Shown: piece after piece, positions 1 through 17,296 of the stretch | How the letters are laid out: every line of letters begins with the position of its first letter | Numbering within the stretch: position 1 is the first letter of the stretch | Virus genome (UHGV): UHGV-0304874 | Reading direction: 5' to 3' (one strand) | Source of the DNA: a virus | Length of the DNA: 17,296 bases | Program-made: the position numbers and the translations under genes | The notes under the pieces: model-generated | Told to the model about the DNA's origin: nothing | Seen by the model: the letters and a program-made list of their open reading frames with translations, nothing else | The model's database searches: none

Positions 1-1141
1 TATTTCTAATGAGGTTGTCAATGTATAACAAATTCTTAAAATCTTCTTCGGGAATTTTTTGTTCGTCTAAATCACTTTGGGATAGCTCGTTTATTAATGA
101 TGATATGTCATGTGTTAGAGTGTGTTTTTTTAATTTTGAGAGGTCAGATTTGATAATGTTATTTTTAGATAGGCTGTACTCATCTGTTATAAAGTTTTGA
201 ATCATCATCTCTCTTTTTGTGGATTTTTGATTCCCTCCAAAAGAGAGTGTGCAGCCTAATTCAAGGGCTAGTTCTGCCATTAATTCATCAAAGCCTTCTA
301 TTTCTACCCAATAAACTTTCTCTTGACCTAGAAGCCTAATTAGTTCTGGTGGGATGGCGTCATTTTGTCTTACGCACCAATATACCCCATTCCGTAGGTA
401 ATCGTCCTGTTTTAATAAATGTTTTAAAACATCCATGATAGAGCTGTCATTGCCAGCATAACCAACAAAAATAATCCCGTATTCTTTAGTGAATTCAGTT
501 AGTTTTTCACGAGTGTTACCTTCTAATGACTCGGTTTCTTTTAAAGAGCTTTTTATGCTATCAAATAGATAATCACCATGTAATTTTATTATTTTTGGTC
601 TTGAAGAAGTAATTGAGACGCCTTTAATTGATGAGTCATGTGCGCATAATAATGGTCTGTCAGAAGAAAATTGATAAAATGCTTCATTTATTAAATCGTC
701 AAAATTTGTTGTGAAGACAGTATCAAAAAACTTTGATTCAAATAGTTCAACGAGATAAGCATATCCAATTGAAGGTAATTTTTTGTCTACTTGAAGCTCA
801 ACAAATCTTCTGCGTTGAGATGGGAGATCAAATTTCTTTTCAAAAAGAGAGGAGTATTCATTGTTTGGGTCGTACCAGACTGGATGGTTTTTGGATAGCC
901 ATTTTTTAGCTTCTTCGGCATTGATATATTCTTCATTGGATAGTCTTGTGTATATCTCTTCTCTCCATTTTGCAACTAACTCTTGACCAGTTTTTATTCC
1001 TGATGTAACGGATGCACCAGCACCAAGAAAGAGTGAATAGTTAGGTGATGTACCTGATTTGATTTTTATATAATCAGCTAAATCTTTAACTGTTCTTTTT
1101 TTGGCAACCAGTTGTTCCTTGGTAGTATCACGATCAGACAT
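1..1141 (-). CDS. SIR2-like (sirtuin-fold, predicted NAD+-hydrolysing) domain protein, N-terminal ~380 aa; 3' end lies beyond the window start
   Basis: Manual minus-strand translation from ATG (rc of 1139-1141), preceded by GGAGGG, is open to position 2 with no TTA/CTA/TCA triplets in frame. Protein begins MSDRDTTKEQLVAKKRTVKDLADYIKIKSGTSPNYSLFLGAGASVTSGIKTG. Motifs: LFLGAGAS (Gly-rich loop), VFTTNFDDL (Asn), KIIKLHGDY (His), IIFVGYAGND. Not in the ORF track because it has no in-window stop. Confidence 0.6.
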   Translation of the reverse strand, partial: MSDRDTTKEQLVAKKRTVKDLADYIKIKSGTSPNYSLFLGAGASVTSGIKTGQELVAKWREEIYTRLSNEEYINAEEAKKWLSKNHPVWYDPNNEYSSLFEKKFDLPSQRRRFVELQVDKKLPSIGYAYLVELFESKFFDTVFTTNFDDLINEAFYQFSSDRPLLCAHDSSIKGVSITSSRPKIIKLHGDYLFDSIKSSLKETESLEGNTREKLTEFTKEYGIIFVGYAGNDSSIMDVLKHLLKQDDYLRNGVYWCVRQNDAIPPELIRLLGQEKVYWVEIEGFDELMAELALELGCTLSFGGNQKSTKREMMIQNFITDEYSLSKNNIIKSDLSKLKKHTLTHDISSLINELSQSDLDEQKIPEEDFKNLLYIDNLIRN

Positions 1142-1293
1142 TTTCCCTCCATAAATTATGCTGTGTGAAATAAGAATAATCCTAGGCATGGCTATTTTTA
1201 CATGAAATTCAATGGGTTTTCGTTTTTCTTATTTGCATTTTGTGACTGAGATCAAGCTATGAGGGAGAAATGCTTTTTTATTGTTCGCTAGAG

Positions 1294-1303
1294 GCTAATT
1301 AGC
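1294..1303. promoter_or_regulatory. Perfect 10-bp palindrome GCTAATTAGC upstream of the SIR2-like gene; possible operator
   Basis: Self-complementary 10-mer read directly from the sequence, in the AT-rich region between the SIR2-like gene start and cos. Confidence 0.2.
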
Positions 1304-1446
1304 TTGTACTAATAGTTTATGATGTACCATAGCGTTGAATGATTTTGCATGCATTTGTCAGATGCTTACTAATGTTGTTATGTCAGAGCTGGTGCGCTTT
1401 AGGTTATTTCATGCAACTGCATTAAAACCGACCCATGAAGTGGGCG

Positions 1447-1465
1447 GGCGAGGCGGGGAAAGCAC
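1447..1465 (+). other. cos: cos site: 19-nt cohesive-end sequence GGCGAGGCGGGGAAAGCAC, the P2/P4-type cos as recalled
   Basis: Exact 19-mer present as a GC-rich island in an AT-rich intergenic region, on the far side of Q from P as expected for the joined genome ends of a P2-type prophage. The identity with the P2/P4 cohesive end is from memory, not a database check. Confidence 0.55.
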
Positions 1466-1598
1466 TGCGCGCAATGATGTCAGTTTGAGGGCATCAGGCA
1501 TGGGGACACTACACAGTTTCATTTTTGTTATTAATTGTTTATCATATAAGTGTTTGTTTTTTGAACGGCATGTCGTGTGCTATATGGAGTGAATAGAA

Positions 1599-1868
1599 GT
1601 GACTAAATTTGACAAAAAAAAAGCAATTTCTATTTTAACAGAAAAAAAAGCCTTGCTCCCATGTCATCGGTGTGGAAATTCAAAGTTCATCATTTTGGAT
1701 GGCATATCATCACTTCCATTAATGGAAAATATGGAAATGATTGGTAGTATTGTTGTTGGCGGAATGAATGCTCCTGTATTACATGTGGCATGTGAGAATT
1801 GTGGTGCAGTTACTTCACATTTGCTTGGGGCACTTGGTTTAATGCCGGAGATTAAATCAAATGACTAA
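1599..1868 (+). CDS. Small four-cysteine (CxxC...CxxC, zinc-ribbon-like) protein, 89 aa, unknown function; first gene of a two-gene cargo operon
   Basis: ORF with GTG start 9 nt after GGAG (1586-1589). Two CxxC pairs (PCHRCG and ACENCG) about 43 residues apart. The last codons overlap the next gene start by 8 bp (ATGACTAA). AT-rich compared with the phage backbone. Confidence 0.5.
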   Translation: MTKFDKKKAISILTEKKALLPCHRCGNSKFIILDGISSLPLMENMEMIGSIVVGGMNAPVLHVACENCGAVTSHLLGALGLMPEIKSND

Positions 1869-2331
1869 GGATGTTTTTTTCTCTGATGAAGGTAGTGGTA
1901 AAAAAAGTGCTGTCTTGCATGGGGCGCAGGTTACAATAAACCCTGATTCGCAATTTACAAAAAAGATAATTAGGCAGACTGAGGTTGATGTTATTGTGAT
2001 AAGTGATGATAAACTTCATATAATTTTGACGAATTGCTTATCTAAAATTGCATCATTAAACCGCTGGTCAACACCTTTGGGTATTTTAATTACCTTGGCG
2101 GTAACTATGTTAACCACAAATTTTAAGAATTTTATTCTTCAGGATTCTGTGTGGGAGGCTGTTTTCTGGATGCTTATTTTTTTTAATATTATCTGGTTGG
2201 TGAAAAACATTCCATATAGACACTTATTTTTAACTGTTTGTCATTCTATAGGGGTTCGTAAAGATAAAAAAAGAATTAGTGATGTATACCACATTATAGA
2301 TATAATTAAACAAGGTGATACACGCTTTTGA
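1861..2331 (+). CDS. Predicted membrane protein, 156 aa, with a soluble N-terminal ~65 aa and two hydrophobic helices; second gene of the two-gene cargo operon
   Basis: ATG at 1861, 10 nt after GGAG (1847-1850), overlapping the upstream stop. Hydrophobic segments PLGILITLAVTMLTT and AVFWMLIFFNIIWLV. No motif I recognise. Confidence 0.5.
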   Translation: MTKDVFFSDEGSGKKSAVLHGAQVTINPDSQFTKKIIRQTEVDVIVISDDKLHIILTNCLSKIASLNRWSTPLGILITLAVTMLTTNFKNFILQDSVWEAVFWMLIFFNIIWLVKNIPYRHLFLTVCHSIGVRKDKKRISDVYHIIDIIKQGDTRF

Positions 2332-2364
2332 TTTAATATCAATATTTGATTGAGTATATAATAA

Positions 2365-2387
2365 AGCCGCCTGAGTTTATGGCGGCT
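2365..2387. terminator. Rho-independent terminator hairpin between the cargo operon and Q; most likely terminates the leftward P-Q transcript, possibly bidirectional
   Basis: Perfect 7-bp stem AGCCGCC / GGCGGCT with a 9-nt loop. On the minus strand it is followed by the U-rich run UUAUUAUAUA. It sits 21 bp past the Q stop codon. Confidence 0.6.
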
Positions 2388-2407
2388 AATATAGAGTGTG
2401 TGCTAAG

Positions 2408-3427
2408 TCATAATGTGTATTTGTTGAATCTAATTATTTCTTCGCCAACCCATTCATTAAGGGCAATAAAGCGAGATTGAATAGGAGTAAGCTCATTGCG
2501 GACAAAGACCTTTGCCACTTTCTCAATATCACCCAGCGACCCGACGTTCTCCGGCTTGCCGCCCATCAACTGAAAGGGGATGCGGTGCGCGTCCAGCAGG
2601 TCAGCGGCGCTGGCTTTTTTGATATTAAAAAAATCGTCCTTCGTTGCCACTTCACTGAGCGGGATAATTTTAATGCCGTCGGCTTTCCCCTGCGGGGCAT
2701 AGAGAAACAGATTTTTAAAGTTGTTGCGGCCTTTCGACTTGACCATGTTTTCGCGAAGCATTTCGATATCGTTGCGATCCTGCACGGCATCGGTGACGTA
2801 CATGATATATCCGGCATGCGCGCCGTTTTCGTAATACTTGCGGCGGAACAGCGTGGCCGACTCATTCAGCCAGGCAGAGTTAAGGGCGCTGAGATATTCC
2901 GGCAGGCCGTACAGCTCCTGATTAATATCCGGCTCCAGCAGATGAAACACGGAGCCGGGCGCGAAGGCTGTCGGCTCGTTGAAGGATGGCACCCACCAGT
3001 AAACATCCTCCTCCACGCCACGGCGGGTATATTTTGCCGGTGAGGTTTCCAGTCTGATGACCTTACCGGTGGTGCTGTAACGCTTTTCCAGAAACGCATT
3101 ACCGAACACCAGAAAATCCAGCACAAAGCGGCTGAAATCCTGCTGGGAAAGCCACGGATGCGGGATAAATGTCGAGGCCAGAATATTACGTTTGACGTAA
3201 ATCGGTGAGCTGTGATGCACGGCAGCACGCAGGCTTTTTGCCAGACCGGTAAAGCTGACCGGTGGCTCATACCATCTGCCGTTACTGATGCACTCGACGT
3301 AATCCAGAATGTCACGGCGGTCGAGTACCGGCACCGGCTCACCAAAGGTGAATGCCTCCATTTTCGGGGGGCTGGCGGTCATTGTTTTTGCCGCAGGTTG
3401 CGGTGTTTTCCCTTTTTTCTTGCTCAT
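2408..3427 (-). CDS. Q: Portal protein (P2 gpQ-like)
   Basis: 339-aa ORF starting MSKKKGKTPQPAAKT, recognised as P2 Q. Its ATG overlaps the P stop by 1 nt (TGATG). The last ~25 codons are noticeably AT-rich. Confidence 0.93.
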   Translation of the reverse strand: MSKKKGKTPQPAAKTMTASPPKMEAFTFGEPVPVLDRRDILDYVECISNGRWYEPPVSFTGLAKSLRAAVHHSSPIYVKRNILASTFIPHPWLSQQDFSRFVLDFLVFGNAFLEKRYSTTGKVIRLETSPAKYTRRGVEEDVYWWVPSFNEPTAFAPGSVFHLLEPDINQELYGLPEYLSALNSAWLNESATLFRRKYYENGAHAGYIMYVTDAVQDRNDIEMLRENMVKSKGRNNFKNLFLYAPQGKADGIKIIPLSEVATKDDFFNIKKASAADLLDAHRIPFQLMGGKPENVGSLGDIEKVAKVFVRNELTPIQSRFIALNEWVGEEIIRFNKYTL

Positions 3428-5199
3428 CAGTAAAACTCCAGAATGGTGGATGTCAGCGGGGTGCTGATACCGGCGGTGAGTGGCTCATTTAACAGGGCGT
3501 GCATGGTCGCCCAGGCGAGGTCGGCGTGGCTGGCTTCCTCGCTGCGGCTGGCCTCATAGGTGGCGCTGCGTCCGCTGCTGGTTATGGTCTTGCGGATAGC
3601 CATAAACGAGCTGGTGATGTCGGTGGCGCTGACGTCATATTCCAGACAGCCACGGCGGATAACGTCTTTTGCCTTGAGCACCATTGCGGTTTTCATTTCC
3701 GGTGTGTAGCGGATATCGCGCGCGGCGGGATAGAACGAGCGCACGAGCTGGAACACGCCGACACCGAGGCCGGTGGCATCAATACCGATGTATTCGACGT
3801 TATATTTTTCGGTGAGTTTTCGGATGGATTCAGCCTGGGTGGCAAAGTCCATGCCTTTCCACTGGTGACGCTCAAGTATTCTGAATTTGCCACCGGCCAC
3901 CACCGGCGGTGCCAGCACCACGCATCCGGCACTGTCGCCACGGTGTGACGGGTCGTAACCAATCCATACCGGGCGGGAGCCGAACGGATTGGCGGCAAAC
4001 GGCGCATAGTCTTCCCATTCTTCCAGCGTGTCGACCATGCAGCGTTGCAGCTCCTCGAACGGGAACACCGACGCCTTGTCGTCAACAAATTCACACATGA
4101 ACAGGTTTTTAAAATCGTCGGCGCTGTTTTCGCGTTTAAGCTGCTCAATGTCGAACAGCGTGCAGCCACCTTTCAGGGCATCCTCAATGGTGACAATCTG
4201 CCGCCACTGGCCGTCCGCACAGAGAAGCCCACCGGCAAGGGCGTTATGACTGACGTCGATTTCCACGCGTTCGGCGGCGCTGGCGCGTCCCCGGTTGAAC
4301 AGTTCACCCGACCAGAACGGGTAGGCGTCGTGCGCCAGCGTGGACGGGGTGGAGAAATAGGTCGAGCGCAGGTGACTCTGTGAGGCCATACCTGATGCCA
4401 CCTTACGCAGTACCTGAAAATTCGGGATCCAGAAAATCTCATCGACGTACAGGTCGCCGTTATGGCTCTGTGCGGTGTTGGAGTTGGTGCCGAGAAAAAT
4501 CAGTTTTGCACCGTTATTGCCCAGGACAATCGGGTCACCGGTCAGGTCAACGTCAACCAGCCGGGCAAAGGCAATGATGTATTCGCGGAACACATACGCC
4601 TGCGTTTTACTGGCCGACAGAAAAATCTGGTTATGGCCGGTTTTCAGGGCGCGCAGCAGCGCCTCGCGGGAAAAATAAAACGTCGCGCCAATCTGGCGGG
4701 ATTTCAGGATATCGCGGATGCGGTGCTCAAGTCCGGCGCGATACCAGTGCAACTGATATTCGAAAGACTGCTCAAAGAAAATCTGCTCCAGCTTTTCGAT
4801 GGCCTCGTCACTGAAAAAATTCTTTTTCGGTTTGCGACGCCCGCCTTTGTTGCGGTTAGCGACGTTCGGATTAAGGTCTGCCTCGTTGCCGGTCTGACTG
4901 TAGCGGTTGACCCGCGCCAGTCGTTCAATCTGGCGTCCCAGCAGGTCAATTTCCTTGAAATCACCGCCGGTTTTCTGCGGTTTGATGATGAGCTGGGTCA
5001 GCCGCGCTTCCAGACTCATTTCGACACGGCTGATGGGGGCAACGCTGTCCCAGCCGTCGCGCTGTTTCCAGCTCTGCACCGTCGGGCGTTTCATCTGCAA
5101 CATGGCGGCAATCTGCGGCACGGAAAAACCCTGCCAGTACAGCAGCGCCGCCTGACGACGCGGGTCGTGTAAAAGAGTGGTGTCTGTGGTGATGGCCAT
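3427..5199 (-). CDS. P: Terminase large (ATPase) subunit (P2 gpP-like)
   Basis: The track ORF 3427..5229 begins MPCIHHGEVFMAITTD. Starting at the internal Met (MAITTDTTLLHDPRRQAALLYWQGFSV) gives 590 aa, the P2 gpP length. Position and divergent orientation relative to O match P2. Confidence 0.93.
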   Translation of the reverse strand: MAITTDTTLLHDPRRQAALLYWQGFSVPQIAAMLQMKRPTVQSWKQRDGWDSVAPISRVEMSLEARLTQLIIKPQKTGGDFKEIDLLGRQIERLARVNRYSQTGNEADLNPNVANRNKGGRRKPKKNFFSDEAIEKLEQIFFEQSFEYQLHWYRAGLEHRIRDILKSRQIGATFYFSREALLRALKTGHNQIFLSASKTQAYVFREYIIAFARLVDVDLTGDPIVLGNNGAKLIFLGTNSNTAQSHNGDLYVDEIFWIPNFQVLRKVASGMASQSHLRSTYFSTPSTLAHDAYPFWSGELFNRGRASAAERVEIDVSHNALAGGLLCADGQWRQIVTIEDALKGGCTLFDIEQLKRENSADDFKNLFMCEFVDDKASVFPFEELQRCMVDTLEEWEDYAPFAANPFGSRPVWIGYDPSHRGDSAGCVVLAPPVVAGGKFRILERHQWKGMDFATQAESIRKLTEKYNVEYIGIDATGLGVGVFQLVRSFYPAARDIRYTPEMKTAMVLKAKDVIRRGCLEYDVSATDITSSFMAIRKTITSSGRSATYEASRSEEASHADLAWATMHALLNEPLTAGISTPLTSTILEFY

Positions 5200-5372
5200 G
5201 AATACCTCGCCGTGATGAATACACGGCAAGGCTACTGAGTCGCGCCCCGCGATTCGCTAAGGTGCTGTTGTGTCAGTGATAAACCATCCGGGACTGATGG
5301 CGGAGGATGCGCATCGTCGGGAAACTGATGCCGACATGTGACTCCTCTAATCACTATTCAGGACTCCTGACA
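5200..5372. promoter_or_regulatory. Divergent P / O intergenic region, expected to carry the Ogr-dependent late promoters for P-Q and O-N-M-L
   Basis: A 173-bp gap between divergently transcribed P and O, the same length as I recall for P2. I could not confidently pick out the promoter motifs by eye. Confidence 0.4.
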
Positions 5373-6227
5373 ATGGCAAAAAAAGTCTCAAAATTCTTTC
5401 GTATCGGCGTTGAGGGTGACACCTGTGACGGGCGTGTCATCAGTGCGCAGGATATTCAGGAAATGGCCGAAACCTTTGACCCGCGTGTCTATGGTTGCCG
5501 CATTAACCTGGAACATCTGCGCGGCATCCTGCCTGACGGTATTTTTAAACGTTATGGCGATGTGGCCGAACTGAAGGCCGAAAAGATTGACGATGATTCG
5601 GCGCTGAAAGGCAAATGGGCGCTGTTTGCGAAAATCACCCCGACCGATGACCTTATCGCGATGAACAAGGCCGCGCAGAAGGTCTATACCTCAATGGAAA
5701 TTCAGCCGAACTTTGCCAATACAGGCAAATGTTATCTGGTGGGTCTGGCCGTCACCGATGACCCGGCAAGCCTCGGCACGGAATACCTGGAATTCTGCCG
5801 CACGGCAAAACACAACCCTCTGAACCGCTTCAAATTAAGCCCTGAAAACCTGATTTCAGTGGCAACGCCTGTTGAGCTGGAATTTGAAGACCTGCCTGAA
5901 ACCGTGTTCACCGCCCTGACCGAAAAGGTGAAATCCATTTTTGGCCGCAAACAGGCCAGCGATGACGCCCGTCTGAATGACGTGCATGAAGCGGTGACCG
6001 CTGTTGCTGAACATGTGCAGGAAAAACTGAGCGCCACTGAGCAGCGCCTCGCTGAGGTGGAAACCGCCTTTTCCGCACTTAAGCAGGAGGTGACTGACAG
6101 GGCGGATGAAACCAGCCAGGCATTCACCCGCCTGAAAAACAGTCTCGACCACACCGAAAGTCTGACCCAGCAGCGCCGCAGCAAGGCCACCGGTGGTGGC
6201 GGTGACGCCCTGATGACGAACTGCTGA
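5373..6227 (+). CDS. O: Capsid scaffolding protein (P2 gpO-like)
   Basis: Track ORF 5307..6227; the P2-like N-terminus MAKKVSKFFRIGVEGDTCDGRVISAQDIQEMAETFDPRV starts at the ATG at 5373, giving 284 aa. Confidence 0.9.
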   Translation: MAKKVSKFFRIGVEGDTCDGRVISAQDIQEMAETFDPRVYGCRINLEHLRGILPDGIFKRYGDVAELKAEKIDDDSALKGKWALFAKITPTDDLIAMNKAAQKVYTSMEIQPNFANTGKCYLVGLAVTDDPASLGTEYLEFCRTAKHNPLNRFKLSPENLISVATPVELEFEDLPETVFTALTEKVKSIFGRKQASDDARLNDVHEAVTAVAEHVQEKLSATEQRLAEVETAFSALKQEVTDRADETSQAFTRLKNSLDHTESLTQQRRSKATGGGGDALMTNC

Positions 6228-6285
6228 CCGGCGTCAGTCAGTCCGGGAAAACCTTCACGATTAACCCTTAATTTCAGGAAAAACT

Positions 6286-7359
6286 ATGCGCCAGGAAACC
6301 CGCTTTAAATTTAATGCCTACCTGTCCCGTGTTGCCGAACTGAACGGCATCGACGCCGGTGATGTGTCGAAAAAGTTCACCGTTGAACCGTCGGTCACCC
6401 AGACCCTGATGAACACCATGCAGGAGTCCTCTGACTTTCTGACCCGCATCAACATTGTGCCGGTCAGCGAAATGAAAGGGGAAAAAATTGGTATCGGTGT
6501 CACCGGCTCCATTGCCAGCACCACCGACACCGCCGGTGGCACCGAGCGTCAGCCGAAGGACTTCTCGAAGCTGGCGTCCAACAAGTACGAATGCGACCAG
6601 ATTAACTTCGATTTTTATATCCGCTACAAAACGCTGGACCTGTGGGCGCGTTATCAGGATTTCCAGCTCCGTATCCGTAACGCCATTATTAAACGCCAGT
6701 CCCTTGATTTCATCATGGCCGGTTTTAACGGCGTGAAGCGTGCCGAAACCTCTGACCGCAGCAGCAATCCGATGTTGCAGGATGTGGCGGTCGGCTGGCT
6801 GCAGAAATACCGCAATGAAGCTCCGGCGCGCGTGATGAGCAAGGTCACTGACGAGGAAGGCCATACCACCTCTGAGGTTATCCGCGTGGGTAAGGGCGGT
6901 GATTATGTCAGCCTTGATGCACTGGTGATGGATGCGACCAATAACCTGATTGAACCGTGGTATCAGGAAGACCCTGACCTTGTGGTGATTGTGGGGCGTC
7001 AGCTACTGGCGGACAAGTATTTCCCCATCGTTAACAAGGAGCAGGACAACAGCGAAATGCTGGCCGCTGACGTCATCATCAGCCAGAAACGCATCGGTAA
7101 CCTGCCGGCGGTACGCGTCCCGTACTTCCCGGCGGATGCGATGCTCATCACAAAGCTGGAAAACCTGTCCATCTACTACATGGATGACAGCCATCGCCGC
7201 GTGATTGTGGAAAACCCGAAACTCGACCGCGTGGAGAACTACGAGTCAATGAACATTGATTACGTGGTGGAAGACTACGCCGCCGGTTGTCTGGTGGAAA
7301 AAATTAAGGTCGGTGATTTTTCCACACCGGCTAAGGCGACCGCAGAGCCGGGAGCGTAA
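6286..7359 (+). CDS. N: Major capsid protein (P2 gpN-like)
   Basis: 357 aa, MRQETRFKFNAYLSRVAELNGIDAGDVSKKF; length and position match P2 N. Confidence 0.95.
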   Translation: MRQETRFKFNAYLSRVAELNGIDAGDVSKKFTVEPSVTQTLMNTMQESSDFLTRINIVPVSEMKGEKIGIGVTGSIASTTDTAGGTERQPKDFSKLASNKYECDQINFDFYIRYKTLDLWARYQDFQLRIRNAIIKRQSLDFIMAGFNGVKRAETSDRSSNPMLQDVAVGWLQKYRNEAPARVMSKVTDEEGHTTSEVIRVGKGGDYVSLDALVMDATNNLIEPWYQEDPDLVVIVGRQLLADKYFPIVNKEQDNSEMLAADVIISQKRIGNLPAVRVPYFPADAMLITKLENLSIYYMDDSHRRVIVENPKLDRVENYESMNIDYVVEDYAAGCLVEKIKVGDFSTPAKATAEPGA

Positions 7360-7362
7360 CCG

Positions 7363-8106
7363 ATGACGAGTCCCGCACAGCGCCACATGATGCGGGTCTC
7401 GGCAGCGATGACCGCGCAGCGGGAAGCCGCCCCGCTGCGACATGCAACTGTCTATGAGCAGATGCTGGTTAAGCTCGCCGCAGACCAGCGCACACTGAAA
7501 GCAATTTATTCAAAAGAGCTGAAGGCCGCGAAAAAGCGCGAACTGCTGCCGTTCTGGTTGCCGTGGGTGAACGGCGTGCTGGAGCAGGGCAAAGGTGCAC
7601 AGGATGACATTCTGATGACAGTCATGCTGTGGCGTCTGGATACCGGCGATATTGCCGGTGCGCTGGAGATTGCCCGTTATGCCCTGAAGTACGGTCTGAC
7701 CATGCCGGGTAAACACCGCCGCACCCCGCCGTACATGTTCACCGAGGAAGTGGCGCTTGCGGCCATGCGCGCTCACGCTGCCGGTGAGTCTGTGGATCCC
7801 CGCCTGCTGATGGACACCCTCGAACTGACCGCCACGGCTGACATGCCTGATGAAGTGCGCGCAAAGCTGCACAAAATCACCGGTCTGTTTCTGCGTGACG
7901 CTGGTGATGCCGCCGGTGCGCTGGCTCACCTGCAACGTGCGACACAGCTCGACTGTCAGGCAGGCGTCAAAAAAGAGATTGAACGACTGGAGCGGGAGCT
8001 GAAACCGAAGCCGGAGCCGCAGCCCAAAGCGGCCTCCCGCGCCCCGCGTAAGACCCGGAGCGTGACACCGGCAAAACGTGGACGCCCGAAAAAGAAAGCC
8101 AGTTAA
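7363..8106 (+). CDS. M: Terminase small (endonuclease) subunit (P2 gpM-like)
   Basis: 247 aa, starts 4 nt after the N stop; basic Lys/Arg/Pro-rich C-terminal tail; position matches P2 M. Confidence 0.92.
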   Translation: MTSPAQRHMMRVSAAMTAQREAAPLRHATVYEQMLVKLAADQRTLKAIYSKELKAAKKRELLPFWLPWVNGVLEQGKGAQDDILMTVMLWRLDTGDIAGALEIARYALKYGLTMPGKHRRTPPYMFTEEVALAAMRAHAAGESVDPRLLMDTLELTATADMPDEVRAKLHKITGLFLRDAGDAAGALAHLQRATQLDCQAGVKKEIERLERELKPKPEPQPKAASRAPRKTRSVTPAKRGRPKKKAS

Positions 8107-8205
8107 CAACCGAATGCGCCCCGCGCCAGGGCGGCACGCCGGTCAGTGAGGGTGAATCACCTGACACTGCACCGGTGTCCACCGCCCGACTTTTCAGAGG
8201 TAGTC

Positions 8206-8715
8206 ATGATGACGCTGATTATTCCGCGAAAGGAGGCTCCCGTGTCCGGTGAGGGTACGGTGGTCATCCCGCAACCGGCAGGCGACGAGCCGGTGATTAA
8301 AAACACGTTCTTTTTTCCCGATATCGACCCGAAGCGCGTCCGGGAACGTATGCGCCTTGAGCAGACCGTCGCCCCCGCCCGTCTGCGTGAGGCCATCAAG
8401 TCAGGCATGGCGGAGACGAATGCGGAGCTGTACGAGTACCGCGAACAGAAAATTGCCGCCGGTTTTACGCGTCTGGTGGAAGTCCCGGCGGACGATATCG
8501 ACGGTGAAAGCATCAAAGTTTTTTACTACGAGCGCGCCGTGTGTGCGATGGCGACCGCATCGCTTTATGAGCGTTATCGCGGCGTGGATGCCAGTGCCAA
8601 AGGCGACAAGAAGGCCGACAGCATTGACAGCACCATTGATGAACTGTGGCGGGATATGCGCTGGGCGGTGGCGCGTATCCAGGACAAGCCGCGCTGCATC
8701 GTGAGTCAAATCTGA
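8206..8715 (+). CDS. L: Head completion / stabilisation protein (P2 gpL-like)
   Basis: ATG at 8206 after AGAGG gives 169 aa (MMTLIIPRKEAPVSGEG...); the track's longer ORF from 8146 lacks this RBS. The stop overlaps the X start. Confidence 0.88.
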   Translation: MMTLIIPRKEAPVSGEGTVVIPQPAGDEPVIKNTFFFPDIDPKRVRERMRLEQTVAPARLREAIKSGMAETNAELYEYREQKIAAGFTRLVEVPADDIDGESIKVFYYERAVCAMATASLYERYRGVDASAKGDKKADSIDSTIDELWRDMRWAVARIQDKPRCIVSQI

Positions 8716-8918
8716 TGAAGACCTTTGCGCTACAGGGCGACACGCTCGACGCCATCTGTGTCCGGTATTACGGGCGCACTGAGGGCGTGGTTGAGACCGT
8801 GCTCGCCGCAAATCCGGGACTGGCTGAACTGGGGGCGGTGCTGCCGCACGGCACCGCCGTCGAACTGCCCGACGTTCAGACCGCGCCCGTGGCTGAAACT
8901 GTCAATCTGTGGGAGTAA
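8715..8918 (+). CDS. X: Tail protein X (P2 gpX-like)
   Basis: 67 aa from the ATG at 8715 (MKTFALQGDTLDAICVRYYGRTEG...), overlapping the L stop (TGATG); inside track ORF 8646..8918. Confidence 0.85.
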   Translation: MKTFALQGDTLDAICVRYYGRTEGVVETVLAANPGLAELGAVLPHGTAVELPDVQTAPVAETVNLWE

Positions 8919-8921
8919 CGC

Positions 8922-9203
8922 ATGACAGCAGAAGAAAAAAGCGTCCTGTCGCTTTTCATGATTGGGGTGCTGATTGTTGTCGGCAAGGTGCTTGCCGGTG
9001 GTGAACCCATCACCCCGCGTCTGTTTATCGGGCGCATGTTGCTCGGTGGTTTTGTCTCGATGGTTGCCGGTGTTGTTCTGGTGCAGTTTCCTGACCTGTC
9101 ACTGCCTGCGGTGTGCGGCATCGGCTCCATGCTGGGTATCGCCGGCTATCAGGTGATTGAGATTGCCATTCAGCGCCGTTTTAAGGGCAGGGGGAAACCG
9201 TAA
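8922..9203 (+). CDS. Y: Holin (P2 gpY-like)
   Basis: 93 aa with hydrophobic helices (LSLFMIGVLIVVGKVLAGG; LLGGFVSMVAGVVLV) and a charged C-terminus; position matches P2 Y. Confidence 0.85.
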   Translation: MTAEEKSVLSLFMIGVLIVVGKVLAGGEPITPRLFIGRMLLGGFVSMVAGVVLVQFPDLSLPAVCGIGSMLGIAGYQVIEIAIQRRFKGRGKP

Positions 9204-9700
9204 TGCCGGTAATTAACACGCATCAGAATATCGCCGCCTTTCTCGACATGCTGGCCGTGTCCGAAGGGACGGCGAATCATCCGCTGACGAAAAACCGGGG
9301 CTATGACGTGATAGTCACCGGACTGGACGGAAAGCCGGAAATTTTCACCGACTACAGTGACCACCCGTTCGCACATGGCCGACCAGCGAAGGTGTTTAAC
9401 CGTCGCGGTGAAAAATCCACGGCCTCCGGTCGCTATCAGCAGCTTTACCTGTTCTGGCCGCACTACCGTAAACAGCTTGCCCTGCCTGATTTCAGTCCGT
9501 TGTCACAGGACAGACTCGCCATTCAGTTGATCCGCGAACGCGGTGCACTGGATGACATCCGGGCGGGACGCATTGAGCGCGCCATTTCACGCTGTCGCAA
9601 TATCTGGGCGTCCCTGCCGGGTGCCGGTTACGGTCAGCGTGAGCATTCACTGGAAAAACTGGTCACCGTCTGGCGTACCGCTGGCGGCGTACCGGCTTAA
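9203..9700 (+). CDS. K: Endolysin / lysozyme (P2 gpK-like)
   Basis: 165 aa, MPVINTHQNIAAFLDMLAVSEGT...; its start overlaps the Y stop (TAATG); canonical P2 position. Confidence 0.9.
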   Translation: MPVINTHQNIAAFLDMLAVSEGTANHPLTKNRGYDVIVTGLDGKPEIFTDYSDHPFAHGRPAKVFNRRGEKSTASGRYQQLYLFWPHYRKQLALPDFSPLSQDRLAIQLIRERGALDDIRAGRIERAISRCRNIWASLPGAGYGQREHSLEKLVTVWRTAGGVPA

Positions 9701-9714
9701 ACGGAGTAAACACC

Positions 9715-10140
9715 ATGAAGAAATTATCCCTTTCACTGATGCTGAACGTGTCGCTGGCACTGATGCTGGCACTGTCCCTGATTTACCCGCAGAGCGTGGC
9801 CGTCAGTTTTGTCGCCGCCTGGGCGATTCTGGCGACGGTTATCTGTGTGGTTGCCGGTGGTGTCGGCGTGTATGCCACTGAGTATGTGCTGGAACGCTAC
9901 GGGCGGGAGCTGCCGCCGGAATCGCTGGCCGTGAAGATTGTCGCGTCGCTGTTTTTACAGCCGGTGCCGTGGCGCAGGCGGGCAGCGGCTCTGGTGGTGA
10001 TGGTGGCGACGTTTATCTCGCTGGTCGCTGCCGGGTGGATTTTTACTGCGCTGATTTATCTTGTGGCGTCGCTGTTTTTCCGGCTGATACGTACGGCCTG
10101 CCGTCAGCGTTTTGAGGGGCGGGAACCATGTCAAAGCTGA
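9715..10140 (+). CDS. lysA: Lysis accessory membrane protein LysA
   Basis: 141 aa, very hydrophobic (MKKLSLSLMLNVSLALMLALSLIYP...), sits between K and lysB as in P2. Confidence 0.8.
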   Translation: MKKLSLSLMLNVSLALMLALSLIYPQSVAVSFVAAWAILATVICVVAGGVGVYATEYVLERYGRELPPESLAVKIVASLFLQPVPWRRRAAALVVMVATFISLVAAGWIFTALIYLVASLFFRLIRTACRQRFEGREPCQS

Positions 10141-10553
10141 TGATTGTGCTGGTCGTGTTGTTATCACTGGCGGTGGCCGGTCTGTTTCTGGCGAAGCATG
10201 AAAACGCCAGCCTGCGCACCTCGCTGGACAGGGCGAACAACGTCGCCAGCGGGCAGCAGACGACCATCACCATGCTGAAAAATCAGCTTCATGTTGCCCT
10301 CACCAGAGCAGACAAAAACGAGCTGGCGCAGGTGGCACTGCGTCAGGAACTGGAGAACGCGGCGAAGCGTGAAGCACAGCGCGAGAAAACCATCACGAGG
10401 TTACTGAATGAAAACGAAGATTTTCGCCGCTGGTACGGCGCTGGCCTGCCTGATGCTGTGCGCCGGTTGCACCAGCGCCCGGCCTGCACCGACGCCAGTG
10501 ATTGTCGCCAACGCCTGCCCGAAAGTGAGCCTTTGCCCGATGCCGGGCAGTGA
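10128..10553 (+). CDS. lysB: LysB, Rz-like spanin component
   Basis: 141 aa with an N-terminal transmembrane helix (LMIVLVVLLSLAVAGLFLA) and a coiled-coil-like remainder; overlaps the lysA end; P2 position. Confidence 0.8.
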   Translation: MSKLMIVLVVLLSLAVAGLFLAKHENASLRTSLDRANNVASGQQTTITMLKNQLHVALTRADKNELAQVALRQELENAAKREAQREKTITRLLNENEDFRRWYGAGLPDAVRRLHQRPACTDASDCRQRLPESEPLPDAGQ

Positions 10554-10698
10554 CCCGGAGACGAACGGCGATTTAAGTGCCGATATCCGACAGCTTGAGA
10601 ACGCGCTGGCACGCTGTGCCAGCCAGGTAAAAATGATTAAACACTGTCAGGACGAAAACGATGCTCAAACCCGACAGCCTGCGCAGGGCGCTGACTGA
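10408..10698 (+). CDS. lysC: LysC, Rz1-like outer-membrane lipoprotein spanin, started inside lysB in another frame
   Basis: 96-aa ORF with a signal peptide and lipobox-like LCAGC, then Pro-rich sequence; GAGG 7 nt upstream of the ATG; nested in the 3' part of lysB, the known P2 arrangement. Confidence 0.7.
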   Translation: MKTKIFAAGTALACLMLCAGCTSARPAPTPVIVANACPKVSLCPMPGSDPETNGDLSADIRQLENALARCASQVKMIKHCQDENDAQTRQPAQGAD

Positions 10699-11128
10699 TG
10701 CCGTCACGGTGCTGAAAACCAGTCCCGAGATGCTGCGGATATTCGTTGATAACGGGAGTATTGCCTCCACACTGGCGACGTCGCTGTCATTCGAAAAGCG
10801 TTACACGCTCAATGTGATTGTGACCGACTTTACCGGTGATTTTGACCTGCTCATCGTGCCGGTGCTGGCGTGGCTGCGGGAAAATCAGCCCGACATCATG
10901 ACCACCGACGCAGGCCAGAAAAAGGGCTTCACGTTTTATGCAGACATCAACAATGACAGCAGCTTTGATATCAGCATCAGCCTGATGCTGACCGAGCGCA
11001 CGCTGGTCAGTGAGGTGGAAGGCGCGCTGCATGTGAAGAATATCCCGGAACCCACGCCGCCGGAGCCGGTCACCCGCCCGATGGAGCTGTATATCAATGG
11101 CGAACTGGTGAGCAAGCGGGATGAATGA
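10661..11128 (+). CDS. R: Tail completion protein (P2 gpR-like)
   Basis: 155 aa, MLKPDSLRRALTDAVTVLKTSPEMLRIFVDNG...; length and position match P2 R. Confidence 0.9.
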   Translation: MLKPDSLRRALTDAVTVLKTSPEMLRIFVDNGSIASTLATSLSFEKRYTLNVIVTDFTGDFDLLIVPVLAWLRENQPDIMTTDAGQKKGFTFYADINNDSSFDISISLMLTERTLVSEVEGALHVKNIPEPTPPEPVTRPMELYINGELVSKRDE

Positions 11129-11231
11129 GTTTAAGCGTTTTGAAGACCGGCTGGCCGACATTGTGCTCAACAGTACGCAGGCGTCTTTCTGTACTGAATA
11201 CCGCGTCGTGACCGGAGGCTCGGATGAGTGA
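11121..11231 (+). pseudogene. 36-codon remnant ORF at the S position: apparent in-frame fusion of the S start to the J end, with tail genes S, V, W and J absent
   Basis: ATG at 11121 overlaps the R stop by 8 bp and the stop at 11229-11231 overlaps the I start by 8 bp, the overlaps P2 has at R/S and J/I. Only 36 codons (MNEFKRFEDRLADIVLNSTQASFCTEYRVVTGGSDE) lie where P2 has roughly 2.8 kb. Confidence 0.55.
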
Positions 11232-11754
11232 TTCGCGACTGCTGCCGACCGGCTCATCACCGCTTGAAGTTGCCGCCGCAAAAGCCTGTGCGGAAATTGA
11301 AAAAACGCCGGTCAGGATTCGTGAACTGTGGAACCCGGACACCTGCCCGGCAAATCTGCTGCCGTGGCTGGCGTGGGCGTTTTCGGTCGACAGGTGGGAT
11401 GAAAAGTGGCCGGAAGCGACCAAACGTGCCGTTATCCGCGATGCCTATTTCATCCACTGTCATAAAGGCACTATCGGCGCAATCCGGCGTGTGGTGGAGC
11501 CGCTCGGCTATCTCATTAACGTGACGGAGTGGTGGGAAAACAGTGACCAGCCAGGCACCTTCCGGCTTGATATTGGTGTACTGGAAAGCGGTATCACAGA
11601 GGCAATGTATCAGGAAATGGAACGGCTGATTGCTGATGCCAAACCTGCAAGCCGCCACCTTATTGGCCTGAACATTACCCGGGACATTCCCGGCTACCTG
11701 TTCGCCGGTGGTGTGGCTTATGACGGCGATGTAATTACGGTTTACCCCGGATAA
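11224..11754 (+). CDS. I: Baseplate assembly protein (P2 gpI-like)
   Basis: 176 aa, MSDSRLLPTGSSPLEVAAAKACAEIEKTPV...; recognised as P2 I; directly upstream of H. Confidence 0.9.
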   Translation: MSDSRLLPTGSSPLEVAAAKACAEIEKTPVRIRELWNPDTCPANLLPWLAWAFSVDRWDEKWPEATKRAVIRDAYFIHCHKGTIGAIRRVVEPLGYLINVTEWWENSDQPGTFRLDIGVLESGITEAMYQEMERLIADAKPASRHLIGLNITRDIPGYLFAGGVAYDGDVITVYPG

Positions 11755-11764
11755 GTGAGGAATA

Positions 11765-13810
11765 ATGAGCACAAAATTCAAAACCGTTATCACCACTGCC
11801 GGTGCAGCAAAGCTGGCAGCGGCAACCGCGCCGGGAGGGCGGAAGGTCAACATTACCACGATGGCCGTCGGGGATGGCGGTGGTAAATTGCCTGTCCCGG
11901 ATGCCGGACAGACCGGGCTTATCCACGAAGTCTGGCGACATGCGCTGAACAAAATCAGCCAGGACAAACGAAACAGTAATTATATTATCGCAGAGCTGGT
12001 TATTCCGCCGGAGGTGGGCGGTTTCTGGATGCGAGAGCTTGGCCTGTACGATGATGCGGGAACGTTAATTGCCGTGGCGAACATGGCCGAAAGTTATAAA
12101 CCTACCCTTGCCGAAGGCTCAGGGCGTTCGCAGACCTGCCGCATGGTCATCATCGTCAGCAGTGTGGCCTCAGTGGAGCTGACCATTGACACCACAACGG
12201 TGATGGCGACGCAGGATTACGTTGATGACAAAATTGCAGAGCATGAACAGTCACGACGTCACCCGGACGCCTCGCTGACCGCAAAAGGTTTTACTCAGTT
12301 AAGCAATGCGACCAACAGCACGTCTGAAACACTGGCCGCAACGCCGAAAGCGGTTAAGGCCGCATATGACCTTGCTAACGGGAAATATACCGCACAGGAC
12401 GCTACCACAGCGCGAAAAGGTCTTGTCCAGCTAAGTAGTGCGACCAACAGCATGGCTGAGACGCTCGCCGCAACACCAAAAGCCGTTAAGACGGTAATGG
12501 ATGAAACGAACAAGAAAGCGCCATTAAACAGCCCTGCACTGACCGGAACGCCAACGACGCCAACTGCGCGACAGGGAACGAATAATACTCAGATCGCAAA
12601 CACGGCTTTCGTTATGGCCGCGATTGCCGCCCTTGTAGACTCGTCGCCTGACGCACTGAATACGCTGAACGAGCTGGCGGCGGCGCTGGGCAATGACCCG
12701 AATTTTGCTACCACCATGACTAATGCGCTTGCGGGTAAGCAACCGAAAGATGCCACTTTGACGGCGCTGGCGGGGCTTGCTACTGCGGCAGACAGGTTTC
12801 CGTATTTTACGGGGAATGATGTTGCCAGCCTGGCAACCCTGACAAAAGTCGGACGGGATATTCTGGCTAAAGCGACCGTTACTGCCGTTATCGAATACCT
12901 CGGTTTGCAGGAAACGGTAAACAGGGCCAGGAACGCGGTGCAAAAGAATGGCGATACCTTGTCCGGTGGGCTTACTTTTGAAAACGACTCAATCCTTGCC
13001 TGGATTCGAAATACTGACTGGGCAAAGATTGGATTTAAAAATGATGCCGACAGCGATACTGATTCATATATGTGGTTTGAAACAGGTGACAACGGCAATG
13101 AATATTTCAAATGGAGAAGTCGCCAGAGCACCACAACAAAAGACCTGATGAATCTTAAATGGGATGCTCTGTATGTTCTTGTTAAAGCCCTTTTCAGCAG
13201 TGAAGTAAAAATATCTACAGTCAATGCACTGAGGATATTTAATTCATCTTTTGGGGCTATTTTTCGCCGTTCTGAAGAAAACCTGTATATCATTCCTACA
13301 CGAGAAAATGAGGGTGAAAATGGAGATATTGGGCCATTAAGGCCATTCGGCATCAACTTAAGAACAGGAGTTGTGTCTGTTGGTAATGGTGCCAGGATTG
13401 ATGGCGGGCTGGCACTTGGCACGAATAACGCGTTGGGTGGGAACTCTATTGTTCTTGGTGATAACGACACCGGATTTAAACAAAATGGCGATGGTAATCT
13501 GGATGTTTATGCTAATAACGTCCATGTTATGCGCTTTGTTTCCGGAAGCATTCAAAGTAATAAGACCATAAATATTACGGGGCGTGTTAATCCCTCGGAT
13601 TACGGTAACTTTGATTCCCGCTATGTGAGAGATATCAGACTTGGCACACGTGTTGTCCAGACCATGCAGAAAGGGGTGATGTATGAGAAAGCAGGGCACG
13701 TAATTACCGGGCTTGGTATTGTCGGTGAAGTCGATGGTGATGACCCCGCAGTATTCAGGCCAATACAAAAATACATCAATGGCACATGGTATAACGTCGC
13801 ACAGGTGTAA
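11765..13810 (+). CDS. H: Tail fibre protein (P2 gpH-like) with a lower-GC, probably mosaic C-terminal domain
   Basis: 681 aa; N-terminus MSTKFKTVITTAGAAKLAAATAPGGRKVNITTMAVGDGGG is P2 H-like; internal duplicated SETLAATPKAVK motif; base composition turns AT-rich from about 12970. Confidence 0.9.
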   Translation: MSTKFKTVITTAGAAKLAAATAPGGRKVNITTMAVGDGGGKLPVPDAGQTGLIHEVWRHALNKISQDKRNSNYIIAELVIPPEVGGFWMRELGLYDDAGTLIAVANMAESYKPTLAEGSGRSQTCRMVIIVSSVASVELTIDTTTVMATQDYVDDKIAEHEQSRRHPDASLTAKGFTQLSNATNSTSETLAATPKAVKAAYDLANGKYTAQDATTARKGLVQLSSATNSMAETLAATPKAVKTVMDETNKKAPLNSPALTGTPTTPTARQGTNNTQIANTAFVMAAIAALVDSSPDALNTLNELAAALGNDPNFATTMTNALAGKQPKDATLTALAGLATAADRFPYFTGNDVASLATLTKVGRDILAKATVTAVIEYLGLQETVNRARNAVQKNGDTLSGGLTFENDSILAWIRNTDWAKIGFKNDADSDTDSYMWFETGDNGNEYFKWRSRQSTTTKDLMNLKWDALYVLVKALFSSEVKISTVNALRIFNSSFGAIFRRSEENLYIIPTRENEGENGDIGPLRPFGINLRTGVVSVGNGARIDGGLALGTNNALGGNSIVLGDNDTGFKQNGDGNLDVYANNVHVMRFVSGSIQSNKTINITGRVNPSDYGNFDSRYVRDIRLGTRVVQTMQKGVMYEKAGHVITGLGIVGEVDGDDPAVFRPIQKYINGTWYNVAQV

Positions 13811-13813
13811 TTT

Positions 13814-14341
13814 ATGCAGCATTTAAAAAATATTACTGCGGGTAATCCAAAAACTGTTGCCCAATATCAACTGACAAAAAATTTTGATGTTATCTGGTTA
13901 TGGTCCGAAGAGGGAAAAAACTGGTATGAGGAAGTAAGTAATTTTCAGGAAGACACGATAAAGATTGTTTACGACGAGAATAATATAATTGTCGGCATCA
14001 CCAGAGATGCTTCAACGCTTAACCCTGAAGGTTTCAGCGTTGTCGAGGTTCCTGATATTACCTCCAACCGACGTGCTGATGACTCAGGTAAATGGATGTT
14101 TAAGGATGGTGCCGTGATTAAGCGGATTTATACGGCAGATGAACAGGAGCAACAGGCAGAATCACAAAAGGCAGCTTTACTTTCCGAAGCTGAATCCGTG
14201 ATTTTGCCGCTGGAACGCGCTGTCAGGCTGAATATGGCGACGGATGAGGAACGCAGCCGACTGGAAGCATGGGAACGCTACAGCGTTCTGGTCAGTCGTG
14301 TGGATCCTGCAAATCCCGAATGGCCGGAAATGCCGCAATAA
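13814..14341 (+). CDS. G: Tail fibre assembly chaperone (P2 gpG-like)
   Basis: 175 aa, starts 4 nt after the H stop; position and length match P2 G. Confidence 0.88.
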
Positions 14342-14509
14342 GTTGTATGAGCTCTGGTGTGAGCTTACATATCTATGGCACAGAGTAAAGCCTAATCTGA
14401 CAGTCCGTTCTGTGCCAGTAGCGGACGTTTGAATAAATTATTGATTAACTAAAGTTTTTGGCATTAAATTTTCAATTAAAATGTTCGCATTGATTTATTG
14501 GAGTAAATA

Positions 14510-14887
14510 ATGGATATACATGCAAAAAGAGTTGGCAGTCCACTTTATAAAATTATTATGTACTTAAATAAGTATGAAGAAGATACACTGGAAGACATAA
14601 AACTTCAGTTTCTTTTAAAAAATTTAAAAACTCATTTCAAGAAACTGTTTTATATGATTACTTACATTAATAAAATTCAAAAAGATGCTGAGTTCATCAG
14701 AAAACATGATGCAACATCAATTGTCAGCATTAGTGCTATTGAGTATTGCTATTATAAAATCAGCACGATATGGGATATTGCATATCAGATAGCTGATAAA
14801 TTAATTTTTCCAACTAAAAAAATGGCAACAAATATGATTACCTTGAAAATCATTTCCAGCAATATGCACAGGAATTTCCAGATTTGA
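14510..14887 (+). CDS. Hypothetical protein, 125 aa, AT-rich cargo in the G-FI (Z/fun-position) island
   Basis: ATG 5 nt after GGAGT (14500-14504); strongly AT-rich; no recognisable motif. Confidence 0.4.
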   Translation: MDIHAKRVGSPLYKIIMYLNKYEEDTLEDIKLQFLLKNLKTHFKKLFYMITYINKIQKDAEFIRKHDATSIVSISAIEYCYYKISTIWDIAYQIADKLIFPTKKMATNMITLKIISSNMHRNFQI

Positions 14888-15035
14888 ATTTAAAATGGTA
14901 TAAGGACTTTAATAAAATAAGATAGTTCATGGAGGGATAACAGTAAATCCTTATTATGTCAACGATGATAATATTAAAACAAAGATTTGTTTCCAAGCAT
15001 ATGACTCTGATCTAAACGATCTGATTCAACCTCAT

Positions 15036-15455
15036 ATGATGTATTCAAATAGATTCAATAACAATATTAATTTTGCTGATTACTATTTTACCTTTTATAC
15101 TCATCTTCTCTATTCATATCTTTTTGATTTTTTTGATTTTGTACTTCTTGAGCTAAACAAAGATAAATTACATGATTTAGACAATCTTATTCTTGATGAT
15201 ATACCGCACAAATTGTTTGGTGTTCATCATGAAACATGGTTGTTATCTGATGTTGATCAATTTATGAAAATTACAAGAGAAATGATTTCCCTACAAATAG
15301 CTGATGGTTGTTTAAATAAAATTGAGAAAATACCCTCAAGTGATATTGAACATTTTTTTAACAACTTTCCATTTTGTCTTATGACAAAGGTTAGCTCCGG
15401 AGATTGGGTATTGGTTGAGGATAAAGCGGCTGAAACACAGTCATCGGACACTTAA
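15036..15455 (+). CDS. Hypothetical protein, 139 aa, AT-rich cargo; weak translation signals, possibly a gene fragment
   Basis: ORF with tandem ATG ATG at 15036 but no clear Shine-Dalgarno; the frame is open upstream to 14916 without a start; acidic Asp/Phe-rich N-terminal half. Confidence 0.33.
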   Translation: MMYSNRFNNNINFADYYFTFYTHLLYSYLFDFFDFVLLELNKDKLHDLDNLILDDIPHKLFGVHHETWLLSDVDQFMKITREMISLQIADGCLNKIEKIPSSDIEHFFNNFPFCLMTKVSSGDWVLVEDKAAETQSSDT

Positions 15456-15472
15456 ATTTTTTTTGTGCCAAA

Positions 15473-15615
15473 GTCTACTCCTCGCTCGTCACAGGCTTTG
15501 GCATTCGTTTCAACAACCAAGTGATAGCATATATTGTGACCTGCACCCCGTTGATTCATACATCCTCGATGTAAGCAATCCCTTGAGAACGTCCACTCCT
15601 CGCTCTTAGCAGATC
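15473..15615 (+). repeat. Pair of 15-bp direct repeats (GTCTACTCCTCGCTC at 15473-15487, GTCCACTCCTCGCTC at 15601-15615) in the gap between the AT-rich ORFs and the nuclease-like ORF
   Basis: Read directly: 14/15 identical, 128 bp apart, at the composition boundary between two cargo blocks. Confidence 0.4.
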
Positions 15616-15749
15616 ACACGGTTCTTCAAACGATCCGCTTCGTACCAGAAACGAACTTTTATCTCAAATTTGAACCTTTTAGTGGATGACGACGTTTGTG
15701 TCTTCAAGTAGTCTTAAAAGCATGCGGATAGTGCATAGGAAAAGCAGAA

Positions 15750-16586
15750 GTGATCGATGACCCACTACCAGAAAACTGGCAAGACCTCCAGACAGGGGTC
15801 CAACGTATATTCCGTAATGTTGGCTTGTTTGCAGAAGTCGAGGTCGATTTAGAAACCCCGCGTGGCTCGGTGAATGTGGATGTTCTTGCTACAGATGTTA
15901 GGAGCGTGGACAAAATCAGATACATTGTGGAATGCAAAAACTGGGGTAGTTCTATACCACAGACGGTGGTCCATTCGTTCACCACGGTAATGCATGAAAC
16001 CGGGGCTAATATTGGATTTATTATTTCAAAGCACGGGCTTCAGCAGGGTGCTAAACAGTACACTCAAAACACCAATATTATTGGGATGACATACCTTGAG
16101 TTCCAAAAAAGGTATTTTGAGGCTTGGTGGAATAGATACTTTTGTCCACGTATCGGTGATGCTGCAGACGAACCGCTTCAGTACGTCGAACCAATCAACT
16201 CTAAACGAGATCGCGAATACGCCAAGCTAAGCCTTCAAGCACAAGAGAAGTTCGATCAGTTAAGGCAAGAGAAAGGTGTATCAGTAATGGTTCTCTCTAT
16301 GCTCAATTACAAGTTTATGTCGAAAGCATTAAACACTGGTAACTTGCTGGAAGTCCCAAATAATCTGGATGATTTTAAGAACAGAGTTCTCTCCCGAATA
16401 TGTCCTCACATTGAATGGCAATGTGATACGTACAGAGAGCTGCTAGAGCTCATCTTGCAATACTTATCAGTCACAAAAGCAGAGTTTGATGCAATATTTG
16501 GTCGGGCCATCTTTGAACCGCCAAGTAGTATCACGGGGGTTACGGCTGAAGGTCCCCCTTTAGACGATGGTATTTATCATCATTAG
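15750..16586 (+). CDS. Predicted PD-(D/E)xK nuclease, Mrr-like catalytic domain at the N-terminus, with a ~150-aa C-terminal region of unknown function
   Basis: 278-aa ORF with GTG start 9 nt after AGGA. N-terminal pattern GLFAEVEVDLETPRGSVNVDVLATD ... YIVECKNW ... GFIISKHGLQQGAKQY resembles the Mrr-type restriction endonuclease catalytic core (acidic residues plus E-x-K). Confidence 0.5.
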   Translation: MIDDPLPENWQDLQTGVQRIFRNVGLFAEVEVDLETPRGSVNVDVLATDVRSVDKIRYIVECKNWGSSIPQTVVHSFTTVMHETGANIGFIISKHGLQQGAKQYTQNTNIIGMTYLEFQKRYFEAWWNRYFCPRIGDAADEPLQYVEPINSKRDREYAKLSLQAQEKFDQLRQEKGVSVMVLSMLNYKFMSKALNTGNLLEVPNNLDDFKNRVLSRICPHIEWQCDTYRELLELILQYLSVTKAEFDAIFGRAIFEPPSSITGVTAEGPPLDDGIYHH

Positions 16587-16608
16587 TTTCATACATAAAC
16601 CATGCTCC

Positions 16609-16640
16609 CGCATGTCCGCATGTCCGCATGTCCGCATTTC
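16609..16640 (+). repeat. Tandem 8-bp repeat (CCGCATGT x3, then CCGCATTT) just downstream of the nuclease-like ORF
   Basis: Read directly: CCGCATGTCCGCATGTCCGCATGTCCGCATTT. Confidence 0.7.
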
Positions 16641-16844
16641 GCTCAAAGCAGACTGTCAGATTTGATAGCGTTTGGGCTATGTAAATTGTCAGTTGGAAAA
16701 TGAGTGAGTGCAAATCATGGCAGGCTGGCGGATTACCCGCCTTTTCTTTGTCTGTTGTTTCATCCCCTGACCAGCCAGGTCAAATAGCGTCTCATGCTCT
16801 GCACAACAGAAAATAGTTGCACCCATTAACCACGGAGTTAAACG

Positions 16845-17296
16845 GATGAGTGACTATCATCACGGCGTGCAGGTGCTGGAGATTAACGACGGCACCCGTG
16901 TCATTTCCACCGTATCCACTGCCATTGTCGGCATGGTCTGCACGGCCAGCGATGCGGATGCGGAAACCTTCCCCCTCAATAAACCGGTGCTGATTACCAA
17001 TGTGCAGAGCGCAATTGCAAAGGCCGGTAAAAAAGGCACGCTGGCGGCATCGTTGCAGGCCATCGCTGACCAGTCAAAACCGGTCACCGTTGTCGTGCGT
17101 GTGGAAGACGGCACCGGCGACGACGAGGAAACGAAACTCGCGCAGACCGTTTCCAATATCATCGGCACCACCGACGAAAACGGTCAGTACACCGGACTAA
17201 AAGCACTGCTGGCGGCGGAGTCGGTAACCGGTGTTAAACCGCGTATTCTCGGTGTGCCGGGACTGGATACCAAACAGGTGGCTGTTGCACTGGCAT
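16845..17296 (+). CDS. FI: Tail sheath protein (P2 gpFI-like), N-terminal 150 aa; continues beyond the window
   Basis: ATG at 16845, 8 nt after GGAG; translation [61 protein letters not shown] is P2 FI-like; open to the window end, so absent from the ORF track. Confidence 0.9.

Follow-up and report, generated by a model that had tools for sequence, protein, structure and literature searches.

SIR2 NADases are among the commonest effectors of bacterial immunity, and the sensing of infection is the main question about them. NAD+ is lowered upon infection by GsSir2/Ago, DSR1, DSR2, and SIR2-HerA. In DSR2, a tail-tube protein is captured by the solenoid, and the SIR2 pocket is opened through allostery (PMC11850899). 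ThsA has tetramerisation and helical interfaces, and Avs5 and KomC are deposited as helical SIR2 assemblies.

The interval between gpA and gpQ was defined as the P2 old/tin hotspot by Rousset et al. 2022 (PMC9122126). SIR2-TPR, as the SIR2 protein with a C-terminal TPR superhelix is called here, is absent from the P2 systems tested in that study, and the three newly validated P2 systems include no SIR2 (PMC9122126). The only SIR2 in the tested list is pFR88 from the P4 hotspot, WP_001133507 (PMC9122126). This 452-aa protein is ThsA/PDC-S25-like and different from SIR2-TPR. One SIR2-TPR allele, WP_124831363, appears in Table S5 as a lone 'SIR2_2' locus at the P2 hotspot (PMC9122126). In the literature, no paper was found that names, describes, or tests the SIR2-TPR family, and none on PDC-S65 or four protein accessions.

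SIR2-TPR is very probably of a known kind, that of single-protein SIR2 abortive-infection effectors, and belongs to no named system. With an Argonaute-type SIR2 domain, a plain TPR array, no NTPase and no partner, it offers a compact case for the gating of a sirtuin by a repeat domain. Practical interest is modest, as the gene is rare and already part of the hotspot catalogue. What is gained is an architecture that is now defined and a mechanism open to testing, and not a new principle.

A lone gene between gpA and cos

The DNA analysed here, referred to as the window, is a stretch of 17,296 nucleotides from the virus genome UHGV-0304874. Apart from cargo, its ORFs form the P2 late-gene set, including portal, terminase, scaffold, capsid, lysis, baseplate, and tail fibre. 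At the edge of the window, a minus-strand frame extends from 1141 to 1 over 380 codons without a stop, and its translation begins with MSDRDTTKEQ. The ATG is located at 1139-1141 and is preceded by GGAGGG at 1145-1150. The features of this region are the following.

1-1141, minus strand: 5' 44% of the SIR2-TPR gene (codons 1-380 of 864), a stop-free frame with the remainder past the window edge
1145-1150, minus strand: Shine-Dalgarno-like GGAGGG, 3 nt upstream of the ATG, found by sequence inspection
1447-1465, plus strand: P2 cos cohesive-end sequence, an exact 19-nt match and the boundary of the gpA-side hotspot

A sequence-only reading of the window had described the frame as open from 1141 to the window edge, and had placed the gene at the P2 old/tin hotspot next to cos. 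The open frame of 380 codons is confirmed, and both statements about the location hold. The P2 19-nt cohesive end GGCGAGGCGGGGAAAGCAC is found at 1447-1465 as an exact match with a chance expectation of 0.01, 306 bp upstream of the SIR2-TPR gene start. In the near-identical Escherichia coli genome NZ_CP055048.1, no gene other than SIR2-TPR lies in the interval from the replication endonuclease gpA to cos, with the portal gpQ beyond. It is thus a variable gene between A and cos/portal Q, and part of the cargo of the P2 gpA-gpQ (old/tin) hotspot. Two divergent E. coli alleles that were inspected occupy the same site, each as a lone gene with gpA on one side and the portal gene on the other, and one of them is part of an otherwise decayed prophage. 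On either side of cos, at approximately 1411-1472, the similarity to other genomes is interrupted. The first ~2.5 kb of the window have a GC content of 32-39%, compared to ~55% in the phage structural genes and core, and its low GC content (33-39%) marks the SIR2-TPR region as acquired cargo. A promoter scan of 1142-1446 gave no sigma-70 match above chance, and promoter and terminator matches in window positions 1-2500 were no more numerous than in shuffled sequence. Therefore, no promoter was assigned to the gene.

Window positions 1-1141 are 100% identical to E. coli SWHEFF_58 (NZ_CP055048.1), where the same ORF comprises 864 codons and encodes WP_074530306.1, annotated as 'SIR2 family protein'. 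Read in this genome, the upstream extension proposed by the earlier reading yields both the full protein, with 864 aa, a SIR2 domain and a TPR superhelix, and its neighbours gpA and cos. The gene is rare, being present in 19 of 5,426 complete E. coli genomes (0.35%), and these copies range from 100 to 81% in DNA identity. Natural E. coli alleles at this one locus are 77-99% identical at the protein level and differ mostly in the TPR half. Alleles with 99%, 87%, and 77% identity to the reference include WP_124831363 and WP_001735437. The natural alleles are a ready set for the mapping of specificity. The window is a mosaic, with a best full-length match of 97-99% identity among complete E. coli genomes, and its best matches differ in cargo.

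Only 380 codons of the gene are visible in the window, and elsewhere in the window a cargo ORF has lost 7 bp compared to a close relative. The copy could in principle be a truncated or frameshifted remnant beyond the edge. This is extremely unlikely, as an intact allele matches the visible part with 100% identity, the copies in all 19 complete genomes carry intact annotations, and purifying selection on the SIR2 half is strong (dN/dS 0.05). In the earlier reading, a stop or frameshift just past the edge had been named as an observation that would contradict a functional gene, and it is seen in none of the 19 complete E. coli genomes with the gene. From this sequence comparison, we infer that the gene of the window is intact beyond its edge.

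An intact SIR2-TPR gene occurs in E. coli EC3 (NZ_CP060979.1), inside a heavily decayed P2-like prophage. In this prophage, gpA is frameshifted, and the terminase as well as most head and tail genes are deleted. This suggests that the SIR2-TPR gene was retained by selection after the death of the phage.

No conserved neighbour gene was found in any context examined, namely the E. coli loci, distant homologues, and IMG/VR contigs. The homologues in Aeromonas, Cedecea, and Shewanella each stand alone amid housekeeping genes. As the relatives elsewhere are lone genes as well, SIR2-TPR is considered a single-gene system. IMG/VR contains 14 P2-type contigs with the order portal-cos-SIR2-TPR-gpA. 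These include divergent P2-like phages, in which the portal is ~77% and SIR2-TPR ~67% identical. Seven further full-length copies are encoded in other viral contigs of IMG/VR. In PHROGs, the full-length family corresponds to phrog_14359, which is listed with unknown function.

Domain architecture and comparison with named systems

The visible part of the gene encodes the entire SIR2 domain and the beginning of the C-terminal solenoid.

242-1045, minus strand: SIR2 (sirtuin-like Rossmann) domain, a predicted NADase, residues ~33-300
1010-1024, minus strand: GAGAS glycine-rich NAD-binding loop, residues 40-44, read from the translation and aligned with GAGTS of GsSir2
698-712, minus strand: TTNFD motif with the predicted catalytic Asn146 and Asp148, read from the translation; GsSir2 has an identical TTNFDD
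575-586, minus strand: KLHG motif with the predicted catalytic His188, read from the translation and followed by a conserved loop (residues 189-203)
2-241, minus strand: helical linker and first helices of the C-terminal solenoid, residues 301-380, with AlphaFold2 helices at 308-318, 328-354, and 365-379

The three motifs had been recognised in the sequence-only reading and are all present in SIR2 order, in the contexts FLGAGASVTSG (residues 38-48), VFTTNFDDL, and IIKLHGDY, which far exceeds chance expectation. G40, G42, S44, N146, D148, and H188 are invariant in 44 homologues with identities down to 38%, which extends the earlier observation to the conservation of Asn and His. T144, T145, F147, K186, G189, and D190 are likewise invariant in this set. 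The SIR2 domain proposed at that stage is borne out by profile searches and by the fold of the model. The Pfam family SIR2_2 (PF13289) matches with E=1.1e-14 and 55 bits, relative to a cut-off of 24.5 bits, and a PADLOC SIR2 model matches the 380-residue fragment with E=1.2e-59. Membership in the SIR2 superfamily follows from a fold above the curated threshold together with the Gly loop and the Asn/His pair.

Residues 189-203 (window 533-577, minus strand) are near-invariant in the 44 homologues, yet they form the segment of lowest confidence in the AlphaFold2 model (pLDDT <50). This loop after His188 may be a candidate regulatory or gating loop, or an oligomer interface.

The AlphaFold2 model was built on the 44 homologues and has a mean pLDDT of 84.5. 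It consists of an alpha/beta SIR2 domain, the last strand of which ends by residue 281, and an all-helical TPR superhelix at ~308-856 with about 30 helices and a pLDDT of around 90. The two halves differ in conservation. The mean pairwise identity among the 44 homologues is 69% for the SIR2 domain, 49% for the linker, and 31% for the TPR region, and the invariant columns lie nearly all before residue 350. Between two E. coli alleles, the TPR half has a dN/dS of 0.12, compared to the value of 0.05 for the SIR2 half given above. Both halves are therefore constrained, and the C-terminus diverges faster. No direct sign of positive selection was found in the TPR half of these two alleles, as dN/dS is well below 1.

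The C-terminal domain was used as a query in the form of a natural fragment, residues 312-864, against 1.84 billion representative proteins. Nearly all of the 93 matches are proteins of ~850-915 aa, aligned at ~315-860, and the shorter matches that were checked are fragments or TPR-only pieces. Since these matches essentially all have the ~860-aa architecture, the sensor module is specific to this SIR2 family. Effector swapping, i.e., the same TPR sensor with another effector, was considered, and no sign of it was seen among the 93 matches. A search of viral structures in BFVD returned generic TPR/Sel1 proteins only (E>1e-3).

By sequence, the SIR2 domain is far nearer to the Argonaute-associated SIR2 clade than to any other kind. 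The top PADLOC models of the full protein are Aga_SIR2-PNTD1-PNTD2 (198 bits, E=7e-59). In the PDB, the sole sequence-level matches for the SIR2 domain are the Geobacter SIR2-APAZ chains of SPARSA, GsSir2 (E=1.7e-28), and GsSir2 chains are also the top matches in Foldseek (E=4e-10). SPARSA, or GsSir2-Ago (8jkz, 8in8, 8y80), is thus the closest system with regard to the SIR2 domain, both by sequence and by fold, with GAGxS, TTNFDD, and HGD identical. By analogy, NAD+-depleting chemistry is presumably common to both. The similarity to SPARSA is confined to the SIR2 domain of the Argonaute-associated clade, as both the APAZ domain and an adjacent short Argonaute are absent. PADLOC matches to SIR2-APAZ profiles cover only positions 6-281 of 558, 20-346 of 1010, and 15-378 of 876, and APAZ is therefore not covered. 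No Argonaute (MID-PIWI) gene was found near the SIR2-TPR gene, whose neighbours are gpA and cos/portal. Without APAZ and a nearby Argonaute, nucleic-acid-guided sensing in the manner of SPARSA does not apply.

The protein might alternatively be an orphan SIR2-APAZ-like subunit that is inactive alone and requires a partner encoded elsewhere, either an Argonaute or another sensor. In line with this, the SIR2 domain and ~50-80 residues beyond it align to SIR2-APAZ profiles, and a relative in a Vibrio phage is labelled 'pAgo__SIR2APAZ' by DefenseFinder-style annotation. The matches end at ~280-380 of SIR2-APAZ/pAgo models with 524 to 1030 positions, the model is purely helical after residue 308, and a conserved neighbour is missing in the contexts examined, which makes a dependent subunit very improbable.

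In its overall architecture, SIR2-TPR is closest to DSR2 of Bacillus subtilis (8wy8, 8yg1, and others), judged from the predicted model. Both combine, in a single chain, SIR2 at the N-terminus with a long alpha-solenoid at the C-terminus, and DSR2 serves as the working model for a solenoid that activates SIR2 once a phage protein is bound. Foldseek connects the full-length protein to DSR2 with E~1e-8, 12-14% identity, and a TM of only ~0.22, and it reaches DSR2 because of the common layout of SIR2 and solenoid. By sequence, neither a PADLOC Dsr2 match at E<=0.1 nor, with the family profile, a DSR2 PDB chain at E<=1 was found. DSR1 resembles SIR2-TPR in being a SIR2 defence protein from a single gene, the C-terminal region of which is large and non-catalytic, and there is no match to PADLOC Dsr1 (PDLC04166, 1227 positions) at E<=0.1. 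As a control, the P4-hotspot SIR2 protein WP_001133507 touches both PADLOC Dsr1 and Dsr2, and both models are therefore present in the library. Membership in DSR1/DSR2 was rejected on sequence, and the solenoid architecture of DSR2 is shared.

Further candidates were rejected. ThsA of Thoeris gives a weak match of ~21 bits (E=2e-5) inside the SIR2 core of the 380-residue fragment and is missing from the matches of the full protein. A TPR array and not SLOG/STALD forms the C-terminus, and no TIR (ThsB) gene lies nearby. SIR2-HerA (Nezha) does not apply, since no HerA (DUF87) neighbour is present and the NCBIfam model SIR2_antiphage (NF042942) scores 12 bits relative to a cut-off of 500. Avs5/SIR2-STAND was excluded because the protein has no Walker A motif, no NTPase match in Pfam, and no strands after residue 281. 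The full protein contains no other Pfam domain and no NTPase domain. As SIR2-TPR lacks the NTPase/NOD module of Avs5, any oligomerisation would be independent of nucleotides.

The sequence-only reading had mentioned ThsA, DSR1/DSR2, SIR2-HerA, and the SIR2-associated short Argonautes. The SIR2 fold they have in common is retained in SIR2-TPR, but membership by sequence fails for all four. The system type, which had been left open, can be specified as an 864-aa protein with a SIR2 domain and a C-terminal TPR superhelix, without partner genes at the locus. PADLOC PDC-S65 and phage SIR2 proteins of ~630-680 aa are similar to SIR2-TPR in that they share the clade, a helical C-terminus, and the occurrence as lone prophage cargo. 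The PDC-S65 profiles differ in scope, as they match the SIR2 part only, both in SIR2-TPR and in the ~630-680-aa proteins.

Proposed function and related proteins

The lone SIR2-TPR protein is proposed to be a single-gene anti-phage system carried as prophage cargo, in which a TPR sensor would trigger NAD+ depletion by the SIR2 domain. A probability of about 0.68 is assigned to this reading. The analysis establishes the fold, the catalytic residues, the architecture, the conservation pattern, and the autonomy of the gene. Based on analogy to the characterised systems, we infer the candidate NADase activity, the trigger, and the oligomeric state. The SIR2 domain would be an NAD+ glycohydrolase of the SPARSA SIR2 clade, and the C-terminal ~550 residues of the TPR superhelix would replace APAZ and Argonaute as the sensor. 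In the uninfected lysogen, the SIR2 domain would be kept inactive. Upon infection by a competing phage, the TPR array would bind a phage protein or peptide. Binding may relieve autoinhibition or shift the conformation or oligomeric state, enabling the SIR2 domains to assemble into a tetramer or filament, as in DSR2, SPARSA, Avs5, and ThsA. NAD+ would then be hydrolysed, and with falling NAD+ levels phage replication would abort, protecting the lysogen population and the resident prophage. TPR arrays can also be scaffolds without a role in sensing.

A different chemistry is conceivable, in which the SIR2 domain ADP-ribosylates or deacylates a phage or host protein, or a nucleic acid, recruited by the TPR array. 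Such a defence would be targeted and not abortive. The nearest SIR2 relatives are, by a wide margin, NAD+-depleting effectors (GsSir2), and all retrieved defence SIR2 proteins with a solved mechanism are described as NADases. This makes a targeted modification unlikely.

The proposed anti-phage function also has to be weighed against that of a prophage accessory gene without a role in defence, which could modulate the NAD metabolism of the host or act in the maintenance of lysogeny or in virulence. Some of the genes carried at the P2 hotspot do not serve defence, such as partition systems and cytolethal distending toxin (PMC9122126), and the family is annotated just as 'SIR2 family protein' or with unknown function. 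Both the SIR2 clade itself and the combination of effector and variable repeat domain in one protein are features that immune sensors typically show. The same clade recurs in unrelated temperate viruses, i.e., lambdoid phages, Vinavirales, and a Haloferax pleolipovirus, and neither a signal peptide nor a secretion context was found for the protein. Taken with these points, a function outside defence is rather improbable.

A sister family of ~630-680 aa (phrog_23427) has a SIR2 domain of the Argonaute-type clade with 45-55% domain identity. Its helical C-terminus is shorter and barely alignable, and ends in an acidic low-complexity tail. It is encoded by a lone gene that is widespread in lambdoid and many other viral contigs of IMG/VR. 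One member, WP_224720851, is located between the replication and nin genes of a lambdoid prophage in E. coli H3 (NZ_CP010167.1).

Further relatives were found in other viruses. In the tailless Vibrio phage 10N.286.55.B4_PE002 (Vinavirales), a relative of the SIR2 clade adjoins the integrase. This is the gene with the 'pAgo__SIR2APAZ' label mentioned above, and none of its annotated neighbours is an Argonaute. Automatic 'SIR2-APAZ' labels on such lone genes are probably misassignments. The Haloferax virus Halfgib1, a pleolipovirus, encodes a 555-aa relative that is annotated as a TPR protein. It is 34% identical to SIR2-TPR over residues 16-295.

SIR2-TPR and its ~650-aa sister may together represent an Argonaute-independent branch of SPARSA-type SIR2 proteins, in which an NTPase-free TPR receptor would directly sense a phage protein or peptide in place of nucleic-acid-guided sensing. 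This branch would have been spread mainly as cargo of temperate viruses, both bacterial and archaeal (P2-like, lambdoid, Vinavirales, pleolipovirus). The proposal is tentative, with odds somewhat below even. If true, one NADase module would be wired to two unrelated recognition principles, and alleles of the one prophage locus, with their diverging TPR halves, would encode different phage specificities.

Other cargo in the prophage

On the Q side of cos, a low-GC insertion of two genes is located at window positions 1599-2331 (plus strand), between cos and the end of the portal gene Q (2408). In close relatives, just ~400 bp separate the gpA-side cargo gene and Q. The first ORF of the insertion (1599-1868) encodes 89 aa with two CxxC pairs, i.e., a zinc ribbon, and has a weak Lar-like match (E=0.004). 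The second ORF (1861-2331) overlaps the first by 8 nt and encodes 156 aa with one strongly hydrophobic segment at residues 96-118, corresponding to phrog_32870 of unknown function. The two ORFs were considered as partners of the SIR2-TPR gene and rejected, as the pair is distributed independently of it. The pair is present in 8 of 5,426 complete E. coli genomes, only one of which carries the SIR2 gene. Conversely, the SIR2 gene occurs without the pair in 18 E. coli genomes and at all 14 P2-type IMG/VR loci. In E. coli genomes, the pair co-occurs with differing gpA-side cargo. It is listed in Table S5 of Rousset et al. as 'hypothetical + hypothetical' (PMC9122126) and may constitute a small module of its own for defence or exclusion.

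The cargo of the second P2 hotspot (the Z/fun position) is located at window positions 14510-16586 (plus strand), between the tail-fibre assembly gene G (13814-14341) and the tail sheath gene, and has a low GC content of 27-31%. Its first ORF encodes 125 aa and is accompanied by a second ORF and by a gene for a 278-aa protein with an Mrr_cat restriction-endonuclease domain (Pfam E=4e-11, with a weak match to PADLOC PDC-S02). The second ORF (~14884-15455, plus strand) has a length of 192 aa in NZ_CP099752.1. Its frame in the window is shifted after codon 13 by a 7-bp deletion, and only a 139-aa ORF from 15036 remains, which points to either a pseudogene or an error in sequencing. With the gpA-side, Q-side, and Z/fun sites all occupied, there are three sites in this prophage with cargo that may serve defence.

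Follow-up and report, generated by a model that had tools for sequence, protein, structure and literature searches.

A P2-type cos site with foreign cargo on both sides in a tail-defective prophage of Escherichia coli

We analysed a 17,296-nucleotide stretch of DNA (UHGV virus genome UHGV-0304874; hereafter, the window). Positions 1447–1465 are very probably the cut site of a functional-looking P2-type cos that has an asymmetric signal and separates two independent cargo slots, in an element that would be a packageable, tail-defective recombinant.

Results

A P2/P4 cohesive end within a conserved core

The first-pass annotation of the window took the 19-mer to be the cohesive end of P2 and P4, and alignment bears this out: GGCGAGGCGGGGAAAGCAC is identical to the annotated cosL (1–19) and cosR (33575–33593) of P2 (NC_001895) and to the initial 19 nt of P4 (NC_001609). 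It is single-copy in the window when up to 3 mismatches are allowed, with 0.01 occurrences expected per shuffle. Judged by its sequence, 1447–1465 is the predicted site of staggered cutting by terminase (Table 1). The same element carries the terminase and portal genes Q, P and M, with an accessory region on the gpA side; gpA itself lies beyond the window, 3.1 kb to the left in a 99.4%-identical locus (L001, from E. coli SWHEFF_58). Since the element is an integrated prophage, the cos is present in joined-ends form, as had been annotated.

Table 1 Features of the window, with coordinates, strand and basis of assignment
Feature	Position	Strand	Basis or remark
SIR2-family cargo gene, 5′ part	1–1141	-	Start codon 1139–1141; runs off the left end of the window
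SIR2 leader and presumed promoter region	1142–1321	-	Inferred from position only
Distal left arm, three phased TGCAT-type repeats	1322–1354	.	Fixed distance across loci
Conserved cos core	1411–1472 (-36 to +26)	.	Most informative block among the 118 unique cos regions stacked
Imperfect palindrome ACCCA-TGAAG-TGGGC within core	1431–1445	.	Terminator scan flags the minus strand
Cohesive end, 19 nt, GGCGAGGCGGGGAAAGCAC	1447–1465	+	Exact match to P2 cosL/cosR and P4 left end
Right-hand cargo module, 1015 bp	1473–2487	+	L002 homology breaks off at 1472 and picks up again at 2488
Cargo ORF1, 89 aa, two CxxC pairs (zinc-ribbon-like)	1599–1868	+	WP_087891114, hypothetical protein in L001 and L003
Cargo ORF2, 156 aa, two hydrophobic helices	1861–2331	+	WP_023567683; start overlaps ORF1 end by 8 nt
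GC-rich hairpin GCCGCC...GGCGGC, then TTTATTAT on the minus strand	2366–2386	-	Read from sequence
Portal gene Q, 339 aa	2408–3427	-	Pfam Phage_portal; 95% identical to P2 gpQ
Terminase large (ATPase) subunit P, trans-acting partner of cos	3427–5199	-	Terminase_5 (gpP-like HTH), Terminase_6N and Terminase_6C, full length
Terminase small/endonuclease subunit M	7363–8106	+	Pfam Phage_term_smal, 3e-47; annotated in L001 as terminase endonuclease subunit
2301-bp deletion junction	11151–11157	.	V and W lost entirely, S and J for the most part

We stacked the cos regions of 120 IMG/VR loci carrying the exact 19-mer together with those of P2, P4, phage 186 and four E. coli loci, aligned on the 19-mer; because the IMG/VR loci were chosen by the exact 19-mer, conservation of the 19-mer itself is by construction. 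Across the 118 unique cos regions, high information is found only at -36 to +26, relative to the 19-mer, and in motifs at -125 to -95. The first of these blocks, the core, is composed of ATGCAACTGCATTAAAACC, a short palindrome, the 19-nt cohesive end and TGCGCGC (its text, left to right, being ATGCAaCTGCATTAAAACCG, the palindrome, the 19-mer and TGCGCGC). In the window it is identical to the P2 55-bp core at 52/55 positions, a variant that falls inside the spread of 127 natural cores. According to two later papers (PMC9594776 and PMC5694545, citing Ziermann and Calendar 1990), P2 and P4 are homologous over a 55-bp core only and use the same terminase, and the core block of the window matches the 55-bp core that these papers credit to that work. 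How much flanking sequence terminase needs, a question on which the site had been thought to bear, was to that extent largely answered already. The cos-region match to a related locus (L007) is confined to 1413–1472, and E. coli genomes also give core-only matches: among complete genomes, the canonical junction is present in 1537 records and the other matches cover a 60-bp core only.

Within the core, the T of the window at -6 pairs with an A at -12, a combination found in phage 186 and in 5/127 sequences; T at -6 is shared with three other loci and phage 186. The cohesive end of phage 186 departs from the 19-mer at two positions. A structural constraint, sought as covariation of -12 and -6 in the palindrome, was unsupported, with an A-C mismatch in most sequences. 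On the minus strand the palindrome is followed by TTTTAAT, a T-rich run, and looks like an intrinsic terminator acting on transcripts that cross cos leftwards.

Conservation reaches far to the left of cos and stops 7 bp to the right

The second conserved block lies in the left arm and consists of TGCAT-type repeats. We counted these in 63 loci in which the intervening spacers are <70% identical. TGCAT occurs at -124 to -119, at -111/-110 (47/63 loci), at -101/-100 (48/63) and also at -29 (58/63), and the density of TGCA is ~2.6 per 47 nt in the repeat zone vs ~0.1 elsewhere. This layout, at a fixed distance, is common to P2-like phages, P4-like satellites and the right end of phage 186. In the window the distal repeats read ATGTA (1322), TGAAT (1336) and TGCAT (1346, overlapping a second copy at 1350), so that two of the three are degenerate; the same variant is present, identical, in two loci that carry the same SIR2 gene (L002 and L052). 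A weaker CCAG..CTGG box lies near -62, and an IHF consensus between repeats and core showed no positional enrichment in the 63 loci. A dif/cer-like Xer site left of cos, of the kind suggested by work on the P2 tin-old region, was rejected, the best match to the 28-bp dif having 12 mismatches.

On the right, conservation ceases after TGCGCGC: from +27 onwards, each of the eight kinds of right-hand cargo diverges, as do P4-like satellites. The conserved stretch is therefore 7 bp on this side, against a conserved arm of ~125 bp on the left. We infer a one-sided functional cos: leftwards, towards what is cosR in mature DNA, it spans ~125 bp, and rightwards 7 bp. Lambda cos comprises a nicking site, cosN, and cosB, in which the R sites, repeats that hold terminase, lie on one side only; by analogy with cosB, the TGCAT repeats are most likely docking sites for terminase. 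They may already have been described in work of the 1990s; published minimal-cos endpoints were not found in the literature searched, Ziermann and Calendar 1990 lying outside it.

Foreign cargo lies on both sides of cos

Base composition agrees with the first-pass description of the cos as flanked on both sides by foreign cargo: G+C content is 29–40% at 1–1400 and 1500–2480, vs 47–65% in the phage core from 2500 onwards. To the left, the SIR2-family gene starts 305 bp from the 19-mer, close to the 300 bp first estimated; in P2, the old gene starts 194 bp left of cos. The SIR2 region is 99.7% identical to L002 and 99.4% identical to L001, where the gene is annotated as a SIR2 family protein (WP_074530306); a full-length relative has 864 aa. 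Pfam identifies SIR2_2 in the protein at 6e-15, and PADLOC an Aga_SIR2/PDC-S65-type N-terminal domain, of the type that accompanies short Argonautes. Scans of 1050–2500 for sigma-70 promoters and terminators gave counts not above those of shuffled sequences, and located no promoter for the SIR2 gene or for the operon on the other side.

The right-hand module begins at 1473, 7 bp past the cohesive end, and has 29–39% G+C. In its place, P2-like phages have a canonical 258 bp made up of a spacer next to cos, the tQ terminator and the final 80 nt of Q; the module instead holds an AT-rich upstream region, ORF1, ORF2, a GC hairpin and a divergent Q 3′ end. ORF1 has a GTG start at 1599, 133 bp past the 19-mer, where a two-gene operon about 130 bp away had been proposed. 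The close packing of cargo that had been proposed for both sides is thus asymmetric: on this side the module starts 7 bp past the end, and on the left the SIR2 gene starts 305 bp off and leaves the ~125-bp arm intact.

PADLOC returned no match for ORF1, and Pfam only below-threshold hits to Lar and Ribosomal_L37e; ORF2 matched nothing in Pfam or PADLOC, and a search of INPHARED phages with the operon DNA gave no match. Homologues of ORF1 form a small family only, and the named sources of the ORF1 and ORF2 families are all Enterobacterales. Homologues of ORF2, at 59–65% identity, always lie behind a 90-aa ORF. Given that the homologues are always paired and occur at varied sites, we conclude that ORF1 and ORF2, the latter a two-helix membrane protein, are a small mobile cassette. 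From its location, our guess would be that it is a candidate small defence or exclusion system. Among the ORF1/ORF2-type pairs (L130, L132 and L134), one occupies the S-V slot of a Klebsiella P2-like prophage, and others lie at non-phage chromosomal sites of Proteus and Serratia.

Downstream of the cassette, the hairpin matches the annotated tQ of P2 in position and form and likely replaces the tQ terminator of the P-Q operon; it went uncalled in a consensus terminator scan. Over its last 27 codons (2408–2487), Q has a divergent, AT-rich allele acquired together with the cargo module. Since the Q 3′ end is replaced or divergent in every locus with right-hand cargo, recombination on the right has its boundary within Q.

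Left and right cargo assort independently

The same SIR2 gene is found with and without the operon. In L002 it stands beside a canonical cos-Q junction; another 16 complete genomes have the SIR2 module across 1–1472 and omit the operon, and only one complete genome has SIR2 gene and operon together. Conversely, the operon is found with either SIR2 or a DUF7380 protein on its left. The operon module is present in 8/5426 complete E. coli genomes, all at >=99.7% identity, and at least 6 of these have a non-SIR2 left flank; it also lies behind different left cargo in L003 and L058. Homology to L003, which has the same operon and the DUF7380 protein as left cargo, starts at 1412. Because left and right partners are swapped in this way, left and right cargo assort independently, with the crossover within the 62-bp core. 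A histogram of ungapped pairwise breakpoints was left unused, as it is blurred by indels and by the 20-nt scoring window. We conclude that the combination in the window is a recombinant of SIR2-bearing and operon-bearing P2-like phages, with a crossover inside the cos core. The reshuffling could have been by homologous exchange in the core, or co-resident genomes could have been joined at their cohesive ends and then crossed over a second time in the backbone; the data fit both routes. The idea of cohesive-end joining between co-resident genomes was already raised by Rousset et al. (PMC9122126).

The interval between cos and Q is occupied in 8/92 IMG/VR P2-like loci that have Q to the right of cos (9%), by 0.9–3.2 kb of extra DNA; the remaining 84/92 have the canonical cos-Q distance, which in P2 measures about 170 bp. 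By comparison, gpA lies 0.9 to 5.7 kb from cos. In the seven other occupied loci, the extra DNA has 33–37% G+C, and PADLOC identified in it DRT2, a type IV retron (reverse transcriptase and 2TM effector), PD-T4-4 A and B, an Avs5-like SIR2 protein, a HEC-02/PD-T4-4-like ATPase and a PDC-S02 candidate. Two features of a hotspot are thus present, namely foreign composition on both sides and alternative left and right cargos behind the same backbone. We conclude that the cos-Q interval is a real second cargo slot, one that is less often used.

The prophage is tail-defective and retains its packaging genes

The element is a P2-like prophage of E. coli. Its backbone was assigned from Pfam searches of the window ORFs and from the RefSeq annotation of 98–99% identical loci (SWHEFF_58 and 806883-11-2019), and the gene order rightward from cos is Q, P, O (scaffold), N (capsid), M, L, X, lysis genes and R. 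By Pfam, the genes for the portal, both terminase subunits, scaffold and capsid are full length. The genes gpA, ogr, int and cox are absent from the window, and an Rfam scan of the whole window found nothing.

Aligned to L007, window positions 2488–11157 correspond to 6099–14768 and positions 11151–17296 to 17063–23215. Window position 11157 thus joins L007 14768 to 17070, and the stretch L007 14769–17069 has been deleted. The junction has a short imperfect microhomology and leaves the first 12 codons of S in frame with the end of J, giving a 36-aa S′-′J fusion. None of the complete E. coli genome matches listed has this 2301-bp deletion. We conclude that the prophage is tail-defective, the loss falling in the tail/baseplate genes S to J. 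A third cargo slot, at the Z/fun position between G and FI (14510–16586), holds three genes, including one for a restriction-endonuclease-like protein (15750–16586); the middle gene (about 14884–15455) is frameshifted relative to L007, and downstream coordinates are shifted by 7 nt.

The first-pass annotation had described the element as defective and had questioned whether it can still be packaged. Its defectiveness stands, on account of the S-to-J deletion and the frameshift. The defect concerns tails and baseplate rather than packaging: the packaging genes are intact and the core lies within natural variation. With conserved cis elements and intact head and packaging genes, cutting and packaging would be expected if the prophage is inducible. 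Its DNA should therefore, as far as can be read from the sequence, still undergo cutting and packaging once the prophage is induced. If the repeats matter, packaging could be less efficient with the distal ones degenerate. In L001 and L003, the same right-hand module lies beside full-length morphogenesis genes.

Discussion

We propose that the cis-acting packaging signal consists of the core (1411–1472) and a left arm of ~125 bp with phased TGCAT repeats at 1322–1354, and that to the right of the cut end it extends over the 7 bp TGCGCGC only. As in lambda cosB, repeats and core presumably dock terminase (gpM/gpP). The cos module of ~150 bp would split the gpA-gpQ hotspot into an A-cos slot, filled here by a SIR2 defence-type gene, and a cos-Q slot, filled by the two-gene cassette. 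A cross of a SIR2-bearing with an operon-bearing P2-like phage, with the crossover in the cos core, would give the combination in the window. On induction, its DNA would be cut and packaged, and because of the S–J deletion infectious particles would need the tails of a helper. A broader form of this model, which we advance tentatively, is that the TGCAT repeats, the CCAG..CTGG box and the core together dock terminase, that the requirement on the right ends 7 bp past the cut, and that cos acts as a fixed joint at which co-resident P2-like phages reshuffle genome ends, each with its own cargo slot. Such a joint would explain why defence cargo piles up on both sides of cos.

The reach of the signal could be read differently. 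The TGCAT repeats might serve the transcription of the leftward cargo gene or have another regulatory function, in which case the packaging signal would be the core of ~60 bp alone. The P2 old-tin transcript starts ~150 bp left of cos, so that its -35 region would overlap the repeats, and the citing papers mention a 55-bp core only. However, the repeats are equally conserved, and at the same distance, in P4-like satellites that have no leftward cargo gene and in which psu, on the same strand, ends a constant 164 bp from cos; moreover, the repeats are retained regardless of cargo. We therefore consider a purely regulatory role unlikely. Conversely, terminase might also require the canonical P2 right flank (~160 bp from cos to Q), such that the operon impairs packaging and only prophages that have stopped forming particles tolerate cos-Q cargo. 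The near-constant cos-to-Q distance and the similar right flank in 84/92 P2-like loci would fit such a requirement, as would one engineering paper in which longer flanks improved transduction (PMC9594776). Yet P4 is packaged by the P2 terminase and has no P2 right flank (PMC9122126; P2/P4 alignment), the deposited phages phiCTX and pro147 carry cos-Q cargo (ctx and retron Ec48, respectively), and eight unrelated cargos all start at +27. A need for the P2 right flank is thus very improbable.

A further possibility is that the cos in the window is a decayed, non-functional remnant, with packaging disabled by the cargo insertion and point changes. The 2.3-kb deletion and the frameshift elsewhere are signs of a dying prophage, two distal TGCAT repeats are degenerate, and the core has the rare T at -6. 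Against this, an identical left arm stands beside a canonical cos-Q junction in L002, and the SIR2 module covers 1–1472 in the 16 further complete genomes; T at -6 recurs in three further loci and in phage 186, which is viable; both TGCGCGC and the 19-mer are perfect; and in 8 complete genomes the right-hand module lies beside intact morphogenesis genes. We regard decay of the site as very improbable, and favour a functional-looking, one-sided cos.

The natural cargo boundaries amount to a deletion series, which would indicate that a P2/P4 cosmid needs ~125–130 bp of cosR-side and only 7 bp of cosL-side sequence, limits that are useful for the design of compact transducing particles. Since the two halves of the gpA-gpQ hotspot assort independently, we suggest that surveys of it are better split at cos. 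The cos-Q half is a small, clean place in which to search for compact defence systems, and the cassette in the window is an uncharacterised candidate. What these results add is modest, in that the packaging signal is delimited to -125 to +26 and the hotspot halves are shown to be independent; current understanding is not overturned.

The cos in the window resembles those of P2 and P4 in its identical 19-nt end, in TGCGCGC on the right and TGCATTAAAACC with the palindrome on the left, in TGCAT ~100–125 bp to the left, and in having P and M nearby; it differs in its two degenerate distal repeats and the T at -6. From +27, P2 keeps the spacer, tQ and the Q 3′ end, whereas the window has the imported module of 1015 bp. 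As a mechanistic analogue, lambda cos has no sequence similarity to the window.

The interval between gpA and gpQ, adjoining cos, is a published defence hotspot of P2 (Rousset et al. 2022, PMC9122126; also PMC13586616), and the window agrees with it in location and in AT-rich, defence-type cargo (SIR2). One arrangement in Table S5A of PMC9122126, WP_001288417 + WP_087891114 + WP_023567683, is the DUF7380 gene with the operon described here. In that study A-Q is one locus, whereas our data divide it at cos into two independently assorting slots, with cos-Q filled in ~9% of loci. PMC5694545 (citing Dodd and Egan 1996 and Nakayama 1999) also suggests the cosL-Q position as a hotspot for foreign genes in P2-like phages. 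In phiCTX (NC_003278), ctx is likewise a self-contained accessory gene in the interval from cosL to the portal gene, is encoded on the other strand from Q, and is annotated with its own promoter and terminators; phiCTX has another cohesive end and other cos repeats, and the gene starts 340 bp from cos, vs 133 bp in the window.

Escherichia phage pro147 (NC_028896) is a deposited phage genome with cargo on both sides of a P2-type cos, in the order Q, retron Ec48 effector and reverse transcriptase, cos, another reverse transcriptase, gpA (22204–26193). It differs from the window in its cargo genes and in its right-hand cargo, which is 2.26 kb long and on the opposite strand. Two reverse-transcriptase systems thus surround cos in pro147, retron Ec48 towards Q and, towards gpA, a distinct RNA-directed DNA polymerase. 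We conclude that the cos in the window is an ordinary P2-type site inside a known hotspot, and that cargo on both sides of cos is a minority configuration that is already known from direct precedents.

Follow-up and report, generated by a model that had tools for sequence, protein, structure and literature searches.

A two-gene cassette beside cos in a P2-like prophage, encoding a zinc-ribbon-like protein and a two-helix membrane protein: a candidate phage-exclusion or toxin–antitoxin-like module

We here describe a pair of overlapping genes, A and B, located beside the cos site of a P2-like prophage, which we consider a credible candidate for a phage-exclusion or toxin–antitoxin-like module. 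The window analyzed was the whole stretch of 17,296 nucleotides of the virus genome UHGV-0304874, in which gene A (positions 1599–1868, plus strand) starts with GTG and encodes 89 amino acids, while gene B (1861–2331, plus strand) starts with ATG and encodes 156 amino acids. It is the genomic context that points to a role in superinfection exclusion or abortive infection, and the reading that we tentatively favor is that the pair may constitute a self-contained, mobile, toxin–antitoxin-like phage-exclusion module of the abortive-infection type, expressed from the prophage and having B as its membrane effector. The data are nearly as compatible with a plain toxin–antitoxin or addiction role.

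The stop codon of A and the start codon of B lie within a shared 8 bp (ATGACTAA, 1861–1868, plus strand), which implies translational coupling, and both genes are preceded by a Shine-Dalgarno-like GGAG, at 1586–1589 (9 nt 5′ of the A start) and at 1847–1850 (10 nt 5′ of the B start), respectively. The same two coding sequences are called in RefSeq, as the hypothetical proteins WP_087891114.1 (A) and WP_023567683.1 (B), in a prophage that is 99.9% identical to the window. When the junctions of 36 distinct A–B pairs from other loci were inspected, the two genes overlapped in 27 cases, were separated by 0–4 bp in 8 and by 19 bp in one. As judged from these junctions, A and B are a true two-gene operon with conserved translational coupling, in agreement with the initial annotation of this DNA, which had described an 89-residue and a 156-residue open reading frame joined by an 8-bp overlap and held them to be co-translated; 35 of the 36 pairs were either overlapping or no more than 4 bp apart. 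Since homologues of both open reading frames are found across phyla, the four cysteines of A are invariant and the junction is kept, the pair is beyond a chance arrangement. That annotation had also described an AT-rich module in a GC-richer backbone, and the GC content was indeed 33.7% for the pair as compared to 56.5% for the phage backbone (2488–13000), a foreign composition indicating that A and B are horizontally acquired.

The left landmark of the locus, outside the cassette, is a P2-type cos cohesive-end sequence (GGCGAGGCGGGGAAAGCAC, 1447–1465), found as an exact match. Positions 1–26 of P2 correspond to 1447–1472 of the window, where the P2 homology stops. It is back only from 2488 (P2 position 282), and the last ~27 codons of the portal gene Q, i.e. 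its AT-rich, non-P2 3′ end at 2408–2487 on the minus strand, therefore fall within the replaced segment and form its right edge, with GC content falling across 2251–2550. Gene Q spans 2408–3427 and gene P 3427–5229. The gap between cos and the Q stop at 2408, estimated at about 940 bp in the initial annotation, was measured at 942 bp and is filled by A and B. The corresponding distance in P2 had been given there as about 90 bp and needs correction, as cosL at 1–19 and the Q stop at 187 give a gap of 167 bp in P2 itself; the gap at the present locus is still clearly expanded. An AT-rich, non-P2 leader (1473–1598, plus strand), including the GGAG upstream of A, presumably carries the cassette's own promoter; a consensus promoter scan of this leader gave nothing above chance, and an Rfam scan for antisense or regulatory RNA gave no match. 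Between the convergent B and Q genes we found a GC-rich hairpin (2365–2387) composed of AGCCGCC, a 9-nt loop and GGCGGCU, having a folding energy of −22.4 kcal/mol (z = −3.8; none of 200 shuffled sequences folded as stably). It has a GCCGCC/GGCGGC stem in common with the tQ terminator of P2 (160–181) and is probably a bidirectional terminator that is the counterpart of tQ.

The pair thereby lies between the replication gene A (gpA) and the portal gene Q, on the Q-proximal side of the gpA-gpQ (old/tin) region, which has been experimentally validated in P2-like phages as a hotspot of defence genes (Rousset et al. 2022, PMC9122126). The slot is thus an already published site and not a new insertion site as first proposed, and the pair is itself found in the raw Table S5A of that study as ‘hypothetical + hypothetical + hypothetical’, uncurated and outside the systems tested there. 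Beyond this raw listing, a search of literature and supplements for the accessions, for DUF6864 and for zinc-ribbon-plus-TM defence gave nothing, and the pair is absent from the DefensePredictor supplements that were searched, which leaves support missing from that source and is no refutation. Like other gpA-gpQ cargo, the pair is AT-rich, variable cargo beside the cos of a P2-like prophage, its variable and horizontally acquired nature being seen in the GC contrast and in its presence in 8 of 5426 complete E. coli genomes; it differs from the main cargo in being placed on the Q side of cos, apart from the main cargo gene. The gene order in the near-identical prophage is gpA, SIR2, [cos], A, B and Q, so that a SIR2-family defence-type gene adjoins the pair within the hotspot. 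Seven other E. coli prophages match the window from ~1412 onwards and have different cargo to the left of cos, this being PDC-S39/DUF7380 in the one of the seven that was examined; seven of the eight E. coli genomes with the pair have no sequence in common with the window left of cos. The pair also shows that P2-like phages have a cargo site at the Q-proximal side of cos, distinct from the main cargo on the gpA side, so that one prophage can stack two systems in the hotspot.

Co-occurrence of the two genes elsewhere, on which the initial annotation had staked its proposal, was found at 26 of 30 A-seeded metagenome loci, where B was located directly downstream of A. Starting from B, an upstream partner was present at every one of about 24 inspected loci, a small, pattern-limited and partly redundant sample, with this partner being either A or an unrelated DUF6864 protein. 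The idea that A and DUF6864 are divergent homologues was rejected (hhalign probability 1.5%), as was a conserved third gene in the cassette, since the neighbours do not cluster. Gene A was found without B at several loci, and at one locus an intact A was followed by a frameshifted B. The weakest of the A-seeded metagenome matches, L070, neighbours what is, judged by sequence motifs alone, a putative C5 DNA methyltransferase.

The insertion sites of the pair were diverse. Klebsiella P2-like prophages carry it in another slot, between the tail genes S and V; in Proteus and Serratia it is found in non-phage chromosomal loci; a 4.6-kb Col plasmid carries it and no other cargo, with A overlapping the rep stop codon; it lies at the end of an HP1-like Shewanella prophage, within a lambdoid prophage of Aeromonas and between the lysis and immunity cassettes of Arthrobacter phage Shoya; and in Alteromonas it is placed between two IS110 copies, with a NERD-helicase and a toxin–antitoxin array next to it. 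Within the Klebsiella-type lineage, a cassette of 1.2–1.5 kb including the upstream region was kept across unrelated insertion sites. These comparisons indicate that the cassette travels as a unit with its own flanks, among prophage moron slots, a small plasmid and genomic islands. Defence-type neighbours elsewhere included bSEFIR (twice), GajB, HEPN_AbiU2, DUF4062 and, in a phage, HicAB. Using PADLOC on 127 pooled neighbour proteins, we found bSEFIR twice, GajB and PDC-S45, to be read as a qualitative count, swamped by redundant GajB models and made without a proper background. A recognizable defence gene adjoined the pair at only ~1 in 5 loci, and several loci were situated among ordinary chromosomal genes, such as kdp (kdpDE), a solute symporter, a TonB receptor, a cupin and a glyoxalase.

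Neither protein matched any characterized family, in line with the initial annotation, which had recognized neither, and the features that it had described, two CxxC pairs in A and two hydrophobic helices in B, were both found. In A the pairs are C22/C25 and C65/C68, with none of the four cysteines varying among 13 homologues, of which the most distant has 43% identity, within the motifs PCHRCG ... CENCGAxTxH ... LGxLGLL. With these two CxxC knuckles conserved family-wide, A belongs by its sequence among the zinc-ribbon-like proteins and is a small, soluble, cytosolic one. Ribosomal and TFIIB zinc ribbons in Pfam were matched by the A family as weakly as was its best Pfam match, and a profile search of PDB sequences gave a weak match of A to the archaeal RpoM-2 zinc ribbon 7oqy_Y (E = 0.0065). 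The four invariant cysteines and these weak zinc-ribbon profile matches suggest that A may bind metal. No match of A to PADLOC-DB v2.0.0 was obtained at E ≤ 1, and no DNA-binding or autoregulatory domain (HTH, RHH or AbrB) was recognizable in A using Pfam and PADLOC.

The family to which protein B belongs comprises at least 1130 clusters when grouped at 50% identity and ranges from Proteobacteria to Bacteroidota and Actinobacteria phages. Hydropathy, an AlphaFold model and family conservation agree on two TM helices, at about residues 70–87 and 97–116, followed by a basic C-terminal tail. Across 117 sequences the residues D50, K51, L56, W69, P72, F88 and W98 were invariant, and a juxtamembrane motif, V-I-S-D-D-K-L in B and I-T-E-D-K-L as the family consensus, was conserved. 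The model made from the 117 sequences, of moderate confidence (mean pLDDT 62, as compared to 53 for an AlphaFold2 model from 12 sequences), displays a helical hairpin with helices at 49–85, 95–116, 121–130 and 142–150 and a disordered or poorly ordered N-terminus, residues 1–44 being unmodelled. The prediction for B is thus a small protein of the inner membrane, folded as a helical hairpin with its two termini on the cytoplasmic side. Its most conserved part is then cytoplasmic, the periplasm-facing loop is short and conserved, and the conserved elements are found at the membrane interfaces. Foldseek, queried with the 117-sequence model, found nothing at E ≤ 0.001 in PDB or BFVD, a PDB sequence profile search gave nothing meaningful, and B had no match in PADLOC-DB v2.0.0 at E ≤ 1. 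Neither a Pfam family nor any SLATT match was found for B together with 25 family members; these 25 gave a single PycTM match in PADLOC (E = 0.016), and in PHROGs, where the two proteins matched only noise or families of no annotated function, B fell into phrog_32870. Some long members of the B family bear extra C-terminal domains (DnaJ-like_C11_C, tudor and 3-keto-disaccharide hydrolase-like).

A class II phage holin, having two TM helices, was considered for B and rejected. The pair lies outside the lysis cassette, with the holin, endolysin, LysB and LysC of the SWHEFF_58 prophage (97–99% identical) mapping to about 8920–10700 of the window, and it is convergent with the late P-Q operon; the 25 B-family members gave only isolated holin matches at noise level, and the pair is also found outside phages.

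Several known systems resemble the pair in part. Prophage-encoded two-gene defence pairs with a membrane component are known from actinobacteriophages, such as the mycobacteriophages Butters (gp30/gp31) and Sbash (gp30/gp31). As with A and B, these combine a small cytosolic with a small membrane protein, are expressed from the prophage and occupy the moron region, flanked by the lysis cassette on one side and the immunity/integration cassette on the other, which is the position of the Shoya pair; their membrane proteins, however, have four TM helices, their partners are not known to be zinc ribbons, and homology with A or B is not expected. The helical hairpin of B is also reminiscent of the 2TM suicide effectors (SLATT-type, Pycsar PycTM, CBASS 2TM and retron 2TM), which are likewise small membrane proteins, presumed to kill, and combined with an exchangeable module for sensing or regulation encoded upstream, although the conserved element of B is a juxtamembrane motif towards its N-terminus and not a ligand-binding domain at the C-terminus; near the pair we found no nucleotide cyclase, reverse transcriptase, other signal generator or conserved enzyme. 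The pair resembles type II toxin–antitoxin systems in having two small, overlapping and co-occurring genes, with an exchangeable partner encoded upstream and a second gene that was never alone at the loci inspected, and in its presence on plasmids, in prophages and within toxin–antitoxin arrays. They differ in that the putative toxin B would be an integral membrane protein instead of a soluble enzyme and that the putative antitoxin A lacks an HTH, RHH or AbrB domain; when known toxin and antitoxin families were searched using Pfam and PADLOC, A gave sub-threshold zinc-ribbon matches only and B none. In the gpA-gpQ hotspot, finally, the validated Rst systems include the TIR + 2TM + 1TM system of phage P2_AC1 (PMC9122126), and some of these validated systems similarly use small transmembrane proteins as presumed effectors. 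The pair has neither a TIR domain, nor another enzymatic partner, nor a third gene, and a relationship to the P2_AC1 system was rejected, as tblastn searches with A and B, covering two of the three P2_AC1 genes, gave nothing at E ≤ 1.

If A and B act as the favored phage-exclusion module, B would be the effector and, when unrestrained, would oligomerize via its hydroxyl-rich TM1 and conserved aromatic residues, with the oligomer permeabilizing or depolarizing the membrane. A, made just before B and at a fixed ratio, would bind the conserved cytoplasmic segment of B and hold it inactive, thereby acting as an infection sensor or a labile neutralizer. Infection would remove or titrate A, for instance through host shut-off or a phage protein, whereupon B would be freed and the infection would abort. 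In other lineages, the unrelated DUF6864 protein would take the place of A as an alternative partner of the same effector. We infer the interaction between A and B, the toxicity of B and its oligomerization. Counted in favor of this module were the validated hotspot with its SIR2-family neighbour; the seven E. coli prophages that keep the pair despite a different gene to the left of cos; the movement as a unit across prophages, plasmid, phage Shoya and an IS-flanked site; the defence-type neighbours elsewhere; and the 26 of 30 pairing taken together with the 35 of 36 tight junctions and the lack of a conserved third gene. That B is always partnered, while A is at times alone or next to a broken B, is the asymmetry expected of a toxic B. 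Also counted was a prior from the P4 hotspot, where six of eight randomly picked unknown loci were protective (PMC13586616). Counted against it were the lack of any similarity of A or B in sequence, or of B in fold, to known defence, toxin, holin or exclusion proteins, the adjoining defence genes at only ~1 in 5 loci with several others among ordinary chromosomal genes, and a leader without a promoter above chance.

Much of this evidence would also suit a plain toxin–antitoxin or addiction module, in which B is a membrane toxin and A its protein antitoxin, stabilizing the carrier element without any specific anti-phage role. The classic order and junction, with a small upstream gene overlapping the downstream one, the swapping of unrelated partners (A or DUF6864) on a conserved B, the constant partnering of B, the Col plasmid having the pair as its sole cargo with A overlapping the rep stop codon, and the placement within a toxin–antitoxin array in Alteromonas and beside HicAB in a phage would all be accounted for. 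On the other hand, A has no recognizable DNA-binding or autoregulatory domain, no known toxin–antitoxin family was matched, high-copy Col plasmids seldom need addiction modules, and the defence hotspots, moron slots and defence-gene neighbours are better explained by exclusion. We give addiction an appreciable though minor chance, noting that it overlaps with the favored explanation because many toxin–antitoxin systems are themselves abortive-infection systems. An accessory membrane function outside conflicts between phages and elements, for instance in stress, ion or envelope regulation, by a pair that hitch-hikes in variable regions, is in our view unlikely. It would agree with the loci among kdpDE, solute symporter, cupin and glyoxalase genes, with the extra domains of some long B-family members, which do not look like defence, and with the defence library giving no match; it sits poorly with a patchy and rare distribution (8 of 5426 complete E. 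coli genomes), a foreign composition, a 1.2–1.5 kb unit moving among phages, plasmid and IS-flanked sites, and the repeated presence in dedicated prophage moron or defence slots.

A non-lethal superinfection exclusion in the manner of T4 Imm or HK97 gp15 would have B seated in the inner membrane, with A bound to it from the cytoplasmic side, blocking DNA entry or another early membrane step of incoming phages. B as a small inner-membrane protein of temperate phages in lysogen-expressed slots, its short conserved periplasm-facing loop with conserved elements at the membrane interfaces, and a location in a hotspot of phage-exclusion genes would agree with such a function, yet the cassette is also common in non-phage chromosomes and on a plasmid, it spans phyla whose envelopes differ greatly and extends to a phage of Actinobacteria, conservation in B is strongest in a cytoplasmic and not in a surface-exposed part, and a strict need for a cytosolic partner is atypical among known exclusion proteins. 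We hence regard this mode of exclusion as rather improbable. Finally, A could be a Lar-type restriction-alleviation (anti-defence) protein with B being incidental. Like Lar (PF14354), A is a small prophage-encoded protein with two CxxC knuckles, and Lar_restr_allev is its weak best Pfam match (17.8 bits with a cut-off of 28.6, covering only profile positions 2–33 of 58); 12 of 13 A relatives match it weakly, all sub-threshold (best E = 8.5e-4), and L070 is a Lar-like zinc ribbon beside a phage gene. These matches, however, all stay below the gathering score, cover the zinc knuckles only and are equalled by the ribosomal and TFIIB ribbons, while A has an insert of ~40 residues between its knuckles and a conserved tail, HxLGxLGLL, that Lar does not have. 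Its obligate coupling to a membrane protein, which also sets A apart from Lar, would be left unexplained, and we consider a Lar-type function highly improbable.

Returning to the phage-exclusion module, a broader and more speculative proposition is that the pair might be the first recognized member of a class of two-gene anti-phage systems that is widespread yet invisible to databases, in which one two-TM effector family is combined with interchangeable small sensors or neutralizers, being either a four-Cys zinc ribbon or DUF6864. If protective, the pair would add a compact (733 bp) and broadly distributed system to the defence catalogue, would assign a role to two families that are orphans so far, DUF6864 and the two-TM proteins of the B type, the latter lacking a Pfam entry, and would provide a simple model of a minimal membrane effector restrained by exchangeable partners. 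If it is an addiction module only, it would still represent a new kind of protein-neutralized membrane toxin.

The six-frame ORF list placed ORF A at 1599–1868 on the plus strand (GTG start, 89 aa) and ORF B at 1861–2331 on the same strand (ATG start, 156 aa), with an 8-bp overlap between them and a GGAG motif 9 nt upstream of the A start and again 10 nt upstream of the B start. The A protein carries two CxxC pairs (C22-x2-C25 and C65-x2-C68), while the hydropathy profile of B displayed two hydrophobic segments. Both coding sequences are annotated identically by RefSeq, as hypothetical proteins (WP_087891114.1 for A and WP_023567683.1 for B), in the 99.9%-identical prophage of E. coli SWHEFF_58. 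The ORF list, hydropathy and RefSeq thus confirmed the two overlapping genes much as the initial annotation had described them, and the AT-rich character it had assigned to the module was borne out as well (33.7% GC for A and B together vs 56.5% for the phage backbone).

It had also been claimed, against a P2 distance put at about 90 bp, that the interval between cos and the portal gene Q is enlarged. An enlargement was indeed found, with 942 bp separating the P2 cos sequence (1447–1465) from Q (2408–3427, minus strand, 339 aa), which in the six-frame ORF list adjoins terminase gene P (3427–5229, minus strand); the P2 gap is, however, 167 bp, with cosL at P2 positions 1–19, the tQ terminator at 160–181 and the Q stop at 187. 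Homology to P2 stops at window position 1472 and restarts at 2488 (P2 position 282), so that a foreign segment has taken the place of P2 27–281, a stretch that takes in the final ≈27 codons of Q. By this sequence comparison, the recombination junction of the cassette is placed inside Q and not in intergenic DNA. The 3′ end of Q in the window (2408–2487, minus strand), comprising those codons, was AT-rich and not P2-like. Between the convergent B and Q genes lies a GC-rich hairpin (2365–2387, z = −3.8) having the same GCCGCC/GGCGGC stem as P2 tQ.

On the other side of cos, a SIR2-family gene (1–1141, minus strand) starts at 1141 and extends past the left window end; in SWHEFF_58 it encodes 864 aa, with gpA beyond, and the pair therefore falls within the gpA–gpQ interval. 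This interval is a defence hotspot of P2-like phages and the site of old and tin in P2 (Rousset et al. 2022, PMC9122126), confirmed as the main P2 hotspot by a 2026 study (PMC13586616). The SIR2-family gene, matching PADLOC pAgo-associated SIR2 models, PDC-S65 and phrog_14359, is, on the gpA side of cos, the principal cargo, and is probably itself a defence gene. Among the entries of the raw Table S5A in Rousset et al. are ‘WP_001288417 + WP_087891114 + WP_023567683’, given as ‘hypothetical + hypothetical + hypothetical’, and ‘WP_074484671 + WP_023567683 + WP_087891114’, likewise three times ‘hypothetical’ (PMC9122126), and the pair was thus already catalogued there, uncurated. The slot was thus known before, the pair having been entered in it only as ‘hypothetical’.

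Among 5426 complete E. coli genomes just eight had the pair, and in seven of them the match to the window began only at ≈1412, slightly left of cos, and ran rightwards. In ECC-1470, the one examined of these seven, a DUF7380/PDC-S39 gene lies left of cos instead of the SIR2-family gene. Since the cargo left of cos differs while the pair stays, the pair constitutes a separate unit of cargo, lying Q-side of cos. The window prophage has a second accessory cargo site at 14430–16630, after the tail-fibre assembly gene G (equivalent to P2 Z/fun), with ORFs of 125, 139 and 278 aa and an AT-rich stretch at 14500–15500 (27–31% GC); SWHEFF_58 has a different, 433-aa hypothetical protein in this slot. 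Compared with the SWHEFF_58 prophage (L071 3090–5385), the window also lacks ≈2.3 kb at a junction around 11151–11157 with a 7-bp overlap; V and W are missing entirely, as is the greater part of both S and J (baseplate genes), and, provided the assembly is right, the prophage therefore looks defective.

In other genomes, close relatives of B (57–65% identity) had in every case an overlapping 90-aa homologue of A (58–61% identity) upstream. The pair was found in another slot of Klebsiella P2-like prophages, between tail genes S and V, at chromosomal sites outside phages in Proteus faecis and Serratia marcescens, and on a viral contig at a gpA–gpQ-type position adjoining a bSEFIR gene; across these unrelated sites a cassette of 1.2–1.5 kb was kept, including ≈150–490 bp 5′ of A. 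More distant metagenomic A homologues (≈45% identity) were followed by 128-aa B homologues (≈28% identity), the two genes overlapping in the same way. Co-occurrence of the two genes, implied when the pair was first proposed as a unit, thereby held well beyond the window: B lay directly 3′ of A in 26 of the 30 loci of an A-seeded metagenome scan, and among 36 distinct A+B pairs, with start codons picked heuristically, 27 junctions overlapped, eight were at 0–4 bp and one was at 19 bp. The exceptions in the A-seeded scan were A with an unrelated 299-aa protein (two loci of identical sequence), an isolated A, and a marginal Lar-like match in a phage. The zinc-ribbon protein upstream of the 299-aa protein was seen at L067 1158–2319, and another B-less A relative lies directly 5′ of a 148-aa GNAT acetyltransferase gene (L010 6001–6696); downstream genes other than B may also have A-like proteins as partners. 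Clustering of the genes neighbouring the pair gave no conserved third component.

Further contexts included a 4,648-bp mobilizable Col(Ye4449) plasmid of Klebsiella pneumoniae with the pair as sole cargo, A overlapping the rep stop codon; the end of an HP1-like prophage in Shewanella sp. W3-18-1, adjoining smpB; a lambdoid prophage in Aeromonas; and Arthrobacter phage Shoya, where gp27 and gp28 lie between the lysis cassette and an immunity/integrase cassette. Shoya gp27 as deposited (61 aa) starts too far downstream (L073 3591–3899; MN908684.1 ≈21380–21688), the full ORF of up to 102 aa having both CxxC knuckles of a complete A homologue. In Shewanella (L074 4745–5011) and Aeromonas (L076 4745–5008), A had gone uncalled despite an intact ORF that overlaps the annotated B, and such under-annotation of small ORFs would mask the A–B pairing in gene-based surveys. 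In Alteromonas sp. M12 the pair lies beside a NERD-helicase gene and a row of toxin–antitoxin operons, and two same-strand 384-aa IS110-family transposase genes bracket it (L077 3432–6975), which looks like a composite transposon and suggests one route of mobility. These comparisons showed the two genes to be translationally coupled and to form an autonomously mobile cassette, recurring in prophage moron and defence slots, on a tiny plasmid and in IS-flanked islands.

A profile search with B across 1.84 billion representative proteins gave 1130 clusters at E ≤ 1e-3, of which 171 reached E ≤ 1e-10. In the conserved core (B residues ≈32–117), two transmembrane helices come after a juxtamembrane motif (consensus N-x-K-S-D-L-I-E-I-T-E-D-K-L-E-N-I-L), with D50, K51, L56, W69, P72, F88 and W98 invariant in 117 sequences; a few long members have extra C-terminal domains. 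None of the 120 listed relatives had a Pfam domain or informative name, and 25 members compared with Pfam and PADLOC gave transmembrane noise only. In a B-seeded genome scan, A was directly upstream in seven of 12 loci (Kofleriaceae, Crocinitomicaceae, Thioploca, Aliivibrio and other Gammaproteobacteria), the remaining five, all Bacteroidota, having an overlapping ≈121-aa DUF6864 protein in its place. DUF6864 with B also occurred on a phage contig beside HicAB, and in the alphaproteobacterium Radicibacter daui (L075) the overlapping 116-aa upstream partner aligned with DUF6864 proteins, an assignment by alignment and not by Pfam. DUF6864 (PF21732), a beta-rich domain of ≈115 aa, was the alternative partner at L020, L021, L023, L030, L031 and L036; a literature search for it returned none. 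A relationship between A and DUF6864 was rejected (hhalign probability 1.5%). The small soluble four-Cys partner is replaceable by an unrelated small protein. An A or DUF6864-type partner stood upstream at every B-seeded locus inspected (≈24), whereas A occurred without B at some loci and, at one, intact beside a frameshifted B.

AlphaFold2 modelling of B (117 sequences, mean pLDDT 62, residues 1–44 unmodelled) predicted a long helix 49–85, with the juxtamembrane helix continuing as TM1, a short loop, TM2 at 95–116 and helices at 121–130 and 142–150. Across the 30 residues preceding TM1 the family has a K+R count of 5.5, against 1.4 for the ≈10-residue loop and 4.7 beyond TM2, as fits an N-in/C-in hairpin, which would put both conserved soluble parts in the cytoplasm, where A would be. 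The prediction for B is a small membrane hairpin facing the cytoplasm, with an invariant juxtamembrane motif. One face of TM1 is Thr/Ser-rich (T78, T82, T85, T86), compatible with a putative pore-lining oligomer. Foldseek of the model against PDB and BFVD gave no match, nor did a PDB sequence search with B; that with A returned only an archaeal RpoM-2 zinc ribbon (E = 0.0065). Sequence and profile tests for membership in PADLOC, Pfam toxin–antitoxin, holin, SLATT, PycTM and Lar families all failed, and there was no similarity to the two genes compared, out of three, from the AC1 (TIR+2TM+1TM) locus, in keeping with the initial failure to recognize either protein. In architecture the pair resembles transmembrane-effector abortive-infection systems, prophage two-gene defence pairs and toxin–antitoxin operons.

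Our best reading, held tentatively at somewhat short of even chances, is a toxin–antitoxin-like phage-exclusion module. B would be an effector damaging the membrane, A (DUF6864 in other lineages) would bind its cytoplasmic segment and hold it silent, and infection would lift this restraint and so be aborted. Were B harmful by itself, one would expect what was seen: B always partnered, A sometimes alone and, at one locus, an intact A with a broken B. Taken as a prior, six of eight randomly picked unknown P4-hotspot loci proved protective (PMC13586616), none of the systems named there being similar to the pair. A plain addiction module seems considerably less probable, although it overlaps with the preferred reading, many toxin–antitoxin systems excluding phage as well.

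Defence neighbours at other loci comprised bSEFIR (twice), GajB, HEPN_AbiU2, DUF4062 and PDC-S45, and several pair loci lay among ordinary genes; the association is real but moderate, at ≈1 locus in 5 without a proper background rate. An accessory membrane function unrelated to phage exclusion or addiction is rather unlikely, and non-lethal superinfection exclusion at the membrane slightly more so. As for A, its best Pfam match was Lar_restr_allev (17.8 bits vs a cut-off of 28.6), with similar sub-threshold matches for 12 of 13 relatives and other zinc ribbons equally weak; a Lar-like anti-restriction role is very improbable, and A is best described, from its sequence, as an uncharacterized zinc-ribbon-like protein bearing an insert of ≈40 residues and a conserved HxLGxLGLL tail. 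Unknown cargo is common in the gpA–gpQ hotspot; what sets the pair apart from routine cases is how broad the B family is, together with the exchange of partners, the mobility across phyla and the very small size of the cassette, and the pairing with B provides a first genomic-context clue for DUF6864.

Follow-up and report, generated by a model that had tools for sequence, protein, structure and literature searches.

The genes V, W and J of phage P2 are essential, as established by amber-mutant genetics. Among elements related to P2, the P2 remnant of E. coli K-12 is a defective P2-like prophage, P4 is without structural genes and carries its own hijacking genes, and tailocins keep tail genes and have lost head genes. 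Sp13 of E. coli O157 Sakai is a documented defective P2-like prophage from which morphogenetic genes have been lost, and mitomycin C is an unsuitable inducer for P2-type prophages (PMC2669165). A variable hotspot located between A and cos has been described for P2-like phages (PMC9122126). In the GenBank record of P2, S is marked as an essential tail gene, and V, W and J are described as proteins of baseplate assembly. In this record the O operon ends with S, which is followed by a terminator, while an activator site and a transcription start (pV) are placed just before V, with V-W-J-I-H-G forming one operon. The gene order R-S-V-W-J-I-H-G, which the initial annotation of the locus described here had taken as its reference, was confirmed from the records of P2, Wphi and pro147 and was present in every E. 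coli prophage examined.

Here we analysed a stretch of 17,296 nucleotides of UHGV virus genome UHGV-0304874 (hereafter the window). The window is probably the late-gene region of an E. coli P2-like (Peduovirus) prophage that carries one deletion of 2,301 bp between R and I.

Results

Source scaffold and integrated state

An exact match of the R protein placed the window on a single metagenome scaffold of 23,618 bp (ENA ERZ28664251, XUQI22-1_SAMN14445502_METAG-scaffold_900), to which it is 100% identical with zero N. Scaffold_900 covers the prophage up to attR; the left third of the prophage, int to A, is missing from it. Rightward of the window, scaffold_900 encodes FI, FII, E, T, U, D and ogr, with lengths equal to those of intact relatives. 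The 19-nt P2 cohesive end was found in an internal, closed state, which a linear virion genome would not show. The final 28 bp of scaffold_900, beyond the att core (P2 homology), matched at 100% the chromosomal flank of two integrated relatives (L009 and L011), and the integration site is a common one. Because cos is closed and the scaffold enters the chromosomal flank, the element is a prophage integrated in the chromosome, as expected of a defective prophage, although the basis is thin (28 bp, attR side only).

Late genes surrounding the lesion

The following features of the window are referred to below.

2-1141, - strand: SIR2-family protein, N-terminal 380 of 864 aa, 100% identical to the L006 gene, in the A-to-cos hotspot
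1447..1465, + strand: closed cos, exact match to the 19-nt P2 cohesive end, internal
5267..5289, + strand: activator (Ogr) binding site common to pO and pP, fitting exactly the pattern derived from the annotated site of P2
10661..11128, + strand: R (tail completion), intact, 155 aa; Pfam P2_Phage_GpR, 1.8e-44; full-length match to L003 R
11121..11231, + strand: S'-'J fusion ORF, 36 codons; ungapped alignments to Wphi and pro147; tblastn matches to S 1-15 and J 277-303
11151..11157, + strand: deletion junction, single copy of CTGGCCG kept; repeat present in S (L008 allele) and in J
11224..11754, + strand: I (baseplate), intact, 176 aa; Pfam Tail_P2_I, 2e-56; full length
11765..13810, + strand: H (tail fibre), intact, 681 aa; Pfam Phage_tail_fib and Phage_fiber_2; 99.85% identical to L003 H, full length
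13814..14341, + strand: G (tail fibre assembly), intact, 175 aa; Pfam Caudo_TAP, 4.8e-35; 100% identical to L003 G
15750-16586: 278-aa protein with an Mrr_cat restriction-endonuclease domain; exact sequence in 918 gene-index blocks, widespread
16753..16775, + strand: pF-like activator site before FI, GTTGTTTCATCCCCTGACCAGCC, approximately 70-90 nt upstream of the FI ATG, like the annotated P2 pF
16846..17296, + strand: FI (tail sheath), 5' part, leaving the window end; tblastn match to FI residues 1-150, 98.7%

At the DNA level the window is 95-99% identical to P2, Wphi and pro147. Its late genes are collinear with those of Peduovirus (Q-P-O-N-M-L-X-Y-K-lysA-lysB-R-I-H-G-FI) and identity to annotated prophages at the protein level is 94-100%; full-length copies are present of Q, P, O, N, M, L, X, Y, K, lysA, lysB, lysC, R, I, H and G. 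The initial annotation had described the capsid, terminase, lysis and cargo genes as intact, which held for the first three groups but not for one cargo ORF, which is shorter than the common allele (see below).

The tail and baseplate module is incomplete, with only S codons 1-11/12 and J codons 278-302 left between R and I. R is followed directly by an ORF of 36 codons and then by I, at the positions initially annotated. By tblastn, S, V, W and J were absent from the window apart from S residues 1-15 and J residues 277-303, both of which match within this ORF. The initial annotation had named the finding of these genes elsewhere in the element as grounds for giving up its reading; the rest of scaffold_900 out to attR contained no further trace of them (tblastn). 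The product of the ORF had no Pfam match. Its residues comprise MNEFKRFEDRL(A) from S and (A)DIVLNSTQASFCTEYRVVTGGSDE from the C-terminus of J, i.e. S residues 1-11 joined to J residues 278-302 (ADIVLNSTQASFCTEYRVVTGGSDE), which correspond to the last 25 codons of J. The 8-bp overlaps that had been noticed at both ends of the ORF are ATGAATGA (11121-11128, with R) and the stop/start overlap ATGAGTGA (11224-11231, with I). P2-like phages have the same overlaps natively at R/S and J/I, so these were inherited rather than made by the deletion event.

Endpoints of the deletion

Ungapped alignment placed the interval absent from the window at positions 2703-5003 of Wphi (L001), a length of 2,301 bp or 767 codons, with which blastn against L003 agreed. 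In P2 itself the same endpoints are 3,175 bp apart; P2 carries orf30 between S and V, whereas the nearest relatives are without it. The initial proposal of an in-frame deletion of roughly 2.7 kb thus stood with respect to the frame and to the removal of S, V, W and J, but not with respect to its size. The alignment to P2 and its relatives that had been proposed for mapping the endpoints and any microhomology yielded both. Homology to Wphi, pro147 (L002) and L003 on the left stops at 11153-11157, and homology to J on the right starts at 11151. The endpoints therefore fall in S codons 11-13 and J codons 277-279, on a 7-bp repeat, CTGGCCG. The lost material consists of S codons 12-150, the S-V spacer, V (spike/hub), W, and J codons 1-277 (baseplate wedge).

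The S allele carrying the repeat is represented by L008 (Logan SRR10800392), the sole other contig in the gene index with the exact R allele. L008 is 100% identical to window positions 10445-11157 and then continues into intact S, V, W and J. Its S reads CTGGCCGGA (...CGG CTG GCC GGA...), and J reads CTGGCCGAC (...CCA CTG GCC GAC...); CTGGCCG is present in J of L001, L002 and L003. The commoner S allele (CTGACCG) matches J over only 3 bp exactly, or at 6 of 7 positions. For a random junction, the probability of a microhomology of at least 7 bp is 3.8e-4. All bases of 11060-11260 align to the left or the right flank, and the junction contains no inserted DNA, IS element or recombinase site, and no N. 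The repeat at both endpoints with one copy retained (with reference to the L008 S allele) and the seamless join were thus both found, and at the level of the sequence the single retained CTGGCCG is what marks a microhomology-mediated deletion.

In the 3' end of J of undeleted relatives (L003 14267-14288) the repeat occurs twice, at a spacing of 15 nt (GCTGGCCGCACCACTGGCCGAC). Its upstream copy has 8 bp in common with the L008 S allele, and a deletion there would likewise have kept the frame; the downstream copy of 7 bp is the one used.

The fusion is in frame because S and J are read in the same frame and the lost 2,301 bp equal 767 × 3. This outcome is not evidence of selection, since its prior chance was 1 in 3 and it was set by the position of the repeat.

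Three other origins of the junction were considered and dropped: an event mediated by a mobile element or invertase, given the lack of inserted DNA or a recombinase site at the junction; an engineered in-frame knockout, given the metagenomic source and the location of the endpoints on a natural repeat; and an assembly collapse on a repeat, given that the endpoints have only 7 bp in common.

Sequence affinities of the two flanks

The two flanks of the junction resemble different lineages. Divergence from L003 is approximately 2% to the left (168 mismatches in 8.7 kb) and approximately 0.1% to the right (7 in 6.1 kb), with the step exactly at the junction. The left flank is 100% L008-type, and L008 itself is approximately 2.5-3% diverged from L003 and L020 across S-V-W-J. 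The right flank is 99.8-99.9% L003/L020/L009-type from the first base past the junction, and over the whole arm out to attR the identity to L009 is 99.86%. L020 carries the exact I allele together with an intact, L003-like V-W-J, which differs by 2.9% from that of L008; neither L008 nor L020 is thus the parent. An undeleted parent was not found among complete E. coli genomes, none of which exceeded 99.0% identity over the left arm. A simple intragenomic deletion consequently needs a mosaic parent, of which none was observed.

Mosaicism is a feature of the window as a whole. Blocks of 100% identity connect it to L006 (1-2500), L004 (5500-9500), L008 (10445-11157) and L003/L020/L009 (from 11151 on), a patchwork that may reflect natural P2 mosaicism or, in part, the mixing of strains during metagenome assembly. 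At least three mosaic boundaries other than the junction are present, which weakens the divergence step as proof of chimerism; we did not retain it as such. It is plausible that one more, produced by homologous recombination, lay within the lost 2.3 kb.

Search for the junction in other genomes

Megablast with a 451-bp junction-spanning probe did not detect the junction in 5,426 complete E. coli genomes; approximately 1,590 of these have R/I homologues, which are not joined in any of them. The R-I junction was also not present in 107 matching phage records. The exact junction 39-mer was not in GTDB contigs (one genome per species), a junction 25-mer was in neither IMG/VR viral contigs nor JGI metagenome contigs, and the 36-aa fusion product is not on record in a gene index of 153 billion gene positions. 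A literature search for a described S-J deletion in P2-like prophages found nothing relevant. The deletion event is private to scaffold_900, and the deleted form could be a minority variant in the source sample, from which it is known as one metagenome scaffold.

Late promoters of the element

The P2-type cos of the window is accompanied by late activator sites of the Ogr type, and the pV site is gone with the deletion. In Wphi-type phages, the 66-bp S-V spacer holds GTTGTGCCATYCCYGACACCTCA, with the same GTTGTG-N11 layout as the P2 pO and pF sites and at the equivalent distance to V. This spacer is deleted in the window, which retains only the pO/pP and the pF-like activator sites. The F operon is untouched, and pO/pP is the sole late promoter upstream of I-H-G, so that transcription of I-H-G would now start only from pO. 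A terminator-like site was not found in the fusion ORF; the stretch scanned contained a single one on the + strand (10912, inside R), which is at chance level.

I-H-G should thus depend on read-through from pO, while the native overlap for termination-reinitiation into I is kept. The translational coupling into I-H-G on which the initial annotation relied is accordingly half of the matter: the J/I overlap is kept, but coupling alone would be insufficient, given that pV is lost and pO read-through would be needed.

Variable regions and cargo

Between cos and the 3' end of Q (1472-2487) the window contains approximately 1 kb of DNA, compared with approximately 255 bp in P2 and L003. This segment has two ORFs on the + strand (1599-1868, 89 aa; 1861-2331, 156 aa), for neither of which we obtained a Pfam match above the curated cut-off or a PADLOC match. 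Q of the window has 339 aa rather than 344 aa, with a different C-terminus. The same cos-Q arrangement occurs in E. coli SWHEFF_58 (L006) and is therefore a natural variant.

In the A-to-cos hotspot, the SIR2-family gene leaves the end of both the window and scaffold_900; its best PADLOC matches are prokaryotic-Argonaute-associated SIR2 proteins (Aga_SIR2-PNTD, 1e-59). The hotspot between G and FI (Z/fun, 14510-16586) contains three AT-rich cargo ORFs, two of which had no family match, the third encoding the Mrr_cat protein. The cargo ORF in 14884-15455 has 192 aa in L003 and most relatives but 139 aa in the window (15036-15455), because a single AAATAAG (14908-14914) takes the place of the tandem pair of L003. 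Three unrelated assemblies have the one-copy form as well, which identifies it as a natural 7-bp copy-number polymorphism rather than a private lesion.

Discussion

The element described here is most likely an integrated prophage that was disabled recently and has no tail, judged by the genes that it retains and those that it has lost. Its parent would have had CTGGCCG twice in direct orientation, in S codons 11-13 and in J codons 277-279, and slipped-strand or other RecA-independent illegitimate recombination would have removed one copy together with everything in between. The lesion appears recent, as the remaining late genes have all kept their full length. By analogy with P2 genetics and the annotation of the P2 record, the absence of S, V, W and J would leave the phage without a baseplate and hence without a tail, and the element would at most fill heads with DNA and bring about lysis of the cell. 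I, H and G would now occupy the distal part of a pO operon, O-N-M-L-X-Y-K-lysA-lysB-R-S'J-I-H-G, and the element may persist as an immobile carrier of defence cargo.

The resemblance of the two flanks to different P2-like lineages means that the scaffold could be of hybrid origin, and other ways of producing the junction have to be weighed against a deletion within one genome. An illegitimate crossover at the 7-bp repeat, from an L008-type S to an L003/L009-type J during co-residence or co-infection, would give a hybrid that is still tail-less. It would account for the fall in divergence from L003 (approximately 2% to 0.1%) exactly at the junction, for the distance of 2.9% across V-W-J between the left type (L008) and the right type (L020), and for the 99.86% identity to L009 of the arm from the junction to attR. 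However, since the window is mosaic at three or more other boundaries, a further one within the deleted 2.3 kb is unremarkable, and intramolecular slippage between short repeats is established as the commoner route; we therefore regard such a crossover as possible but unlikely. The same resemblance to two strains, the source in one metagenome scaffold, the lack of the junction anywhere else and the mosaic 100% blocks, which could partly reflect strain mixing in the assembly, would also fit a chimeric read or a misjoin in a metagenome with two intact P2-like prophages. Such an artefact is made less likely by the fact that the joined positions share only 7 bp, too little to connect them in a de Bruijn graph unless reads span the junction: an assembler of this type requires k-mers across the junction that measure at least 21 nt and occur in more than one read. 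If the assembly is from SPIRE, as the name style suggests, it was made by MEGAHIT on Illumina reads (PMC10767986). Moreover, the sequence has no N and no gap, and one remaining copy of a perfect 7-bp repeat is the hallmark of a biological deletion, so that an artefactual origin seems very unlikely to us.

A different question is whether the deleted form is a maintained and mobile variant, which makes its own heads, packages at cos, lyses the cell and receives tails from a co-resident intact P2-like phage. Its genes for capsid, terminase, lysis and fibres and its cos are all intact, but this is equally expected after a recent neutral deletion. Some E. coli genomes do contain more than one P2-like prophage (up to four places per genome; 1,967 places in 1,686 genomes), prophages can complement one another's morphogenetic defects (PMC2669165), and the flanks are suggestive of contact with another P2-like phage. 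Yet the junction is unique to one scaffold and thus marks no lineage, the scaffold is integrated at a common site, and neither satellite features nor evidence of a helper being present was found; dependence on a helper is in our estimate very improbable. It would be bolder still, and we give it very little credence, to see in the S-J deletion derivative a nascent helper-dependent parasite that produces its own capsids, lysis and I-H-G fibres (from pO), borrows baseplates and tails from a co-resident P2-like phage, and spreads the SIR2/Mrr-type cargo at the expense of its relatives. If that were true, the hybrid flanks would be a trace of co-residence, and a helper supplying tails would make the element a small case study of how helper-dependent elements begin.

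Returning to the disabled integrated prophage that we favour, the deletion is an ordinary route to prophage defectiveness and a new instance of a well-known kind of event. Its value lies in a cleanly mapped first step of prophage decay, which left the SIR2-family and Mrr-type nuclease anti-phage cargo genes in place. The deletion also has practical consequences: prophage completeness tools that count hallmark genes would probably score the element as intact, and the 36-codon ORF should not be annotated as a gene.

Compared with known systems, the element is closest to Peduovirus prophages (P2, Wphi, pro147 and those of strains 806883-11-2019, YF-1 and SWHEFF_58), with which it shares gene order, cos, late activator sites and 95-100% nucleotide identity over Q-P-O-N-M-L-X-Y-K-lysA-lysB-lysC-R and I-H-G-FI. 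Cargo is located in the same two variable hotspots (PMC9122126). It differs from them in being without S, V, W, J and the pV promoter. With microhomology-mediated deletions in bacterial and phage DNA it has in common the direct repeat, the single copy kept and a seamless join free of any mobile-element scar. P4-like satellites and R-type tailocins are, like the element, P2-related with a partial virion gene set, but the element keeps head, packaging, lysis, sheath, tube and fibre genes and is without the tail completion gene S and the baseplate core. A P4-like satellite would be expected to have helper-exploitation genes and no capsid or terminase of its own, whereas a full capsid, portal and terminase set is present; the pattern is also opposite to that of an R-type tailocin, with head genes intact and the baseplate core deleted. 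Like Sp13 and the K-12 remnant, the element has lost essential morphogenetic genes and would not propagate alone. Those two prophages are heavily eroded, with most morphogenetic genes gone, while the element described here carries a single clean 2.3-kb lesion as the only structural defect found, which places it at a very early stage of decay.

Follow-up and report, generated by a model that had tools for sequence, protein, structure and literature searches.

The virus genome UHGV-0304874 was analysed as a window of 17,296 nt, which represents the late-gene half of a P2-like Escherichia coli prophage. At positions 15750 to 16586 of its plus strand the window carries a gene for a putative standalone DNA endonuclease of the Mrr_cat type, which forms a one-gene cassette between the P2 genes G and FI and probably serves the prophage as a defence gene. 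The activity of the protein as a nuclease, its role against phages and the way in which it is controlled are inferred, the defence role being drawn from the genomic context. It belongs to the defence candidates that consist of a single nuclease protein and is a sound choice for experiments, although it will hardly surprise a specialist.

The prophage and its cargo slot

In the left part of the window, the portal gene (2408 to 3427, minus strand) was identified via Pfam as the only gene of this block checked in that way, and the genes P, O, N, M, L, X, Y and K as well as the lysis genes were recognized by the size and order of their ORFs. The right part contains R, I, H and G, followed by the start of FI. 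The slot is bordered on the left by gene G for tail fibre assembly (13814 to 14341, plus strand; Pfam Caudo_TAP, E = 5e-35) and on the right by the 5′ part of the tail sheath gene FI (16846 to 17296, plus strand). The homology to the P2 core stops at position 14433 and restarts at 16628, so that the cargo comprises positions 14434 to 16627, and because of this break the nuclease gene is located inside the G-FI cargo slot.

This G-FI (Z/fun) slot is a documented defence hotspot (PMC9519451). The flanks of the slot were found in 1,681 of 5,426 complete E. coli genomes, only eight of which have the same cargo. The other E. coli cargo in this position is annotated as SIR2, Shedu, HNH, FRG, DUF4145, S1 peptidase or an acetyltransferase with an HTH protein. 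Both the G-FI cargo position, for which the break in P2 core homology was decisive, and the exchange of defence cargo in this slot, of which SIR2, Shedu, HNH, FRG and DUF4145 in the compared E. coli prophages are examples, had been proposed in the original prediction and were verified. The entire island is common to eight complete E. coli genomes with an identity of 98–99.7%.

Compared to the 99.8% identical E. coli prophage L001, 2,294 bp are deleted from the window, including S, V, W and most of J, and the deletion junction is located at 11151 to 11157 with a 7-bp overlap. With S, V, W and most of J gone, baseplate assembly should fail, and the prophage is therefore defective. The nuclease gene is intact in this defective prophage, while the neighbouring cassette has decayed.

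The first 2,400 nt of the window, before the portal gene, correspond to hotspot 1 of P2 (the old/tin position) and carry plus-strand ORFs of 85, 89 and 156 aa. A significant Pfam match was obtained for none of these three ORFs; the 89-aa ORF has a sub-threshold match to a zinc-ribbon/Lar restriction-alleviation profile (E = 0.004).

The nuclease gene and its product

The ORF (15750 to 16586, stop codon included) begins with a GTG start codon and encodes 278 aa. The start is conserved, since MIDDP opens every homologue in the alignment. In near-identical E. coli prophages the same ORF is labelled "restriction endonuclease" by RefSeq, and six other E. coli genomes contain it with 100% identity over 889 nt. 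The upstream leader (15662 to 15749, plus strand) accompanies the gene in several unrelated contexts and presumably contains its own promoter and ribosome binding site. In a promoter and terminator scan, the region before the gene gave only weak sigma-70-like matches and no convincing promoter of this type, and the sole terminator-like hairpin on the plus strand (16727 to 16741) is located within the conserved P2 flank. No RNA family was found on the island by an Rfam search, which thus gave no hint of an RNA antitoxin.

The Pfam profile Mrr_cat (PF04471) matches aa 9–111 of the protein (15774 to 16082, plus strand) with an E-value of 4.3e-11 and 43.4 bits. As the curated gathering threshold is 21 bits, this is not a chance match, and the profile is also above threshold in distant relatives of the nuclease. 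The motif residues of the PD-(D/E)xK core are D44 (VDV; codon at 15879 to 15881, plus strand) and E61-C-K63 (IVECK; codons at 15930 to 15932 and 15936 to 15938). In an alignment of 26 relatives D44 and E61-x-K63 are invariant, and a second block from T114 to Y145 (YLEFQxRYFEAWWxRYFCPxxGDAAD) is as invariant as the catalytic residues. E31, D44, E61 and K63 are unchanged in all 36 unique sequences, down to an identity of about 45%.

An AlphaFold2 model computed from the family alignment (pLDDT 86.7, pTM 0.80) consists of an alpha/beta core (aa 10–114), a 32-residue helix (aa 115–146), a helical bundle reaching to aa 250 and a short tail, and the nuclease is predicted by it to have the alpha-beta-beta-beta-alpha-beta fold of restriction endonucleases. 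It had been predicted that this 278-aa ORF opens with an Mrr core of the PD-(D/E)xK fold and continues into a long part without assignment. The first statement agrees with the position of Mrr_cat at aa 9–111, the fold is supported by the profile match, the model and structural matches, and for the remaining residues, about 165, no match was found in Pfam, NCBIfam or PHROG.

The C-terminal helical domain (aa 115–250; 16092 to 16499, plus strand) is acidic to neutral and not DNA-binding-like; with a pI of 5.2 the whole protein is acidic, and none of its domains is basic. The first long helix of the helical domain (aa 115–146) matches the catalytic core in conservation, whereas aa 161–250 are more variable. 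The least constrained part is the C-terminal tail (aa 251–278; 16500 to 16583, plus strand) with the motif ISGVTxDGPPL, which is missing from distant relatives of about 255 aa. The median dN/dS was 0.07 for the nuclease, 0.09 for the helix at aa 115–160, 0.17 for aa 161–250 and 0.27 for the tail, and all four segments are under purifying selection (dN/dS 0.07–0.27), which points to a functional gene. Diversifying selection on the helical region was considered as well and rejected, as the dN/dS values show merely a more relaxed purifying selection. Comparison with PDB structures revealed no similarity of the helical domain to a known sensor, and when PDB sequences were searched using the family profile, only noise was obtained (E > 0.6).

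Size and distribution of the family

In total, 360 relatives were gathered from 5.8 billion proteins. Essentially all of them are 270–280 aa long and align over the full length, with identities of 60–97%. Their hosts belong to Enterobacterales, Pseudomonas, Vibrio, Kangiella, Marinomonas, Psychrobacter and Paraburkholderia, and proteins with more than 90% identity occur in E. coli, Enterobacter, Serratia, Proteus, Pantoea, Klebsiella and Morganella. A profile of the helical region matched 98 proteins out of 1.84 billion representatives. All but three of the full-length matches have about 240–290 aa with the domain at about 112–255, and the remainder are short fragments; in those of the 98 matches that were examined, Mrr_cat precedes the helical domain. 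According to this profile search Mrr_cat and the helical domain form one fixed architecture in a small family, and the helical domain is, judged by the same matches, not a module shuffled between effectors.

The family is rare, with 16 carriers among the 5,426 E. coli genomes, and it was absent from all 50,697 sequenced phage genomes searched. Both counts speak against a role in defence.

In wastewater plasmids of about 60 kb (H63–H68) from Klebsiella, E. coli and Shigella, an unannotated stretch of 222 bp was detected, whose product matches only the final 74 residues of the nuclease (aa 204–277) with 52.7% identity and which is apparently a gene remnant.

Proposed activity and control

The enzyme would be a Mg2+-dependent DNA endonuclease composed of a core (aa 1–146), a helical bundle (aa ~147–250) and a short tail. 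It would be harmless in the lysogen and would cut incoming phage DNA, or the DNA in the infected cell, which amounts to superinfection exclusion. The helical domain would contribute oligomerisation and control and thereby hold the nuclease off the host DNA; the invariant helix at aa 115–146 together with the bundle may best be read as an oligomerisation and control module.

Beside the nuclease, neither a conserved partner gene nor a cognate methyltransferase was found in the 39–41 loci compared; Dam-like methyltransferases are present only in some Proteus contexts, at a distance of about 2–4 kb from the nuclease gene. Since there is no cognate methyltransferase and yet more than 90% identity across genera, host methylation cannot be the means of self-protection, and as these genera have different methylomes, the protein is not a classical Type II enzyme. 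The nuclease would be either inactive until infection or directed only against DNA that its hosts never make.

The second of these possibilities corresponds to a Type IV-like enzyme, a constitutively active dimer that would cut only DNA with non-host modifications and use the helical domain for dimerisation and a part of its specificity. A solitary Mrr_cat nuclease which has no conserved methyltransferase, is tolerated by many host genera, resembles MspJI and AspBHI in its core and bears the RefSeq name "restriction endonuclease" is consistent with such an enzyme, but a recognisable reader of modified bases (Mrr_N, SRA or PUA-like) is missing, the helical bundle at the C-terminus is acidic to neutral, and no PADLOC Type IV model was matched at E ≤ 0.1. 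A Type IV-like mode of action is regarded as rather unlikely, though still as an alternative to be taken seriously.

Because of the missing reader domain, a nuclease gated by an infection cue, following a Shedu-like logic, is favoured over the Type IV-like enzyme; this gating is quite possible, though it falls somewhat short of probable. Can2 and Card1 are nucleases that are switched via an attached domain, and the gated reading fits the similarity of the core to both of them. In its most specific form it would mean a new single-protein immune nuclease, in which the helical domain is an infection sensor that responds to a phage protein or nucleic-acid cue and releases or assembles the nuclease, which is conceivable but doubtful. 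The label "sensor" is a guess, given the purifying selection on the domain, its lack of similarity to known sensors and its acidic to neutral character, and the domain could equally be an oligomerisation or specificity module.

If the gene is protective, it represents a compact one-protein nuclease system of 278 aa with an unclassified regulatory domain, and if the sensor reading is true, a new sensor module for the repertoire of defence nucleases. As such a system it would be easy to study, with a single gene, a clear catalytic triad for mutation and a structural model of high confidence. If it is not protective, it only adds to the annotated "restriction endonucleases" whose role is unknown.

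A single gene in unrelated contexts

The island was compared with every fetched locus to delimit the DNA that is common to other contexts. This DNA starts between 15537 and 15731 and ends between 16619 and 16627, so that the mobile module consists of the nuclease gene, 19–213 bp upstream and about 35 bp downstream. Eight other kinds of context share only the region from about 15731 to 16619. By clustering all ORFs of the 39–41 loci, no conserved neighbour family was found beyond close relatives, and a pairwise comparison across the contexts showed the upstream genes to be mutually unrelated. The nuclease gene is, as far as these alignments can tell, a standalone single-gene cassette, the standalone status having been predicted; the single gene, with no conserved neighbour, is the unit common to unrelated contexts.

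Among the prophages, a lambdoid one of E. coli carries the gene next to the replication gene P and to genes for HEPN and SEC-C proteins; in Proteus lambdoid prophages it lies between the Q region and the lysis genes, beside TIR or AAA_15/methyltransferase genes. Seven E. coli genomes contain a 74% variant at the integrase end of a yfdPQR prophage. In enterobacterial islands the gene lies beside umuDC, SRAP and IS, or beside HNH_2 and hsdM. Pseudomonas synxantha carries it in an integrase/AlpA/DUF927 island together with Abi_2, and Raoultella in an integrase/AlpA/Bro island. In Psychrobacter and its relatives it follows DUF2971, and some of these loci are located downstream of a cluster that includes a gene for a 1060-aa protein. 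Plasmid copies were found on a 111-kb plasmid of Buttiauxella and a 3.6-kb plasmid of Pantoea. In Kangiella the gene is a small insert amid housekeeping genes with no obvious defence neighbour, and such relatives argue against a defence function. As a whole, the homologues are not confined to housekeeping contexts, in line with the original prediction, and occur in prophages, integrase islands, plasmids and defence neighbourhoods. The family thus resides, alone, in mobile elements and defence neighbourhoods.

The neighbourhoods of 28 diverse loci were scanned, each locus being represented by its four closest neighbours (112 proteins). Recurrent matches were DUF2971 (Pfam), the PADLOC single-gene candidate PDC-S31, mad3, ATPases of the AriA/AbiL/LmuB/PtuA type, PDC-S06, GajB, SRA and DUF2806. 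DUF2971 was among the nearest neighbours in five of the 28 loci, and the PADLOC models of PDC-S31 were matched by up to six neighbours. In a Psychrobacter locus (L053) DUF2971 is the immediate upstream neighbour of the nuclease homologue on the same strand. The recurrence of DUF2971 would mean that the two genes either share defence islands repeatedly or are functionally paired in the lineages concerned.

At the corresponding upstream position in three further loci (L018/L021 and L007), the ORFs look like DUF2971 by sequence; the protein of L007 has no BLAST similarity to those of L018/L021.

The island itself is composite, with a G + C content of 25–30% from 14400 to 15450, followed by the nuclease module with 43–47%. 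The AT-rich part (25–30% G + C) contains the neighbouring cassette (14510 to 15455, plus strand), a pseudogene of a 317-aa protein. Intact relatives are single proteins of 317 aa in Vibrio, Aeromonas, Dickeya, Pantoea and Aliarcobacter. The frame is broken at two sites in the window, by a frameshift in a poly-A run (14816 to 14822) and by a 7-bp deletion at 14915, and for this reason the gene was classified as a pseudogene. An interpretation as a two-gene operon with ORFs of 125 aa and 139/192 aa was rejected, because both are pieces of one 317-aa gene; in RefSeq its relatives are given either split into 125 and 192 aa or as one gene. The 317-aa protein is without a Pfam family. It has an R-x4-H motif (RNKIVH) and a sub-threshold match to HEPN_RiboL-PSP (E = 0.18), and based on these two features the pseudogene may once have been a HEPN-type defence gene.

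The upstream genes bear on the question whether the nuclease is a component of a multi-gene system, that is, a toxin-antitoxin or restriction-modification system or a defence system of two genes that includes the upstream one. Genes on the same strand are indeed present upstream in the window (the 125/192-aa ORFs), in L047–52 (258 aa), in L056 (256 aa) and in Proteus (215 and 111 aa), and the positions of DUF2971 in L053 and in the five loci, together with the matches to PDC-S31 in up to six neighbours, point in the same direction. However, these upstream genes are mutually unrelated and are left out of the shared DNA module, the upstream gene of the window is a pseudogene next to an intact nuclease gene, and in L002 the nuclease gene stands alone, with opposite-strand genes on both sides. 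A multi-gene system is thus considered very unlikely.

Repeats at the cassette boundaries

The slot is bounded by imperfect inverted repeats with arms of 33 nt (14394 to 14426 and 16630 to 16662), which are 76% complementary. The left boundary repeat is located on the minus strand in the conserved P2 flank, inverted relative to the right arm, and the same inverted arms are present in P2 with different cargo (L054). At the right boundary (16608 to 16662, plus strand) a threefold tandem repeat of the 8-bp sequence CCGCATGT (16608 to 16639) runs into the motif ATGTCCGCATTTCGCTCAAAGCAGACTGTCAGATT. The boundary motif has a length of about 30 nt, reads approximately ATGTCCGCnnnTCGCTCAAAGCAGACTGTCAGA and forms a small palindrome of its own (GTCCG...CGGAC). 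At the P2 junction, the point where the homology of the module stops and that of P2 starts, the first 8 nt of the motif are triplicated. Two internal copies on the plus strand, one after the pseudogene cassette (15471 to 15497) and one ahead of the Mrr cassette (15590 to 15614), lie between the two cassettes.

In every enterobacterial context examined, including Proteus, Morganella and Phytobacter, the motif is found about 27 nt past the stop codon of the nuclease gene. It occurs in inverted pairs around each cassette, and this also holds for enterobacterial prophages and islands that are unrelated. The neighbouring cassettes of L048, with HNH_2 and glyoxalase genes, are flanked by copies in opposite orientation; copies were located at 8112 to 8134, 9866 to 9933 and 10781 to 10855 of L048 and at 5839 to 5865 of L047. 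In L047 and L050–52 an IS is inserted within the boundary motif.

The motif was found in 2,015 of the 5,426 E. coli genomes. An assignment to the high-copy REP-like elements was rejected due to the median of one copy per motif-bearing E. coli genome. As the loci of the family in Pseudomonas, Vibrio and Psychrobacter lack the motif, it belongs to the enterobacterial cassette traffic and not to the protein family. [quoted passage not shown] As far as can be judged from that account, the motifs of about 30 nt are probably the same as the inverted repeats that Nilsson et al. 2004 described.

A selfish or mobility nuclease that cuts at or near the motif of about 30 bp for a homing-like insertion of its own cassette would agree with the constant distance of the motif from the stop codon and with the triplicated motif start at the P2 junction, but is most improbable, since the same repeats flank nuclease-free cargo (the P2 cargo of L054, the HNH_2 and glyoxalase cassettes of L048) and the members from Pseudomonas, Vibrio and Psychrobacter have no motif, yet the protein is under purifying selection. 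As a repeat-bounded one-gene module that is found in the P2 slot, lambdoid prophages, islands and plasmids, the putative defence nuclease would be a clean example of how defence cargo travels.

Comparison with known systems

Profile, motif and fold agree in assigning the protein to the Mrr_cat/PD-(D/E)xK superfamily of Pfam. The best structural match is the Archaeoglobus fulgidus protein AF1548 (PDB 1y88), which shares only 15% identity with the nuclease, has a length of 184 aa compared to 278 aa and is without a counterpart of the helical bundle of 130 residues or the tail. As its own function is unknown, AF1548 offers no mechanistic guidance.

The core resembles the cores of MspJI and AspBHI. 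In contrast to E. coli Mrr, MspJI and AspBHI, the nuclease is N-terminal here, and there is no winged-helix or SRA-type reader; profile and structure searches detected neither an Mrr_N winged helix nor an SRA or PUA-like domain. Due to the missing reader domain, the protein is not a member of the Mrr- or MspJI-type Type IV enzymes. It is not a restriction-modification or toxin-antitoxin pair either, as it has no partner.

Shedu (SduA, DUF4263) is likewise a single-protein immune nuclease, with a C-terminal nuclease and an N-terminal regulatory domain. The protein described here has the reverse domain order and an unrelated accessory domain, and neither DUF4263 (Pfam) nor a PADLOC Shedu model was matched. 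Since DUF4263 is missing and the domain order is reversed, the protein is not Shedu. The core is also similar to the nuclease domains of VC1899 and of Can2 and Card1, two ancillary nucleases of CRISPR systems; unlike these, the protein has no CARF or SAVED domain and no CRISPR or CBASS neighbourhood.

A search of PADLOC 2.0 resulted in a single weak and partial match, to PDC-S02 (21.5 bits, E = 3e-5). PDC-S02 is a single-gene candidate with an Mrr_cat-like segment and differs in architecture from the nuclease, as the match covers 65 residues of the catalytic core at positions 236–301 of the 346-position model. NCBIfam gave no match to the nuclease and PHROGs one weak match. No published test of the family was found in Rousset 2022, Vassallo 2022, DefensePredictor and its supplements, an integron-cassette study and a preprint on the P2/P4 repertoire.

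The closest parallel in terms of position is Z/fun of P2, the original cargo of the same G-FI slot, which is bounded by the same inverted repeats and is a different gene from the nuclease. Like the role proposed here for the nuclease, fun is a non-essential cargo gene with an exclusion function, which blocks T5 (PMC8987985).
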